This document shows, one piece after another, positions 1 through 64,000 of a stretch of 64,000 nt of DNA; the stretch's first letter is position 1, and each line of letters begins with the position of its first letter. The position numbers were made by a program, and so were the translations under genes. The DNA comes from Psammoneis japonica (taxonomy: Eukaryota). The notes under the pieces are model-generated. The model did no database searches, had not been told where the DNA came from, and saw nothing but the letters and a program-made list of their open reading frames with translations. The stretch is taken from positions 186,001-250,000 of the forward strand of contig QPGO01000053.1 of NCBI GenBank assembly GCA_008632985.1, written 5' to 3'.

Positions 1-1
1 C

Positions 2-415
2 CAACTCCAAAACTACTACTCATCGAACGACGCCGTAGTAATTGAGTGGGCAGAAATGGAGGACATGTCATTCATGGAACAAGCCTCGTTTTGGCACCGC
101 CAAGATGTGGTGGTGGCGGCCCATGGTGCCGCCATGACGAACGCATTGTTCATGAAACGTGGAGCCGCCGCCGTGGAAGTCTTTCCCATTCATTACTACG
201 TCATGATGTATCAAAGTCTTTGTGAAACCATGGACATTCACCATTTTCCTTATATCGACGAGGGAATTTCGTACCCGGAATATGACTACATCAAGCATGC
301 GGGAATACGTAAAGTTCGTTATCAATTGAGATCGAATCCACTGACTCCACAGCTGGACCGCATTGTAAATCTGATCCATCAAGCCGTCAATGCAAGCATG
401 AAGAACAAGGAATAG
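2..415 (+). CDS. Glycosyltransferase family 61-like protein, C-terminal part (5' end lies outside the window)
   Basis: Frame is open from base 2. Motif SFMEQ...VVVAAHGAAMTNALFM...VEVFP matches the GT61/EOGT-like C-terminal signature. Confidence 0.7.
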   Translation, partial: QLQNYYSSNDAVVIEWAEMEDMSFMEQASFWHRQDVVVAAHGAAMTNALFMKRGAAAVEVFPIHYYVMMYQSLCETMDIHHFPYIDEGISYPEYDYIKHAGIRKVRYQLRSNPLTPQLDRIVNLIHQAVNASMKNKE

Positions 416-449
416 AGATACTACACATGCTGTTTTGTTTTTGCAGCAT

Positions 450-783
450 TTACCAAGGTTCGAGGTGCCTTGAACAGGTAGACTGTATCACAAAAAATGA
501 AGCAGCAGAAGAGGCGCACGCCGCAACCAGCGCCATGGCAGAGGTAACGAGCATGGTGTTGAGTGTCCCGGTATCGCGTTGCAAAATGAGAATGGCAGCC
601 GGCAGATGTGAGATAGGCCGCAATGACGTCTGGTAACCTTAGCAAAGATCGCAAATTGAAATTCGAAATTTGAATTCGGCGCAACAAAATAACTCCAACG
701 AACGAAGCAGACAAACTTACCAAACAAACAGTGACGGCGGTGATTGCGGTGGTTGTTGATTGTTCATACCATGGTTCAAACAT
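450..783 (-). CDS. Possible small two-exon hydrophobic hypothetical protein
   Basis: ATG at 783, GTAAGT donor at 720, candidate acceptor near 631, then TSLRPISHLPAAILIL...LVTSAMALVAACASSAASFFVI to TAA at 452-450. No recognised homology. Confidence 0.25.
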
Positions 784-899
784 TGTTTCGGATATCATCC
801 GTACAACGACATCGTCTTCCTGAAGTTGCTTTTTGATAAGATAGTTGTTCTGCTTCAATCAGTACATTACTGCTTGCTGTTTGTTTCTTCTGAGAATCA

Positions 900-2704
900 A
901 TGGCGTTTTTCTGGATCCTCCATCTCGTCCTGTTAGAGGTCGCGCTTGCGTGCACCGACGTCCTTGTAACAAAGGGCGCATCCGAGGATGGATCGGCCAT
1001 GATTGCGTACAACGCTGACTCTGGTTCTCTCATGGGTCTTCTCTATCATTATCCAGCCTCTGAGGGCTTGGGTGGTCAACCAAGAAAGATATACGAGTGG
1101 GATACAGGCGTAAGTCTCGGTTGAGGTATCTTTGTTTCGAGTCAAAGTAGTGTGAGCATCACCCTCAAATTGTTTTCCTGCGTCTTATCTTTTTTCAGAA
1201 ATATCTAGGAACGATCAGCGAGGCAAACAAAACATACAATGTAGTTGGGAACACAAATGAGTACGGACTGTGTATTGGAGAAAGTACGTTTGGTGGTGTT
1301 CCTGAATTGGCGCAACAAACCGGAGCGGTGTTGGATTATGGGAGCGTCATTTACATTACGCTTCAACGCAGTAAAACGGCAAGAGAAGCGATTGAAACCA
1401 TGGTGAAGCTCATGGACACTTATGGATATGCATCGGAAGGAGAATCCTTCTCGATTGCCGATCGTTCTGGTGAAGTATGGATCATGGAAGTGATTGGGAC
1501 GGGAGACAAGTATCCGAGGAAGGGAGCTGTTTGGGTGGCTCGAAAGATTCCTGACGGATATGTGACTGCTCACGCCAATCAGGCTAGAATTACCACTTTT
1601 CCACGCAATGACCCAGAAAACTGCATGTACGCGGAGGACGTTGTTGAAGTTGCGATCAGCTACGGGCTCTATCCACAAGATGCGTCTCCCGATGAATTCT
1701 CCTTTTCAGACGTCTATTGTCCCGTGTCTTTTATGACTGCACGGTTATCTGAAGCTAGGGTCTGGTCCATCTTCAGCCATCTGGCTGACAACGACTCGTC
1801 ATTTGAGCGAGAATACGCAGATTATGCGGCAGGTCGTAATCTCACGAAACGAATGCCACTGTGGATCCAGCCGTACCAAAAGGTTTCGTTGAAAGACCTC
1901 ATGACCGTCATGGCCAGTCACTATGAAGGCACCGAGTTAGCATCGTCCTCTGATGTCGGTGCTGGTCTTTACAGTCTTCCATACCGACCTCGTCCACTCG
2001 GTTGGGAGTACAAGGGAAAGCAATATCACAACGAAAGAAGCGTTGGAACACAGCAAACGGGATGGAACTTTATTGCCCAAATGAGATCGTGGATGCCACG
2101 AGAGCTATCTGCACTAACATGGTTTGCAGTCGACGACAGCTCCACTTCACCACGTGTGCCTGTGTATGGATCGTGCACTAAGTTAAGCCCAGCATACTAC
2201 GGGAAAGGAGCCCAGGATGGCGTGACGACGCCACTCCTTACCTTTGACCTTTCGAAAGCCTTTTGGGTTCAAAACATGGTTTCCAATTTTGCCTACACTC
2301 GGTGGGATGATATGTACCCCATTGTGCGCCAAAAGATCGACAACCTTCAAGACAAGCTTCAGAAGGAAGTTCACGCAATTGACCGGGTCGCAAAAGAGAT
2401 GTACGAGAGTGACGGACCAACGGCAGCAATTGAAACCATCAACAAGTTTGTCGTTGAAACTGGAGATCGGATCCACTCTGAGTGGCTATCTTTCTACGGT
2501 GAACTTTTTGCTCGTTTTAGAGATTTCTTCGAGATTGTACCGGATACTGCCAAGCGAAATTGTGGGTGCGAGGTTCGTGAGAATGGGATATCTGGTGAAT
2601 GGAAAAAGAGGATTGTCGATGACACGGGAAGCCACTACCAAGTTATCGAAGGCCCTGTGGATACTCCAAACTCAAAGGATACGGCTCAATCATTCCTTCG
2701 GTAA
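900..2704 (+). CDS. Secreted peptidase family C69 (dipeptidase/secernin-like Ntn hydrolase); exons 900-1109, 1199-2704
   Basis: Signal peptide followed by the N-terminal nucleophile Cys (ALA|CTDVLVTKGASEDGS). GTAAGT...TTTCAG intron 1110-1198 joins in frame to KYLGTI...NEYGLCIGESTFGG. Motifs LQRSKTAREAI, GESFSIAD, HANQARI. Confidence 0.88.
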
Positions 2705-3341
2705 AGGCTGGCCTCTAAATTCACATTGCACTAGCTTAATGTTATATTGCTAGGGCTGGTGTACAACATGGAGAGCGCTTTCAGTCACGAGAGGAACAAC
2801 GAGGAAGCGCTTTCTGCTGAATCGGACAACTCACAAATCCCATAGTCATCAAGTAGCGTCATGAAGAGTGACCGGTCATCGGGCGTAATTCGTACTCGTA
2901 AGCATGTCACAAACGAAGAACGGGATGGGATCGAGATGTGCGTGGCCGGCTATATCTTCCCCTCTCTCTCTTTTCCCCTGCCCCGCTTTTAAAGCGTCAT
3001 CGTCGCTTTTGTGGTTCGAGACTATCTGTGCCCAAGAAATGAGAAAGCCATGGTATCTGAAGCCAGAAGCTTCTTCACGACATTATTGCTTGTCATCCGC
3101 ATGGCGAAAGCGGAAGAATTTTTCAACCAAGTTGCCAGGTTGGGCGTGAGATTGTTTTCATTGGAAGACTACGGAGTACACTGAAGAGTGTGGTCAATCA
3201 ATTCTTGCAGACTCAGAATGCACACAAGCCATTCCGGGGAGTTTGTGAGCACACGAATATAATTGGGTAAGCAAAAGGTGTAATTACGCTTCCTTCTCAG
3301 TTTCGTAGAGAACCCGCTAAAACCGTTCCATTCTCTTGCTC

Positions 3342-3365
3342 TATGTATGTATGTATGTATGTATG
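3342..3365. repeat. (TATG)6 microsatellite
   Basis: Read directly from the sequence. Confidence 0.9.
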
Positions 3366-4349
3366 TAATCAATGACATGAATCAGGAATGTAGACGCTGT
3401 CGTGAGAATCCATGCCCTTATTAACCTTACGCACGTGCATACAAAAACCACAACTGGAATGTTTACCATACGCTCTCAAAGATCCAACGGATGACAGCTT
3501 TTACAACCGTCCACCAGGCAGAGCATGTGATGGCTTTTTGGCGAATAACCTAGGCGTCTTCAATTCCCCCAAAGAGTGCGGTCTCGCGTTTTTGACTGAC
3601 GCGATATACACGAGTCCCTCCAGCGAGTTCATGTGGTCACTCAAAGAGCGACGGGTGAGCATGGCCTGTGGTTGCCCCTTTAGCTACGAGAGGGAAAGCT
3701 CATGTTTTTGTTCCGTAACCCTCCGTCTGCATCGACACATGTTGTTTCATTCCATGTAGGTGCTGTCTGGAGAAACCGACCCCCCTACTTATCAGATGAT
3801 GGAGTCTACAACAAACGAACATTCGGAACATTTACGCATAAAACAGTCTGCAGCGTCAAAGCCGACTCTTTTAGACAACACTTTGCATCCAACACCAGAG
3901 CCTACTAGCCGACAATGCTACCAAAGCCAGATGGATCAAAACTCTCTAAGACAGTGGAGAAAGTATGTTTGCGCCACATTTACGAATTTCAAACAAGATA
4001 GTGCCAAAAGTTGGAAAGGCATAGAGCGATTTTTGATTCACGAGTTGTGGGAATCTTATTCAGCGCTCCCCTCGTCTTTAAATCTCTAGAATTGAGCTAT
4101 GGAATGATTGATAGACGCTCCTTATACGGTGGCCCAGTCTGTCGCTTTGCCAAGAGTATTTTGGATTAATGGCATTTGAAGGGTGAGGGTTGCTTTTCCG
4201 CTGAAGTATTTCGTTGAAAGAATCCGCAAGAGGATTCTCTCGTGTTTGCACGGATATTCAAAAATGAACTACTTTACAAAACCTTCCGTGCACGCTGTGG
4301 GAAGAGCACAGAGATTGACATTACTTCTAATTCCGTTGAGTCGAAACAC

Positions 4350-5369
4350 TCAAGTAAATACAGGAAGAAGAACATTGTCAACCAGCTGACGGAACCAATG
4401 CGAGTCTGATGCTCCAATACGGTATGCAAAGCGATGAAGGAGCACTCCTGCGTGTGTCCCATGGTGACCAGCATCAAAAAGAGTACCCGACCTTTTGGCG
4501 TAGCTCGATGCGACAACCCCATCTACAACAAGGCGGCCGTTGGTCGTGTATGCACTGAATATCCCATGGTCCTGCAACTCTTCGATTGCATCAACTTTGC
4601 ACTGGTGAACCTCACCCTTCACAAAGTCTGTGACCCACAGAAGGTTTTCTTTTTCAATTTGACCTGCGGGAATGGCAACGGAGTCAGCAAAGGCAGTGTC
4701 GTGGGAGCTGCTAGTAAACAGGAAGTGGCTGTGGGTGGCTTTGATTGAGTACTTTGGTGAATGGTTTTCTGCTGAACAGGTGACATTGAGGAACGTGGCC
4801 AAGTGGTTGTTTGGAGTGTGAGGGAGATAAATCACGTCCGCTTCCGTCACCGTACCCCGCTCATCGACCGAAGCTACCTTGTCACCCACCTTCAGGTGCT
4901 CCACATGTTTGGCACTTCCATCAGAAAGCTGAACTCGCAAAGACGCATGAAAGCACTCTCCTTCTCTGCCAGCAGAATTACTTCCGCTACTTCCACTGCT
5001 GGTTGCGCTTCCACCGCCGACGCCCGAGGGGATTTTTGGCGCACAGCTGATTCCATCTGGGTGACATTTGAAGCTCGGACATTTCACAGGATCACAGGCT
5101 GCAATGCATTTACGACCAATGCAAACCTCTCCAGTCCCGCAACGACACGTCGTCGCAAGCGTTGGGGTCGACGCAAGTGCTGCCACTGCAAACTTCGTCT
5201 CCGGACCCACAGGCTGAGCCTGTGCCAGACGGCATGTGCCTCGAAGACCTTCTTGAAAGGCATCAGCAGCGATCTCATCAATGGAGGAGAGGGTCACCAG
5301 AAGGATGATGTGAACATTTGTGAAAGTGACCATGCTCGAAATCCGAGTTGACGAAAATGTGAGGGACAT
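4350..5369 (-). CDS. Secreted Cys-rich protein with C-terminal Hedgehog-type Hint (Hog) autoprocessing domain; likely start at 5333
   Basis: Hydrophobic N-terminus, Cys-rich segment and Gly/Ser linker. Then EGE|CFHASLRVQLSDGSAKHVEHLKVGDKV (block A), ATHSHFLF (block B), GIFSAYTTNGRLVVDGVVASSYA (Hint C-terminus) and an SRR-like tail. Confidence 0.85.
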   Translation of the reverse strand: MSLTFSSTRISSMVTFTNVHIILLVTLSSIDEIAADAFQEGLRGTCRLAQAQPVGPETKFAVAALASTPTLATTCRCGTGEVCIGRKCIAACDPVKCPSFKCHPDGISCAPKIPSGVGGGSATSSGSSGSNSAGREGECFHASLRVQLSDGSAKHVEHLKVGDKVASVDERGTVTEADVIYLPHTPNNHLATFLNVTCSAENHSPKYSIKATHSHFLFTSSSHDTAFADSVAIPAGQIEKENLLWVTDFVKGEVHQCKVDAIEELQDHGIFSAYTTNGRLVVDGVVASSYAKRSGTLFDAGHHGTHAGVLLHRFAYRIGASDSHWFRQLVDNVLLPVFT

Positions 5370-6913
5370 GCTTGCCTTTGGATTTCATGTCTGTGCATCT
5401 GCTGGTCGTGGACAGTGGATACGAGCACGCAGATTCTACGCGAAACACAGTGCAAGTTCATCGGCAGTCAGGGGCCCTAGAGAGTGGAGAGCAGAGCTCA
5501 CGTGTGAATGCTTGATGGGTGATTCTCGGATGTGAGAACCTGAGATCAAAGATCATTCGATGCATGCACTCGGGATTGGCACATTTAATCATGGTGCACG
5601 TGCGTGGGTCGAACTTGTTGCTGAGGTCACGAAGACAAAATCGTTTTGTCACTGACCAGCCACCTGCAAGGTCCAGCTTGACAAGACTTGACACCTCACA
5701 GCAAAACAGTGACAACACCTGGAAAGGCTCGGCTGACATCCCCAGTGCTTCAACTGACTGCACATGCTGCACTGTGTCAAAGGCAGGGGGCACTTGTGCT
5801 GGGTGACTGTTCTGCTCAATCTTTCCCACCTCTGTGGCAGACGGGTTCCAGTCCTGGGTGGGACTCCGCGCGACATTGGGCCCGCAGAATTCTGCGTGCG
5901 AGCTCCGCAGCAAATTTGTCCTGCAATGAAAACGTGCATGATCGCCAACAGAAAAAGATGCCATTTTGCGAACGTGTCTCCTCGTCCTTCATGCTTGGAG
6001 CACATCATTGACAGTTTGCCCGGGTGTGTTCTGCAGATGTTGAAGAACACACCCAGTGCATTTTTGTTCTCATGAGTGTTGAAAATGGAAAGCCTTTGGC
6101 TTCGCAAAACAGGGAGCATGAAACAATTTTGTAGAATGCAGCACGCAGAAATGTGCGCGCGCAACATGTGACGCGATCCAAAAAACTGTTGATGTCACAG
6201 TGCAGCAGTGCAAGGTCCCACCCAGAGAGCTGGAACGCGTTGGCACAAAGATTCACATGCCATGAAAAACCAGGTTGCCAAGTTCAAATTCAAACTCGGG
6301 AAAAGGGAAGCCCAGACATTGTGGGAAGAAAGCTCCAGCCTCAGCATGGTGCCACCCAGCGGGTGTCAACCCATTTTGCCACATGCGGTGCATGCAGTGT
6401 TGGAGCAATGGCCCTGCTGGCATGGACTTGCGCCATCCTGGAAAGGTCCAGCTGCATGAGCTTCAATCTCAAATGGATTTGTGGCCTTGGCTTGAGCCTC
6501 TTGCCCAGCTTGACAAGCAAGCGGACATTGTTTCACATTTTGTCATCAAAAAATTTCATTGATGGGGAGAACTTGGGGCCATTGGCTTGAATGGCAGCCA
6601 GATCTGCTGTCACTGGGAGGTCAAAAGTTGCGCCTCATTCGAGCTTGCTTGGAGTGCCACCAGCGCACCTGACAACATTCCAACAAATCTTGAGCAAGAG
6701 CAGTGCAGCGCAGTGCAGTGCACAAAAAGAAGCAGCTGGCACAGCATCATCAACAGCTTCATTTTCCCACTGAACATTCTGAGGAAGACTGGCAACAACT
6801 GCAGCACACAAGATGTCAGCAGCTGCGTGGCACACACTTGTTGTTCAGAAATCATGCTGCTGGCCACAAGCTGCTCAAGCTTGGCTGTGCAGCATGTGCT
6901 TGAAAGTCTCAGT

Positions 6914-7220
6914 CAATGTTGAGGCTGCAAGTCAATGTTGCCAAAAAGAGCCCTGCTGAGCTTCCTGTGATGCTCAACACACTTGCCTTTGCAATCTGCA
7001 AGAATGGCTGTGAGTTGCCAAAGGTGTCAATGTGAGCTGCAAACTTGTGCAAAAACAGGCACCTTCTGATGCCAAACAACAAATCATGTGAGCAAAGTGA
7101 TCAGCTCTAAAGAGTGAGATGAAAAGCAAAAGCAAGGGGTCAATGACATCAGGATGTGCAAAGCATCTTTCCTTCAACATGTCTGGGTCCCTTTTCTGGC
7201 ACCCTGAATTTGGATGTCTC
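6914..7220. repeat. Degenerate LTR-like repeat, copy 1 (homologous to 14392-14730)
   Basis: Shared blocks aatgttgag..gcaagtcaatgt, cacacttgcctt, gttgccaaaggtgtcaatgt, aaagagtgagatgaaaa.caaaagcaagggg, tctttccttcaaca. Confidence 0.7.
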
Positions 7221-8829
7221 AACACACTCCTGCTGCTTGCACCAATGTTTTGGGGCTTGCAAAGCTTGGGTCAACAGTGCTGATGGATGGATCCTTCTGG
7301 AACAGCAACCAGCTGTTTCTGTTGCTTCAGCACTGAAATCTTCCAAGTCAGCAGAATGGCACAGATTGTTGTGCTGTTCCCCACTGGAGAAGCCAACCAC
7401 GTCATTGAAGAAAGAGTCTGCAGCTCTCCTCATGCCATCTGAAAAAATGCCCAATGCTGGCACAATGAGCCCCCTCTCTTTCAGGATTTTGTTGCACAAA
7501 CAGCCATCAAGCAGGTCCATGATCCAAATGTTGATCATCTTGGGAGTCAAGTCAAAAAACTCCATCCAGTGACAAGTCAACCCCAACAATGGGCTCAGCT
7601 CTCAACTGACATTGTGGTGGAAGAACAGTGCCGGCAACTTCACATCACAGATGACACCATTTCCATGCCGTGCAAGTGCACAGCAACTCCTCTCATCTTC
7701 AGAACAACTGGCATTGAGCTTCACAAGCACAAACCCCAAATCTGTCCACACCACAGGTGGGGCAACTGACCTCAACTTTTTGATCAACTTTTTGATGCCA
7801 TGTTTGTCCAGAGGGCTGGCCGCAACTCCTCATCCCTGTCTTGCTTGTTCAACCCAGCAATGCACTTTTCCTCAATGAACTTGTCACTCATGTTGCATTT
7901 GTCAAAATCATGACAAAATGTTTTGCCTTGCCTTGTGGCTTGACTTCCAACAATCCACCAATGTTCCTTGGTCTTTTGTGCATTCGAGCCATGTGACTCA
8001 AATTCAACTGATGCACCCCAATCATTGTGCAAGGAAAACGTTGGTGCAGTGGCGGACATGTGCTCAAAAATTCCTGTGCTCCACACATCTGTGCTCTTGA
8101 GCATGTTTGCCACATCATGCTGCACCTTCTCATTCATGGGGCACTCCATTTCAGTTGAAGGGATGGGATGTCTTGCCACAAGCAAACATGCAGTCCTCCC
8201 TCTCTTCCTTTGCATCAACCATCAACTGATGCAAATCCAAAACATCACAGTGGATGCCAGGGTTGTCACTGAATTGGCTCATTCCATTTTCAAGCCATCA
8301 AACCACCTTGGGGCTTGTTGCCTTTTGGAGTTCCACATCCTGGATTCCTTCCACAATTGTGCCCTTGTCCATGTGCAGCTGTTCTCCTCTTTTGTTGCAA
8401 GTCATTCCTGTGAAGACAGTCTCTTGCACTCTAAACTTGTGCCAGCAGCTCCATGGCCGCTGCTTTGCAGTCATGTTGCACAGTGCATTGAACTCATCAT
8501 TGAACTCATCTGCACTGTTGATCTCCTTGTTCATGGTCCATGGCTGTTCTGGAAGAACAAAACACTGATGGCGCAAATTGTGGCTGGTCAAACCTTGAAG
8601 TTCAGGGTGCTTTTCTGGGTCGCAGGGATCTTTCACCAACATGCATCAGAACTCTCATCCAGTGACATCACAAACCAGAAACATTCCTGTCATGCTTGTG
8701 GTCAACAGCCCACAGTGGCTCTCTTGGCGAACTTTCAAAACTTCCTGCCCTGCAATGGCTTGGTCATCAACAGTCTCCAAGTGTGTCATTGGTTGGACAG
8801 CACTTTGCTTTTAAGCTGCCCTTCTTGTT

Positions 8830-11360
8830 CTGATTGGCAACACAGGAATGGCATGTGTTGAGTGCTCTGGATCATTTCCCAGTGCTCCTGCACCCATTTG
8901 TTGTCTTGGTGAAGGACATTTTTTTGTCAATCAGATGCCCCTGGTGCTCCATGAACAACTTCATCCACAGAATCATGGTCATTGCAGCATCAACTCCTGT
9001 GAGTTCAGCCTCTGTGCCAGTCCATGTGTTGAGCTTTTGGCACTTTGACATGGCCTGCACTGCTCCATTGCCCACAGTGTGGCTCTTAAAATCAGGGTGC
9101 ACCACAAATGGTTCATCCATGCACACCAGCCACATTGTCACTCAGAGGTCCTTTGCACTCAGTGCAATGACTTTGTTTCATGTCTGGTTTGAACACTTGA
9201 CACAATGAACTGGTTTTCCCAAAAGCCCTTGTTGGCAGGCTCTCTGACTTGTGTGCACAATGCTGCAACAGTGGGGTGCACATCCATGTGGCCTCTCTTG
9301 GATGCAAACAGCCCCTTGGCCACTCACACATGGAATGTCTTTGCTTTGCTGGTTCGCAAATCTTGTGCCACCGGCATCAAACAAGTTCTCTCCAGCTGGC
9401 ACCATGGCAGTGTTCACACTCTTGATCTCTTCTGAGAACTGTTGCTCAATCATCTTGTTGTGAGCACAGTTGGTCATGTTGGCCTTTGCCTTGCCCTTTT
9501 GTGGCTTCTCAAGTCAAGGACATTCCCAAACAATCATGCTTTTCTTTCCTCATGTCGTGATGACTTCACCATGGCTTCCATGCATCTTGTCATGCCAGCT
9601 CAGGAATTCATCCTTTTGGGTTTGCACAGCTCAGCAGCGGGTCATCCACATGGAAATGTGTGGTGCGCTGCTTGCCGCTGACTGTTCAATTGGCAATGCA
9701 TGGATTGTGAAGGGCTGAACTTGAGCCCCATTTTCTCCAAGCTGTTGCAAAATTGCTTTCACTGCAGCAGAGCTGCAACCAACATGCCACGCACAGCTCT
9801 GACAACTTGGACATTGTGGAGAACTCTCTTCCCTTTTTCCATGACCGCATGTGGTCCACACAGGCTGGGATCAATGCTCGCTGGCATGTTGTGTCAACCA
9901 ACACTCCTGTGATCTTCATCATGTGATCCAGTTTTCACCCTCCTCAGGTTCCTGGGCCAATGTCTGGATGAATGCACAGCTCCAGATGCACTCCTGGGTG
10001 CACATCTTGTTTCTTGTGTTCTCTTTTTCTTTCACAGCATGCTCACATGTGACTCGCTCTCTTGAAATTCTTTGATGTGCTCAAAGAATCTTTGGCTTGG
10101 CACAAAAGCACACAACATGATGTCATTGACTCCAGCCACAATGACTTGTTTGCCAGTCTTCTTCCACTGTTGCTCAGTTGTCACATGTTGTGCAGCACTT
10201 GCTCTTCACATCCTTTTGACTGAGGATGTCCCCCCAATCCAGGCATGGTGCAGTCTTCATCCAGGGTGTCCACTCCTGCATTTGTGGATGGATTGATCTT
10301 GATCTGGGTTGGCCACATGTTGTGCACCAATCTCCACCTTGCTGCCATGCTGAGAGCAGAGCTGTTGTCAAAGAGATGATCTCATCCATCTTGATGCCCA
10401 AATTGGCTTGGCTTGTGCTTGTCTCTGGTCTTTCATTCACCAGCTGCAATCCATGCCATGCAGCACTCCAGCTCCAGCTGGAGTGGGTTGATTGGTCAGA
10501 TCTGGTGGTGTTGGCACTCACATTGTTGCTGTCCACTGACAAGCGGCGTGGCTGTCATTCCCAACTTGTGTCTGTGCATGACTCTGTCCCCAAATGTCCA
10601 TTTTGCTTCCGGTGCTCTTGAACCAATTGTCACATGCAATGTCTCTTTGATGCTTGCAGTCTGGGAACTTGTGATTCAGCTCACCACAACAGCAGCACAC
10701 TGGTGTGGTGTCATTCTGGTTGCTCTTCTGGGCATGGCTCTGGTCCTTCATGTTGTCTGGCCAATTGTCGCTGTGGTCATTTTTGCCATTGTTGGTCTCA
10801 TTGTTTTTTTTTTCATTGCTCTTTCTCTTGTGTCAATTGCAAGGGTCAATGTCTTTCAGATGGTTCAGCAGCACATCCATTGCCTTCTCTGGGGTTTTCA
10901 AATGGGTGTTTTCACCTGGACTGTGGTCTCTCATGAAGCTCTTCTTCAAGCTCTTGCAGCAACAATCATTGCCACTCTCCATGAACAGACACGTTGTGGT
11001 CCACATTTCAAATGCTGACTTCTTTGGCTTGTCTTGAAGTGCAGAGCTCCCATCTTGGCACTCCATGGCATTGGGGACAAATCTGTCCAGTGTTCTGGCT
11101 GTCTCCCAGTCTTTCATTTTGGCATCTTGCTGATTCTTGAATCTTTTGACAGAGGCAATCATTCAGCAACAACTTGCTCTCTTGTTGCCTTGCATCTGGA
11201 ATGTTCTTTGGGGCCTTGGCAAGAGCATGGAATGGATGCCAACCTTTCGTTGAGTCAGGTGCAAGGGATTGGATCAATTTCAGCAACTTGAGGCCGATCA
11301 CATCAGACACTTGATGACGCGCACATGTGGGCCTGAATTTGGCCACAATTCTCAAAACAA
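8830..11360 (-). mobile_element. Degenerate Ty1/copia (CoDi-like) retrotransposon: gag, zinc knuckle, RT and RNase H remnants
   Basis: RNase H-like FVVHPDFKSHT...GAVQAMSKCQKLNT..TEAELTGVD (8872-9141). RT-like MKITGVLVD and FHVDD (about 9640-9920). CX2CX4HX4C knuckle CCCCGELNHKFPDC (about 10660-10705). Gag-like DVIGL..LIQSL, VKRFKNQQD. Confidence 0.8.
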
Positions 11361-12109
11361 AAAGCTCGTCTTGTTGATGTTTTTGTGGAAAAAATCATTG
11401 TGTTGGATGAGCGATGTGTCATCTTGTCATTTGTTGTCAAAAGTGTTTTTGTGCACAACTTTCCCATTCATCATTGTCAACACAGATGGTGAACACAAGC
11501 AGAGCACATGTGACCATGCATGTGAGCATCTTTTGATGTCACCATCTGTTGTTGTGTCATTCTCTCTTTTGTGGTTGCACTCATTTGTTGCTTGTCTTGT
11601 CTTCTTCTGATTTCTGAAGCCGCCATTGTGGCATCATTCTTGGCTGCCTTTGACAGCAGTTCTGAGGCAGCCATTTTCCAGCTGTGTTGTTTGTTCCTGT
11701 CATGGTGACAACACCACAGTGAAGGCAACAAAGGACAGTGCAACACCCACAGTGCATTGCTGTGACTGTGGCAAAGCTCCCTGCATCATGCCCGCAACTT
11801 GTGATCAGCTTGTTTTGCTTGGAGAGGTTCTTGGAGAGAAAATGGGTCTCAGCAACAAGCAGATCCATTTCTCTCTCTGCCACAAGTCCATTTCTCTTCT
11901 TCATGGATGCCTTGGTTGTCATCAATGTGTCAAGCTGCCTGGCTGCATTTGTCATGAAATCCACAATCTGTGCCCCCAAACTGCTCGCAAGAGCTGCACA
12001 CAAGTCACAAGCCAATGGGCAGGATGCCAAGTGGCCGCTTGTGATGCAGCTCATTTTTTTAATTTAGCAGTGTCCAAAAAACCAACTCTCAACCAATCAC
12101 CACCCACTC

Positions 12110-12990
12110 CATTGATGTCTTTCCACCCTCATCAAATGTCAGATCAGGGCCTGGGATGAAATGTGTGATGGGCCACTGTGTTGAACTTGTTGATTGCCTT
12201 TCCCAGTTGGCAACACCTGTCACCACCAAGTGGTGCTGCCTTTTCTTGGGATGGAGCGTGCCATGCATTTGTCATCTCATCATCGCAGCGAGACATGCAT
12301 TGGGGTGCCCAACCACAAGTGTTCATCATCTCCATCTTGGCACATTTTTTTCTCCCTTTGCCAGCTTTGATGCACAAATTTTCCTTCAAAAGAAATGTGC
12401 TTTGTGCCCTCCTCTGTCAACTGGAGCAAGCAATGTCTTCAGCAGGATGCCTGAGAACCAACACATTTCTGCTGCCAAGATGCACTGCCACTTGATGCCA
12501 TGGTGGATCTTGTTGGCACCAAGTGCAGGTTCAACCATCTTGTCATGGAAATCATTGGAATTGTCAGCCAAATGAATGACATGTTCGTGATTTAGCCCAC
12601 CACCACAATGCTGAAAAATTTGAGTGGTTCATTGAATTCCTTTGCCACACAAGGATGCAGACCCAATGGTCTGTCTCAAAGCTTTTGCACGGCTGTGAAT
12701 CACGGTCCATGGCGGCGCTGGCTGCTGCAGGCCAAACCTTTCATTTCAAAGAATTGATGCATTTGTCACAATTGTCATCTCCAACATCATCTTCAACATT
12801 GGACTCTGTGTCTGGTTCAGAAGAACAGTTGAGATGACATTCTTCCAGATCTCTGTTGTTTGCTCGCCATTCAAATGCATCATTGGTTTCATCAAGGTCT
12901 TTTCCATTGTTGTCTGAATCTGATTCAATGTCATCATTGTCATTGGAGCATGTGACACAACAAATTGCACCTGTGTTTGGGGTCAAGCCA
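12110..12990 (-). mobile_element. piggyBac-like transposase remnant
   Basis: AEMCWFSGILLK..LAPVDRGGHKAHF, then DRCCQLGKAINKFN, then FIPGPDLTFDEGG (12123-12160). This resembles the first catalytic-Asp region of DDE_Tnp_1_7 transposases, preceded by an acidic N-terminal tract. Confidence 0.65.
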
Positions 12991-13899
12991 GTTGTTGCTG
13001 GAGTGCTTCCACTCAGACAATTGAACAATTGGTGCATGGCATTTGATCAGAATGAGGCACTTGAGACACCACTGTTTGCAGTGGTGATCGCAAATGCGTG
13101 CGCTGATCACAAATGGTTGAACCCAGAGTGGCAAGATTGTTTGCATTGGCTGCATTGTTTTTCCAAGGGGTGTGCTCGGCCATGGGGGGGGTGGTGCCAG
13201 CATGTGCTTGCACTGCAGCGCGCACATCATCACCACTGCCACCGGCGGCAGCCTTGTGTTTCTGGGTGCAACTTTGCAGCCAACTTTTCATCTGCTTGTT
13301 GTTTGGAAACAGCCCACATGTGTGATCAGGGTCAACTGGAGCTCCTTCCAAATCAAACCATTTGATCTTGAAAAACAGCTGTTCAATTTTTGAGGTCACT
13401 CTGTTGCTGCCCATCAACTTCCATGCTGGCAATGCTTTCCTCGGCAGAATGCGTTCAGCGTTGAGGGTGGGTGTGCTTCATGTCAGAAACAATCAACTTT
13501 TGTTTGGCAAAGCTGAGTTGCACTCAAGCTCTCTTGGCCACTGGTGGCTCCACAGGATGACTTGGAGGGGGTTCATGCATGGGAACAGATGGTGCTTTGG
13601 TGGCAGCCAACTGCGACACCTGATTTGTTTGCGGCATGTCTTGAACAGGCAAAAAAGACATGTCTGTTCCCGCTGCAAGCAATTCTGACACATCAAGCAT
13701 TTCCCTTGCAATGTTGTCAGGCATCCAAGGTTGTTGGAGTGAACATCCTTCCCCGGTGGGGGGTGGTCTTTGGGTCCGCCATGTGGAGGGTGGAGGGAGA
13801 AAATGGCAAAAAAATTGCCAAAATGCTGGCACAACCAGCAGGTCATTTTTGACATCTGAAGTGTTGATTCCTGTGTTTTTGGGTGTGAAGATTTCATCT

Positions 13900-14350
13900 G
13901 TGGGGTCCATTCATTGACTGTCTTTGGCAACTGAGATTTTGAAAAAAATTGCAGCCCGTGGTGTGTGGTGTGTGTGCTGCAAACAGGCAACTGATGTGGC
14001 TGGCATTGATTGGATCATCCCGGATGTTGGGACAACTGGGATTGGCTTGCACTCTCTTTTTAATTTGCTTGGTGCAGCAGTCATCTAAAATCTTGGCAAA
14101 AGCAGCTGTCTTGCTCTCTTTGAACTGCTTCACTTTCTTGTGGCAGTTGCTTGGCTCTTCTCTTGAGACATCTTTGAATGCAGCATTGCAAGTGTTTCTC
14201 AGTGTTGGTCTTCTTCTTTGGGTTGGAGAACCTGCGACTCTTGTCACCTCTGCTGCAACCTTGAATTTGGCCTCAGCCACTTGTCCCTTCACCTTCTCAG
14301 CCACTCATTGTGCAGGCATTCAGCACTCCATTGTCTTGGTGTGTGTCAGT
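13900..14350 (-). mobile_element. Second copia-like gag remnant
   Basis: KESKTAAFAKILDDCCTKQIKKRVQANPSCPNIRDDPI resembles diatom copia gag (..AYA.I...YC...K.R.E.HP.Y..I.DDP). Confidence 0.5.
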
Positions 14351-14391
14351 GTTTGCAAGCACTGAGTGCAGTGCCAGCAACTCTTTGGAGT

Positions 14392-14730
14392 GAATGTTGA
14401 GCTGGCAAGTCAATGTCACACCAAAAGGGAATGCCGCCAGACTTCCTGCGACACTCAGCACACTTGCCTTGGCACTCTGCAATGGCTGTGGGTTGCCAAA
14501 GGTGTCAATGTAAACTGTGAACTTGCACAACAAAGGTGCCCACTGACACCAAATGACAAATTGCACAAACCAAATGATTCGCTCCAAAGAGTGAGATGAA
14601 AAAACAAAAGCAAGGGGCAGATGACAGCAAGACTCTCCTCACACAGAATCACTCAGTGGGCCACATCAGGACACAAAGTGTCTTTCCTTCAACACATCCA
14701 GGTGCCTTGTGATGTCCTGAATCCAGATGC
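14392..14730. repeat. Degenerate LTR-like repeat, copy 2, abutting the 3' side of the gypsy remnant
   Basis: Aligns by eye to 6914-7220. Confidence 0.7.
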
Positions 14731-14799
14731 TCCACCAGCCAATGAACTCACTGTCATTTTTGTGAGAATGCAGCATTTTGGCCTGGGACATCAAGACAG

Positions 14800-16810
14800 C
14801 CAAAGATTGCAAAACTTGCTTGTCATGTGTTGAGAAGTTTTTTGTCAGGAGTGCAAACAAGTTCTGTCAAACCAGCAACAGCATCAACACAAGTGAGTGC
14901 TTTGAACTCAATCTCACATCCCTCTTGTGCCACAGTGTGATCCATTCTCCCATCAAATCTTCTGCTGATGCTTCAGTCCAAGGCAACAAGGGAGTTTCGT
15001 GCTTTGGCAACTCACCACAGACAGGTCTGAGCTGCTCAAAACACTGACAAGCATCAGAGAGACAAATTTGTTTCACAACCAGTGCAACACACAGGATGCC
15101 AGAGAGTGCTCATCCTCAAGCTCATCTTTCACCAATTCCAAAGTGCCCAACTTCACAAAATCAACAAGCTTGACTCAGCACTTTTGCCACTCAGTCTCCC
15201 AAACTCTCCCCTTGGAAGGCAGATCCATGTGCAGGAGTTGAGAAAAACAACCAGTGACCACATTGTCCTTGCCTTTGACAAGATGAAGTGTGAGTTGTGG
15301 AGACAAATCTTCAAAGAGCAGGCCCCACCTGAGAATGCATCAAGAATTGAGCATGCAGAAGGCAAGACTTTTCATGACCTGCATGGACAGCAATGCCAGC
15401 ACTGAGTGGCATGGTGCAAAACTCCTTCTTGAGGCATGCTGCAACATCAAGCAATTCTTGTTTCCATGGATTTGCTTTCAAGCTGATCTCCTGCAGGTGA
15501 CACAACACTTTGTCGAGATGAGCTGGGGGGAATCAAAGTCAACATCAAAAGCACCCACATCATCAACGTGCAACTTGACATCCAAGTCATGCACAATCTT
15601 TGCAATTGCCAGCTGAGCAGTGTTGGGAGCTGTCTTTCAGCTCACAGCCATTTGACAAATGCTGGAGCTTTTCAGGTTGCATGACAATTGCACGGTCAAT
15701 TCCTTGCTCTTGTTTCCCAACTCAAGGTGACAACAGAACATGGTGAGGTGAATTTTGGTGATGAGTTGGCTGCCAGCATGACATTGCAACACATTTTGAA
15801 TTGCTCGCAAGGGGCTGACCTTTGACTTTGACACTTTGTTGAGCTCACAACAAAAGTTTGATGCCCAGTGCACTTGACTGCCCTTTGGGATGACACAAAG
15901 GTGCCTGCTGCCCACTCAGTGGGTCCACAAGGTTGCTGTGCTCCAGCATCAACTGGGTGTTTCAGCTTCATTTTGAGCACTGCTTGTGTTGGTTGACTTG
16001 TTGTGGAGCTGCTCACAGCCTGGAACAACAGGGTGGGGCATCTTCCTTGGCTTTCAGATGGACCTTTTTATGACAGCAGATTCCCGGTGTGCTGTCTGAC
16101 AGCAGAGTGTCATGTTTTTCCAGCACTGGTCAAGGCAATCAAGGCTCTTGAATGTCTCAGCTGTGTGTTGGTTGGCTCTCATGTGCTTGGCATCCAAGCT
16201 GCTGCAGCCAGTGCATGGGCATCTTCATGCTCATGCTCATCCTCAAAAATTGTCATCTGGTTCATCAAATTGACCCAGCACAATGCACCACTTGCAGGAC
16301 TTGGCTCAATGGCTTGCCTCTTTCATTGGTGCAAAACCTTGTGACTGGCCAGCAAATGGCCCTGTTGTCAAGAAGTTGATTCTCAATCTGATCTTGCTGG
16401 GGAAATTGTGCCCCCCAGAATCACATGACATGCACAAGTTGCATCAAAGACATGAGCTGGCACACTGCTCTGACAGAGCCATGTGGTCACTGAGCATTGC
16501 CTGTCATCCTGACTGGGGCACTCACGCTGCTTTTTGGAGGAAACGAGTTTTTCCTTCTTTGCCAATGGATGGCAAAGTTCCCTTTGGCAGGGGACCATCT
16601 CTGGAGGCAATTGAGGGGTGTGACTGACCAGAATCAAGGCACAGTGCAAAATCTTTGAAAGCTCTTGTTGCTGGATCAACCATGCCACAAATTGTGCAGA
16701 GGCCGGGTGGTTAAAACCACAGAGCTGCTGGGCACTTGAGAGGCTGTCTTGGGAAGAGAGGGGTGCCAAAATCAGGTGCATTTTGGTTGGAAATGTCCTT
16801 CTCATCATTC
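14800..16810 (-). mobile_element. Degenerate Ty3/gypsy retrotransposon (protease, RT and integrase remnants)
   Basis: Protease-like VFDATCACHVILG. RT PTEWAAGTF/IPK..VHWASNFCCELNKVSKSKVSPL..IQNVL...TKIHLTMFCCHLEL, and LHVDDVGAF (about 15550-15575). Integrase-like CQCFEQLRPVCGELP..ETPLLPWTE...DLMGEW. Domain order PR-RT-IN is gypsy. Confidence 0.8.
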
Positions 16811-17672
16811 GCGCAATCTGCTGAAGCCAATGTGTTCAAACCAAACTCAGCTGGTCAGCAATGGTTTCACAGTGCAAATTTTTCCAAATGTCGCTCGACC
16901 ATGGGTGCATGCAGCACAAGCAACAGTTCAGTGCAAGACTCAACTCCATGTGACAACTGGAAACACAGTCCTTTGCACACCTCTCTCCTTCACCAACACC
17001 AGGAGGTTTCATCTGATTGGTGGGTGAAAATGATCCACATCACTGCGAGAAGTTTCTCAAGCCTGGTTGTTGTGTCTGCTTTTGCATCGCCACATTTCAC
17101 CTGCTCCTGGAAGCTTGCTGCTGGCGGTGACTGCAGCTCACATCTTGAGCTTGACGGGGTTGATCATTGCACTGTCATGCTGGCCACTGCCTTGGTTGCT
17201 GCCACGACCACCATTGCCGTGATCATGATCGGATCCTCCGCAGCTGGGACCCCAATTCCCAGAACTTCAGCTTGCAACTGCAGATGGCATGGATTTTGGA
17301 AACTAGAGTTCCGTTCCGGTTCCGCTTTCTGTGAACACGTCCCCGCGTCTCGTGCATGCACGTGGAAGGAAGCAAGAAGGGCAGACCTCCCGCAAATTCC
17401 AGCTGTTTCAATTTTGCGACAGACACGCGCGCAAAGACAATCTGAAACGCTCTCCGGGTTTCTTACAACAATTTTTCCCAGATGCGTACGTAGCTTCTAC
17501 GCTGACGTGCCGTACTTGCTCATTCGCATCCACTGGAAGTTGAAGTCAGCAATCAGCCCTCATCAAACATCCAAACCATTCGACTTTGGTTCGCATTGAG
17601 CTCCACATCAGTGGTTAGTTGGAGGAAATAGCATACTTTTGTCCTCCTTCCTTAGCTAGGAACCTCCTCTAG

Positions 17673-20111
17673 ATGGCCATGACAAAATCGTTCTCGAAGG
17701 CGGCACTTTTGCTAGCTATTTCAGTCTCCTTCGCGCAACATTCCGATGCTTTTGTGTCGCCCTCACATCACCGGAGTTTTTCGACATCAGCAATTAGGCG
17801 TTCTGTGTCACAGCTTGAGAAGACCGAAACTGAACCAGCTATACAATACGGAGATGAAGAAATTCGTCTGGAGATAGAAAGCAAAATTCCTGGCGCACTG
17901 CGAACAGAAGGTCGAGGAATTCCAGCAAGAAACAGTCGAGTTCAACTATTGGACCCCATGACTTATGAATCGGACCTGATCAAATCCTGGGAAGATCCTA
18001 GTCGTCAGAAGGGCTTTGATTGGGAAATCGAAAAAATGAGACGCTTCTTTGCTGGACTTCGAATGCGTGAAGACGGATCTTGGGTGAGAAAGCCTTCGTT
18101 TTTTGACTTTTTGGTGTCTCAGGGACGTTCCTCTTCCATCAATCCTGATGCTCCCAAGCCTGTGAATGCCTACGATGTAGCCATCCTCTTTGCCACCACC
18201 ATCTTGTCTGGCCTTGGCTTTGGGCCGTCTCTTGGTCTGGCTGCTGTTCCCACTGCCGTCATTCAAAAGTACGAGGGATCCTTCCTCTCGTTTATCAAGG
18301 GAGTTCTCGGTGGAGATCTGCAAACACTTGCGGGCGGTCCCCTATTTCTGCTATTGGCAAAGTACTATGAAGATTATGGTGCCATCTTTAATCTTAGCTT
18401 TGGTCCCAAAAGTTTCTTGGTTGTGTCAGATCCAGTCATGGCAAGGCATATTCTCACCAGCTCTCCCGAGCAATACTGCAAAGGTATGCTTGCGGAGATT
18501 TTGGAACCCATCATGGGTAAGGGCCTGATTCCCGCCGACCCAACTACTTGGAAGGTACGTTTCATCAAGGATTTGCATTGCATATCGCTTTATGTGGAAT
18601 TATAATTCCATAACAAGCCTTTCTCACAATGCGCTGCATTTTAATTTTTCTGCTGTTTTTGATTTTTCAGGTTCGCCGCCGCGCTATTGTTCCCGGGTTC
18701 CACAAACGATGGCTCAACAGCATGGTCAATCTTTTCGCTGACCGCGCCGATATTTTGGTAAACGACTTGGAAAATAAGACGGGAGGGACAGTTGTAGACA
18801 TGGAGGAAAGATTCTGCTCCGTCACTCTTGATATCATTGGAAAAGCTGTTTTCAACTATGATTTTGGATCAGTCACAAAAGAGAGCCCCATCGTCAAGGC
18901 CGTCTACCGCGTGCTACGAGAGGCTGAGCACCGCTCGTCCTCCTTCATCCCTTATTGGAACTTGCCCTATGCTGACAAGTGGATGGGTGGACAGGTTGAG
19001 TTCCGCGGCGACATGAACATGCTGGAAGATATCCTGGCCGATTTGATCAACAGCGCCCTCCTTTCCAGAAAAGAGGCAACGATCGAAGAATTGGAAGCTC
19101 GCGACAACGAGGACGATCCTTCTTTGCTACGCTTCCTTGTAGACATGAGAGGAGAGGATGTTTCGTCAATGGTTCTACGTGACGACCTCATGACAATGTT
19201 GATTGCTGGTCACGAGACAACCGCAGCTATGCTTACGTGGACTCTGTATGAGTTGTCCAAAGGGGATCCTGGTTTGCTCAAGGAAGTGCAGGCAGAAGTC
19301 CGCACGGTACTAAAAGGCAAAGACCGTCCGGATTACGATGATGTATTCAAAATGGAGAAGCTTAGATTCGCTCTGATTGAGGCATTGAGGCTTTACCCAG
19401 AACCCCCCGTTTTGATTCGTCGTGCCAGGACTGAGGATAACCTACCAGCTGGAGGCACGGGTCTTTCGGACGGTGTGAAATTGTTACGTGGAACCGATAT
19501 CTTTGTTTCAACATGGAATCTCCACCGCAGTCCGGAATTGTGGGAAGACCCAGAAACGTTTGATCCAACCCGATGGGAACGCCCCTTCAAGAATTCTAAA
19601 ATTAAGGGATGGGAGGGCTATGATCCGGATAAGGTTGTCGGCCTGTATCCCAATGAACGTGCGTCGGACTTTGCATTCCTACCTTTCGGAGGCGGGCAGC
19701 GAAAATGCGTCGGGGATCAGTTTGCAATGCTCGAGGCATCTGTGACAATGGTGAGTTTCTTTTTTTAAGTAGCGTTCTACCCTCTGCGAGTGTTGTGGAG
19801 GCGATAAACGCGTACTCATGTTTATCTTGAAATTTTTGCTCCTCAAGGCCCAAATATTGAACAACTATGAGTTTGAATTTGCAACCAAACCCGAGGATGT
19901 TGGGATGAAAACAGGTGCTACTATTCATACGATGAACGGGTTGAACATGATTGTAAGAAAGCTCAATAAGGACGATCCTCCTCCGAAATTGGATGGATGG
20001 TGGGAAAGACAACATCTGCAACGTGGCTTCAGCGCTAGTGGCAGACCGTACCCCGAAGTGGAAGAAGTAGGCGCAGTCAACGGCGAACGCGTAGCCAACG
20101 GGGATAACTGA
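17673..20111 (+). CDS. CYP97: Plastid-targeted cytochrome P450 of the CYP97 (carotenoid hydroxylase) family; exons 17673-18554, 18671-19750, 19848-20111
   Basis: Bipartite signal with SDA|FVSP. KGMLAEILEPIMGKGLIPAD, VYRVLREAEHRS, LIAGHETTA, EALRLYP, heme motif PFGGGQRKCVGDQFA, VGMKTGATIHT. Both GT-AG introns keep frame. Confidence 0.92.
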
Positions 20112-20900
20112 ACGTGGAAGTGACGCCCATACAGCCTTTGCAAATACATACCACCAGTTTCCTAAATGTTATAGTCACTGCATCTTCATACACCCCGCCA
20201 TCACACGATCATTCTAAGGTACAGTCATGCCGGCTCATTACACAAACATTCAGAGCATTCAAACGCCGCTAGCTCTATTATCATACGGTAACAAGATGCG
20301 CTGCATGATTTATTCTCGTTTCCTCATATCGATCGGATAAAAGCAAGGAAGGATTACATTCAAGTCGTAGCCATCCGTCGAGCCGGGATTGCGTTGGAGG
20401 GTGCGTGGCGCTCGGTAAAAATGTGAGGCTTGGTTTTTCACCGTCGCCGTTGAGTTCATCTAAAAAAATAAAGAAGGAATCAAAATGCTGCAGTTTTTGA
20501 TATCTGGACTTATGTCTATTCTACTTGGCGACCTCATATACCTTCACGGTAGGCTCGATTCTCTCCGTTGAGTATGAGTGAGTAGAATTCTACGTGAGCC
20601 TCGTCGTACGAATGACGTGTCATGGCGGTGCTCTCCTTCCTCGTTTCGCGTGCGTTGCGTGCGACCCGTGATTTTTTCTGTCAGCGAAATCACGCGACGC
20701 CGCCATTGCCAACGCAAAGCCACGACTAAACGCCTTCATGTCTGCCTTTTACACGTCTCCCAACTTCCAGACATAAAGACTTCGACAACACCATAACAAA
20801 CCAAACAAGGCAAGAACATTCATAAAACTCAAACGCTCCGTGGGAATCAACAGCTTATCGTTGCGAGTGCCTTTCCGGTAGACCAACGGCTCAACTTACA

Positions 20901-23588
20901 ATGACGTTCTTTCGAAGCTGGACAAATTCGCGACCTGAGGGTCAGCCCGAGCAACAACAGATGCAACGGAACCAGCGATATACATACCCCGGTCAACGAG
21001 CACAGGCTTCTCAAAGACGAAACATGATGCCTTCTGCTCCGCCTCGAACAGGAACGGCCTCTAGTGTAAGCAGTGCACCTCCAGTTCGCATCTCATCCAG
21101 TGGAGAACGAGTTGTGATTCAGGGTTCGCACGTTGCTTCTGCACCAACCCCTGCCCCTGCTCAGCAGTTACTCGACGAATCGAGGCTCGAAGCAACGTCT
21201 CGGCCGGGTGCGTATGCCGTAACTCGAGCTCAGAATGGTCCGGCTCAGGTATTTAGGGTTACAGTTCCACCCGGTGTGCGGCCGGGGTCCGAGTTTTCTG
21301 TGCATGCGGGGTCGCGGAGAGTGAGGGTCCGTTGCCCTGCCGCGACTCGTTCGGGCCAGTCACTCCAAATCACGTTGCCTCCTGAACCGGTTGTATCTCA
21401 GTCTCTTATGCGTATGGCTCCTCTTACGGACCCTATTGGTGATGGTGGAGGGGGTGCGGTGAAGATGACAGAGGACGTGGCCCGTGTAAACAAAGCAGCA
21501 GCTGAATCGGGTGGAACAGCACAAACCTTCTTAGTCACGATTCCACCAGATACTTATCCTGGCATGCAATTTACGGTAATGCTTGAGGGGCAGCGCTTCA
21601 TGGTAACGTGCCCCGCCAATGCAGGCCCCAATATGAAAGTTCGTATCGTTCCTCCCACCAAACCCGAAGAGCCCATGGCCGCTCCTAAAACACAAATCTT
21701 TGAAGTGTCGGTGCCACCTGGAGTACGCCCCCACCAACCATTCACTCTTGTTGCCAATGGCCAGCGAGTCTTGGTTACGTGTCCACCCAACGTGTCTCCA
21801 GGTCAAAAGATCCGATTCCAACTCCCCATCAACCAGGGAGCCGCTGGAGTACGCATGTCGTACGATGGAGATGCTGGTGGCTGGTGCCGCACGGTTCGAG
21901 TCAACGACCTCAAGTTCCAGTGGGTTCGTGTCGAAAACGCAAAGAATGAGACCAATCTGATCCACCTTGATGGGGAATTTGATTTTAAAAAGTCAGCCTA
22001 CGTGAGGAAGCTGAATTTGTTGGAAGGAAACGATGCACGTATGAGAACAGGAACCCTGGAACTGTGCCCGGCTTCTGATGCAGTTGCGGAGAGTAAGCTG
22101 GTGGTGAATAATCGAGAAATCGTTTCTTACTCCGATATTGTATCCATTCAGGGAAAGCCGCTGGATGCAAAGGCGACTTGGTTTCAGAATATTTGTTCTC
22201 AATTGACGGGTGATTGGAACGAGGGTCATGTGAAGATTTGTGTTCGACGAAGACATGTGCTCCACGATTCGATTGAGTCCGTCATGGCATTGGGAAGGGA
22301 GGACATGCGGAAGCGATGGCGAATTGAGTTCCTGGGCGAGCCTGTGATTGACGCAGGTGGCGCGACCAGGGAATGGTTCCAGCTTGTAAGCGAACAAATC
22401 TTTGATCCTGACAAGGGGCTTTGGCTCTCGTCGACTCAAAACCAAATGTGCATGACTATCAATCCAGCGAGCAGTAAGTGACACAGATGCGTTTTATTCG
22501 TTATGTATTCTCTTGAGCTTGCTTCTCACGCCCACGTCTCTTTCGTTGATATGCTTTGTCGCCAGATATTTCTTGCCCCGATGATCACCTAGTTTACTTT
22601 CGCTTCCTCGGACGAGTAATGGGCCGAGCGCTTTTTGATCAACAAATAATTTCCGGTCACCTATCAAGACATTTCTACAAGCATATCCTGGGTTTCCCTA
22701 TTACATTTGAAGATCTAGAACACGAAGATGAAGACTACTACAGCTCCCTCAAAAAGCTGACCGGTATGGAGGACGTGTCACAAATGTGCTTGGACTTTAC
22801 TGTTACCGAAGAAACTCTTGGTGTGCGACAAGAGATTGAACTTATCGAGGGCGGCGCCATGAAGGAAGTCACCAACGACAATCTTGCCCAGTACCTAGAA
22901 GCCAACCTTCGGTACCGAATGCTAGTAAGAACAAGGCATCAACTGGCAGAGATTCTTCTTGGTTTCTTCGACGTGATTCCCGAAGCTGCGCTGACCGTCT
23001 TTGACTTTCAAGAACTTGAACTTTTGCTTTGTGGTCTACCCACAATTGAAATGGACGACTGGGAAGCAAACACAAAGTACTCTGGCCTCTACGAAGGCAA
23101 AGGGAACAAGAGCAAGACGGTTACCTGGTTTTGGGAAATTGTCAGAGATGATTTTGACGACGAAATGAAGGCACGACTTCTTCAGTTTGTAACCGGTAAG
23201 TCTTGTTCGAGATGAGTGTCATTGCAGGCTACAGAAGACGCGCTTTTTCTCATTATCTTACTGAATTGTTCATTTGTTGTAGGTACATCCGGCGTGCCAG
23301 CAAGAGGCTTTGCGGTGTTGCAAGGAAATGATGGAAATATCAAGAAATTTACAATACATGGTGTAGACACTAGCGTTTTTTTATACCCGCGTGCGCAGTA
23401 AGTGAAGATGGTCGACTGCCTCCCAGCTTTTGTTTTGCACTGGAATTGATCTCACAACTGCATATCTTTCGTCATCCAGCACCTGCTTTAACCGTCTCGA
23501 CCTACCGAACTATGATTCGAAGAAAGAACTAGAGCAGAAACTGAGAGCTTCCATTTCCTTGTCTGCAAATGGGTTTGACATGGAGTAA
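20901..23588 (+). CDS. HECT-domain E3 ubiquitin ligase; exons 20901-22473, 22566-23195, 23283-23397, 23480-23588
   Basis: F.GE..IDAGG.TREWF, YFRFLGRVMGRAL, LLQFVTGTS and catalytic PRAHTCFNRLDLP are reconstituted across three GT-AG introns. Confidence 0.92.
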
Positions 23589-23701
23589 GAAGATGTCATG
23601 TTGTTGCTACGCAGATAGTGAGTACTTCCATTTCCTTGTCCGCAAACGGGTTTGACATGGAGTAAGAAGATGTCATGTTGTTGCTATGCAGATAGTGAGT
23701 A
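23548..23701. repeat. 77-bp tandem duplication covering the HECT stop codon and 3' UTR
   Basis: Units 23548-23624 and 23625-23701 with three mismatches. Confidence 0.92.
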
Positions 23702-24367
23702 CAACGAGCAAGCAGTTATTGTTTTGCTAATTCTCCAATAAGGAGCTCTAGTAGTTGGTGTTACCCCTCACTAGATTACCGTAGACTATGTTATTATACC
23801 AGTGTGAAACATCTCCGGAAAAACAAAGCAAGCTAACTTACTACCTTTTCAAATAGAAGAGAGAGTAGTTATTCTAGCTGCTCTCCACTAGAGTAGCAAG
23901 GGCAAGGATACTGGGTAGCACACGGCCCAGCACACAGCCACCGCCCGCGTCCCACTCTCCATCGTGAGTCTATGCGTCGACCGTTCTTCGCGCGCGCTCG
24001 CACGCACACGAAGGTCTCAGGGTAGTGTGCGCAGCGCACACGACAACGGTCGACGCATAGACTCACGATGGAGAGTGCCCGCGTCCGGTCCAATGAGATA
24101 TCCAGTCGCGCGTTCGTCGTCAGTCCCGTAAAGAATTGACATTATTTATTACTTCGTACATGAACCTTAGATTATTGTTTCCTAACACATCCATATCCTT
24201 TTATGTATTTAGATGTTAGCCTTAGAGAAGGGTTGAAGGTGCGAGTCACGAGCAGAGAAGCAAGGTGACACAACGGCAACAACATGCTCTCGGGCACGAA
24301 GCGGAACACAACAGAAGGTTGAAGGTATTGTTCGATACCTCGACTCACAATACGCGAATACTCAACA

Positions 24368-25093
24368 ATGGTGGACAACTTTCCTATAACTTTCGCCTTA
24401 TGGCTCTTCTTTGTGATGATTGTGGTGATTAGAAAAATATGCATAGGAAGAAGGCGAGCGCTGAGAAGACAGCAGCAAGGCGACCACGCAGCACACACCA
24501 TGGAAGGGCCACTTCCCATTGTCGAAACTCCAGAAGAAAGGCGGGAGAAGATTAACTCAACTTTGATCACTCGCACTGTAATATCGAAAGGTGAAACGGC
24601 TGCAGAAGGCGATCAGCAGGATTCTGATTGGTGGAATACCTTTCGAATGGTTGGAGGTTCCGCTAGCTCTAGAAAAATTCAGTTTTCGGAGCCACCTCCA
24701 GGCACAGAAGACAGGGCAGATCTCGAGCAAGGAAACCAGGAAAGACCTATTGAAGAATCGAATGCAGTCAGCAAAGCGCAGAGCAGTACGGTTTTTGATA
24801 CAATATCAACGTCTCTGAGGTCCATGACAGCGCAACCTACCGGTACTCAACCAATATCGTGTGACATTTGCTTGGCTGAGTATGAAGTGGGCGAGGAAGT
24901 CAGCTGGTCTCCAAACAAGGAATGTAATCATGCATTTCATAAAGAGTGCATTAGTGATTGGCTCATGACGAAATCAACCTGCCCCTGCTGCAGAAGGAAT
25001 TATCTGAGCGCAGAGGCTCCCGATTCAACCGTAGAAGACAATGGATCTGACCATTTACCGGCGTTGGTTCGGGCTTCTTCAAACGAGCAATAG
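24368..25093 (+). CDS. Membrane-anchored RING-H2 zinc-finger protein
   Basis: N-terminal TM helix; CDICLAEYEVGEEV...CNHAFHKECISDWL...CPCCR. Confidence 0.85.
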   Translation: MVDNFPITFALWLFFVMIVVIRKICIGRRRALRRQQQGDHAAHTMEGPLPIVETPEERREKINSTLITRTVISKGETAAEGDQQDSDWWNTFRMVGGSASSRKIQFSEPPPGTEDRADLEQGNQERPIEESNAVSKAQSSTVFDTISTSLRSMTAQPTGTQPISCDICLAEYEVGEEVSWSPNKECNHAFHKECISDWLMTKSTCPCCRRNYLSAEAPDSTVEDNGSDHLPALVRASSNEQ

Positions 25094-25509
25094 CCACAGT
25101 ACGACCACACAAGAAACCGGCGCCTAAGTTAATATGTCGCCTTCACGTGCAGTCTTCTGCTCTTGGAAACAGTTGAGCAGTTGAAAGCTGCTAGAGTGCC
25201 AGACGAGAAGTGTTGCCACTTCTCGTTTGCGCGTTGCTTGCGCATCTCCTCTTCATTTTGTAAAAAGTAAAGAATCTACATTGTACCTGGTTTTAGACTA
25301 CAGAGTTCTACATGTCGCTCATAGAGAGATTGACGCAAACTTATTTCTCAGTCAAAACAGTAGAACAGTCGATCCTGCTCAAGCAGAAGCGATCAATTTT
25401 TTTAGATCGCGCCCCAATTTTGTGAATACATGATTGAATCATCTGAGCCGAAGGGCAACTAAATCGAGATCCGTGAACTTTCAGCTATTAACCCCAAGCT
25501 GCCTTCTTG

Positions 25510-25788
25510 GCCTCTAGCTACTAGAGGGTGCCAGCTCTCTACTCTACTACTACTACTCTAGAGTAGAGAGAGGAGAGAGTCCTCTGAGGCTCTCTCTAGA
25601 GGATAGGGCCCCTCTCCCTAGGGCCTACCTACTCTCTCTCTCTCTCTCTCTCACAAACGATCAAATTTTCCGTCAAATGTGACAAACAAATAGTACAAGT
25701 AGCTAAGGTAGAGCTACTTAATCGGATATTTTTCCAACTATTTCAGTAAATAGCAGGCACAACAACGTTAGCCGAAGTCAGGGCCTTC

Positions 25789-25820
<32 letters not shown>

Positions 25821-25930
25821 GAACGATAAAATAGCTAGCTCTAGAGAGAGAGAGAGAGTTCTCTCTAGAAGGCCCTACTAGAAGGCCCTACTCTAATAGC
25901 TAGAGTTAGTATTAGTCTCTAGTAGAGAGG
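25510..25930. repeat. Low-complexity (CT)n/(GA)n/(CTA)n intergenic tract
   Basis: (CT)n runs near 25632-25652 and 25793-25820, tactactac, many CTAG, tandem tagaaggccctac. Confidence 0.8.
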
Positions 25931-26177
25931 TGGAATAAAGTTTGGACGCCGCGTCGCTGTCCGTGACTCAAGTCAACGCAGTCGCAGTCGCGCGTTCTTC
26001 TGAGTTCGGGTTGGCAAGTTGCAAGTGACACCACGACTCCGTAGAAACTACGACCACCCTTCCTATTCGATCGGCTCACATTTTGACACCAAAAACAAAA
26101 AGTGCAGCTGACACCCTTCTCTCTATTCCCATTCACGTTGAACCCATTGTTTACCAAGGAACTTTGACTACACACTG

Positions 26178-26867
26178 ATGAAGAACTCCGTACTGGTTAT
26201 TACTTTGGCGGTTATGTTCTTTGCAATTGTCTTGCATAAACTTTGCAGCACCCTCCAAGCGCTGAGAAGTGGTCGATTTGGCGATGCCAGCCGCCACGAC
26301 GAGACACCAGCTGAACGACGAAGACGAATCCAGAGAACCATCATTACACACAAAATAAAAGAAGGAGACCTCAAGGATACAGCATCAGACCGTGAGGTGA
26401 GCTGGAGAGTACTATTCAATCTATCACGACACATTTCTAGAGGCTTGAGCAAAGTTGGTGTCTCTGAATCAAACGAACCCGATTTGCCTACCAAGAATGA
26501 TGAGCCTGTTCAAAAGCTAGAAGAGGGAATACTTACAGCTACACTATCGGAGCACAGTACTCTAGATAAGAGCAATGTGCTTCAGAAAAGTAGTAGCAAT
26601 CTGTCTTTTAGTCGCTCATCATCGAACGCCAGTCGCGGGAGTTGCTGCGGGATCTGTTTAGTAGAGTATGAAATTGGAGACGAAGTAAGCTGCTCTCCCA
26701 ACGAAAATTGTCCACATTACTTTCACAGGAAATGCATCACACGCTGGCTCATGCGACATTCCACGTGCCCAAGTTGTCGACGAGCCTACTTGGTTCAGCA
26801 AACATGCGATGCAAACACCTGCTCGGACAACACGGAAGCAGTGACCACAGCACAAAGCGCATCATGA
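26178..26867 (+). CDS. Membrane-anchored RING-H2 zinc-finger protein, paralog of 24368-25093
   Basis: TM helix, shared ETP.ERR..I..T.IT motif; CGICLVEYEIGDEV.CSPN..CPHYFHRKCITRWL...CPSCRR. Confidence 0.85.
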   Translation: MKNSVLVITLAVMFFAIVLHKLCSTLQALRSGRFGDASRHDETPAERRRRIQRTIITHKIKEGDLKDTASDREVSWRVLFNLSRHISRGLSKVGVSESNEPDLPTKNDEPVQKLEEGILTATLSEHSTLDKSNVLQKSSSNLSFSRSSSNASRGSCCGICLVEYEIGDEVSCSPNENCPHYFHRKCITRWLMRHSTCPSCRRAYLVQQTCDANTCSDNTEAVTTAQSAS

Positions 26868-26893
26868 AACCAGACCAAACCCTTGCATACTCC

Positions 26894-28231
26894 CTAAGGC
26901 TTGATGGGGACAGTATCGCGTCCCGGTACTCTGAGGAGTGACACTAGTGCTGTAAGTTTCGCTTTCAGACCACCAAGAAGTGAGATTGGAGGTGCTTTTG
27001 TTGGTTGACTGGAGAGCCGGTCCAATGCGGAGACGGCAAGTTGTCGGTCACTGCATCTCATTCTTTTTATTTGAAAAGAGATACCAGAAGCAGCAATTAC
27101 CCAAGGTAACAACACGAGCCTACACTTGAAGATGGTAGAGATCCAATAATGAGCATATCTCAAAAGCCGATGGTTCTGGATGCGGTCGTTGACTCGTAGA
27201 ATGCTCCGGCGTATTTTTGCTATTGTATAGACAATTTTCATTACACCCGAGTGAACTTGCTTCTTTGCTGGTTCGGGCAGTGGCGTCTTGAGGAGCCTGT
27301 AAATCATGCGAAAAACACCACCAACGAGCCGTATCACCTTGCGAACTGTAGGTATAATATACCAGACCAAATCTTCCGTCATGTGGAGCCAGTTGCCCGC
27401 TATCTCAGATCCAATACTATCCATTATTAGCCAAGCCCCAGAAATAGATGATGCTGCCATTGCCACTGGTATGCCACGAATGGCCAGCAGGTGAAAAACA
27501 AGCCAAGAAACAAAAATGGAGTAACCATAGACTAGCACATCCGAAATGCCATTCAGAAACTCATTTACTGCTGTCCGTGTGGTATGGAAGGCAGCCAGAA
27601 ACAAATAGGCTGGAGCTACGATAGAAGGAGGTGCTGACGACCCGTAGAATCTCCAAGCGACAAGTCCCAATGTACCCGCAACGGCGTCTTGAACCCACGG
27701 AACTGTTGGTAGACTCGTGAGAAGACACAGTTCCCAACCAAGCTGTGCCGTCTGCAACGCAAAACTTCCACCATTTCGTAACCGGTCATTCGAGTAACCA
27801 GTAAACGCCACGGTTGCGCCCAAGGCAATCCCAGCAAAATCCCGAACGGAATGCCGAAACCTGTCCCATCCAACTCGTTGTTGGAAAACATTCATCTTTA
27901 CATTTTTTATGACAAGCCGTTTCATTTTGTATGCATCTCGTTCCATATCTTGTTTGAGCTGTTTGGCATCCTTCTCTAGCTGTGTCATGGAACGATTAAA
28001 CTCTTGTTCCATATCTTTCACGGCTGTCTCCACATTTTGTTGAATTTCCTCCACGGACGGCGGTGCCCAATAGTCCAACCACGAAGACCATGTTGTTGTA
28101 GTCGTGTTGTCACCATCAGCAGAATTATCAAAGGCTTCTCCAACTACAAACAGCACTATCAGCAGCACGGACAGCCGTAGCAATGTCATCTCTTTTGCCA
28201 AGCAACGACATGGCGACATTGGATATATCAT
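26894..28231 (-). CDS. Hypothetical multi-pass membrane protein with signal peptide
   Basis: 445-aa ORF with normal Tyr content, signal-like MTLLRLSVLLIVLFVVGEA, a coiled-coil segment and several hydrophobic helices. No family recognised. Confidence 0.6.
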   Translation of the reverse strand: MIYPMSPCRCLAKEMTLLRLSVLLIVLFVVGEAFDNSADGDNTTTTTWSSWLDYWAPPSVEEIQQNVETAVKDMEQEFNRSMTQLEKDAKQLKQDMERDAYKMKRLVIKNVKMNVFQQRVGWDRFRHSVRDFAGIALGATVAFTGYSNDRLRNGGSFALQTAQLGWELCLLTSLPTVPWVQDAVAGTLGLVAWRFYGSSAPPSIVAPAYLFLAAFHTTRTAVNEFLNGISDVLVYGYSIFVSWLVFHLLAIRGIPVAMAASSISGAWLIMDSIGSEIAGNWLHMTEDLVWYIIPTVRKVIRLVGGVFRMIYRLLKTPLPEPAKKQVHSGVMKIVYTIAKIRRSILRVNDRIQNHRLLRYAHYWISTIFKCRLVLLPWVIAASGISFQIKRMRCSDRQLAVSALDRLSSQPTKAPPISLLGGLKAKLTALVSLLRVPGRDTVPIKP

Positions 28232-28482
28232 GGTCCGATGTGCGTTGCAGTCGAACTATTCCAATTTTGTTGGAGGGAGTTTTTTGAAATTTTGATGCTG
28301 ACGTCGAACTATCCTCATAACCTAATCTAATCGTTGAATAATAGAAATATTCAGCTTTGAAGCCTTTTATTTCAGTCGTGGCCAAAGACGCGACAATCGC
28401 CTCTCGAAGCATCCGGCAGTCCGGCAATGCAATAAAGCGGCACCTCCAACGCAACGCAAAAGCAGCGGCGTCGGTGGAAACC

Positions 28483-31400
28483 ATGTCGGCCCAAGAGGAG
28501 GAGGAGGCGGCGGCGCATGCTCTCACCAAGCCACGTTTCGATGATGACGATGATGATTCCACGTCCGAGGAGGAAGAAGCTTCTGAATTGAGTCAAGAAG
28601 AAGAAGAAGAAGATGATGATGATTCGCTTACCGACGAAGAGGAGGAAGCATTGCTGTTGGATGCCTATGACGAAGACGCCTTGCCCGAGTTTGCCTGTCG
28701 TTATTGTGGGATTCACGATCCAGCCAGTGTCGCCAAATGCGTCGAGTCGAAAAAGTGGTTCTGCAATGCCGTCGGGAGTGGCGGATCTCATTTGGTACAC
28801 CACTTGGTGCGGGGCCGGTTCAATCAGGTGCAACTTCATCCCGAGTCGCCTCTGGGTGATACCGTTTTGGAGTGTTACAACTGCGCTTCGAAAAACTCGT
28901 TTGTGTTGGGCTTTGTTCCGGCGAGTTCAAGCTCAGTTGTGGTGCTGCTATGCCGTGTCTGTGTCGAGACTGTACCGGCTCTCAAGGACATGGATTGGGA
29001 GCTTGCGCAGTGGCATCCGTTGATTCAGGATCGAAAGTTTCTTCCGTGGCTCATCAAGGTGAGAGTTGTCAAGTGGTCACCTTATGTGTGTTTCTCAATC
29101 TATTTGTTTGAGTATTCTCATGATTGATGTTAATTCTTTCCATATCATAATTCAGGTCCCTTCGGATAAACTCATTCTGAGAGCTCGCGATGTCTCTCAG
29201 GCTCAAATGACTCGATTGGAAGAGCTCTGGAAGAACGAACCCGACGTGCGCTTTTCCGATTTGGACCGTCCCGACGTGGTGGAAGAGGCGGAAATGGCAC
29301 CGACTCTCCTACAGTACGAAGACGGTTATCACTACCAGAACGTTTTGGCTCCGCTCGTCAAGATTGAAGCCGACTATGACCGACAAATGAAAGAGTCTCT
29401 CTCGGGAGACTCGATTAGTATTCGGTGGGACAAGAGCTTGGCGGGTAAGCACGTGGCGACCTTTATCTTTGGAGGACGGCATTCAACGGAACAGAGCCGC
29501 ATCATGGTGGGAGACGAGCTGCGTCTCAAACTGGGAAGCGGTGCCGAGTACTTGCACGGAAGACCCTGGGAAGGAGTTGGCTATGTCAAGGATTTGATCG
29601 ACGGAGAGATTGAATTGGAGTTGAGGCAGTCTGACGGCACTGTCCCCGAATCGATTAGCGATGACTATGTCGCAGAGTATGTTTGGAAGTCAACTTCGTA
29701 CGATCGCATGCAGAATGCACTCAAAACCTTTGCTATTGATGATACCTCCGTGACGGGGTATATTTATCACAAGCTTCTTGGTCATGTCGTGGAGGAGCAG
29801 AGGATTGCCAATGCAAAGCTTCCAGCCAGAGATGCAGACTACGCAGTTCCAGGGCTTCCACCGCTTAACGAAAGTCAGCTGGAGGCCGTGGCGGCTGTCT
29901 TGCAGAGGCCAATGAGTCTGATCCAAGGTCCACCCGGTACAGGTATGGACAAATAGCCTGCTTTCCCGTACTGTCATCATCTTCAGCTCTCACTCAAATG
30001 CGTATTTTTCCCATTCATCGACAGGTAAAACGGTCACGAGTGCCACGTTGGTGTATCACTTGACCAAACAAGACATGGGTCAGGTTCTCGTGACTGCGCC
30101 CAGTAACGTTGCTGTGGACCAGCTAACGGAAAAGATTGCAGCAACCGGGCTAAGGGTTGTGCGTTTGGCGTCCAAGACTCGCGAGGCCACGACTAGTTCG
30201 GTCGATCACTTGTGTTTGCACGTCATGACACCACTTGCTGCGGGCGACGAATTCTCCAAGCTACAGAGGCTCAAGGATGAAATTGGAGAGTTGAGTGAAC
30301 GCGACCAGAAGAAGTATCGTTCTCTCCGGAACCGTACCGAGCGTGAGATTCTCCAAGCCGCTGATGTCATTTGCTGTACCTGTGTCGGTGCGGGTGACCC
30401 TCGTCTCAAGAACTTCCGCTTCCGACAAGTCTTGATCGATGAAGCAACTCAAGCCATTGAGGCCGAAGCCCTGATCCCGATTGCGCTCGGTGCCAAGCAA
30501 ATTATTCTTGTGGGTGATCACTGTCAGCTAGGCCCCGTCGTCATGTGCAAGGCTGCTGCCAAGGCGGGATTGACGCAGAGTCTGTTTGAACGTCTGGTGC
30601 TCATCGGGAATCGTCCCATTCGCTTGCAAGTGCAATACCGCATGCACCCTGCGCTTTCGGAGTTTCCTTCCAACATGTTTTATGAAGGCAGTTTGCAGAA
30701 CGGTGTCACTGAGGCAGATCGTCAGTTGCTCACCACTCCAGGATTTACAGGGAGAGAAGACTTTCCATGGTACGTCTACATCTGATCGCCCTACGCTATC
30801 TGAAGTCCACAGTATCTCACTTTCTTGTCCGCGATCGCTCTCGTTTTCAACAACAGGCCAGTTCCAAGTAAGCCCATGTTTTTCTATTCCATCACTGGAA
30901 TGGAAGAGATTTCAGCTTCGGGTACTTCTTATCTCAACCGTACCGAGGCCTCTTATGTTGAGAAGATCGTGACCCACTTGTTGCGTATGGGTGTAACACC
31001 AGCTCAGATTGGAGTCATTACCCCCTATGACGGACAAAAGAAATACGTATACGAGTACATGCGTCGATCTGGTTCGTTGGCGTCCGCGCTGTATGAAGCT
31101 ATCGAAGTCGCGTCTGTTGATGCCTTCCAGGGTCGTGAGAAGGACTTTATTCTAATGTCGTGTGTGCGCTCCAGTGAAACGCAGGGCATTGGTTTCTTAT
31201 CCGATCCTAGGAGGTTGAACGTGGCCTTGACGAGAGCCCGCTTGGGGCTTATTCTTCTGGGAAATCCCCGTGTTCTTAGTAAGAACGCGTTGTGGGCGGC
31301 TTTGCTTCTGCATTTCAAGGAGTTTGACACGCTGGTAGAAGGTCCTTTGAACAATCTGCAGCCGAGTTATATGACGTTTGCTCGCCCTCGTCGCAACCCC

Positions 31401-31877
31401 ATGAATGATTCTCGTTACGCGTTCACGGCGTTGGCTCGTGGAGGTTGGGATGGCCGTTGGGAGGACCACCGTCGCCACGATGATGCTCCTGATTTCCGTT
31501 CTGGCGGAGGTCGTCGTCGCGGAGGCGGACGTCAGCGGAAAGAGGAGCAAACGGACTCTCGTTTCGACCCTAGGTACAACAACAGTCATGGAGATGATTT
31601 GGCTTATGGTGGGTACAACGATGCTGGCGACGGTGCTCCGATTCCCAATTTCGCCCCCTTGCCCAGCTACGCAGGCGGCGACGACTTGAGCAGTGTCGGC
31701 GGCGATAGTGCGTACGGTGGCTCACAGTATGGAGATCGGCGTGGCGGTAGTCAGCGCAATGATGGACCTGTGGGGTATTTTGTGGGAGGCAGCAGCGGTG
31801 ATTACTTCAGCCATGACACGAGGAGCCAGGTGGATACTGGAAGTGTCGCTGGCAGTATCGATTCGAGGAGGTTCTAG
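28483..31877 (+). CDS. UPF1: Nonsense-mediated decay helicase UPF1; exons 28483-29058, 29156-29942, 30025-30769, 30857-31877
   Basis: CH domain [16 protein letters not shown]...KWFCN, LECYNC. Walker A GPPGTGKT spans intron 2. [51 protein letters not shown]. Confidence 0.97.
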
Positions 31878-32020
31878 AGGGTATGGCACTCTTTTTGCAG
31901 TGTGAAAAGGCTGCGTGTACGTTGACTTGTTTAGTCTGTTTGGGAAACTCGTGTGCGTGGAAATAGTTTCCTTTGAGCCCTATGCTTTATCGAATCTGGG
32001 ATGACGATGCTCAATGCTTG

Positions 32021-32255
32021 GACCCTTCCAGCCTTGATCGACGAGAAGTGCAAGTGAAATGAAGGATACGGAACCTCAAAAGAGTAGACAGATGCGGGCA
32101 ATGTTGCCAGAGTGGGGAGAAATTTGACGGAAGCCAAGGTGGTACTGGTTGCTTTGACCGGAGTGGTTGTGACATGAAATCCAGACTACTTGATTAACTC
32201 TTCGGTTGCAGTGACTAATTTAGGCTACAATATCATTGGTTATCTCTGACAATAT
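32021..32255. repeat. About 235-bp direct repeat, copy 1 (homologous to 35173-35405, the UNC-45 last codons and 3' UTR)
   Basis: Shared gagtagacagatgcgg, gggagaaatttgacggaa.ccaaggtggtac, ggttgcagtgactaatttag.ctacaat.tcattggttatctctgacaatat. Confidence 0.9.
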
Positions 32256-32355
32256 TTTTGCCTGCGCTGCGACCATCATCTCATTAAAATTGCCTGAGAT
32301 TGAACGTACATCGGTATCAAAACGTCTTTGAGATACGCGTTCGTTGTCTTTCTCA

Positions 32356-35024
32356 TTATACTTCTATTTGATCGCCGTCGTCTCCGTGCTTCTTTGCCAG
32401 AGGCGAAATGAACGCGGTGAGAAAGGCAAACAAGCCTCTGAAAGATTTCTCATCTGCCAAGTATTTCAAATATTGCGTTTTTTCTTTCCCACGTAATCTG
32501 TCTACGTTTTGTATCTGCTGACTTGTCATGTAGTCCTCGGCGTAGCTGCAAAATGCTGCACCGTTAGAAACGGAAAGACCGGTGAATGCGATCTGGGTAC
32601 TGCTGCCGGAAATCGGTTTTCGCATCATGGTCATGCATGCGTCCGAAATGTCGGTAAAAAGTATGGAACAAGTCGCTGCGCTTGCATCGTTGGTGGACGG
32701 TAGAGGAGAGCACTCCCACAACACAGAACAAAAGTCCCAAATGAAACTATTGATCATTACAATTCTGCACAGAGTACAAGAAGTGAGCATTTTTATAGAA
32801 GACCTCAAGGTGTGTTAATGCAAATATGAACAAGAGACGGACTCACCGATCCAGTCCCTCTGCGTGGTGCTCTCCTCCTTCTTCGTCGATTTTAGATTTC
32901 AATGCTGTATATGCATCTCGGTAATCAACCAGAAGCTGACAAACGCCGTCGATACACAAAGCACACCTCGAAAGCAAGATTCCATACACGATACGGGGGC
33001 TCGGTGTCACAAACAGGCTGCTGCTTGTTGCGAGGTCTGTAACGTCACGATAGAAACTAGTGGACGCAAGGGCCAAGAGTTCATGCTCCCCGTCATCGCG
33101 TGCGCATGCTTTTAAAATGTGTGACTTTGTCCATTCAATCAACTGTCGCAAAGTTCGTAGCTTCTGCTCTTGCATAGTTTCAGGGAGCTGGTCGTTGTTG
33201 TTTCGCTTTCGTGTCTGTTTTGTAAGAGACCAATCCAATTCTCCCCAACGTCGTATCAACCCTCCTAGTGCACCCGAAATAATAGCGTATTGGATTCTTG
33301 GCGATCCATACAAGAGAAACGGCGAGAGATACATTAAAAGAGTAGATTCCAGATCACTGAAGGTGAGCGGTGACAGCATGGGTATCAAGTCGTAGCAAAG
33401 AAGGTTCCCGACGAGTCCAAGTGAGCCATCCCACCAAGGCAGAACATCTTCTATCAAGAAAGTATCAACCTCGGGAGGCATCGACATTTCATCTAGCGCG
33501 AAGGAATGGAAACGTGTCATGAATGCCAATCCCTTTAAGACTGTTTCTCGGTGATCCGAAAGCGACCGATCTTTGTCTGATTGATAGTAATCGGTCGAAA
33601 AACACACTGCGGTATCGCCTGAGCCATCGTCACTGTGATCATCAAAATCATTTTCATTTCCCTCTGAATTGTAGTCTGACCGATACCATTCCTCAAAGAG
33701 CATATAGGGTAGAGCAGCTTCGAATTTCCCTATTTCTATCGCCACAGCACTGCGACCGCCTTCAACTTCCTCGTTGCTCCGAAATGTGCGTAATGCCAAC
33801 ACGTGCTGAAGGGTTGGGTCCATGAAGTAATCGTAGGCTCGCGTAGGTTGTCTTCGATCCCTGTTTTGCCAAGAAAAGGAATACGCTCCGCTAACAACAC
33901 GTTCAAGCCACTCCACAGTAGAAGAAACCGACCTCAAGGCTTCATGCTGTACCCTTGTGTCAATTCTTCGAGGGCGCTTCATGGGCGGCCCATCGGCTCG
34001 AGAAGACTCGACGAGACCACTTTCTTCTCGAGAGGTTTCCTTTGCTTCAATACCAGCGCTTGTGAAAAATCGTCCGAGGAATTCTTCTTCCCACTTATCA
34101 TTAGGTACTAAAGATCCACAACAAGGGTGAAAACCGACAAGAGTAAGACCGGACTATCTTTCGCTTTGCAATACAAAAGGGTAAGAAACTGACATCATAC
34201 TCACTTTTGAAACAATTAGAATATGACCTGCTAGCAACACGAGACTGTTTGGTTCGACTTCTTGGCGTCAAGCCGCCACATTTTACAGGGTCGTATCTTG
34301 TGTAGAGCTGCAACAAAACATGTACACAACACTTGGAGTACAAATAGTCCTTTCCGAACGAGTCATGAATTTGTCTGAGTCGCCTCGCTCGAAAGAAGGA
34401 AACATGATGTGACCGCGTCATTGACAACAACAGACGCACTGCATCAGGTGCAACAACTGGATCCCACAAGGAATGGAACACGGAGTTGTAGCAAGCTGAT
34501 AATTTCTCATAAGCTCCTTCTCCAACCAACCGTCCGTGCCGCATAACAATAGTGATCCATCTCATCACTGTAGCCTTGGCTCGACTACTGCATTTCGGCA
34601 ACGATGAGACTGACAAGAGCCTGAGAACCACCTTTACGTCCACCTCTCGTTCCTCTCTCGGTATCAAGCTTCTGACGAGAGTGCAAAAAGTAGCACAAGA
34701 ACCGTCCATCAAGGGACTTATTGTAACATTGTTGCTACCACCCAGTGTCTCACACGCAGCCACCATGACCATCCATTGTTGCTGTATTGATAAACCGGAT
34801 TCTCGTGCGTACTTTGCAATCGCTGTGACTGCTCTTCTTGCGTCTGCAGCGGATACTGCAGTCCTTGTGGTGGCGTGCGGCCAACGTACCTCGCTGGGCG
34901 GCGGGCCATCAGGGAACAAGTGATGAGCAAGCGGTGAAAATGCGTTATGAAACTCAACTGGTGTCTCGTCGTTGCGACTCGTCATACGATTCAAGCTTTC
35001 TGCCATTAAAAGAAGGTGATGCAA
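32356..35024 (-). CDS. Probable centromere protein CENP-I/Mis6 homolog, multi-exon (3' exon boundaries approximate)
   Basis: VMRWITIV...LSACYNSVFHSL...VRLLLSMTRSHHVSFFRARRL, FKIPNDKW across intron 34204-34108, FLIEDVLPWWDG and terminal YLKYLADEKSFRGLFAFL all resemble CENP-I motifs recalled from animal and fungal proteins. Confidence 0.65.
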
Positions 35025-35172
35025 GGATCGATGTTAAAGTACAGTAGAGATTATTGGTTTTGCGTTCAATTTTTTGAGTTGCGTGTTGCGTCCAGAACTG
35101 CCGCATCGCTCGGCGCTCGGCGGAGGGAGTCCAGAGTCCGTGTGTCTGCCGCCTCTGACGGACAGCATTGTC

Positions 35173-35405
35173 GACCCTTCGTCCAGCCTTGCGATTGACG
35201 AGAAGTGAAAATGAAACGAAGCAACCTCAAAGGAGTAGACAGATGCGGTCCTTATTACAGCGTGGGAGAAATTTGACGGAAACCAAGGTGGTACCGGTTG
35301 CTTTGGCCCGAATGGTTTTGACATAAATCCAGACTACTGTATGCTAACTCTGCGGTTGCAGTGACTAATTTAGACTACAATGTCATTGGTTATCTCTGAC
35401 AATAT
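35173..35405. repeat. About 235-bp direct repeat, copy 2
   Basis: Aligns to 32021-32255 and includes the UNC-45 stop codon. Confidence 0.9.
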
Positions 35406-38400
35406 CCTTCGCGATATCTACGGTGATATCCATTAGCTGACGGTCGGATGCGCTTAAGTCAAGATCTTGAACTCGACTTCCGTCGTGGTACGAATCAACG
35501 TAGGCGGCACAAAAGGCGAGCACTCCAGTTGATACTATTGTTTCACGGCACTTACCACCTTGAGAACTGAGATTAAGGATCAGGATCAGCACTCGATGCA
35601 TCAGTTCTAGCTTTCCGCTTTCGAGAAGAGTCATTGACATGTCCTTGAAAGAAGCAAGGTTGATCAAGGCTTCTGCGACGGGCTCATGCTGAACTGCCAT
35701 CGCAAGGCACCCAGCTGAAGCTCGGGCGCACTCGTAGTTTTCCTCGTAATCAGCAGCAAATGCCACCCACAATTTCAGGTTCTCTGGATCGGCCAAGTAC
35801 TCCATCATTTTTGGGTGTGGAACAAGGTTACACATTGCTTCGGTCGCAGCTCGGCGGACCATCTCATGATCAGAAAACATTGCATAACTCAGGGTAGAGA
35901 TCCCCTTCTCCGCAACAACGCGATTCTTGGTTTCGTCTCCAACGCTTGCAAGATTAGTCACGGCCAGTAAAGCCTCAAAATGCTGAAGGTCCAACGCATC
36001 GGAGTCTCTTACCAATAGAAGCAAAGGCTTGATTGCTCCCATTCTTTGTGATGTGGTCAGAAGGCTTGGGTTCGTCGTTACCAGTAATTTAGCGATACAC
36101 TGACGAGACTGCCGCAGGATATTCTTTCCCTTTTCAGATGGGTCTTCCTCCTAAAAAAAGCAGTGGCAAAAAATAATTCTGAAACGTGAGTCACATTCGG
36201 TCAAAAGCAAGCCGTCATCGCAAACTCATCTACTCACTCCTTCCTTCTCAAGCTTGATGAACGACGTCAAGATGCCTTGTTGGACCATGCTCCCACGAAC
36301 GGACTCTTCAATCGCCATACGATTCGCTGCCAGCACAAGTTGCTCCAGCGTCAGTTCACTTGCATTCTCCATGAGCTTCACAATAGCTCGAGGTACGTTA
36401 CTGGATGCCATCTTTCGTATGCGTTCTCTAACCGCCTGCGGCTCGTCGTCCTGGTCCGTCTTTGACTCGAGTGCCTTCTCCTCCTGTGTCTTCTGCAACG
36501 CCTGCAACTGATCGTACTGCTCAGCTGTAATGTCCTTCCCGACAAAAGCCTCCCGTCGCAAAGTTTCTGCGGATACGGGCATCAAAGCAAAAACTGTGGC
36601 GAGACCATAGGCAGATGCCGACTCTCCAGCACCGGGAGCACTGGAAAGTTCAACCAACTTTTCCAGTGCTGTCGAAGGTGAGTCAAATGCCTTGAAACCA
36701 AACGCCAGCTCCTCCTTTACTATCGTTTTGGATGCAAGATAGCTCAGTAACTCGATCCCTCGTTCGACGGCTGTTGAGGATGAAGCCGATGAGAGCTTGG
36801 CGTCAAGCGTCGATGTGGCCTTTCCTAGTAAGTCATCGTCAACATTTGTAGAATTGTCTGTCAGTAATTGCACAGCTACCTGCAACAGACCCATGACTTC
36901 ACCTTCATTATTGGACAGTTGTTTGTCTGCAAGGCCCATCTTGGCAATGGCAGAGGCTGCGCCTGACTGTACTTCTTGCTCCTCACTCTGCAACAAGTGC
37001 GAAAATGCCGGGCCATTTATAAGAGGAGACACAAGAGGTCTGGCTTTCTCTACCGAGGCTGCACCAGACAAGACTTCAGAAGCAATGCACATGGCCATGG
37101 TGTTGCCGTCCGCCAACATTAGCTCCCGCAATTCGCCCAATCCATTCCCACTCGACCATCCTGATTGGAGTGCCCATGTACCAACGTCGGAATTTCCTAT
37201 CAAGAGAGAACATGTCAATTGTGCTTTCTCCATCATGACTATCAGTTCAGCTTGCGTACTCGGGTCTGTAACTTCTGCCTCTTCCTCCTCCTCTTTTTCT
37301 TGTTCAATTACTTTCTCTTCGTCTTCATCGTGAATTTCCTCAATCGTCAAACCAGTAAACTCCTCTTCAACAACAGTTGTCGCTGTATCGGCAGAGTCCG
37401 ACTTTAAAACTGGAGTTACAACGGACTTAATATCTTCCTCGTCGTCCAGCGATCCAAACAACCTTCCCAAGACAAGTCCCATTTCACGTCGCAATGCATG
37501 ATGAGAACAAGATACGGCACACTGCAACAATGATTTCATACCGTTTTCATCTCCACTGCAAAACAGAAGGGATCGTTTCTTGGCCCAATTGGCATCACGC
37601 AATTTGATGTGGTACTCGCGCTTTCGATAGACTGCCAGTTCACGAGGTTTCATGGCCCGAATTTCGCTCTTATTTGGCTTGTGAGGTAGTATCTTGGCTG
37701 TCGTATTGTGTCCTTCTTGACCATACACATTGTCCACGGCCGCATGGATTAGTCCTTCGCGATCTGTGCTAGTCCACGATGACAATATATCCAGAGCTGT
37801 CCGTATGACAGTGTGTTGGCCGCTGTCAAACGCCGCGATAATGGCTCGTGACACGGCATGATCATCCACTCTCGATTCCTGTTGAGATATTGATTCAACC
37901 TTGTCGTCATCCTTTTCTTCTGAATTGTAATCCAGATGCAGCACCAATCTTAGCATAAGCGATAAAGCTGCTACAGAGACGGAACTATTGCTGTTTGCGT
38001 TCTCCTCCACAATATCAGCCAGCTGAGCCTGATTGACGTTCTGACAATATGTCTGAGTGAACGGTGGATGAGAACAAGCACAGGCAATCGTCTGTAGTGC
38101 CAAGCTTCGGCATTTCACTGTGTCTTGGTCCTCTGCAGTAGCATCGTTCATTATGAAATTAAAAATCTGCTCGACCCCACCCCGCCTTCCAAGTTCCATA
38201 CTGGTCGACACTAAATCATTTGTTAGCAATCCAAGCAAGACCTTGAAATGATGAGCTTGATCGGTTCTATCCGTCGATGTACTAAAAATGGTGTGGAGAG
38301 TTTTTGCTATTGGGGTATGATCCTGCTGTTGTAGCCCATGTTGTGTACGAATCACTCGCAACAGCTTGGACGCATCGCCATTTTGTGGATCCACATTGAG

Positions 38401-38820
38401 GAGCTGCAACAAGTCTTTGGCGGCGTCATTTAGGAACGGGGTCGAGTCGTCAGTGTCCTTGTGATTGGCAATCAAAAATCGAGCTTTTGCTCTTCTGTAG
38501 AGCAGCTTACATCGCAAAGATGATATTGCCTTTTCGTCCGACGTTTTGCTGCTTATTTTTTCGAGACATTCCAACGCCCGCGTACAATCACCAACAACAT
38601 CTTCCAACAAATTTAAATCATTATTGTTCGTTTGTTGTTTGAGACGACAAGCTGCTCGGTTCGATAGCAACATAACTTCTAGCATAGTTCCGTTGCCACC
38701 GTGTCTGAGCTCCAGCAAGGCATTGGTATAGTAGCGAATGGCTTGATCAATGTCGTTGTTTTGGAAGCACGCATTTCCTTTTTGTTTTAGTTCTTCGACT
38801 TTTGCCGTCGGATCGCTCAT
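35383..38820 (-). CDS. UNC45: UNC-45/UCS myosin chaperone with N-terminal TPR; exons 38820-36238, 36150-35383
   Basis: TPR (LKQKGNACF...AIRYYTNAL...LSNRAACRLK). UCS motifs GIELLSYLASKTIVKEEL, RGSMVQQG, IAKLLVTTNP, HFEALLAVTNLAS, MVRRAATEAMCNL. Confidence 0.9.
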
Positions 38821-38839
38821 TTTTATCTTCACGTTTCTG

Positions 38840-38895
38840 TCACAACGAATCTTTTATGTTCAGTAAATCACAACGAATCTTTTATGTTCAGTAAA
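38840..38895. repeat. Perfect 28-bp tandem duplication in the UNC-45 5' region
   Basis: tcacaacgaatcttttatgttcagtaaa x2. Confidence 0.9.
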
Positions 38896-40825
38896 TCAGA
38901 AAGCTTCACCAGAGAGTTGCGCTTCGAAGATTTCAAGTACAGCGCCAATCATCGCGATCATGTTGATAGAGACGAGAGAGCCGAGGTCGAGATCGCGATG
39001 AGCGACGATGATGTGCGTCGCGGGGGCGCGCTCGGCGGCGCGCCTGCGATGTTCAACAGCATCAGCTTCTAACCAATGAACTGCTGTTCTGGGTTGTGAT
39101 GTGAGAGAGCCAAGGTTGCAGCAACCAGATGCAGGGCAGCGGCAGCAAATGAGCCAAGGCAGCAGACTCTGCCTGCCACCAGCTGGACATCCCCCATGCA
39201 AGAAAAGTTTCCAGCAGGGTGGCCACATGTTCACCAGCAGTGCACAACGAGAGAAGAGCCACAGGCCATCACACCACACATGTGTTGACTGTCACCTTTT
39301 CTTGTGTCAGCACATGGGCTGAGTGCTGTGTGGCAGTGTGCATGATCCACAGGAGGGTAGCAATTTTGGGACTGGTTTCACTTGGTCAGGAGACAGATCT
39401 TGTTTCTTGCAGGAATGGGTGGATTTGGCAGGCAATCGTGGTGTGTCCAGTGTTTGGCGGGGGAGCTTCCAAAAAAGTCATCCATCAAGATGGCACGCAT
39501 GCTGGGGGTGAAGTGCAGGGCAAAGTGACAGCAAGTGACCTGAGTTCTTCCAGCAGCTTTTGACATTGGCCACAGAACATTTGCACAGCATGTGGACATC
39601 AGAGTGCACGAAATGTTAAAAATGTGCAGATTCGCATGATGATGATTTGTTAAAATGTTGCAAAATGTTGTTGTCACATGATGACAGGCCAACCTCTGGT
39701 TGCAAGTTTGGTGCACCAACATTGCAGTGACTTGTTGAGAATCATGTTTGCTGTTTTTCACCATGTCCACATCACCATTTCTGCCTCCACCTTGTTGCCA
39801 TGTGCCAATGCGTGATTGCATTGTGCCACACAAACCTTGGTTTGCCAATTTTCGCAAACATTGTTTTAAACGAGAAAAACATTTCATTGGTCAAGTCAAT
39901 TCCTTGTTGCATCTGCAGTGCAATGACTGAGTGCCGTGTCAACTGTGCGCACATTTTCTTGCTGCAACTCTCTTAAACCAAGCCAACAATCATCATCGGA
40001 CTCGTCTTCATTGGACTCGTCTTCATGATTCGTCTCCTCCGTCGTTTGTTTTTCCTTTTGTGCCTTCCTCCTGCTCATCATTGTTGCCATTGTCGTCCCT
40101 GCTGCTCTCCACCATTGGGCTGTTCATTGCCTTCACCTTCTCCGTGTCACTGGCCGGTGCTGTCTTCTTCTTCTTTTTTGCTTCTCTTCGGACTTCTCGC
40201 ACTCGCTTTTCTTGATCTCCGCGTGCCACTTTTCAAACTCCTTGCCCTCCTTGGAGTCTCTGTCTTTTGTCACCTCTGTGTGTGAATCGTTGAACCGAAT
40301 GATTCCGTTGTCTCCCTAAGACTCTCGTTGTTTCTTTGGCTTCATGCACCGAGGGGCAGGCCTTGTTTCTTCGAGCTCCATTTCCTCACCCAATTCTTCC
40401 ACCGCCTCCTCCTTGTTCCTGCATGCCCACACCTGCCAACAATTCTCCACAGCTGACAGTGCCAAAGCTTCGTCACCTGCCACAAACAACTGTGAGACCT
40501 GTGCGTTCCCAGTTTTGACGGCGCGACTCCATGCCTGCTTTTGCTTGGTTTGAGGTGGGATGTGATCACAGAACCACTTGCATGCCTGCTTGTTCCTTCA
40601 TTTGCTGCCGGTGACAGTGTCCAGGCCAAACGGATCCCATGTCGGCACAAACAGGGTGTCATTCTCTTCATTCTTGTCACGGCTTGACTTTTTCCTGTTT
40701 TGCTTTTTCCTCCTGACTGCCGCCTTGAGTTTCTTTTCTTTTTCCTTTCCCTCTTCCTTGGTGACAATGCCTGCACAGACAAAGCATCACCGTCATCTTC
40801 TTGTGAGATGCGCACAACTCTCGAA

Positions 40826-41194
40826 TCACACACATTGGTCACTTGACTTGCGGGCCATTGCCTCCGCCTTTCTGCGATTGCCAATTTGCCTTTTTGCCGC
40901 CTTTTTTGCCCATTCCTCCCAAGTTCCTGACCAATTTGAAGTGTCCATGTTGCCACCAGCAATCTGTTTCTTGACAAACATTGAGACGCTCCCATTGCTT
41001 GCCAATTCTGACGGACTGAGAAACTTCACCTGTGGAAAGAGATCATTTCTGGCCACCTTCTCCACTTCTGATTTCAATGCACCATGCGCTGCCTGCGCAC
41101 CTGTTCTCTTCAACACTGCCTGAAGTCTCAGGCTCATTGGCCCAATGGTCTCATTTTTCTTTCTCTTCTTTGCCGGTGGTGCTGGAGACGACAT
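40826..41194 (-). pseudogene. Hypermutated hypothetical gene (NLS-like PAKKRKK; VARNDLFPQVKFL motif)
   Basis: Protein-like ORF with no Tyr. A possible decayed donor GCAAGT (from GTAAGT) lies near 40851. Confidence 0.4.
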
Positions 41195-41899
41195 CTTGAT
41201 CTTTGCGCGGCAACAATCGAGAGCAGTGTTGCTGTTTGACAGTGCAACCGTCGTCTGGGTCGTGTTGAGACAGCCAGCCACTCCACTTTTCTCTGTGACA
41301 TTGCACAAATTGTTGTCAGCAACATTGAAATTTGAAAATGTGTTCACACATGACAATGAACAGTCCAACTTGCTTTTTGATGTGGCTGTCATTGCGTTTC
41401 AACGGAGACAATGTCCTTCATTTTGACAGCAAATAAAAAAGAACAACATTCACTGCAAATGCCAGATAAAAAATCAAAATGCAGACACGTCGTGCCTGTG
41501 AGAATCATCCAAATCTGCAAGACAATGTAATGTTTGCCATTTTCCCGCCATTTTTTGCGTGTTGTTCTTCTTTTCCCGTCTCATCCACAAGACAAGGACG
41601 ACGAGCATGAGTCTTGATGAAGGCCCTGTCAAGATTGACCAGAGAACTGTGAGGCAACGGCATCAGCACACAGACTTGGTCAGTCGCTGGCAGCTTGGCT
41701 TTCAACGCCTGAGAAGACTCAGTGCTCACCTGAGTCATGGGTTGTCCCTGTCGAAGCAATTGGGGACAATGTTTTGGTTTATGAACAATGTCCAGGAGCA
41801 GCAGAAGTGCAAGAAAAGGCCCCATTTGTTTGGGCTGCACAGGACAGAAGGAAGTGTTGGTCAGATTTGTTTCTAAAACAGGATGCGCGTGTCAATCTG

Positions 41900-42877
41900 T
41901 CATTCACTCACAGCAATTGCCTGACTCTTTCTTGCAAACATGATGAGTTTGATCCTTTCAGAATTGGCAAAGTCATTGCGGTGCACGTGAAGCAGTGCGG
42001 TGCGAGCACCTTCCGTTGCTTTTGTTCTGATGTCTTCTTCGGAAACTCCAAGATGAGCTTCTTCCTGATCGGAAGGCTTTCCCAACCACCGTTCTCGCTG
42101 TTCTTGGGTTGTGAGGTTGCTTGCAAAGAACACTTGGGTTGTGAGGTTGCTTGCAAAGAACACGCACATGTCGAACACAGCCGATAATTTCTTCCATTGT
42201 TTGACGACCTGGAAGAAGGTTGCAAGAGCAAAGGGAATCACTGTGTCCCCCCCTTCTTCGTTTTTGGAGAGCAAGGCCCAAAGATCAATTGGATTTTGGA
42301 AAAATTGAGTCGTCCCAAAACGACTGTTGCACCACTCTCCATCTGGCATCCAGCAGCAGTCCAACATGATTTGGTCGAACCCATGATTGTCGAAATCAAC
42401 AAGTTTCTCAAACTGCTGCTTGACTCTCTTGACAAAATCTCTTGCTTTCACATTGCAATTTAAGTGCAGATCAGGATGTCCATCTTGGAGAGAAACTGTT
42501 GGAACGACATTTGTGATTGTTTTGTCAGATTCCTCAAATGCCACTGCGCGGGCCTCGTCTCGCCTGTGTTGGTCGGACAACACCAAGGCCACCCCCTTCT
42601 CAGAGCACAATTCTTGAGAAGATAGTTGCCTTGCATTGAGCGGATGGGTCATCCCCAACCACAGCACATTGTGTGTTTCCCCGTCAGTTTCATCACTTGC
42701 GAAACAATCTCCTGAGTCGCTGTGGTCCTCTTCACCCTCGGAGCAATGTGCAACTTGGTTGTGCTCATCATCAACAGGCTCTTCGCTTTTGTCCTCTTCA
42801 CCCATGCAAGCAGTTGGAAGTTTGCTTGTTTTCTTGTCAATTGACTCCTCCTTGCAATCATTGTCACCTTTGTTCAT
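41900..42877 (-). pseudogene. Hypermutated gene, possibly Rossmann methyltransferase-like
   Basis: Acidic N-terminus, NVLWLGMTH, GFDQIMLDCCWMP, and an internal 30-bp tandem duplication (42103-42162). No Tyr. Confidence 0.4.
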
Positions 42878-43013
42878 TGCGAATGACAACAAATCACCGG
42901 CAGCCTTCTTCCTGTTAGAACGAGAAATCAATGTGATGATGTCAGCACAATCAGACAAAAAACAAATGTGATTGCCATGAAAAAGCAACCTCTCTTTGCC
43001 GTTCCAGTTCGGC

Positions 43014-46000
43014 TCAAACTTTGTCAATCGACACGAGTGGGACTGGCTCCCATTCATGCCTTCCAAACCGCTTGATCATTGATTGCCCATCAGAGAACAA
43101 GAGCAACAGATGCTGTCCGCAACAAAAGACATCGCAGATTCCCATCTTTTCACGAGCTGCACTCAGGTCACATGGCAAAGACTCTGGGCCATTCTTTCCA
43201 CAGTCTTCCAAATCAAAATCACCCTCTGTCCGTTCCAAGAGTAAATCACACTCCTCCACTGGGACCTTCATTTCCTCCATTTGCTTTGCCGCTCCCAACT
43301 TGGCCACCGGATGGACAAGATTACGAAGGTCAGGGTGAGGATGGATCCCTGTGCCACACAGCATCAATGTCTGCACAGAGTTCATGCATCTGAACTCTCC
43401 ACAATCAGCACCTGCATGATCCCATGTTTGGACCACGGTTTGAAACACATCCTCAATCACCTTGTGGTCAAACGTTGGCTTGCCAACATTGTCGTTGATC
43501 CAGTCGATGACAACAACCAGTCCGCCAACAAGCAAATCCATCAAACCGTTGAGTTTCGTCCTGCACTCTGCCACATGAACCTCCTCGAAATTGAGTCCCG
43601 GGCTCTGCATGCGTCGGTTGTTTCGATCCCCCGCAATGCTGCCGAACAGCCTCGCAGCTTCTCTGAAGTGATGAAGGACACGATCGCCAGCCACGAAAGG
43701 ATGCTTCACAGCATCTGTGTTGCACAACAAGCAGTGAAAACGGGAGAATCCGGTTTGACACCCAGCCACAACGGCACAACAAAAGCAATCATGTGCACCA
43801 ACCTCATCGAGGTTGTCAATGATTGCCGAACAACCGCGCAAGAAATTAAAGTCCTTCATGATGGCAAACGGAAGACATTTCCTCGGCATGACAATGACGG
43901 GATGCTCAACTGTGTCGGACGGAAGATTTGGCTTGCCAATTTCCTCTTCCACCCACACAGAGTGAGGGTCAAGGAAAAAATCTTTGATGTTTCTGTGGGT
44001 TGGCTTGCCCGACGGAGGACAACAAGGGCCGCGGCATCTCATCATTTCTGCAGCATGTGACAGATCAAGTTTTGCGAAATGACCATGCACACACAATTGG
44101 AACTCGGCATGCCCATGTGCCGAACTGACACAGTTTCCAGCATTGCCTTTGGATGCAGTGACAACCTTCAACGACCAAGAGCGACCAACAGTGTCTCGCA
44201 GTGATGAGCAAAGAGCACCAGTCTTGGTGCACCCATCCATGTCACAATCCTCTTTGTTGGTGTGCAGCTCAGTTTTCGAATTGACGGATTTTTTGCCGGA
44301 CGACGAGATGCACTTAACTTGAATTTCCATGCCTTCCCTTCTAATGTGCTTGGCTCCAACCATCTTACGGAGCTCAGCCGCGAAAAGACTGTCACGGTGC
44401 GGGTCATGGAAGGAACGCATTTCTTTCAATGCAACAAGATTAATTTTGTCCTCGCAGAGTTGCGTGGCATCCAAGATTGAGGCCATCATTGCCTGCACAT
44501 CCTTTGGAAGCTTCTCCCACTTGTCCCTGCCAAAGATGGCACCAGGCTTGTGAGCAGGTCCCACTTCAGCTAACTCACCGTCTGCAACTTCGTAATTCTG
44601 GCCACAACAACCAAAACAGATCCGACAGCGCAACTTGCATTCTGGTCCATCCCTTTTTTCGTTCGGCTCGCCATGTTCCAACACTGCACGGAGCATCGAC
44701 GACACACTGAATCGCAACCCAAAAAAGCATTTCTGATGCATCTTGTCCGTGTGTTGCAAACAAGTGACCACGTCGTGAGAGGTTGACTGGGTCGGGCAAG
44801 TGATCGCAACCATCGATTCTTGCGTCGGATCATTGGGAGCTGTGCCATTTTCAAATCCATGCACAAACTTGCAGAGGTGATTTGCCAAGTGGAAATCGGA
44901 GATGCTGTGGAATGGCTGGTGCTTGACACAGAATGGGGGTTTCCTCAAAGACGACAAGGCAAGAATGTTGTGACTTCACCTCACCCGGAATCGCAAACGG
45001 AGATGGTTCAGGAAACACTTTCACAAGCTCTTCTTTTGTGAAATTGTCTGGCGGAGGAGGAGGCAACTGATGAGTCATGCCGAGGGTCGGCCACTTTGTT
45101 CGGGAACATTCAAATTGTTCCTTGAGAGTCAGCACATCTTGGAGAATCAGCGATTTGTTCTGAGAAACATCAGAAGGTTCACCATCTTTGGGGTTTTTGA
45201 GACTGGGGCTTGAGGAGCAAAGGGAGGCGGCCAAAGAGGTGGCAAGAAGAATGGAAGAATTGGAGATGAGAAGAGGAGGACAAACAATCAATCAAACAAT
45301 GTGATGGATTCATGCCATTGGGATTTTTTCGTTTCCGAGCATTTTTCGTAACGGGTGGAATTGCATTGCCGATTTCTTTCTTCTTGTGCTGAGTGGCAAA
45401 GTCACGAAGCCTGGCTTTCCACACAGCCTCAAAACGATCCCTTGCAGCCTTGCCTTTGCCGGAATCGTCAGCGGCAGAAACCACACAATCAATTTTCACA
45501 CATCTTAAAAGAGTCTCATCGACATGTGTTGCACACATTTGTTCTTGCTCGACATCGAGCATTGCCAGTCGCACAGGCTTTTCCCAAGAATGTTTGTGTT
45601 GGCGGAACAACGACTTTACGAATTCAGGGAAGGACATGGGGCATTCGTCTTTGGTCATCTCACAGTGACCAAGAGCCAGGAAATTCTCCAAAAAGTTGAT
45701 GCAAGTCGAGGTCTTGTCACATTCGCCGAACAGGGAGCACAGCCAACAACTGCAACCACCATTCCTTTCAGGTGCGCACGGTGGAATCTTGTCACGAAGA
45801 ATCAAAAAACCAATGTGAAGGCATTGCGCGTGACGCAAAACCTTCCCTTCAAAACTTCTCAGCTCAATGTGCTTGACAAGTGGCTCTCCCTTTGGGTCGC
45901 ACAATCCGGGATCATGGAGAAGCTTGTGCAACATGGAAATCTTTGCCATCACGTTGGTTGCAATGTCTGTTGATTTTGCCTTGTCGCCGACAACTTTCAC

Positions 46001-46411
46001 ATCCTCTGCTTTGGGAGCACGGCGACACTCCAACGCATGAGGATGTTTGGCGCCTTGACTGGAATGACTCCATCCTTTTGCGGAAAGAAAGTGCAGCAAG
46101 CTCTTGCACCCAAGTTCCTTTGCAACAATGCAGTTCACAGCCATTGGTTCTACAAAAAAATGAGGTCTGCCCTTTGACTTTTGCCACACATGGGCAAGTG
46201 CGATCCAATTCGGAGAGGGATCACAAGTGGAATTGCGGTGAAACTGAACCTTGGATTTCACCGTCTCGATTGTCGCTTTGACACGGCTCCGCTCGTTGCT
46301 GTCGATCACTCCAAAACCGTTGGCAAAGAGAGATTCAAATGTGGCCTCCTCGAGGTGGGAATCATTGTTGTCTTGCAACTGAGAGGCAACCGATGGGTCA
46401 CGCAGCGCCAT
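43014..46411 (-). pseudogene. Large hypermutated gene (over 1000 codons) broken by a decayed intron (45315-45231) and a probable frameshift near 44950
   Basis: ORFs 45179-46699, 44851-45291 and 43014-44957 are collinear and protein-like. Almost no Tyr, with excess Cys/His. Confidence 0.55.
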
Positions 46412-48912
46412 GGTTGCTGTTCCAACACCAAAAAATCTGGTTTCTGTGGAAACATGCCAGAGTGGTGTGTGGGAGAAGTCACATGCGCACCAGGTGCGAT
46501 TTGGAGTTTTAAACACAAAAACCTGCCAGACGCGCATGTGACTTCTCCCAGGGAAATCCTGCGTGAGATTGTGCCGGGAAAGGGCAGTGCGGAGTGTAGA
46601 ACTGATGGAAGAAAATGTTGTGCAGAACAGTGCGTTAAGGCACGTGAAAAACAGGTGGGTGCCTTCAAGTGACGCATGCGAACAATCATAAAGAAACATT
46701 CAGAAATGGAGATGGCATGGAGAGAAGTCAGAAACATGGATCCAAAACAAAGTGACACAACAGAAAAAACAACAACAACAACTGGAGATGAAGGCAACGG
46801 CAATGGGATTGATGAAAAAGAAGGATTCGGATGGAAAGACGCCGGAGACAGTGAAAACAGGCAGGGCCAAGACGAGGAAGGAAGAGAAAAATGGGACGGG
46901 CAAAATGAAGAAAGACAAAAAGAAGCCGATGACACGACATCAAGAGGGGAGCAGCAGTGCGATTCAGCATTTCGAGGGACCTCTTTCTCTCGATGATGTT
47001 CACCCAAATGCAAGAAATGCAGTGTGGCTTTTTTGGAACGGTGACGAGGAAACATCCAACGCGGCAGCAGCATGTTTGAAATTCTTGCAAGAGAGCGGAC
47101 AAGACACATGGAATGAAGAGGACGATGCGGACGACTGGGCAAATTGGAGCACAGTTGTTGATTGAACAATTGGTGCACACTTTGCATGATGAAAATTTCA
47201 TTGCATGCAGTTGCAATGTTTGGCTTGTCGTCAAAGATCGTCAGTTGTTTTGAAAAAGGCAGAGCACAAAAATTAAAATGCATCTGTGTTCAAACATGAA
47301 GAACAGCAGGAGACCAATGATCAACTGAATGACAAAAACCGTCATGTGCAGACAAGTAGATTTTACAACATGGCAATGTGTTTTTGTCATGTGTGCAGAC
47401 ATTACGATGTTGTGCACTCTGATGGAAACAGCCCTTGTGTGACAGCAATTCAAGTCTGGTGCACCAACATGGTGCGAGCTGCAGCATGATGCTGTCCTGC
47501 TTTCCTCCCCTTGTGGCAGCTGTGCTCAGTGGACAAGGGTCTTTTGTGTGCAGGGGTGTTGCACTCATTGAGGGGTTGCAGTGCATTGACAATGGTGCAC
47601 AGGAGGGGTTTGGCAGATGTTGTGTTGAGCGAACACGGAGCCCTGTGCATGGCACCGCCCACTGAGCCATTGACACAGATGTTGATGTGGGCCAGTTGGC
47701 ACTGCTGATCAGGGCTTGGATGTGGATCTAGTGTGATGTGGGGGGCACTGGGACTGCCAAGTTGGTTGTGGGTTGCAGGGGCAGCGGCGCATGCTTTGGC
47801 ACCTGAGTGGCAGCTAAAAGCAAATGCACAGCAGAGGCAGTGGCACAATGTTGTTTTGCACCAACTTGGTGTTTGCATGTTTGTTGATGGCATCAGCATC
47901 AGTGCAAAAGAAACATGGTGATGAGTTGGGTCAGCCCATGGGGGAAGTTGTGTGAATGTCACCACTGCTGACAGAGAGTCTCACCTGGTGTGCTTGGGAA
48001 GATGACCTCAAGCTGGTTGTGGGCATGATCTCAGGTGCACTCGCCCCTTGCTGGCAGGATGCACCTCAACAAGTGATCCAATGTGCCGGTGCATGAAACC
48101 CTCATGGCTTCCACAAAAGAATGGGGTTGGCCTGCCAACTCAATTTTTGGATCCTCAATTCACCACAGATCCAAGGGGTGGACACCACCAATGATGAATG
48201 CCACCCTTTTCCAATGCTTTGCCTTGTCATGCTCTCTGATCTGTGCATCGTCAAAGCCCTTCTAAAAACTGTTGGGGTGGCTTTCTATCTCCCCTCCAAT
48301 GGACCCATGCAGCCCACTTGTTGTGCGCGCCATTTGTTGTTGAGCACCATGATTCTGAAACTCAGAAGTCTTCACAGCATCGCGATGGTGAAGCAGAGGT
48401 GAAGGCTGTCCACTCACAATCAGATGACTGCCTGGTGAGAGACAGGGGGCGCATTGAACATCTTGCTCACTCAACACATCATCTTCACAATTGATTGGCC
48501 TTGGTTAAACCCATGTTAAAGTCCAGCATTCGAGAAGCAAAACCTTTTGCTGCCAGAGGCACGAGAATCGGGTGATGCCGATCTTGGCCAATTGCCATGC
48601 TCCTGCCGCATTGTCAGTGTGCTGGGGGTGTGGGTTAGCTTGTTGCTGGAGAAGCAGGGTGGAAGCGCAGCAGCACTTCAAAAACAGATTTTAGGTTTTG
48701 TTTTGTTTGTTGTTGAGTGGCAGACAATCGATGTCTCCAACAATTAATCTGGGTCCATGCGGCAGTTCGTCATCCAAAGACTGGGCAGATGCTTTGCACA
48801 AAGCCTGACATTTCATTGCATTTCCATGTTCATCTGGTCACTTTTCCTTCTTTTGCAGGTTCTGTGCCAACTGTCCCACAAAGTTTGGCATGCAAAAGCG
48901 AAAAGATGGTTT

Positions 48913-49571
48913 GGAATTGGCAATGGCCTTCCCACGCCATGCATGAATCCAAACGCTCCACCGAGACCTCCTGTGTTGCCTTGTCGTCAATCCGCAGTGT
49001 GAAATCCATGCTCCTTGATTTTTCCATCTGCGTTGAAATCCAAGTGATGAATTTGGGGTGGATGGATGATCTCTTTTCCTGTTGCCTCAGCACCCATGAA
49101 GGGTCCCTTGTGAATGCCCTTGACACGGTTCATGAACCACACATGATTGGTTTGAAGAGGATCAACTCGCAAGCCACAAAAGTTGGCTGAAATGTCAAAG
49201 GCCGACTCCAAATCAAAGTCACCAAGGGAATTGAGATGGGCATCTCGGGGAATGGGCCCAACAACTGCTGCACAGAATTCAAAATCATCGGCCAAACACT
49301 CCCCGCTGTCCTTGGCACCGAGACCGACGCTGGGACTTGGCACTTGTTTGGCGCGTTCCAGCAACTGCTCCGGGGGAATCGCAAAGTTAGAGGCTTGCAA
49401 GAGCTTTTCTTCATTGAGGAAGCTTTCGTCAAACATGGCGGTTTCTGTTGGTTCAATGGCGGCTTTGTCGGCGAACAAAGAAACCGTTGCAACACGATTG
49501 ACGGTGCTTGTTGCAGGAGCAAACGCCAAAGCATGGCCAGCAAGAGCAAGAGAAGTGAGATGAAGCTTCAT
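48913..49571 (-). pseudogene. Pseudogene of a host-type plastid-targeted protein of unknown function
   Basis: MKLHLTSLALAGHALA|FAP bipartite signal; LADDFEFCAAVVGP; GLRVDP. An in-frame TGA at 48989-48987 is followed by the continued motif RQGNTGGLGGAFG..HGVGRPLPIP. Confidence 0.7.
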
Positions 49572-49682
49572 GGTGCTGTCGTTTTGGCAGATGCATGCCA
49601 AGCACAGAGGACAGAAAATGCAGTTGCGTCGCTGCTGAGTCGTCTTCATTTGTTGTCGTCATCTCATCTTCAATCTGTCAAA

Positions 49683-49892
49683 TTGGGGGAAGTCTCCAGC
49701 CAGCTGCTGGCTGAAAAAAGTCTGCTCGTCAGTGCGTTTGGAGGTTTTGCAAGTGCAATTTTTACGCACACAAAATGAGACAAGTCTGACCAGTGTTCAC
49801 CAAAACCCCCTGATGCACAGATTGACAGACTCTTTCAGTGCAATTTCTACACAAAATTTTTCAGCCAGCAACTGGCTGGAGACTTCCCCCAA
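49683..49892. mobile_element. MITE-like element with 36-bp terminal inverted repeats
   Basis: ttgggggaagtctccagccagctgctggctgaaaaa (49683-49718) versus the reverse complement of 49857-49892: one mismatch. No clear TSD. Confidence 0.6.
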
Positions 49893-50859
49893 AATGCGAA
49901 ATGACAAGAGTGTTGGAACCGCACGAGGTGCGGACCCACTTCTGCCGGCAGTTGTTTGCATTGGCCCGGTGTGCCACACAATCTCCAACTCATTGTGTCA
50001 TGTCATCCTGGCAGCTTGACTCAGTGCCAAGCAATGGGCCCAACAATGGTGTCCCTGCTCACTTGCGCCAGCCAGCAAGAGGGCAGCACCAAAACCAGAG
50101 TCGGTCAAAAGGCAGAGAGTGGAGGAAGAAGGGGCCAAAACAGGTTCCAACAGGTGCCTGTCAGGATCTGTTGCGTGCTGCAGCGCCGCATGATGAAACA
50201 TCAGCAAACAAAAGAAGCAATTGCAAAAACTTCCAAGGCTGTTGCTGGCTGCACCGGGAACAATGGCAGTGGTGGTGCAAGAGACTCTTGGACCAAACCG
50301 CCCAACTTTGGACCAAAGCCAGTTGCAGAAGAACACCAGACAAAATGCCGCACCAACACAACTCAAAAGTTGGAGAGCAGCCTGCAAAGTTTTCCAGGAC
50401 CATGAGCAGTCCCACAGGAAAACCTCACAACTGGGTCTTTCCACTGATCCTTGGCCAGTGCACATGCCCCCCACCCCCTGCAAAATTGAGCGGAGGTGCG
50501 CACGAGATGAAGGCTGGGCAGAAAGCTGTCACAGAGAGTTGAGGCTCCACAGCAGATGTGGCTGAAGTCAGTTTGAGCTGATTTGCAGAGCTGTGTGATG
50601 CCACAGAAAAAATGCCATTGCTGATGCTGAGCTCACCCTGCTCACCTTTTGTCAATCTTGCCAAATGTCTGTTGCACGCTGGTCTGCACAGTTTGTTTCT
50701 TTGTGTCTCTGTGGGGGCTGCTGTTGCAGCTGCTCTTTTCAACTGACCCACACATTCACAATGACCTTTGTTGCTGCTGCACTCTTGTCATGGTCAAAAC
50801 TTGCAGGCAGGAGGTCAGAAGAGGTCATGGACAAGTTGGTCATGCCAAAGTGAGAGGAC

Positions 50860-51360
50860 CTCATGATGTTGCCAACCAACCTGACAACAGCAAGCTGGGG
50901 GCACAGGCTGGCAGTCTCTCCCTGGTGCCCCCCCCCCCAGGCAACACTTCAAGAACCATGGTTGAGCAGCAGTGCAGTGTTGATCTTTTGGCATTGCAGC
51001 CCCATGTCACCTTGTCCAGATGGAAGAAGCAGGATTCTTGAACTTCCAAACTCCAAAATGAAAGGATCTCATGATGGTGCCAACTGGCCTGACAACAGCG
51101 GCAAAGCCACAGTGCAAGAAGAACCCCATGTGACAGTGCCGGCTAACCTGACAACAGCAAGCTGAGCGCATTGGTGATGTCTGGCAGGTGGACCCCAGAC
51201 AACAGCTTGAGAACTGTGGCTGAGGATTGCAAGGTTGATCTTGTGGTGTTTTGGCCCCACTTTTCACTCTGTTCCCAACAGCAGCAGACTTGAGTTTCCA
51301 ACCTCCAGAGTGCAAGGTCCCCAAGACAGTGCCAGCCATCCCGACAACAGCAAGCTGAGA
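50860..51360. repeat. Degenerate tandem array with an about 200-bp unit anchored by cctgacaacagcaagctg
   Basis: Motif at about 50880, 51088, 51147 and 51341. Segments 50880-51087 and 51147-51340 are homologous. Confidence 0.65.
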
Positions 51361-52937
51361 AAAATTTCAAGCAAGAATGAACCCTGTGGAGGATTGGCTG
51401 GGATGTGAGTCAGAAATGTGAAACTGCACTCTTTGTTGATTGTTTCACACATGCACAATTTTTGGAGGATTGCACCCTTGTCAAGCTCGCCTGCGGTGAG
51501 TTGTTGAGTGAGACTTCATGGCCCCAACCCCATTGATGACACGGCTGCTGCATTGTGGCATCAGTTGCCTGTGCCAACCTTTGCATGCAGTCTCAATGCC
51601 AAACAAGTTTTCTGTTGCCAAAGTGCCTTGGCTGTAATGGCCACTCATGCAGCCTTGGTCCTGAAGTTGGGTGCGTGGAGAACACCCACCTTTCTTTCCA
51701 ATGAGCAAGTTGGTGCCAGCACTTCAACAAGCACAACATCCAAATGACCCTGTGCAATCTTCTGCAAGAGACAAAACTGGTGCACTCATGCACAGAGCAA
51801 CAAGAAAGAGCTGTGCAAACAGTGTGGACAAAATTTGGTGTTGGCTGGCAGAAATCCAATGCCACAGCTGAAACAGAGTGCAGTGCGCAAGAACGGGCCA
51901 AAACAAAAACACAAAATCAGATCACAGCCATGTTGGCCCCAACAACTTGGCACCCCAAAAAATGTTTGTGGTGCATTTGTTGTCAATTGACAGCTTCAAA
52001 GTGGTGCTGCTGAATGATGAAGCACAGAGATTGACCCACACTGTGGTCCAGGTTGATGTTGAAATTTGTCAAATTGTGATGCAATGACAAGATCAAGTCA
52101 GTCAAGTGGCACTCATTGCAACAGGCAGCACAAATGGCAACAGGGATTGAATGATGACATGGACTTTGTGGGGGCTGCTTGACATTTTGTGAGCTGGGCT
52201 CTGGAGTGCAAATTGACACACTGGGTGGAAGGAAAGGTCTCAAGGAGGAATTTGCAGCTGCGCTGTCTGTTGCAATGGGAGGTTGGTTCAATGAGAAGTT
52301 TGTTTTTTGAAGGGAGAGTCTTTTTCATTGTTGTGAAACATGTGACAAGAACACAGCAGATTGCAGCAACAGGGGTGCTTCATTGTCATGCAAACAGCGG
52401 ATCAGCGGCTGAGTTGTGTGGTGCCCAATGCAGCACGACAAAGAGACAAGTGCAGGAGAGACATGAAAAAATGCAGTGTGGGCAACCAAGCTGAAGCTCC
52501 TCCAAACAAACAAATCAACCCTGAACAAGATGCTGAGAGCCACAAAACAAAACACCGCGTGAGACAAGCCCACGGCCGCTGGAAAAATCAACTGTCAAAA
52601 CCCAGCAAATGATGACTTTGGCAATGCCAGGCCACTTGTGGCTGAAAATGAGCTGGTGAATCAAAACACAACTTTTTCTGGCACACTTCTTTTGCCACCA
52701 TTTCTCAGTTTTTTGCTGTTGGCTTTTTTTTGTTTTCCTTTGCAGCCAGGTCGCCTGTCTTTTGTCCTCGCAGTTCTGCCACACAACCAATCCTTTGTGT
52801 TCTCCAGATGTCAGAAAGCTTTGTCAGAGAGTTGTGTCATGAAACAGTTAAGAACCAATCATTGCGATCTCACGGTGATTGGTTGTGGCTATGAGAGTTG
52901 TGAAACGGCAGAAGCGACGCTCTGCGGGGGGGTGCCG

Positions 52938-53213
52938 TGACAGAAATTGAAGGCAAATGGCAAGAATTCAAACAATGACTCCTTGCTGCTGTCTAAATGG
53001 CAGATGAGTCTCCGCTCAGAGACTGTTGCAGGAGCCGAAAGACGTGCAAGTCGGTGCAATCGGGCTGCTGTCATTGTTCTTGTGAGCCTTGTGACTCGAA
53101 AGCAAACTGCATCGCGCGTGAACGCGCGGAACCAAAGCACACAAAACTGTGCGCGGCAAACTAAACAGCGCGCGACACTTCGCGCGCACCCAAATCCTGT
53201 TCAAATCCTGTCA
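52938..53213 (-). repeat. 3' LTR (hypermutated copy)
   Basis: Aligns without gaps to 59769-60044 at offset 6831; only 2 TA remain. Confidence 0.95.
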
Positions 53214-56200
53214 CTCCCCAGTTTGCTTGAGGAGTCACAGAAACAGATTCGACTTCGGATGGAATGAAGTTCCAGAACATGAGGGGGCGGAGAAGGTCCC
53301 AGATTTGGGAGCAACCCCAATGCTTGCTGAGAATGTCAGCAGGGTTGCGGGAGCCTTCGATGAAGTGGAGCTCAAGGTGGCCAGAGGCAATTGCCTCACG
53401 CACACGGTGGAATGACAGTGCGGTGTGTCGCTTGTGTAACTTGGAGTGCGGGATGGTGGCACTGTCTACAACCGACTTGTTGTCACCGAACATGCAACCA
53501 ACATTGCGGATCGGGACGCCAAGGCAGCGCAGGGTGATGCGCAGGTCGACAATCTGCTCAACACAAGTCCTTGCGGCAACAAATTCAGACCTGCAGGTCG
53601 CAGTCTCCACGGTGGCTGGCTTCTTAGAGAACCAATCAGCTGGGAATTTGTTGAGGAAGTGGAGCATTCCCATGACAGAGCGTCCGGTGAGCATGCAATG
53701 GTGCAAGTTTGCATCGACGCAGTGGGTGGTGGTGACGAACTTGCCAAGGGGCGGTGGAGCGTCCTTCGGGATCATCTCTTCTGCTTCGCCATACACGGAA
53801 TGCATCCATTCACAGGCCGGAGCAGGGAGATCCGAACAGTCGGGCTCTTCCGTGCGAACGCGGAGAGCACCGTGTCGCATCTTGGAGAGGCACCCACAGA
53901 CGCGTTTGGCACGATCCAAGTGGCCCTGACGGGGCGCAGCTCGGAAGCTAGAGAGTGACATGACGGCCGTGGCAATGTCAATTCGACCAAGGGACACTGC
54001 CCATTGGAGTGAACCAACAAGAGACTGGAACTTGTGAATGCCATCGGGTCCCAGCAGTTCGGAAGTGTCCAGTTCGGGGTGGTCACCCTTCTCCAGAGGT
54101 GACAGGGCGTTGGTGGCAGGTTTCTCCCCAAACAGTCGGGTGCAGCTGTCGACCATGCGCTCGATGTACTTGCGCGGAGACAGGCACAAGGTTCCGTCGG
54201 GATCCCGGGAAAAGTCGCAACCCAGATGGAACTCAATGGGTCCCGCACCCTTGAGCTTGAACTTGCACTTTTCCGTGAGAGTGTCGACGAAAGATTGAGG
54301 GTCCTTCATGGCAATGGCGAGGTCATCCACACAAACGGCAATGCATTCACAGTGGTCGCCGTTCCTGCGCATCCAAATGTCGGGTTTGGCGCGGCAGGGG
54401 AAGAAGCCTTCAGCTCGCAGGCAGTCGGCGAAGCGCTCGTGCCAGCGGAGACCGGAGCTGCGCAGTCCACACAGTGCCTTGTGGATGACAAGGATGTGTC
54501 CTTCGAGTTTGCCAAATTCGGGTCCGGCTGCAATGCAAAGCTTCTCCTTGGTGGTGGCTTCAAGGTGGGCATTGCCAATGTCGGTGGCCCATGTCTCCAA
54601 CTCGTTGAGTTCGGCCAGGAAAATCATCAGCCGAAGGCCACGGAGGGAGACTACTCCGGAGCAGACACTGTCGATGGGTACGTCCGTGAGGTGCCCGTCG
54701 GCTGCGAGTCGTGCCTTGTGGCGACCGTCGTGTTTCACGTCGCACACCAGGTGCACTCGGATCTTCTTGTGTCCCGCAGGAGGAGTGGAAGACTTGAAGG
54801 GCCCGCAGTCATGGAAGACTTCGTATTCGTCGAGTTGGTCCATCTCGAGATTAGTTGCGTCTCCCCACTTGCGGTTGCCGTTGCATTCGTCCAGTGACAT
54901 GGCGTGTTTGTAGTTCCGGGGAACTTCGCATCCGCACTTGTAGCGAGGTGCAGTGCGGAAGGAGCGAAGCTTGGCTTGGTTGGCCATGCGAAATAGCTTC
55001 TTTTGGCGCCTCGCGATGGTGCGGAACCGCTTCCAGCCATCCGTGTCGAGGAGTCCGTTCTCTCGTGCGTAGATGGCACAGGTGACGGGGTCGTCCTTGG
55101 CGATGATGGCAAGAGGCTCGGACGTGATCTCCCCACTTTCCCATTCAAGCATGATGTTGTAGCTTGAGCCTTTCCAGGTTGGGTCGTGAGGCTTCAGAGG
55201 TCCTTCGTGTGACACGATGCGTCGAAATTTCCAAATGGTGGTGTCTTCGTCTTCTTGCTCAATGTGATTCATGATGTCATTGCAGGCAAGGACTTCCTCG
55301 CATTCGTCATTGTTGACAGAGCAGACGAACCCAGTGAGCTCAGGATTGCTGTTCACTTTCCATTCGTGGTCTTCGACGGCCTTGACGATGCGAGCTCTGT
55401 GGCGTTGTCCGTCCTCTTGTGGCTGCATGAGGAAGGCACGTCCAATGATGTCTTGTGGATCGAAAACTGGCATCTTGGGTGTCCTGATCTCCCCATCAGG
55501 AGAATCGACGGGGTTGTCGTCATGGCGAGATTTGATGATGGGTTCAGGTGGCTCCCCATCAGGAGGATCAAGACGCAGGTTTTGAACGGCAGGATCGGTG
55601 GCAGCGGAGCGGACGTTGGACCGGCAGAGGATCTTCTGAGTCTCGTCAGATAGAATCTTGAAGGTCATCTGGTGGCCGACGTGCTCAGCAATGCCAACGA
55701 AGCGTCCACGCAACTCACGGGATTCGGACGGCCAATCGGAGTCATCGAGGTGGAAGCACACGGGTTCCCACCAGTGAAAGCGAAGCAATGGGCTGATGTC
55801 CGGGGTGGAGCCAGCGAGAGTCTCGAGGGGCGTGCGCCAGTGGAGACGTGGGGATGCTGTGTGGTTGAGTGTGAAGCACACGCACATGAGCGCCAGCAGC
55901 CATGTGTGGGCGGGCGAACCAAAACGATCCATGACGGTGTTCGCCATGCGCTTCACGGTCTGGTGTCGATGCTCGGCAAAGTTTTGGTGTTGCTGGTGAG
56001 GCTCACTTTGCCAGCTGGAGATGAAGAGGGCGCGTAGGATCCCAAGCACTTTGTTGCTGATCTCAACTTGAGCACGGTCGCTAATGAGTTTGGATGGGGC
56101 ACCACGTTCACGGATCTGATCCTCAAGTGTGTTGACAAACTCTTTGTCCGTCTTAGTGCCGTAGACGTCAGTGACGGTAGACTCGGTGCCAACAAACAGT

Positions 56201-58829
56201 TGGGCGCTGGTGCAACCAAAGTCGATGGCCGGGGTGTCGGCACAAACGGTGTCAGTGGCGACAGGCTCGTTGCAGCAGTGCACATTGAGGGCGGGGTTGG
56301 GTGATTTGTAGGCCTTCCTAAGGTGTGTGCCGGCGGGCATGCGGGCGCACTGCGTGGTGCAGTCAAAAGTACGACGGACCGCATCGGCAGGTGGGAAGCC
56401 AAAGCAAGGCCGAAGAGATGCGAAGGGGGGGTCCTTGGGCTGCACAGTGCGCTCCGGAGGCGGAACGTCATCGTCCTTGGGGTCAATCGCATGTAGATGA
56501 CACTCGTAGAACACGTCGTCGTTCGGAATGAGGTGATCATTGAGGGCGGACGCGTGATCGGCAGACAAGGAAGCGGACATGATGGTCTCGTTGACAACGA
56601 CACGATGGCGGCAGTTGCCGCATTCGTCAAATGGGTTGGCAGTGGGATCGTCCTGCAGGTCAGAGATCGCGTCGCACCACTGGTCGTCGTCAGTGACAGA
56701 GTGATCGAGGACGGAAGGGTCCCATGTGTCATCACCGGTGAGGATGACATGGGGCAGGGTGTCCCATTCGGCATCAGTGTAAGGTCGCATGGCAACATGA
56801 GGCAGGCCGGCCTTGATGTCAATGGGGATGACACAGCCATCAGGAGTGGCAATGCGTTGCAAGCCGTTGGGCACCTTGACAGAGCGATCGTTGAATCCTG
56901 TTTGTGCCATTCGAGCTGGCCGCAGGAATGGATGGTCTTGCCCTTGCCCGTGTGTGCGCACTGATGGAGGATGGCGATGACGGGACCACGCTGGGTCTCA
57001 ATGACGGCACCAGCGGTGACAACAGGGATGTCCACCAATTGATGATCGTCAATGCCCTGAACGTCGACTTGGCGAGAGGTGCGTGCAATGACGCGAACGT
57101 CGTCGCCAGCAATGCCGCCGTTGGCCCCACGATCGACTAGAGCGCCAGTGCGTGTGAAGCGATGAGCAGAGGCAGAGCAAATGACATTGTGGTTGTTGAC
57201 GTGGTGGCAAGTGCGGCCGTTAAGTTCTGTGTCATCTGCAGAAGCTGGCGGGGCAGAGGAAGCGGCGGATGGCCCCGGTCGATTAGCATTGGGGGCTTGG
57301 TTAGGAGACAACAGACGTTGCAGATCACCGGGTGGCAGTGGCTTGCGCTTGGTGAGGTGCACCAGGATGGGATCATCCGAAGTGGCGTCCACATTTGGAG
57401 CGGAGTCACCAGAGTCAGCAGGAGTCGTGTTGGACAAGTTGACATCACCGTCACTCCCAAGGCGTTGGTCGTGAAGGTTGGCCGCAACAGACTCATGGTA
57501 GTTGCTGGCTCGCGGGTTGCGGGGAGGCGGACGAGAATGCTCAAGGATGATCGCCTTGGAGGAATCGGGCAATGAATCCCAGATCCGTTGGTGGTCGGGA
57601 GGGAGACGTCTCCATTGGTCACCGGTGAGGCTGGGACCGCGGGTGCAGGCAGCATTGGCCTGAAGGACGTCAATGTCGCTGTCAATGTCGTAGAACACAT
57701 CGTCGGATGGTTCCTCGGAGCAGACGTCGTGTGCGCACATGGCGCGTCGGGGAGCTCGAGGTGTCGTCTTGGGTTGAAACGCACTGTCATGCTGAGCTGC
57801 CGCGGAGAGGAGCAAGCCACAGTGTTGATCGCATGTGAGGCTCTTGCCACTCTGCGCACGATGCTGATCAGCTTGGTTCTTGACAGCACGGAGTTCCTCG
57901 ACAGGGTGCACGGCATTCTCGAGCATGACGCGCTTCTGTCCTTCAGAGAAGTGGTCACTGGCCGGGATGAGTGCCTCGCACTTGCGCAACTGATCTTGCC
58001 AATGAAGGATGAACCCGTGGGTCAGACCTTTCCAAGTGCCATCACCAAGACGTGCGGTGGCAAGGTGCGTGAGCAGGGTGGAGGACTCGACAGATGCGCG
58101 GGTGGAGGCAAGCACGTGCTCAGACAAGGCGCGGCAGACGGTCTGTGTGTCAGAAGACCCCACATTTTCGCGAATGAGAGCCTTGCCCTTGTCGGTGAGA
58201 AGGATGCGTTCAAAGACGGCGAACATGTGCTTTTGCTGTTCAGCAAAGAGCAGTTTGTCTTCGGGGCTGGTCGGTTTGTACGACGAGTCTAGAGTGCACT
58301 CGATGTCTTGGGCACGGGCTTGTGCCACAAGTGAGGTGTGCCAAGTGTGCCACTGCTTGTCTGATTTGAGAGCCGTGAAAGCGGTGGGATCACGCTTGAT
58401 GCCTCGCTTGAAGTCCCGCACCGGGTCGCGTGCCTTGGTCGGGTTGGTGACATGCGGAGGTGCAAGGGGTGAGCTGCCGATGGACACAGAAGACATGCAG
58501 TCGGGGCTGAGGCGGCAGGCAAGGAACTCGTCATGCGTGAACAAAGAGGAGTCGTTGGCAACGTCAAGACCTTTGTGTGCTTTGACAATGCACAGACCAA
58601 CTAGTGCTGCTAACATGTTCTTATGACCACGGGGCAAAGGGATCACATTGGTGCCGTTGTCGTGCTCAAGCGAGTCAATTTGGGACGGTGTGAACGTGAA
58701 TGGTTCCTGACACGAGTCCGTGCCGTCTTGGGCCAAAGCCAAACGAAGAGGACTCCCAGCACCTTGGGCAAGCACGGTTCCAACAACGTGCTCGAAACCA
58801 TCGGTTTGTTGCTGACGAGTGAGAACCAT
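53161..58829 (-). pseudogene. Copia gag-pol, inactivated by a 1-nt frameshift near 56895 and Tyr->Cys/His hypermutation
   Basis: Protease ALVDRGANGG. Integrase VATDT..ADT, LISDRAQVE, SEPHQQHQNFAE. RT KARLAADGH, DIGNAHL, CVDD. RNase H VDANL, SEFVAAR, GDNKSV, NPADILSK. Frames join as EWHKQD/(V)NDRSVKV. Confidence 0.92.
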
Positions 58830-59768
58830 GGTGGACAAAAGTGGTGTCAGGACAATCAATTCTGGTTGGGAAGCGAAGGTAGACTCGAAACTTGGGTGAG
58901 AATGGACTTGACTTGAAATGGACTTGACTTGAAATCTTGAACTATCTTAAAATCAGAAGTCGCCGGGCTTTGCTGTCCCGTTCGTTGTCAAGTGCTAAAC
59001 TTCCCATCCGGTCCGCAGAGTTGTGCCGGCACGTCCGAACCCGCAGCTGGCGGTGCTTTGGGTTGCTTGCGAGCGGAGTGGCAGGTTGTAAACCCCTGCA
59101 GGCAAGCTGACTAGAGGTGGACAAGACCCCCAAACCGTTCTTATTTTGTGTCGGTTGGATTTCCCGATCAGGCTGGCCAGTTGACGCAGGCGTCAGGCGC
59201 TGTGGACGAACGAACAAACGCGGGAAAGCACCCTCGCCCCAATGCAGGCTGCAATCACGGCTGCTTGCTCTCACAGTCATCCTCGTGGACCTGGTGGAAC
59301 TGTAGAGCACCAGTGGTCTGGGGTAGATCAGGCACAATGGACTCGGTGTGCTTGTAGAGTGGCAGCAAAACCGCAGTCCGAAGAGTGGGTAAAGGTTCTT
59401 GGCCGTGAAGATGTGTGTGTGCACACATGTCTTCAGCGACTAAGATCCTTGAATGTGCAGGGTTCTTGACCGTCAACCGAGGAACAGGCACATCAAGGGA
59501 TGTTGATCAAGGATGGACTTGGATGTGACCGTTGAATGCATGTCTTCAGCGATCAAAGGTGGCACAATCAATCCAGATGTCCAGCGGCAAGGAGACTTGA
59601 CGGTGACGTTAACTTCCTGCCGATGCCCTGGCATTGAATGTGCGCAGACTTGCCGATGTATGTAGGACATATACGGAGGTCCACGTAGGATTGAAATAGC
59701 GTTGTTGGTAAATCAACGACGATGATGGCGGTTGCTCAATGGGTTGACAATGAGCAAGACTGTCAATC

Positions 59769-60044
59769 AGACAGAAATTGAAGGCAAATGGCAAGAATTC
59801 AAACAATAACTCCTTACTGCTGTCTAAATAGCAGATGAGTCTCCGCTCAGAGACCGTTACAGGAGCCGAAAGACGTGTAAGTCGGTATAATCGGGCTACT
59901 GTTGTTATTCTTGTGAGCCTTGTGACTCGAAAGCAAACTACATCGCGCGTGAACGCGCGGAACTAAAGCACACAAAACTGTGCGCGGTAAACTAAACAGC
60001 GCGCGATACTTCGCGCGCACCCAAATCCTGTTCAAATCCTGTCA
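59769..60044 (-). repeat. 5' LTR (largely unmutated copy)
   Basis: Aligns to 52938-53213 and retains 15 TA dinucleotides. Confidence 0.95.
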
Positions 60045-60838
60045 TGCCGCGCCGGGAGGCGAGGGGTGTCGTTGTCCGTTCGTCTAACCCGCGTGTGTGA
60101 TGTCCCCTTCCTTTCCGTCAAGTACCTGGCTGTGTGACTTCGCGGAGACAGCGATTGTTGGTCGTGAGTTGAACTTGTCCACGTGGCGCGAGAAGAGTAA
60201 GTCGGTCACCGCGAAAGATTAGGACTATGTACCGCGTGTCGTTCAATTGTCGTACAACCGTCGTAGGAAGGACACAAGATCGATTGCTGTTCTGTTCTCC
60301 CGTATTCTTCTGAGGCGGGAGCCGTTACAAGGTGTCATATCGGTTTTAAGGTCTCTGAATAATTGTTTGAAATTTTCGCGCCAAAAGTAACCGCTGTGAC
60401 ATGGACCCATAAATCCGGTTTACGCCGGCCTCGTAAAATTGCACCCCTGGCTGCAAAAATTGAAGCTCGTCACCACCCTTCACGATTGACCCGACCCAGT
60501 CGCACTTTTGCGTCCTACCAAAAGACCGTAGGATTGAACGAATGTGTTCTTTGTCATTGGAACGCTTTCCGCTTCTCATCGGCTCAGCAGGTTTCAACGT
60601 TGGTTGGATGCCAGAGGTGCCGTCGATCATATTTTGCGAACACTGCATGTCAGAACACTATTACCGTCTTGGGTCAAGTAGAATTCGAGAACACTGACTG
60701 TCAGAAAGGTTGCCATAAAAAGTAGGAAGCAAGTGAATGTAACAGAACTCCTTTTGTTGCATTGAAACTGCTAGTCGAGAAGCTGCAAAGATAGCCCTAC
60801 CCATACAAGCACGACACAAGCAACCGCGATTAAACATC

Positions 60839-61261
60839 ATGGTTCGATTCGAGCTAAAGCCACGCGACTACAAGATCGACAGAACGGCTCCAACCATGAC
60901 GACCAGTCAAGACATCAAAAATAATCAAGAAGAAGACTTTCCTTTTGTTCTGACAGTCCCTCAGAAGGAAGATTGGTTCTTCCTGCAGACTCCCCAAGAA
61001 GTGGGCCGACGAAAGAAAGTGATCCCCATCAAGAGAAGGCGAAGAACACCATTTTTGTTACCAAGATCTTCACTGACTTTTTTGCAAACACGTTCAATGC
61101 GAACACTACAGCAACCACACATAATACAGCCACAACGAAACATCATTCCAATCGAGAGTGACGAGGATGAATTCAACGATTTCCAAGAAGAGCAACGACC
61201 AACACCAGTAGCTTCACCACCCCCGCTCTACTTTACACCTGTGGCCACCACCACAAGTTGA
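60839..61261 (+). CDS. Small hypothetical protein
   Basis: 140-aa ATG-initiated ORF converging on eIF2B-delta. No recognised domain. Confidence 0.45.
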   Translation: MVRFELKPRDYKIDRTAPTMTTSQDIKNNQEEDFPFVLTVPQKEDWFFLQTPQEVGRRKKVIPIKRRRRTPFLLPRSSLTFLQTRSMRTLQQPHIIQPQRNIIPIESDEDEFNDFQEEQRPTPVASPPPLYFTPVATTTS

Positions 61262-61369
61262 GCGAGCCTCGCTGTGTAGCCAGCACGGCCTAGATTTACA
61301 AAATTTCGCAAGAGAAATTTTAAGTTAATAAACCACACAATACTGCATCATAACTATCTAATCCCGTCT

Positions 61370-62770
61370 TTAGCTCGCTCCTCCTTGTGGATTCATTTCT
61401 CTCAATAGCACTGCCACACTGGTGGGAGGCAGTATTCCCATTTCAGTCACAATACCGCTGACAAAGTCGGCGGGTGTCAAATCGTACATGAGATTCAACA
61501 GCTTGAGATTGGGCGTTTGTTTCCAAACCTTGTCAATCTCGGGCCCCGACACACAGTCGGGGTTGCCCAATTCGTTTCCCGTGATGCTTTCCAGTTGCAC
61601 CCGGGTAGACATTTTGTACGTTTCGCAACACACCAGTACCGGTTTGTCTGCCTGAGTCGCCATGAGTGCCACACAAGCCGTCCCGACGCGGCTCAAGACG
61701 GATCCGTCACTCAACAGAGCCGATGCTCCCAGAAACACCTTGGTGACTTCCTTGAGAACATAAGACAGTGAGTTCAGCAAGATGTACGTGCATTCAATTC
61801 CGGCTTGTCGAAGTTCTTGCAACATGGTCTTGCCCTCGAGAAGTGGTCGCGAGTCTACCACCACAACTGAAAAGTTAGTGGTCTTGTGTGCCTCGGCGAG
61901 AAGAATCGCAATCACTTGACTGTATCCATAAATCAAAATAACATCTCCATTCACAATCTTGGAGGACGCATGCTCCGATATCGCTCGATCGGCAAAGTCG
62001 ATCCGTTCTCGTTCGTATGCTCGAATCGTTTCCGCCAATACATTCACCACTTCATCCTTGCTCACATGCCGATCCAACGCGGCCACTGCTGACTTGAGCA
62101 GCGTAAACGCATTACCCATACTAACAGAATGAGGACGACAGTGTTGTGCCCAAAAGTTAAAGCTTGGCTTGAGTACGGTCGTATCCAAATCTTGACGAAC
62201 ATCCTTGCAGTCCGGCGGTGGTTCGTAGTCTTGCAAGACGGCTTCAAAGGCAGAGAGCATGGCCCGACAACGTTCATTGCCACCCCGAATCGTGCCCTTG
62301 GCATACAACAAGCCAACCTGCAAGACTGCGGGGTGGAGTGTCTTGTGGTGATGGCTACTCGTGGTAGTCTCGACGCCAAGCGTCACACCTCGTGATGGGA
62401 AACGATCCAATCCATAGTATGGAGGTAAATGAGAAAAGAGTGAGACGGTCTTATCGTCCTCTTTATTTTTTGAAGTATCCGATTCAGAAGTTTTCGTCTG
62501 TTGTTTTGTATCAGTCTTTTTACTTGGAGATTTTCCTTGTTGTTGCTGCTGTTGCGGTTGCTTTTTGCTTTGATTGGGTTTGCCTCCACCACCCTTTTCT
62601 GCTTTTGCTTTTCGTTGTGCTTCCTGCAAGGCTCTTCGTTCTGCTTTGCTAAGTTTGGGCTTCTTGGGCGGAATCACCAGGTCCTTTGGCTTTTCCTTTT
62701 TCTTTTTCCCTTGTGCGGGAGCAGCTGCAGGAGCCGGTGCAGGAGCAGAAGCGGCCGCTTCCTCCGTCAT
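61370..62770 (-). CDS. EIF2B4: Translation initiation factor eIF2B subunit delta
   Basis: SKAERRALQEAQR, LFSHLP, HPAVLQVGL..GGNERCRAML, CRPHSVSMGNA, VVVDSRPLLEG, SRVGTA, VCCETYK, YDLTPADF..VTEMGILPPTSV. Confidence 0.93.
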   Translation of the reverse strand: MTEEAAASAPAPAPAAAPAQGKKKKEKPKDLVIPPKKPKLSKAERRALQEAQRKAKAEKGGGGKPNQSKKQPQQQQQQGKSPSKKTDTKQQTKTSESDTSKNKEDDKTVSLFSHLPPYYGLDRFPSRGVTLGVETTTSSHHHKTLHPAVLQVGLLYAKGTIRGGNERCRAMLSAFEAVLQDYEPPPDCKDVRQDLDTTVLKPSFNFWAQHCRPHSVSMGNAFTLLKSAVAALDRHVSKDEVVNVLAETIRAYERERIDFADRAISEHASSKIVNGDVILIYGYSQVIAILLAEAHKTTNFSVVVVDSRPLLEGKTMLQELRQAGIECTYILLNSLSYVLKEVTKVFLGASALLSDGSVLSRVGTACVALMATQADKPVLVCCETYKMSTRVQLESITGNELGNPDCVSGPEIDKVWKQTPNLKLLNLMYDLTPADFVSGIVTEMGILPPTSVAVLLREMNPQGGAS

Positions 62771-63169
62771 GGTCAGTTTTTTGCAGGGTTAACTAATTGC
62801 AAAGTTTTCTGCAGCTATGGGTGGGGACGCCGTAGAAATCACGTAGGTGCTATTTTTTTAGAAAAATCAACCTCGCTGCCCAAATGGACCATGGCGGTCG
62901 TCAACCACCTCACACAAAAAAGTGTCATCATCACGATTCATAAGACTCAACGTGCGGTCACAACGCGCAAGGCCGGGCTTCCAACTCCCGCCACAACGTT
63001 AGCTATGCGACCACCAAGTCAACCTACCGTTTCTCACCAAATCGCTCTCGTACCCTCAGGATCATTATAAAAAGTTGTACTTTCGATACCATCGTGTCCG
63101 CCGTGATTGAATTAGGCGGGGTGCACCGAAGTACAACTTTTGGCGGCAGTTTCATCGAGTAGTTTTGAA

Positions 63170-63538
63170 ATGTCTGCCAATGTCAACATCTCTCGTTTGA
63201 ACAACATATCGTCATCAAAATGGCACGTTCATGAGGCAGAACTGAGCCACCTGATAGTAATAAAGTCAAAAGATGGCCTATCGGTACATACTCAAGTTGG
63301 ACATCTACTCACTGCATTGCAAAAGGGATATTTTGGCAATGTCAGGAAGGGCACGTACGGGACTACGGGATTTCCCGTGTCGGATCTACGAAGCACTCAG
63401 AAAATTGTTTTAAGGTCCATTGTTTCAATCATGGACGCACAGAAGATTGCAAAACGAATCGTTGACAGGAGGAAGTTACTGTCTCAAGAATGCCAAGATA
63501 CGTTACGATCGGGTATGACATGGAGAACGGATGGATAA
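63170..63538 (+). CDS. Hypothetical protein (possibly spliced)
   Basis: Short ATG-initiated ORF divergent from eIF2B-delta. No recognised homology. Confidence 0.3.
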   Translation: MSANVNISRLNNISSSKWHVHEAELSHLIVIKSKDGLSVHTQVGHLLTALQKGYFGNVRKGTYGTTGFPVSDLRSTQKIVLRSIVSIMDAQKIAKRIVDRRKLLSQECQDTLRSGMTWRTDG

Positions 63539-64000
63539 AACTCTTCAGATTCAAACGAACAACAATTCCAGAATTTCAACAAAGGTGAGACTCCGACAGT
63601 GTAGGCATTCTCTATATGGAGTTGTTTTGAAAATTGAAACGAATATCACCTTTTATCACTAATTTGCCTCACTTTTTTTAAAGTTATATCCGACAGGCGA
63701 ATGCCAGAAACCGATTTTGTCTTGTTATGGTACGGCTTTGTGATCCCAAAAGGTATGGTTGATTTTCTGTGTTTCTCGTGGAGACGTATCGCTTCTGCAA
63801 CGACACTAAAGTAACTAACCCCTTCTTTTCTTTCTTTTCTACTGTAAGCACTTTGACGACAATTACGTCGTGACGCATATCATCCAGATCATTACCGTGG
63901 TAAATGTATCACCGTTGCACGGGACAAGAGTTTGCCGCCAAGGTAATTCCGGTTGCTGGACGAGGAAGATGCGAAGCCGATACCGACATGTTTTCGTTGG

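What the first reader, a model, noticed from the sequence alone, without database searches (positions are those of the whole stretch)
5480..17300. Island 1 is the end state: TpA near zero and CpG also eroded, converging on TG/CA
Seen: only about 15 TA in 11.8 kb by eye, versus typically a few per 60-bp line in flanking genes. CpG is also scarce in the interior. Copia, gypsy and piggyBac remnants are all affected, so the effect is not class-specific and does not need reverse transcription. The younger copia at 53-59 kb has lost most TA but kept CpG. Established: diatom transposons carry CG methylation, which decays to TG/CA. Inference: two clocks act, a fast TA eraser and slower CpG decay, probably on the same silenced chromatin.
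Basis: partly seen in the sequence, partly recalled or inferred. Interest (0 to 1): 0.72.

Follow-up and report, generated by a model that had tools for sequence, protein, structure and literature searches.

The report
TpA eraser outruns CpG decay
In this diatom's dead transposons almost every T-A step has been rewritten to T-G or C-A after insertion, much faster than ordinary methyl-CpG decay, which points to a targeted DNA mutator like one recently reported for viral inserts in an unrelated alga.

Summary
Confirmed. 5480-17300 holds 14 TpA (O/E 0.018; flanks about 0.6) and 131 CpG (0.19), with GC unchanged; short-read contigs agree. It is a nest of copia, piggyBac-like, gypsy and MITE remnants. 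In 41 copies of the young copia, TpA loss averages 65%, CpG loss 6.5%, other change 1%; TpA leads in 41 of 41, about 19-fold. LTR pairs show the changes follow insertion; relatives elsewhere have normal TpA. Added here: TAY is hit twice as fast as TAR, TAAA barely, and 13 of 14 survivors are TAAA/TTTA; CpG sits at its predicted steady state (72 vs 78). Best reading: a TpA-specific A:T-to-G:C mutator, probably an adenine deaminase (enzyme not found), plus 5mC deamination, on the same silenced domains; no chromatin data were available. The same signature is in a 2026 preprint on Bigelowiella natans viral inserts (10.64898/2026.01.13.699255). This scan has noted it many times on other pieces of this genome.

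The parts
5480..17300 (.). Island 1: nested transposon remnants with TpA erased and CpG near steady state
5840..6240 (.). About 400-bp non-coding MITE with terminal inverted repeats, high copy; TpA mostly lost, CpG mostly kept (TA 1, CG 23)
   Evidence: very high word depth
6911..7154 (.). Direct repeat, 75% identical to 14389-14632; probably an old LTR (inferred)
8773..11292 (-). Degraded Ty1/copia coding remnant; 0 of 43 aligned homolog Tyr are kept (10 Cys, 10 His, rest other)
   Evidence: tblastn E down to 1e-41
11291..14007 (-). piggyBac-like insertion nested in the copia remnant; transposase similarity at 12116-12601 and 12744-13742; ends inferred from where the copia family matches stop and resume
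   Evidence: E 1e-15, 2e-5 to L117; L117 = PF13843
14389..14632 (.). Second copy of the old direct repeat
14738..16277 (-). Degraded Ty3/gypsy pol remnant (RT, RNase H, integrase)
   Evidence: (E 2e-25 to L137)
4350..5384 (-). Single-copy Hint-domain host ORF at the left edge; its island-facing 334 bp hold 1 TA with CpG kept, a possible spill-over (not proven)
39001..52900 (.). Island 2: intermediate stage (TA O/E 0.06, CG 0.49 in 39500-52500)
52939..60044 (-). Young full-length copia with 5-bp target duplication; early stage (TpA-class loss 73%, CpG-class loss 8%)
52939..53213 (-). 3' LTR, eroded (2 TA)
59770..60044 (-). 5' LTR, largely spared (15 TA)

Best explanation
Two separate mutation processes act on inserted mobile DNA and end in the same TG/CA products. 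Fast clock: a host mutator changes the A:T pair in TpA to G:C, one site at a time, on either strand, in chromosomal DNA after insertion, whatever the transposon class. It prefers TAC/TAT to TAG/TAA and almost spares TAAA. It turns Tyr into Cys or His and so cripples element proteins. Slow clock: methylated CpG deaminates to TpG/CpA until loss is balanced by a weak background A-to-G bias. Island 1 is the terminal state of both. SHOWN: spectrum, timing after insertion, independence between copies, order, context, class independence (confidence about 0.9). INFERRED: CpG loss is 5mC deamination (0.85); both are aimed by silenced chromatin (0.75); the chemistry is adenine deamination to hypoxanthine by a TadA/ADAT-type enzyme (0.5); the purpose is genome defence (0.6).
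For: LTR pairs of 39 elements: 351 TA-type, 66 CpG-type and 31 other differences in 10,227 positions. 41 copies: 257 TA-class sites read TG 3941, TA 3592, CA 2763; 525 CG-class sites 94% intact. No linkage of outcomes between sites (r2 0.0375 vs 0.0364 +/- 0.0007 shuffled). Strand symmetry in palindromic contexts (TG 647, CA 576). A-to-G per A: about 0.67 at TA vs 0.002 after A, C or G, about 300-fold; C-to-T at CpG about 30-fold background. TAY 1.33 vs TAR 0.62, p 2e-12; TAAA 0.03 on 7 strand-sites; survivors in TAAA/TTTA: 13 of 14 in island 1, 95 of 161 in old relatives, 119 of 1021 in gene flanks. MITE, 20 copies: TA-class 80% lost, CG-class 32%. The 5' 600 bp is spared in 21 of 40 copies, for CpG as well (39 of 1254 vs 4.9% in the body, p 0.0025). 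A DNMT followed by a SNF2 domain (DNMT5-like) is encoded; diatom TEs are CG-methylated, by DNMT5a in P. tricornutum (PMC9998398, passages). 3 of 79 foreign relatives have CG 0.23-0.24 with TA 0.41-0.50, so CpG decay occurs without the eraser. The same TpA spectrum arose de novo in B. natans lines.
Against: No dedicated enzyme was found: the deaminases seen look like housekeeping ones and show no chromatin-targeting domain in the stretches fetched. Sequence cannot tell an A lesion from a T lesion. No methylation, histone or small-RNA data. The simple steady-state model predicts 0.6 TA in the core, not 11; the TAAA explanation rests on 7 strand-sites, and slippage in A/T runs was not modelled. 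TpA loss does not depend on distance to CpG (rho 0.04), so 5mCpG is not a local guide. There is a small local link: TA is converted in 82% of cases within 10 bp of a lost CpG vs 72% near a kept one, more than the 3-4 point gap at longer range. The 40 fetched copies were picked from 121 scored of 1138 candidates by likeness to the window copy and long frames, so untouched copies may be missed. Erosion within elements is patchy: parts of one gypsy family keep TA O/E 0.7-1.1.
Confidence: 0.65

Rival explanations
1. The lesion is on thymine: T in TpA is enzymatically modified (for example oxidised) in heterochromatin and mispairs with G. Same targeting, other chemistry.
For: TA>TG on one strand is TA>CA on the other, so all spectra fit equally well.
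Against: No direct evidence for a thymine-modifying enzyme. The TET/JBP search found none but rang in no control either, so it is uninformative.
Confidence: 0.15
2. One coupled process: repair of T:G mismatches from 5mC deamination recruits an error-prone polymerase (Pol eta-like) that miscopies nearby TA.
For: The two losses covary (rho 0.69); TA conversion is somewhat higher within 10 bp of a lost CpG.
Against: No strand-coordinated tracts beyond 3 bp; products near lost CpGs are not strand-matched (0.51-0.52); no dependence on distance to CpG; AA is not hit (0.002), whereas Pol eta hits both TA and AA (recalled).
Confidence: 0.07
3. Biased repair: a very-short-patch-like system that fixes T:G at TpA towards C:G (guarding methylated CpA, perhaps with the RID-related DNMT4) drives TA to CA.
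For: A chromodomain plus DNMT gene of the kind described for diatom DNMT4 is present (PMC9998398 passages).
Against: Repair bias needs a supply of mismatches; a 300-fold excess with 1% background needs an active source. CA>TA and TG>TA singletons are rare (0.0002-0.0004).
Confidence: 0.07
4. ADAR-type editing of element RNA before reverse transcription.
For: 5' U preference fits ADAR (5'UAG; PMC10661471 passage); two A_deamin-domain genes exist.
Against: The two LTRs of one element differ; both strands are hit equally; MITE and piggyBac copies are hit; TAG is a slow context here. An ADAR-like enzyme acting on DNA in RNA:DNA hybrids is not excluded and falls under the best explanation.
Confidence: 0.02
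5. Native composition of these families, or a sequencing/assembly artefact.
For: None found.
Against: Three-state TA/TG/CA columns (207 sites); Tyr loss; relatives with normal TA; short-read contigs identical to the island.
Confidence: 0.01

Closest known systems
TpA hypermutation of integrated NCLDV and virophage DNA in Bigelowiella natans (Mettrop et al., bioRxiv 10.64898/2026.01.13.699255; parts 1-4 of 5 read, supplements closed)
   Same: TpA to TpG/CpA, on chromosomal DNA, confined to foreign sequence; the preprint also finds transposase and RT domains among TpA-depleted CDS and proposes an ADAT2-like deaminase without proof.
   Different: Diatom (Stramenopiles) rather than Rhizaria; runs almost to completion (O/E 0.02, vs 0.45 for the B. 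natans NCLDV region); shown on four transposon types and between LTRs; with a TAY > TAR >> TAAA context and a second CpG clock. The preprint's main text has no occurrence of 'diatom', 'CpG' or 'trinucleotide'; its Figure 2 motif and supplements could not be seen. Here there is no direct rate measurement.
Repeat-induced point mutation (RIP) of ascomycetes
   Same: Mutates repeats after insertion, independent of class, dinucleotide-specific, may leak into neighbouring genes.
   Different: Opposite polarity: RIP makes TpA from CpA/TpG (recalled); here TpA is removed, TpA/ApT is 0.020 and GC does not fall. No processive strand tracts.
5-methylcytosine deamination in DNMT5-methylated diatom transposons
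   Same: Accounts for the CpG part: symmetric CG to TG/CA at about 30-fold background.
   Different: Cannot explain TpA loss. P. tricornutum mutation-accumulation lines show a GC-to-AT bias with CG/CC/TG as mutagenic contexts and no TpA mention (PMC6604790, abstract and passages).
ADAR and TadA/ADAT2 adenosine deaminases
   Same: A-to-G outcome with a 5' T/U requirement.
   Different: Native substrates are RNA; ADAR prefers UAG, which is slow here. TAC is fast here, but TACG is not singled out (1.36 vs 0.97-1.46).

Membership tests
B. natans-type TpA hypermutation | A:T to G:C transitions almost only at TpA | tested here: met
   about 300-fold over A-to-G at other A
B. natans-type TpA hypermutation | Both products (TpG and CpA), on chromosomal DNA | tested here: met
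B. natans-type TpA hypermutation | Confined to foreign or mobile DNA, genes spared | tested here: met
   possible spill-over into the Hint ORF
B. natans-type TpA hypermutation | Acts on single-copy sequence (no homology needed) | tested here: inconclusive
   single-copy Hint ORF edge is TA-poor (1 vs about 8, p 0.003) but has no paralog to polarise
B. natans-type TpA hypermutation | About 1000-fold de novo rate in vegetative lines, on in some lines only | not testable with these tools
   needs mutation-accumulation lines
B. natans-type TpA hypermutation | Same (homologous) enzyme | not testable with these tools
   enzyme unproven in both organisms; an ADAT2-like gene is present here
RIP | C-to-T at CpA/TpG, TpA gain, AT enrichment | tested here: not met
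RIP | Dependence on a RID/DNMT4 methyltransferase; premeiotic timing | not testable with these tools
   a chromodomain+DNMT gene exists; no function shown
ADAR editing of retroelement RNA | Edits made before reverse transcription: shared by both LTRs, strand-biased, retroelements only, UAG preferred | tested here: not met
Pol eta-type patch mutagenesis | AA hit as well as TA; strand-coordinated clusters (features recalled) | tested here: not met
5mC deamination at CpG | Symmetric CG to TG/CA excess over background C-to-T | tested here: met
   TG 753, CA 577; about 30-fold
5mC deamination at CpG | DNMT5-type enzyme encoded | tested here: met
   DNMT hit followed by SNF2 ORF on C76; domain level only, no phylogeny
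5mC deamination at CpG | The CpGs are methylated in vivo | not testable with these tools
   no bisulfite or nanopore run among the 3 runs listed

The most novel reading that the evidence does not exclude
Diatoms and chlorarachniophytes share an ancient SAR genome-defence system in which a natural DNA adenine deaminase is steered to silenced chromatin and rewrites every accessible TpA in mobile DNA: an A-to-G counterpart of RIP and APOBEC. It leaves GC content unchanged, so it is invisible to the usual scans, and it supplies a fast clock (TpA) and a slow clock (CpG) for dating insertions.
Probability: 0.3. Interest if true: 0.92.

Novelty: new variant of a known kind. Interest (0 to 1): 0.7.

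Why it matters
A near-complete TpA eraser across the transposons of a diatom takes a mutation process known from one preprint to a second, distant lineage and to all transposon classes sampled. It gives a measurable enzyme fingerprint (TAY > TAR >> TAAA, non-processive, strand-symmetric) for testing candidate deaminases, and a genome with hundreds of young copies as a ready assay. A natural chromatin-guided A-to-G DNA mutator would be a new type of genome defence and of interest for base editing. In practice, LTR-divergence dating and TE annotation in such genomes are badly distorted: about 93% of LTR-pair differences (417 of 448) come from these two processes, and Pfam misses the old remnants.

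Tried and rejected
Pfam scans of island 1 read through with X at stops found no transposon domain; classes were assigned through better-kept relatives instead. tblastn with the young copia's homologs found nothing in island 1: another clade. The idea that LTRs next to genes are spared was not supported overall (5' flank vs 5' LTR rho 0.17, p 0.32; 3' rho -0.17, p 0.31; n 38). Proximity to CpG as a guide: not supported. Strand-coordinated tracts: absent except at 2-3 bp, where contexts overlap (z 3.3). A simple TpA steady state missed (0.6 vs 11). No paralog of the Hint gene. TET/JBP search: nothing rang anywhere, uninformative. AAG/MPG (PF02245): no match, control rang in 4 of 14; absence not shown. 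Cluster look-up did not name the host of P0087, a homolog with 5 Cys at 16 Tyr columns. I could not confirm the recalled 'YAC' preference of TadA-derived editors. Literature: searches found no diatom report of this; searches list the B. natans preprint. The library lacks most subscription journals. Papers seen: 10.64898/2026.01.13.699255 parts 1-4 of 5 plus a term search; PMC9998398 passages; PMC6604790 abstract and passages; PMC10661471 passages; PMC10953296 passages (irrelevant); all others as search listings only.
Full report
Observation. The stretch 5480-17300 has 14 TpA (O/E 0.018) and 131 CpG (0.19); TG and CA are about doubled; gene flanks have TpA 0.56-0.61 and CpG 0.95-1.04. About 471 TpA would be expected at flank level (P about 1e-178). 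GC is 0.483 inside and outside. Logan contigs of run X1 match the island without a difference over the 8 longest pieces listed; this may be the assembly's own sample. The host is a diatom: every homolog of the eIF-2B delta ORF listed with a legible species name is from a diatom. The window lies on contig C51 of a 91.4-Mb assembly.

Anatomy. Pfam sees nothing in the island even with X at stops, so I used relatives. A 400-bp MITE with inverted ends lies at 5840-6240. A copia remnant lies at 8773-11292 on the minus strand; none of 43 aligned homolog tyrosines is kept. A piggyBac-like insert is nested at about 11291-14007. A gypsy pol remnant lies at 14738-16277. A 75%-identical direct repeat at 6911-7154 and 14389-14632 is probably an old LTR pair (inference). 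Relatives of the copia remnant are about 70% identical and equally eroded.

Direction and timing. I fetched 40 of 121 scored copies (1138 candidates) of the young copia at 52939-60044, chosen by likeness and long frames, and added the window copy. 207 columns show all of TA, TG and CA without CG, which makes TA the starting state. At 257 TA-class sites mean loss is 65% (24-87%); at 525 CG-class sites 6.5% (3-19%); elsewhere 1%. Between the two LTRs of 39 elements there are 351 TA-type, 66 CpG-type and 31 other differences, so the changes came after insertion. Outcomes at different sites are unlinked, so they arose in each copy separately. Against 120 homologs, 9 of 16 conserved Tyr are Cys or His in the window copy and other conserved residues are nearly untouched. 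No sampled copy keeps more than 26 of 37 Tyr-type sites, though 32 of 41 keep the Tyr before the RT VDD motif.

Native composition is excluded. 79 metagenome relatives (the best of 542 confirmed) have TpA O/E median 0.73, lowest 0.41; 1 of 79 has any 500-bp bin under 0.2, outside the matched element. These contigs may be collapsed young copies, so they do not show that other diatoms lack the process. The young family's own starting O/E is about 0.67.

Class independence. In 20 MITE copies TA-class sites are 80% lost and CG-class 32%. Two piggyBac copies differ by 54 TA-type, 34 CpG-type and 10 other substitutions. A second gypsy family shows the same change in patches, with parts still at TpA 0.7-1.1; those loci were picked for intact RT domains.

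Two clocks. In the element body the hazards are 1.34 (TpA) and 0.070 (CpG), a ratio of 19; TpA leads in 41 of 41 copies; per-copy ratios run 2.8-37.8. Per base this is about 300-fold other A-to-G and about 30-fold other C-to-T. In 500-bp bins, CpG O/E under 0.4 goes with TpA under 0.2 in 29 of 29 window bins (of 128) and 204 of 207 other-locus bins (of 1214); the reverse state, TpA under 0.2 with CpG over 0.8, is common (10 and 291 bins, the latter mostly the young copia copies, so not independent). Three foreign relatives have CpG 0.23-0.24 with TpA 0.41-0.50: CpG decay can run alone. The clocks share territory: losses covary (rho 0.69), and the first 600 bp of the young copia is spared in 21 of 40 copies for TpA and also for CpG (p 0.0025), regardless of the flank. 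They are not coupled site by site: no dependence on distance to CpG and no strand match, though TA conversion is about 10 points higher within 10 bp of a lost CpG.

End state. Singleton rates from the young copies predict 72 CpG in the island core at steady state; 78 are seen. This is a rough model. For TpA it predicts 0.6 and 11 are seen. Context explains the gap: TAY 1.33, TAR 0.62, TAAA 0.03 on 7 strand-sites, and 13 of 14 island survivors are TAAA/TTTA (15% expected, p 2e-10), as are 95 of 161 in old relatives and 23 of 53 in island 2, against 119 of 1021 in genes; the fastest class RTAY is 0 of 14, 2 of 161 and 0 of 53, against 307 of 1021. A preference measured in young copies thus predicts the survivors in old ones.

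Mechanism. The lesion is single-site, strand-symmetric (TG 647, CA 576 in palindromic contexts), non-processive and strictly needs 5' T. This fits a base-modifying enzyme better than a polymerase patch. I favour adenine deamination, but a thymine lesion gives the same spectrum. The genome has ADAT2-like, TadA-like and two A_deamin-domain genes (labels are my reading, without phylogeny), none with a visible chromatin domain, as well as a DNMT5-like and a chromodomain-DNMT gene. If background change ran at the P. tricornutum rate of 4.77e-10 (PMC6604790, abstract), 0.002 per site is some 4 million generations and the TpA rate about 1.5e-7 per A per generation, near the 7-9e-7 measured in B. natans; this is a loose inference across species.

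Comparison and novelty. The closest case is the B. natans preprint: de novo TpA to TpG/CpA in two integrated viral regions at about 1000-fold background, with an untested ADAT2 proposal. I was led to it by earlier notes of this scan and read it myself. Its main text does not mention diatoms, CpG or trinucleotide context; its figures and supplements could not be seen and may bear on the context claim. Seven searches found no diatom report. It is not RIP (opposite polarity) and not RNA editing before reverse transcription. I file it as a new variant of a known kind: same signature, new lineage, transposon targets, run to completion, with a second clock. The scan has recorded the basic signature many times in this genome (927 notes match the words, in at least 2 genomes); these are unchecked notes and no support.

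Noticed in passing
window 5051-5384 (Hint ORF 4350-5384, minus): The island-facing third of a single-copy host ORF has 1 TA (about 8 expected at the gene's own level) with CpG kept; possible spill-over of the mutator into a host gene.
   Followed up: partly
young copia copies L011-L050, first 600-900 bp: Two states: the 5' LTR and leader are spared in 21 of 40 copies and eroded in 18; looks like promoter protection that is lost with age.
   Followed up: partly
L077-L079 (C301, C297): Multi-copy C5 DNA-methyltransferase genes are themselves TpA-erased (TA O/E 0.07-0.10); they may be element-borne or duplicated host genes.
   Followed up: partly
L125-L136: A gypsy family with sharp borders between eroded and untouched parts inside single copies.
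   Followed up: partly
young copia bodies: Background singletons are also biased to A-to-G (0.0021) over C-to-T (0.0011), perhaps off-target action of the same mutator.
   Followed up: partly
window 25501-26000: A TA-rich (O/E 1.30), TG/CA-poor low-complexity stretch with CTAG, CTA and CT repeats between two RING-finger genes; the mirror image of the islands.
   Followed up: no
P0087: A copia protein from another source with Cys at 5 of 16 conserved Tyr columns; may be the same process in another organism; host not named.
   Followed up: partly
L149 (C79:344171-345887): A second A_deamin-domain gene besides the one on C40, with no RNA-binding domain seen in the stretch fetched; a candidate worth a phylogeny.
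   Followed up: partly
G000: No match to the AAG/MPG glycosylase family, which removes hypoxanthine (function recalled); if truly absent it would help fix A-to-G changes.
   Followed up: no
L202:9000-11237: The tail of one metagenome contig has CpG O/E 0.04-0.35 with TpA 0.19-0.36, outside the copia match.
   Followed up: no
window 32021-32255 and 35173-35405: An 84%-identical duplicate in the gene block is not TpA-eroded (11 and 12 TA), so being a two-copy repeat is not enough.
   Followed up: yes

Follow-up and report, generated by a model that had tools for sequence, protein, structure and literature searches.

The window analysed here, which is the whole 64,000-nucleotide stretch of Psammoneis japonica DNA, contains a copia-type LTR retrotransposon on the minus strand, bounded by a perfect 5-bp target-site duplication, TGCCG (left copy 52933..52937, right copy 60045..60049). 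The intact duplication marks a single bona fide insertion. Because the ORFs of the element run on the minus strand, the right-hand repeat (59769..60044, minus strand, 276 bp) is its 5' LTR and the left-hand repeat (52938..53213, minus strand, 276 bp) its 3' LTR, in agreement with the original prediction, which had taken the TA-rich copy as the 5' LTR. Three further minus-strand regions lie between the repeats: the pol region (53239..56892), which shares 58-62% identity with full-length homologs and includes an RVT_2 reverse transcriptase (Pfam E = 2.3e-21); the gag region (56895..58829), in a frame that differs from that of pol, with the change at about 56893-56897; and a stretch comprising the gag 5' end and the 5' leader (58600..59768). 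Both gag and pol align to homologs of about 1850-1900 aa. The Ty1/copia-type assignment follows from the TG...CA LTR ends, the 5-bp target-site duplication and a gag-pol with RVT_2; the inner terminal base of the 5' LTR (59769) differs. No integrase domain was reported in the element by Pfam at E<=0.001. Within the 64-kb window, no second family copy was found by tblastn with three full-length homologs, nor a second copy of the element by blastn with the element itself.

The LTR pair constitutes a built-in before-and-after comparison. The two repeats align without gaps at an offset of 6831 and differ by 16 transitions plus one terminal T/A difference (52938/59769), so that the initial observation is reproduced base for base at all positions. 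Thirteen differences, each rechecked and found correct, consist of a TA in the 5' LTR facing either TG in the 3' LTR (8 sites: 52977, 52985, 52999, 53028, 53056, 53067, 53076 and 53109) or CA (5 sites: 53047, 53057, 53133, 53157 and 53176). Position 53024, where TG in the 3' LTR faces CG in the 5' LTR, is the single CpG transition between the repeats, as the earlier claim of one loss among about 20 CpGs had it (CG counts of 20 in the 3' LTR and 21 in the 5' LTR). The pair at 53072-53073 reads CA in the 3' LTR and TG in the 5' LTR. The hypermutated 3' LTR retains 2 TA (TA observed/expected, o/e, 0.13) against 15 in the almost unmutated 5' LTR (TA o/e 0.81), to which at most one mutation event can be assigned, at 59903-59904. 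Of the 275 aligned positions, 30 are TA positions, and these hold 13 of the 16 transitions (hypergeometric P = 9e-12), a share that rises to 14-15 of 16 if the 53072/53073 pair descends from TA. Mutation on both strands and at a very high rate had also been predicted. In the 3' LTR, 8 events fall on one strand and 5 on the other (products: 8 TG and 5 CA), and a rough estimate from the LTR pair gives about 2.1 events per TA site versus 0.002-0.004 per other site, that is, a 500-1000-fold excess.

Not all TA dinucleotides are affected alike. The preferred target is 5'-T-A-Y, an A located after T and before a pyrimidine: in 10 of the 13 LTR events the base after the A is a pyrimidine and in the other 3 a purine, so that TAY is preferred but not obligatory. 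Surviving TA dinucleotides are enriched in the context Y-TA-R, with 12/17, 28/52 and 15/40 versus a background of 198/1215 (Fisher P = 1e-6, 2e-9 and 2e-3, respectively).

At the scale of the window, two TpA-depleted blocks of 12-20 kb of foreign-looking DNA are found at about 5.1-17.3 kb and 39.1-59.6 kb, with TA o/e of 0.02-0.15 versus 0.55-0.60 in host segments and about 0.6 in host genes. The element adjoins, on its left, an older depleted block (39071..52932; TA o/e 0.06, CA and TG at about 1.65) whose left edge is sharp, between 38967 and 39070. The right-hand edge of the depleted domain is graded and falls within the gag 5' end and leader (TA o/e 0.35): TA density shifts gradually over about 1 kb with no breakpoint, the 5' 0.5-1.4 kb of the element have escaped depletion, and the 5' LTR lies just beyond. 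Block edges are resolved to 0.1-1 kb. Since the 5' LTR and the host genes retain normal TA density, the process is local. G+C content is 0.58 in the element versus about 0.48 in host DNA.

The other block (5112..17303) is also an older one and is virtually free of TpA, its core (6200-17000) having a TA o/e of 0.02 (12 TA in 10.8 kb) and CA/TG at 1.8-2.0. CA and TG counts are balanced in the old blocks (1392/1418 and 1428/1418). CG o/e is 0.15 in this core and 0.48 in the block adjoining the element, versus 0.90 in the young element. Decay of methylated CpG is a second, slower process in the old blocks and cannot account for the loss of TA. TpA was lost first, and CpG afterwards. Foreign nature is established for the retrotransposon only and not for the older blocks, where no credible Pfam match was obtained in 7 long ORFs and then in a set of 80 ORFs measuring 110 aa or more. 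The exception is a Hint module found by Pfam at the edge of the 5112..17303 block (4350-5384).

The direction of change can be read from proteins. At 29 pol columns occupied by Tyr in at least 80% of 60 outside homologs, the element has Cys 19 times, His twice, Phe twice and Tyr 6 times, so that a conserved Tyr has become Cys or His at 21 of 29 columns. The same test applied to control homologs gives 0-3 of 37-38 in 59 of 60 cases, and 10 in the remaining one. Among 75 conserved-column mismatches in pol, a single TA>TG/CA step accounts for 25 and CG>TG/CA for 7, whereas CA/TG>TA, the direction of repeat-induced point mutation (RIP), accounts for none. Tyr makes up 0.87% of the 1266-aa ORF at 53161-56961, versus a family median of 3.83%. 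This loss of conserved Tyr indicates a TA>TG/CA direction and supports the A:T>G:C change at TpA after insertion that was initially proposed; the polarity in the interior of the element is settled, and continuity with the interior suggests that the LTR differences have the same polarity. A comparable pattern is present in the adjoining older block, in a hypermutated 653-aa ORF of an unnamed protein family unrelated to the retrotransposon (43017..44975, minus strand). This ORF has 1 Tyr in 653 residues (0.2% versus 2.5-4.5% in 19 homologs), and none of its 9 conserved-Tyr columns is still Tyr (His 4, Cys 2, Phe 3). A Pfam search of 15 relatives of this ORF returned nothing above the cut-off.

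Depletion is not a trait of the retrotransposon family, because relatives from 79 metagenome loci lack it. Across the 1709 one-kb windows from these loci, TA o/e never falls below 0.28 (the minimum), with a median of 0.74; the relatives themselves range from 0.45 to 1.01, resembling the 5' LTR, and no TpA-depleted relative was found among the 79 loci. Of the 13 windows of the element, the first 12 have a TA o/e of 0.09-0.27 and the last one, which extends into the leader, 0.5. The only pointer to an independent confirmation in another dataset is a weak hint at the protein level (P0070).

Four sequencing runs contain the stretch, all from one sample and one study and possibly representing the assembly's own data; no RNA run containing it is listed. 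Read contigs match the flanks exactly, end at 52964 and restart at 60017, the 13 LTR sites being located outside this copy-specific cover. A contig at a single-copy-like depth of 69 aligns to 52500-52964 without any difference (a stretch that contains only 2 TA in 438 bp), and the depleted left flank (52500-52766) has a depth of 76 versus 59 for unique DNA. Summed read depth for the family reaches 40,000-250,000 versus 59-76 in the flanks, a summed depth that does not equate to copy number, and many transition variants occur among family copies. In the 40 variants listed out of 288, 23 have CG in the window or in other copies and none falls at the 13 LTR sites. At shared variant sites, TA, TG and CA all occur as alternatives in contigs from other copies of the family.

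We consider it probable that a copia-type element became established beside an existing depleted block and then underwent locally targeted A:T>G:C mutation at TpA, most likely through adenine deamination. Insertion would have occurred at the right-hand edge of a pre-existing TpA-depleted block in the diatom chromosome. After insertion, A:T would have been changed to G:C at TpA on both strands, yielding TpG or CpA, from the 3' LTR up to about 58.6-59.6 kb, while the 5' LTR and host genes were spared; the 3' LTR would thereby have lost 14 of its 16 TpA, and the interior about four in every five. The two older blocks may represent a near-complete run of the same process, to which the CpG loss usual for methylated DNA would have been added. 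The mechanism is probably DNA adenine deamination, the likeliest chemistry being a deamination of adenine to hypoxanthine in the DNA of a silenced chromatin domain. A TadA/ADAT2-like deaminase is a candidate enzyme, and hypoxanthine would be fixed as G at the next replication. What the sequences themselves show is where the changes lie, their direction, their presence on both strands, their local restriction and their preferred context; a specific enzyme, targeting through chromatin and a role in defence are inferred.

Several other explanations have to be weighed against adenine deamination. It is unlikely, though worth serious consideration, that the mutation is real and arises from a different chemistry, either through thymine modified at TpA (5-hydroxymethyluracil or base-J-like), which would mispair with G and lead to T>C, or through a modified adenine that is misread. 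Sequence alone does not distinguish a T>C change from an A>G change on the opposite strand, and in dinoflagellates and kinetoplastids thymine is known to be modified with a bias towards TpA. However, the 3'-neighbour preference fits a T-A-Y motif centred on A, as with the YAC and YAY>YAR preferences of DNA deaminases derived from TadA. An LTR asymmetry could also result from gene conversion or recombination involving hypermutated and unmutated family copies, and donors are plentiful, as seen from the summed depth and the many transition variants. Such an origin is nonetheless improbable here: the target-site duplication is intact, the gradient in TA density has no breakpoint, and, apart from TA sites, the LTRs disagree only at the terminal base, at the 53072/53073 pair and at one of their roughly 20 CpGs. 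As family copies vary at many CpG sites, a random donor would have introduced CpG differences.

Little weight can be given to editing of the RNA or of single-stranded cDNA before integration, with plus-strand strong-stop DNA, hence the 5' LTR, being copied before the rest was edited. This argument draws on the standard scheme of reverse transcription, and it does predict what is observed, namely a spared 5' LTR next to an affected interior and 3' LTR. Yet both strands are affected (8 + 5 events in the 3' LTR; 19 Tyr>Cys and 2 Tyr>His in pol), depletion runs unbroken into unrelated DNA at 39-52.9 kb, a second block is present at 5-17 kb, and the leader beside the 5' LTR is partly depleted.

An artefact of assembly or base calling, in which modified TpA in silent chromatin would be misread as G or C, is very improbable. 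The runs come from one sample, may be the assembly's own data, and their platform is not on record; nevertheless, the depth-69 contig, close to the depth of unique flanks, reproduces its 438 bp of TA-poor sequence exactly, and contigs from other copies show the three alternatives. CpG has also been lost in the older blocks, as in real old methylated DNA, and the Bigelowiella natans study describes the same signature in resequenced mutation-accumulation lines. Moreover, it is not plausible that bases were miscalled so consistently and almost completely on both strands. Finally, there is hardly any chance that the 5' LTR gained TA by RIP-like C>T at CpA/TpG from an ancestral state kept in the 3' LTR: the LTR pair alone gives no polarity, but no pol mismatch fits this direction against 25 in the other, conserved Tyr are lost, long ORFs persist even though CA>TA and TG>TA would make stop codons, the TA o/e of relatives is close to that of the 5' LTR, and the CA/TG pair at 53072-53073 requires two opposite steps.

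To our knowledge, destruction of TpA through A:T>G:C changes was not known as a genome defence in eukaryotes before the 2026 Bigelowiella preprint. The pathway can no longer be called undescribed, as it was in the original prediction, because this preprint (bioRxiv 10.64898/2026.01.13.699255) reports the same signature in B. natans. Our literature search found no report of TpA hypermutation in diatoms, the B. natans preprint being the only relevant one. The signature is now present in a diatom, that is, in a different branch of the supergroup which is ecologically dominant and includes genetically tractable species. The mechanism is constrained by a TadA-like 3' pyrimidine preference, by the saturation reached in the second block, by sharp or graded edges beside host genes, by the escape of the repeated 5' LTR and by the loss of TpA ahead of CpG. 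Because G+C increases and TAA and TAG stops disappear under this process, dead elements retain long ORFs in which Tyr is replaced by Cys or His; in genomes of this kind, errors are to be expected in gene prediction, in the annotation of transposons with Pfam and in dating by LTR divergence. A mutator that defends the genome by deaminating adenine is what we infer here, and it has the same inferential status in the B. natans preprint. We tentatively suggest that diatoms, and possibly a wider stramenopile-alveolate-rhizarian group, may have a chromatin-domain-directed 5'-TAY DNA adenine deaminase. Such an enzyme might permanently inactivate transposons and invading DNA with no need for duplication, acting alongside cytosine methylation, spreading from silent blocks into new insertions and halting at the boundaries of active genes. 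If true, this chromatin-directed deaminase would mirror fungal RIP in function and would, among eukaryotes, be the first natural A-to-G editor acting on a double-stranded genome. A natural DNA adenine deaminase, if real, would be of interest to base-editing research.

Fungal RIP produces C>T mainly at CpA, thereby creating TpA and stop codons. The present case resembles RIP as a dinucleotide-specific transition hypermutation that affects both strands and inactivates transposons in place, but differs in that TpA is destroyed, G+C goes up and ORFs stay open. RIP itself was rejected, the direction being opposite here, with TA lost and long ORFs remaining. With respect to the duplication trigger of RIP, a family with very high summed depth is hit, the left flank is depleted at a depth of 76, like unique DNA, and the repeated 5' LTR has escaped; this escape may speak against a trigger that relies purely on homology. 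ADAR and APOBEC enzymes act on RNA or minus-strand cDNA in a strand-specific manner, and their edits would reach both LTRs. Deaminase-type transition clusters in retrotransposon copies are common to these systems and to the present case, which differs by the involvement of both strands, the unequal LTRs and the affected neighbours that are not retroelements. An ADAR/APOBEC-edited copy was rejected on the same grounds: both strands are hit, the LTRs differ, and adjoining unrelated DNA is affected. Natural TadA/ADAT2 enzymes act on tRNA and deaminate an A located after a pyrimidine. Engineered TadA-derived DNA deaminases favour YAC, and YAY over YAR, according to PMC12528748, and the TAY>TAR order found here resembles this preference, the resemblance being one of motif alone. 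ADAR favours a 5' U, as stated in the discussion of bioRxiv 10.64898/2026.01.13.699255.

The closest known system is that of B. natans, as described in the same preprint (bioRxiv 10.64898/2026.01.13.699255). In mutation-accumulation lines, 230 of 231 mutations in integrated viral DNA were A>G/T>C, all at TpA, at a rate of about 6e-7 per site per generation, around 1000-fold over background. Only foreign DNA was affected, with neighbours left intact, and a DNA adenine deaminase was proposed; TpA-depleted clusters enriched in CpA and TpG show an over-representation of reverse-transcriptase and DDE domains. Both cases share an almost exclusive A:T>G:C change at TpA, with TpG or CpA as the product according to strand, a local action that spares host neighbours, and a rate excess of orders of magnitude. 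The hosts differ, B. natans being a chlorarachniophyte, hence a rhizarian, and P. japonica a diatom, hence a stramenopile. So do the reported targets: an integrated giant virus and virophage there, an LTR retrotransposon and an unnamed ORF family here. Depletion is near-saturating in the blocks described here (TA o/e 0.02-0.15) versus a Rho of 0.45 given for the B. natans virus region. A 3' pyrimidine preference, graded or sharp edges and a nested CpG decay are seen here and were not noticed in the available part of the B. natans account. Lastly, the evidence presented here is historical, whereas the B. natans mutations were, according to that account, observed anew in the lines.

The element at 52938-60044 is 7107 bp long and lies on the minus strand between 276-bp direct repeats that align ungapped at an offset of 6831. 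It is flanked by a perfect 5-bp target-site duplication, TGCCG (52933-52937 and 60045-60049). The minus strand carries all of its long ORFs and all of its homology: gag (58829 to 56895) and pol (56892 to 53239) were located by homology, with an RVT_2 match in the latter (E = 2.3e-21). The duplication, the minus-strand ORFs and homology, and RVT_2 together identify it, by sequence, as a copia-type LTR retrotransposon whose 5' LTR is 59769-60044. Canonical TG...CA ends are found in the 3' LTR only, because on the plus strand the 5' LTR has A as its inner terminal base (59769) where the 3' LTR has T as its outer one (52938). At about 56893-56897 the frame changes between gag and pol, which in homologues form one ORF of about 1850-1900 aa. 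A frameshift mutation could account for this, as could a shift that is polymorphic or programmed; an extra C after 56894 occurs in some family copies among the reads (5943/32177 depth in X1, an entry of the read-contig variant data).

The two LTRs differ by 16 transitions and a terminal T/A. Thirteen of these transitions lie at TA positions, of which there are 30 in the 275 aligned (P = 9e-12), TA in the 5' LTR facing TG in the 3' LTR at 8 sites and CA at 5; the remaining transitions are a CpG/TpG site (53024) and a CA/TG pair (53072-53073). The 3' LTR has 2 TA versus 15 in the 5' LTR, and 20 CG versus 21; change at TpA in the LTR outpaces other changes there by a factor of roughly 500-1000. 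Gain of TA in an LTR would be ordinary RIP-like C>T change, and loss cannot be told from gain with the LTR pair alone; outside sequences were used to test this.

We aligned 60 homologous polyproteins (>1700 aa, 59-70% identical), taken from at least 120 homologues, and defined as conserved-Tyr any column with Tyr in at least 80% of the 60. At 29 such columns the element has Cys 19 times, His twice, Phe twice and Tyr 6 times, and one of the Tyr lost is that of the reverse-transcriptase active site. Leave-one-out controls show Tyr>Cys/His at 0-3 of 37-38 columns in 59 of the 60 homologues and at 10 in one. The latter, P0070, a database homologue of ENA source, has Cys at 6 and His at 4 of its 37 conserved-Tyr columns; it may be a copy from an independent dataset in which TpA hypermutation was partial, and hints only weakly that the process occurs elsewhere. 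Read as codons, conserved columns of pol yield 75 mismatches at 615 columns: a single TA>TG/CA step accounts for 25, CG>TG/CA for 7, other kinds for 43, and the opposite step, CA/TG>TA, for none. The 1266-aa pol ORF contains 0.87% Tyr and 3.79% Cys, the medians over 121 proteins being 3.83% and 0.98%. The original prediction, whose LTR positions are all correct, had read the differences as A:T>G:C mutation at TpA; the observation is confirmed, and this interpretation is supported by the replacement of conserved Tyr by Cys or His and by 25 forward against 0 reverse steps. Since TA>TG/CA can never make a stop codon, a clearly dead element retains ORFs that are 968 and 1266 codons long.

The depletion is confined to domains. 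Observed/expected ratios (o/e) in three segments of host genes are 0.55-0.60 for TA, about 1.0 for CG and 1.10-1.22 for CA and TG. In the core of a first block (6200-17000) they are 0.02 for TA (12 TA in 10.8 kb), 0.15 for CG, 1.97 for CA and 1.80 for TG; in the older part of a second block (39071-52932), 0.06, 0.48, 1.65 and 1.64. From left to right, and in the same order, the element gives 0.13, 1.10, 1.16 and 1.86 in its 3' LTR, 0.15, 0.90, 1.56 and 1.30 in its interior (53214-58599), 0.35, 0.81, 1.28 and 1.49 in the leader zone (58600-59768) and 0.81, 1.37, 0.85 and 1.26 in the 5' LTR, followed by 0.67, 1.31, 0.78 and 1.09 in the right flank (60050-60500). G+C is 0.58 in the element versus about 0.48 in host DNA, and is unchanged at 0.48 across the first block (5112-17303). 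The second block has a sharp left edge, which falls between 38967 and 39070 and some 150-250 bp past the start of a long minus-strand ORF (36226-38820), a UNC-45-like gene; the block's right edge is graded across about 58.6-59.6 kb. Because the older block is depleted and the graded edge lies inside the element, the insertion site is the junction of that block with normal DNA, and depletion now extends about 6 kb into the element, ending short of the 5' LTR. TpA loss is a faster process than CpG loss, since the young element has lost TpA and retained CpG; in the first block, the zone poor in CpG sits just within the one poor in TpA. Pfam gives no credible match to any first-block ORF of 110 aa or more. 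The graded left edge of that block is straddled by a 344-aa ORF (4350-5384, minus) that carries a Hint module (E = 2.3e-27) and may be either a host gene under erosion or part of the foreign DNA.

The TA>TG/CA direction also holds in DNA unrelated to the retrotransposon, as conserved Tyr are lost from a 653-aa ORF (43017-44975) in the older block. This ORF has 1 Tyr in 653 (0.2%) versus 2.5-4.5% in 19 aligned relatives, and at 9 conserved-Tyr columns shows His 4, Cys 2 and Phe 3, with 0-1 changes in controls. A Pfam scan of 80 ORFs of at least 110 aa in the older blocks returned no credible match, yet the 653-aa ORF has 124 relatives in a representative library, down to E = 1e-74. Its family is without a Pfam name: of its 15 top relatives 14 had no match and one had only two below cut-off. 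Some relatives sit inside proteins of 1100-1950 aa. Four long stop-to-stop ORFs (391, 653, 506 and 327 aa) lie on one strand at 41903-47289 (minus), a cluster that may be an unclassified mobile or viral element. Diverged 35-72-nt repeats, 68-89% alike and spaced about 190-270 bp apart, occupy 50820-51359 of the same block.

TpA depletion is not a property of the element's family. Scanning metagenome contigs with the polyprotein alignment gave 79 loci with relatives, whose whole-locus TA o/e is 0.45-1.01, with a minimum of 0.28 and a median of 0.74 over 1709 one-kb windows. The element's first 12 of 13 windows (0.09-0.27) fall below all of these, the 13th, which extends into the leader, being at 0.5. 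None of the 79 loci is an independent second TpA-depleted case. Six relatives (L065, L028, L061, L005, L015 and L066) are strongly CpG-depleted (CG o/e 0.05-0.24) with ordinary TpA (0.45-0.70), and L065 reaches 0.05 without TpA loss; CpG decay and TpA loss are therefore separable, and independent in different hosts.

Reads holding the stretch come from four runs of one sample and one study, and may be the assembly's own data. Summed read-contig depth, which is not a copy number, is 40,000-250,000 inside the element; the outermost bins have a depth of 76 (52500-52766) and 59 (60243-60500), so the family is abundant. Variants among its copies are nearly all transitions (250 versus 23 transversion places in X1). 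Among the 40 variant rows listed, many have CG, TG/CA and TA alternatives at one dinucleotide, and some are linked TG/CA doubles like 53072/53073, as expected of an ancestral TA or CG decaying independently in different copies. The reads themselves contain TA-poor sequence: a 774-nt contig of depth 69 matches 52500-52964 with 0 differences, a stretch with 2 TA in 438 bp; copy-specific contig sequence stops short of spanning the 13 variable LTR sites.

The base after the mutated A in the LTR pair is C 6, T 4, G 2 and A 1 times (pyrimidine in 10/13). All 10 sites with T-A-Y on one strand were lost, 8 of them through a hit on the strand carrying it; where both strands offer T-A-Y, 2 of 2 were lost; and of Y-TA-R sites 1 of 3 was lost, both TA left in the 3' LTR being C-TA-A. 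Y-TA-R makes up 12/17, 28/52 and 15/40 of surviving TA in depleted DNA versus 198/1215 in the background (Fisher P = 1e-6, 2e-9 and 2e-3, respectively). This T-A-Y preference also accounts for Cys being the main replacement of Tyr (TAY). The old blocks contain CA and TG at equal frequency (1392/1418 and 1428/1418), hence no overall strand bias.

The change is TA>TG/CA on both strands, occurred after insertion, is domain-limited and prefers TAY. Enzymatic deamination of adenine in DNA is the probable chemistry: it would give exactly A>G, and TadA-derived DNA deaminases have reported preferences (YAC and YAY>YAR; PMC12528748) that the T-A-Y bias resembles. A silent-chromatin state might direct such a putative deaminase, spreading from the older block and halting near active genes. 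Thymine modification in place of adenine deamination is a possible rival chemistry, and gene conversion a rival source of the pattern. Pre-integration editing, artefact and a RIP direction of change are contradicted by several results, the last by the absence of CA/TG>TA steps in pol.

The host is a diatom, not Bigelowiella: for a UPF1 C-terminal exon in the window, the best matches that carry a name are all from diatoms (Attheya, Ditylum, Nitzschia, Cylindrotheca, Fistulifera, Skeletonema, Mayamaea and Thalassiosira; 65-81% identity across the matches listed), and the exons of host genes are long, with few short introns between them. We found no literature report of the TpA to TpG/CpA signature in diatoms and none elsewhere besides a preprint on B. 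natans (bioRxiv 10.64898/2026.01.13.699255, dated 2026-04-14), which supersedes the original remark that no described eukaryotic pathway with this signature was known. In that preprint, integrated giant-virus and virophage regions in mutation-accumulation lines acquire about 6e-7 mutations per site per generation, a rate >1000-fold over background; A>G or T>C account for 230 of the 231 changes, and all are at TpA. The B. natans genome also holds 124 TpA-depleted, CpA+TpG-enriched clusters, enriched in reverse-transcriptase and DDE domains, and the preprint's authors propose DNA adenine deamination with an ADAT2-like candidate. RIP is repeat-triggered; in the diatom the highly repeated 5' LTR is spared and the left flank, of single-copy depth, is depleted, which argues against a purely repeat-triggered, RIP-like mechanism. 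The B. natans process is the closest precedent and of the same kind as the loss described here. That kind has a single, very recent description, to which the diatom case adds a new lineage, a new kind of target and detail bearing on mechanism.

Follow-up and report, generated by a model that had tools for sequence, protein, structure and literature searches.

The element described here raises the question of how a gene can keep a long open frame while most of its conserved tyrosines, including that of the catalytic YVDD box, have become cysteine or histidine. It lies in a window (the whole stretch of DNA analyzed, 64,000 nucleotides from Psammoneis japonica; QPGO01000053.1:186001-250000) that also contains older transposon relics and host genes, one of which assigns this DNA to a diatom. 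We think that the element and its transposon island underwent TpA-specific hypermutation after integration, and we put the probability of this at roughly 0.8. The features of the element are as follows.

52938-60044, minus-strand pol: copia-type LTR retrotransposon, target-site duplication TGCCG at both ends
52933..52937, no strand: target-site duplication TGCCG, left copy
60045..60049, no strand: target-site duplication TGCCG, right copy
52938..53213, minus strand: 3' LTR, inner, within a TA-free domain; 2 TA, 20 CG
59769..60044, minus strand: 5' LTR, at the domain edge, nearly unmutated; 15 TA, 21 CG
53161..56997, minus strand: stop-free pol frame, 1278 amino acids; residues 36-1243 align to relatives
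54322..54333, minus strand: catalytic YVDD box reading CVDD (TGT at 54333-54331)
56895..58946, minus strand: gag-protease part, upstream of pol and in a different frame (open frame 55953-58946)
56894..56895, minus strand: 1-base deletion between the gag-protease and pol frames

The element is a copia-type LTR retrotransposon. It has a 5-bp target-site duplication and direct TG...CA LTRs (the plus strand of the 3' LTR begins with TG and finishes with CA; the LTR at 59769 has A instead of T as its first base), and a Pfam search found the copia reverse transcriptase family RVT_2 (PF07727, E = 2.3e-21) at pol residues 740-951. No Pfam integrase family was found in the pol frame at E <= 0.01, but residues 36-700 do align with full-length relatives. 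There were 1861 homologues, the best of them 65-73% identical, and gag-pol of the relatives is a single continuous ORF of approximately 1850-1900 amino acids. Diatom copia elements include the CoDi lineages (Maumus et al. 2009, PMC2806351). The intact pair of target-site duplications argues for a single insertion rather than a recombinant of two copies.

The changes in pol were concentrated on tyrosine. The ten peptides quoted in the original prediction are all present in the minus-strand translation of 53161-56997, and CVDD is encoded at 54333-54322, as it said. The frame has 11 Tyr (TAY), 48 Cys (TGY), and 60 His (CAY) codons, and 28 TA dinucleotides compared to 174 predicted from base composition (rho 0.16). 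We defined conserved columns by aligning the frame with 77 full-length relatives among the 120 matches listed. In columns conserved in at least 90% of these, 16 of 21 Tyr were altered (14 to Cys, one to His, one to Phe) compared to 29 of 440 other residues (Fisher p = 6e-14; p = 3e-11 for Y>C alone), and 416 of all 461 conserved columns were unaltered. Tyr was altered in 28 of 35 columns (22 to Cys) at a threshold of 70%, and in 34 of 43 (24 to Cys, 4 to His) at 50%. At the altered columns, Tyr is retained by all, or almost all, of the 77 aligned relatives. The consensus of 21 relatives has Y where the window has C or H in YEYIAVYVDD, DSVYSGVV, DIGNAYL, KALYGLRSSG, HYVDANL, ETATYGSEF, LRYLGVP, and KHWGYSQ; it has V in KARLVADG, where the window has A, and F at the HLVCDV site, where one relative (P0002) has Y. 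Compared to a single relative (P0003) across gag-pol, 13 of 72 Tyr were kept, 31 had become Cys, 11 His, and 5 Phe, and the excess of Cys over His was significant (binomial p = 0.003).

Adenines in other contexts were nearly untouched. At the 90% columns, other second-position A>G changes were absent for N>S (0/14), H>R (0/17), D>G (0/31), and E>G (0/28) and scarce for K>R (2/18) and Q>R (1/14). The original prediction had expected an excess of I>V/M/T, V>A, and L>P/S in addition to that of Y>C. The excess of Y>C was strong, but the others were weak, with one I>M, one I>V, one V>A, and no L>P/S at the 90% columns. The footprint is a wholesale change of Tyr to Cys because, among amino acids, only Tyr has codons that begin with TA (TAY), and the dead gene retains a long open frame because A>G and T>C changes cannot make stop codons.

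The mutations were made on DNA, after integration, and on both strands. The two LTRs are 94% identical, with 16 mismatched columns of 275, representing 15 events. Thirteen of these have TA in the 5' edge LTR and either TG (8) or CA (5) in the 3' inner LTR. Of the remaining two, one is TG versus CA and one is CG versus TG; there were no events of any other type and no transversions. In the inner LTR, 14 of approximately 16 ancestral TA sites were converted, compared to none of approximately 201 positions outside TA and CG (Fisher p = 3e-20). Because the LTRs diverged after insertion almost solely at TA sites, we conclude that the changes post-date integration, were made on DNA and on both strands, and preferred TAY. 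The view that TA is ancestral was borne out by the Tyr kept in the 77 relatives, by TAT at YVDD in other copies of the family (below), and by TA at 13 sites of the edge LTR. The proposal that both strands were hit was correct, though they were hit unequally (8 TG versus 5 CA in the LTR; 31 Cys versus 11 His at gag-pol Tyr codons), and the timing of the changes, together with the 1-nt frameshift near 56894, upholds the claim that the changed element could not transpose.

The loss of TA extended far beyond pol. Two transposon islands in the window, at about 5.1-17.4 kb and 39.0-59.5 kb, were nearly without TpA and had a surplus of TpG and CpA.

5111..17460, no strand: TA-free domain 1; 13 TA versus 754 predicted within 5600-16900
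6911-7154 and 14389-14632: degenerate repeat pair within domain 1, 75% identical
39070..59500, no strand: TA-free domain 2; 0-9 TA per 500 nt versus approximately 20 outside

Because two whole islands were nearly TpA-free, the cause was not specific to pol. Observed versus expected TA was 13/754 in 5600-16900, 52/900 in 39100-52937, and 35/241 in the copia interior, compared to 845/1401 in gene-bearing DNA of the window; rho was 0.02-0.16 across the islands and pol. Domain 2, with a rho of 1.2-2.0 for TG and CA, takes in most of the copia element together with older relics that could not be annotated, and domain 1 was also depleted of CpG (rho 0.09-0.24). Stop triplets reflected the same bias, with 1501 TGA, 94 TAA, and 64 TAG within the islands and 1135, 496, and 520, respectively, outside. 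The domains are sharply bounded and end approximately 100-200 nt from the ends of neighboring host ORFs (boundary 17464 versus a P450 ORF at 17673; boundary 38967/39070 versus an ORF end at 38853), and the host genes between and around them have normal TA. On the gene side of the copia element, the loss of TA tapers over approximately 1 kb of the element itself; this transition spans approximately 58600-59600. A gypsy relic with HVDD had also been proposed. There are two HVDD-coding sites on the minus strand (9641-9652 and 15559-15570), but their identity as gypsy was not confirmed: a Pfam search of the 804-aa read-throughs around both sites gave no match with an E of 0.1 or lower.

The mutations had a preferred sequence context. 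We determined this by normalizing to non-island DNA and from 28 directly inferred events. Relative to DNA outside the islands, the surviving fraction of TA was 0.53 for TTAA, 0.28 for CTAA/TTAG, 0.01 for ATAC/GTAT, and 0 for ATAT. The base 3' of the mutated A was C in 13 events, T in 8, G in 5, and A in 2. A preference for TAY (A followed by a pyrimidine) would fit the imbalance of Cys over His. By counts alone, a purine precedes 7 of 11 His outcomes and 11 of 31 Cys outcomes.

Other copies of the family had different sets of mutations. We compared copies using contigs of runs X1-X4, all from one sample of one study. Summed word depth was 57,000-232,000 for the element, deepest in the LTR bins, compared to 59 for the flank, although summed contig depth is not equivalent to copy number. 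At position 54332 of the plus strand (the guanine of CVDD), the other copies in X1 read T at 82% of word depth, giving TAT (Tyr); T accounted for all of the depth in X3 and X4 and for 11.5 of 19.2 in X2. Rather than Cys or His in active members, the finding that would speak against the original prediction, we found Tyr in YVDD in most same-sample copies. Contigs of other copies also had the extra base at 56894-56895, where it made up 18% of the X1 depth and 34% of the X2 depth and was present in the one contig from X4. The differences at listed places in X1 comprised 312 transitions and 27 transversions. Among the 40 of 347 differing places that were displayed, 10 have TA in other copies and TG or CA in the window, and 5 have TA in the window and TG or CA in most others. 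Since TA was kept in one copy and lost in another in both directions, the copies, at these 40 places, have each been mutated at a different set of sites.

Ordinary decay has contributed as a second process, because CpG-type changes (16) exceeded TA-type changes (10) among the displayed places. Decay of CpG by deamination of 5-methylcytosine likewise ends in TpG and CpA, and it co-occurs here in the older relics (CG rho 0.09-0.24). However, CpG decay is unable to remove TpA, and in the LTR it was much slower per site (1 of 21 CG versus 14 of approximately 16 TA).

We propose that a copia-type element inserted once at the edge of a pre-existing transposon island in the diatom genome. After integration, all DNA of the island, including the element, would have been exposed to dinucleotide-specific hypermutation that changes TpA to TpG or CpA (A:T to G:C transitions), with the rate highest at TAY and lowest at YTAR such as TTAA. 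Tyrosines, including that of the YVDD box, would be changed to Cys en masse and, less often, to His via the opposite strand. We infer that the process is linked to the silenced chromatin of the island and not to homology between sequences: the two LTRs are equally repeated, yet the 5' LTR, at the edge, was spared (gene conversion from an unmutated copy could also have spared it).

TpA-erasing hypermutation has so far been reported only in an unrelated alga, Bigelowiella natans, where it affects integrated giant-virus and virophage DNA (Mettrop et al. 2026, bioRxiv 10.64898/2026.01.13.699255). According to the main text of that preprint, de novo mutations in integrated viral DNA were nearly all A>G/T>C and all on TpA, at approximately 6e-7 per site per generation, and reverse-transcriptase (RVT) and DDE Pfam domains were enriched among TpA-depleted genes. 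The likeness is close: changes nearly exclusively A:T>G:C (14 of 15 LTR events here were of TA type), only at TpA, giving TpG or CpA by strand, limited to particular non-host regions (here mobile DNA), and leaving TpA depletion with CpA and TpG gain. The two cases also differ. The host there is a chlorarachniophyte and here a diatom, and only the signature links them; the rate there, orders of magnitude above background at approximately 1000-fold, comes from real-time mutation data, whereas the diatom case comes from a sequence footprint; and the viruses there still have 3.3% TpA, whereas the LTR retrotransposon islands here are near saturation. The main text of the preprint does not mention context, trinucleotide, flanking, LTR, retrotransposon, or diatom. 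Based on the shared signature, the process in the diatom is probably of the same kind.

The agent may be an adenine deaminase acting on DNA, of the TadA/ADAT2 type, a candidate to which we give somewhat less than even odds. TadA and ADAT2-ADAT3 are tRNA adenosine-34 deaminases that target A after U or T and, for TadA, before C; the family prefers U-A(-C). This agrees with the TAY preference found here, although their known natural substrate is tRNA. ADAT2 was also proposed as the candidate enzyme in B. natans (Mettrop et al.). It is possible, but rather doubtful, that diatoms have a homology-independent genome defense acting on chromatin domains, in which such a deaminase erases TAY in transposon islands that are silenced, and that this is the Bigelowiella system, old and widespread in SAR protists. 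If so, the defense would mirror fungal RIP, destroying coding capacity through Tyr>Cys without making stop codons.

Of the rival explanations, attack on thymine by the same kind of DNA-level process fares best, though we consider it improbable. A TET/JBP-type oxidase acting at (R)TpA in silenced DNA would generate 5-hydroxymethyl- or 5-formyl-uracil, which pairs with G and causes T>C. Thymine oxidation is known in some protists, and 5-formyluracil is mutagenic toward T>C. 'A then Y' on one strand is 'T after R' on the other, and the LTR and context data fit equally well. However, there was no sign of modified thymine in the window, the T-A(-C) context agrees with the natural TadA/ADAT substrate, and Mettrop et al. 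prefer adenine deamination, which they did not test.

A slightly poorer prospect is a homology-dependent trigger like that of RIP, in which repetition and not location draws mutation. The family is very abundant (summed depth at least approximately 1000 times that of the flanks) and the islands consist of transposon relics. Like RIP of ascomycetes, the process made dinucleotide-specific transitions in the DNA of integrated transposons, affected both strands, and left islands of aberrant composition. In contrast, RIP turns CpA/TpG into TpA (C:G>T:A) and makes stops, whereas here TpA was destroyed (rho 0.02-0.16, with a TG/CA surplus) and stops are impossible. RIP is also triggered by homology, whereas one LTR of two was spared here (15 TA versus 2), though perhaps by gene conversion, the loss of TA tapers within the element toward the genes, the relic DNA at 52000-52900 is of low depth yet TA-free, and the main target in B. 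natans is single-copy (Mettrop et al.).

A sequencing or assembly artifact, in which a base modified at TpA is systematically misread within silenced DNA, is very unlikely. The pattern is limited to domains, as expected of a chromatin-linked modification. The TA-free unique flank matched contigs of depth 59-84 with no mixed calls, and there were no differences in the unique flanks (52000-52964 and 60017-61000), although the sample of X1-X4 may be the source of the window's own assembly, in which case the agreement is no independent proof against a platform artifact. The same positions read TA in other family copies, unrelated metagenome assemblies contain TA-free relatives that show this footprint at Tyr as well, and the changes in B. 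natans arise de novo and vary between lines (Mettrop et al.).

A-to-I editing of the retrotransposon RNA by an ADAR-like or ADAT-like enzyme, fixed through reverse transcription before integration, is less likely still. Such enzymes typically favor a U on the 5' side, and coding-strand A>G predominates at Tyr codons. But editing before integration predicts identical LTRs, and these differ at 13 TA sites and one TG/CA site; both strands were affected, other A contexts were unchanged, and older relic DNA without recognizable coding sequence is equally TA-free. Vertebrate APOBEC footprints (PMC4866542) are also deaminase-type hypermutation in integrated LTR elements, but there the changes are G>A, strand-specific, and made during reverse transcription.

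That Cys and His are the natural state of an active subfamily is the least probable reading: the frame is open and its conserved columns are mostly intact, but an open frame is expected anyway from changes that create no stops, the copy is frameshifted, most same-sample copies have Tyr in YVDD, and the pattern occurs in none of the 77 relatives except, in part, in P0054 (8 Cys and 5 His at 36 Tyr columns).

TA-poor relatives were rare in metagenomes. Of 80 loci related to the element, 78 had a TA rho of 0.45-1.13. The other two were L003 (rho 0.01), in which 20 of 35 Tyr positions had changed to Cys or His, and L004 (rho 0.31), in which 9 of 31 had done so, against a median of 0.03.

Invariant tyrosines of pol were lost from a copia element that retains the structure of an LTR retrotransposon. 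The original prediction was that these tyrosines read as Cys or His, that TA was the ancestral state, and that the element could no longer transpose. The peptides quoted in its support were all found where it placed them. The element has the following parts:

52938-60044 (- strand): LTR retrotransposon, 7.1 kb, defined by an LTR pair and a target duplication
52938-53213 and 59769-60044 (- strand): LTRs of 276 nt each, 94% identical, TG...CA on the + strand
53161-56997 (- strand): pol frame without stops, 1278 aa, copia-type reverse transcriptase (Pfam RVT_2, E = 2.3e-21)
55953-58946 (- strand): gag-protease part, in a different frame

A 5-bp duplication, TGCCG, flanks both ends. Residues 36-1243 of the pol frame align with metagenome gag-pol polyproteins of ~1850-1900 aa; overall identity is 55-67%, and the RT-RNase H part reaches 73%.

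The amino acid changes in pol were concentrated at tyrosines. We aligned the pol frame with the 77 of 120 listed relatives that span it fully, omitting 43 shorter or partial ones, and found that the window matches 416 of the 461 columns that are at least 90% conserved. The 45 mismatches include 14 Tyr>Cys, one Tyr>His and one Tyr>Phe, so that 16 of 21 conserved tyrosines were changed, compared with 29 of the 440 conserved columns of other residues (p = 6e-14). At looser conservation thresholds the proportions were 28/35 and 34/43. N>S, H>R, D>G and E>G, which also arise by A>G at the second codon position, were found at none of 90 conserved columns combined, indicating that the change sits at T-A and is not general A>G mutation. 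Such changes cannot create stop codons, because no stop codon contains C, and G arises only within an existing stop. The catalytic tyrosines have thus been lost from a frame that remains open. The predicted inactivation of the element is supported. Annotation will take elements mutated in this way, whose long open frames persist, for intact genes.

The TA changes were made in DNA after the element had integrated. The two LTRs of an element are identical at integration. We compared the inner (3') LTR with the edge (5') LTR, on the gene side of the domain, and found 16 mismatched columns, which represent 15 events. Thirteen of these are TA in the edge LTR and TG (8) or CA (5) in the inner LTR; the remaining events are one TG versus CA and one CG versus TG, and there are no others. 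The inner LTR has 2 TA and the edge LTR 15, with 20 and 21 CG, respectively. About 14 of 16 TA sites in the inner LTR were thus converted, and none of ~201 positions outside TA and CG was changed. As nearly all of the differences are of the TA type, the LTR pair proves that integrated DNA was the target and that both strands were affected, at a per-site rate far above background mutation or CpG decay. All 15 differences are hypermutation or CpG events, and ages of insertions estimated from LTR divergence will be far too high.

The original prediction that both strands were hit held for the LTRs, and the two outcomes were unequal in gag-pol, where tyrosines became Cys 31 times and His 11 times (p = 0.003). 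This asymmetry suggested RNA editing with a 5' U preference, fixed by reverse transcription, and that explanation is ruled out by the LTR comparison. GC-biased gene conversion is rejected too, as it would not be specific to TpA and CpG>TpG changes in this DNA run the opposite way. Nor is selection against UpA accepted as an explanation, since it would not swap catalytic tyrosines.

Other copies of the element in the sequenced sample have TA at sites where the window has TG or CA. We placed contigs from four sequencing runs (X1-X4; one sample, one study) on 52000-61000. The unique flanks, 52000-52964 (in the TA-free domain) and 60017-61000, match the contigs with 0 differences at a depth of 59-84; the runs are possibly the source of the assembly and so do not, alone, exclude a platform artefact. 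Summed word depth over the element was 57,000-232,000, which is not a copy number and shows that the family is very abundant. Differing places between copies in X1 comprise 312 transitions and 27 transversions. At 54332, the G of the Cys codon in CVDD, the base that makes the codon TAT (Tyr) accounts for 82% of X1 depth. The classes of difference rest on 40 of the 347 differing places:

Classes of difference between the window and other copies (40 places displayed)
Other copies CG, window TG/CA: 16
Other copies TA, window TG/CA: 10
Window TA, other copies TG/CA: 5
Window CG: 2
Other classes: 7

The reciprocal TA places (10 versus 5) indicate that each copy has its own subset of TA hits, overlaid by CpG decay. 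The ancestral state of TA, as predicted, thus agrees among the conserved tyrosines of relatives, the LTR comparison, and the other copies in the sample.

The window copy carries a frameshift absent from relatives. The switch between the gag-protease and pol frames is at ~56894, where contigs of other copies have one additional base. This base, at 56894-56895, is present in X1 (18% of depth), X2 (34%) and X4 (its only contig), and the one-base gap is lacking in only part of the family. Since contigs with the extra base account for only part of the depth, the frameshift may be common to many copies, either through a mutated master copy or as a programmed frameshift.

The loss of TA is a property of the DNA domain and not of pol. 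Two parts of the window, ~5.1-17.4 kb (domain 1) and 39.0-59.5 kb (domain 2), are nearly without TpA:

Observed/expected TA counts in the window
5600-16900: 13 / 754
39100-52937: 52 / 900
Copia interior: 35 / 241
Gene-bearing DNA between the domains: 845 / 1401

Both domains have more TpG and CpA than expected, with observed/expected ratios (rho) up to 2.0-2.2. CpG is depleted in the older parts (rho 0.09-0.24) and has a rho of about 0.9 in the copia element. The genes of the host (peptidase C69, P450, HECT, RING, UPF1, CENP-I and eIF2B) all lie in DNA with normal TA, and the domain boundaries are sharp, within roughly 100-200 nt of the adjoining host ORFs. TGA makes up nearly all stop triplets of the islands (1501, with 94 TAA and 64 TAG), which accounts for the many long spurious frames there. 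A Pfam search with 67 ORFs of at least 150 aa found nothing inside either island except the copia reverse transcriptase. A gypsy relic reading HVDD had also been proposed; we could not confirm it, as both HVDD sites, read through with X at stops, match no Pfam family. Islands of this type evade homology-based repeat masking.

Several smaller features lie in or beside the domains. Domain 1 contains a degenerate direct repeat, 6911-7154 and 14389-14632, that is 75% identical over 249 nt with its units 7.5 kb apart; the units differ at 11 TG/CA sites, 28 other transitions and 40 transversions. They are probably the LTR pair of a far older element, and one HVDD-coding site (9641-9652, - strand) lies between them. 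A frame with a Hint module (4353-5384, - strand; PF01079, E = 2.3e-27, residues 137-297) extends across the left boundary of domain 1. Its TA are dense at 4353-4560, sparser to 4990, and number one in 4990-5384; the process may spill over into a host gene at its 5' part, or the start may be wrong. Surviving TA in the copia interior (53214-59000) are clumped, with 9 in 54652-55160 and 11 in 56035-56507, which may come from sequence context alone or from local protection. Gene-bearing DNA with normal TA holds a 235-nt direct repeat (32021-32255 and 35173-35405, 84% identical), perhaps a small mobile element or a duplicated intron. Local duplications at 23534-23702 and 25620-25812 (92-nt units 77 nt apart and 92% identical; 33-nt units 160 nt apart) adjoin two paralogous RING-finger ORFs, 24323-25090 and 26142-26864.

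Position in the domain, and not repetition, appears to determine which DNA is mutated. TA density climbs from ~58.6 kb. At the edge on the gene side, the 5' LTR has hardly been changed, even though it is repeated as much as the 3' LTR. Relic DNA at 52000-52900 has low depth and is TA-free. Based on these two observations, we infer that the process is domain-bound (chromatin-linked) and not triggered by homology. Gene conversion at the 5' end could instead have spared the 5' LTR. The intact target duplication speaks against a chimera of two copies.

Bases flanking TA affected its mutation. Most surviving TA in the islands are YTAR. Relative to non-island DNA, survival was 0.53 for TTAA, 0.28 for CTAA/TTAG, 0.01 for ATAC/GTAT and 0 for ATAT, and the gain of TG was larger ahead of a pyrimidine. 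In 28 events with a known ancestral state (13 from the LTRs and 15 from copy comparisons), the base 3' of the mutated A was C in 13, T in 8, G in 5 and A in 2. This preference for TAY explains why Tyr codons go mainly to Cys. In raw counts, 7 of 11 His outcomes and 11 of 31 Cys outcomes followed a purine, and C-TAC was the most resistant Tyr context, contributing 8 of the 13 Tyr that were retained.

The flanking-base preference, with TAY fastest and YTAR slowest, points to a class of enzyme. The substrate of TadA/ADAT enzymes is U-A(-C). Judging from the sequence pattern, the agent may be a deaminase acting on the adenine in T-A-Y, which would fit both this substrate and an enzyme proposed in a preprint on Bigelowiella natans. 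Oxidation of thymine in R-T-A would be an equivalent reading of the same sites, and we consider it unlikely.

This kind of process was first described only in 2026, and the window is a new case, in a diatom; named homologues of the eIF2B-delta gene (61373-62788) are only from diatoms, with 46-56% identity, and its ESM Atlas clusters are pan-eukaryote and do not narrow the lineage. In the literature searched, TpA-specific A:T>G:C hypermutation of invading DNA had one description, a preprint on one rhizarian alga, and searches combining TpA dinucleotide or RIP-like terms with transposable elements did not find the phenomenon in diatoms. According to the preprint, 231 of 302 new mutations in mutation-accumulation lines of B. 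natans fell in two integrated viral regions; 230 of the 231 were A>G or T>C, all on TpA, at ~6e-7 per site per generation (Mettrop et al., bioRxiv 10.64898/2026.01.13.699255). The same source reports 124 TpA-depleted clusters, enrichment of TpA-depleted genes for RT/DDE domains, and an ADAT2 homologue as the candidate for the enzyme; flanking context, LTR elements and diatoms did not turn up in a term search of the main text. The signature is the same here, in a diatom host, on LTR retrotransposons and near completion. The flanking preference, the LTR-pair proof of action after integration, and the evidence for the primacy of domain position over repetition are new points that can be tested. 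Repeat-induced point mutation (RIP) runs in the direction opposite to the TA loss in all RIP papers found. According to Hoguin et al. 2023 (PMC9998398), DNMT4, a relative of the RIP factor RID of fungi, occurs in many diatoms and has no assigned function; we see no way for a cytosine methyltransferase to produce A:T>G:C changes.

The process seems to be active in other hosts of this element lineage and not only in P. japonica, as suggested by TA depletion in two environmental relatives. TA rho was 0.45-1.13 in 78 of 80 related metagenome loci, and was 0.01 in L003 (1-2766) and 0.31 in L004 (1-2561). Tyrosines were Cys or His at 20 of 35 positions in L003 and 9 of 31 in L004 (median, 0.03), and P0054, a protein among the 77 that were aligned, reads Cys 8 times and His 5 times at 36 Tyr columns. 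At the nucleotide level, none of the 80 loci reaches 70% identity with L003, L004 or the window copy as their nearest relative. Other loci with record names in the L003/L004 accession series have normal TA (for example, 0.83 in L007 and 0.88 in L027).
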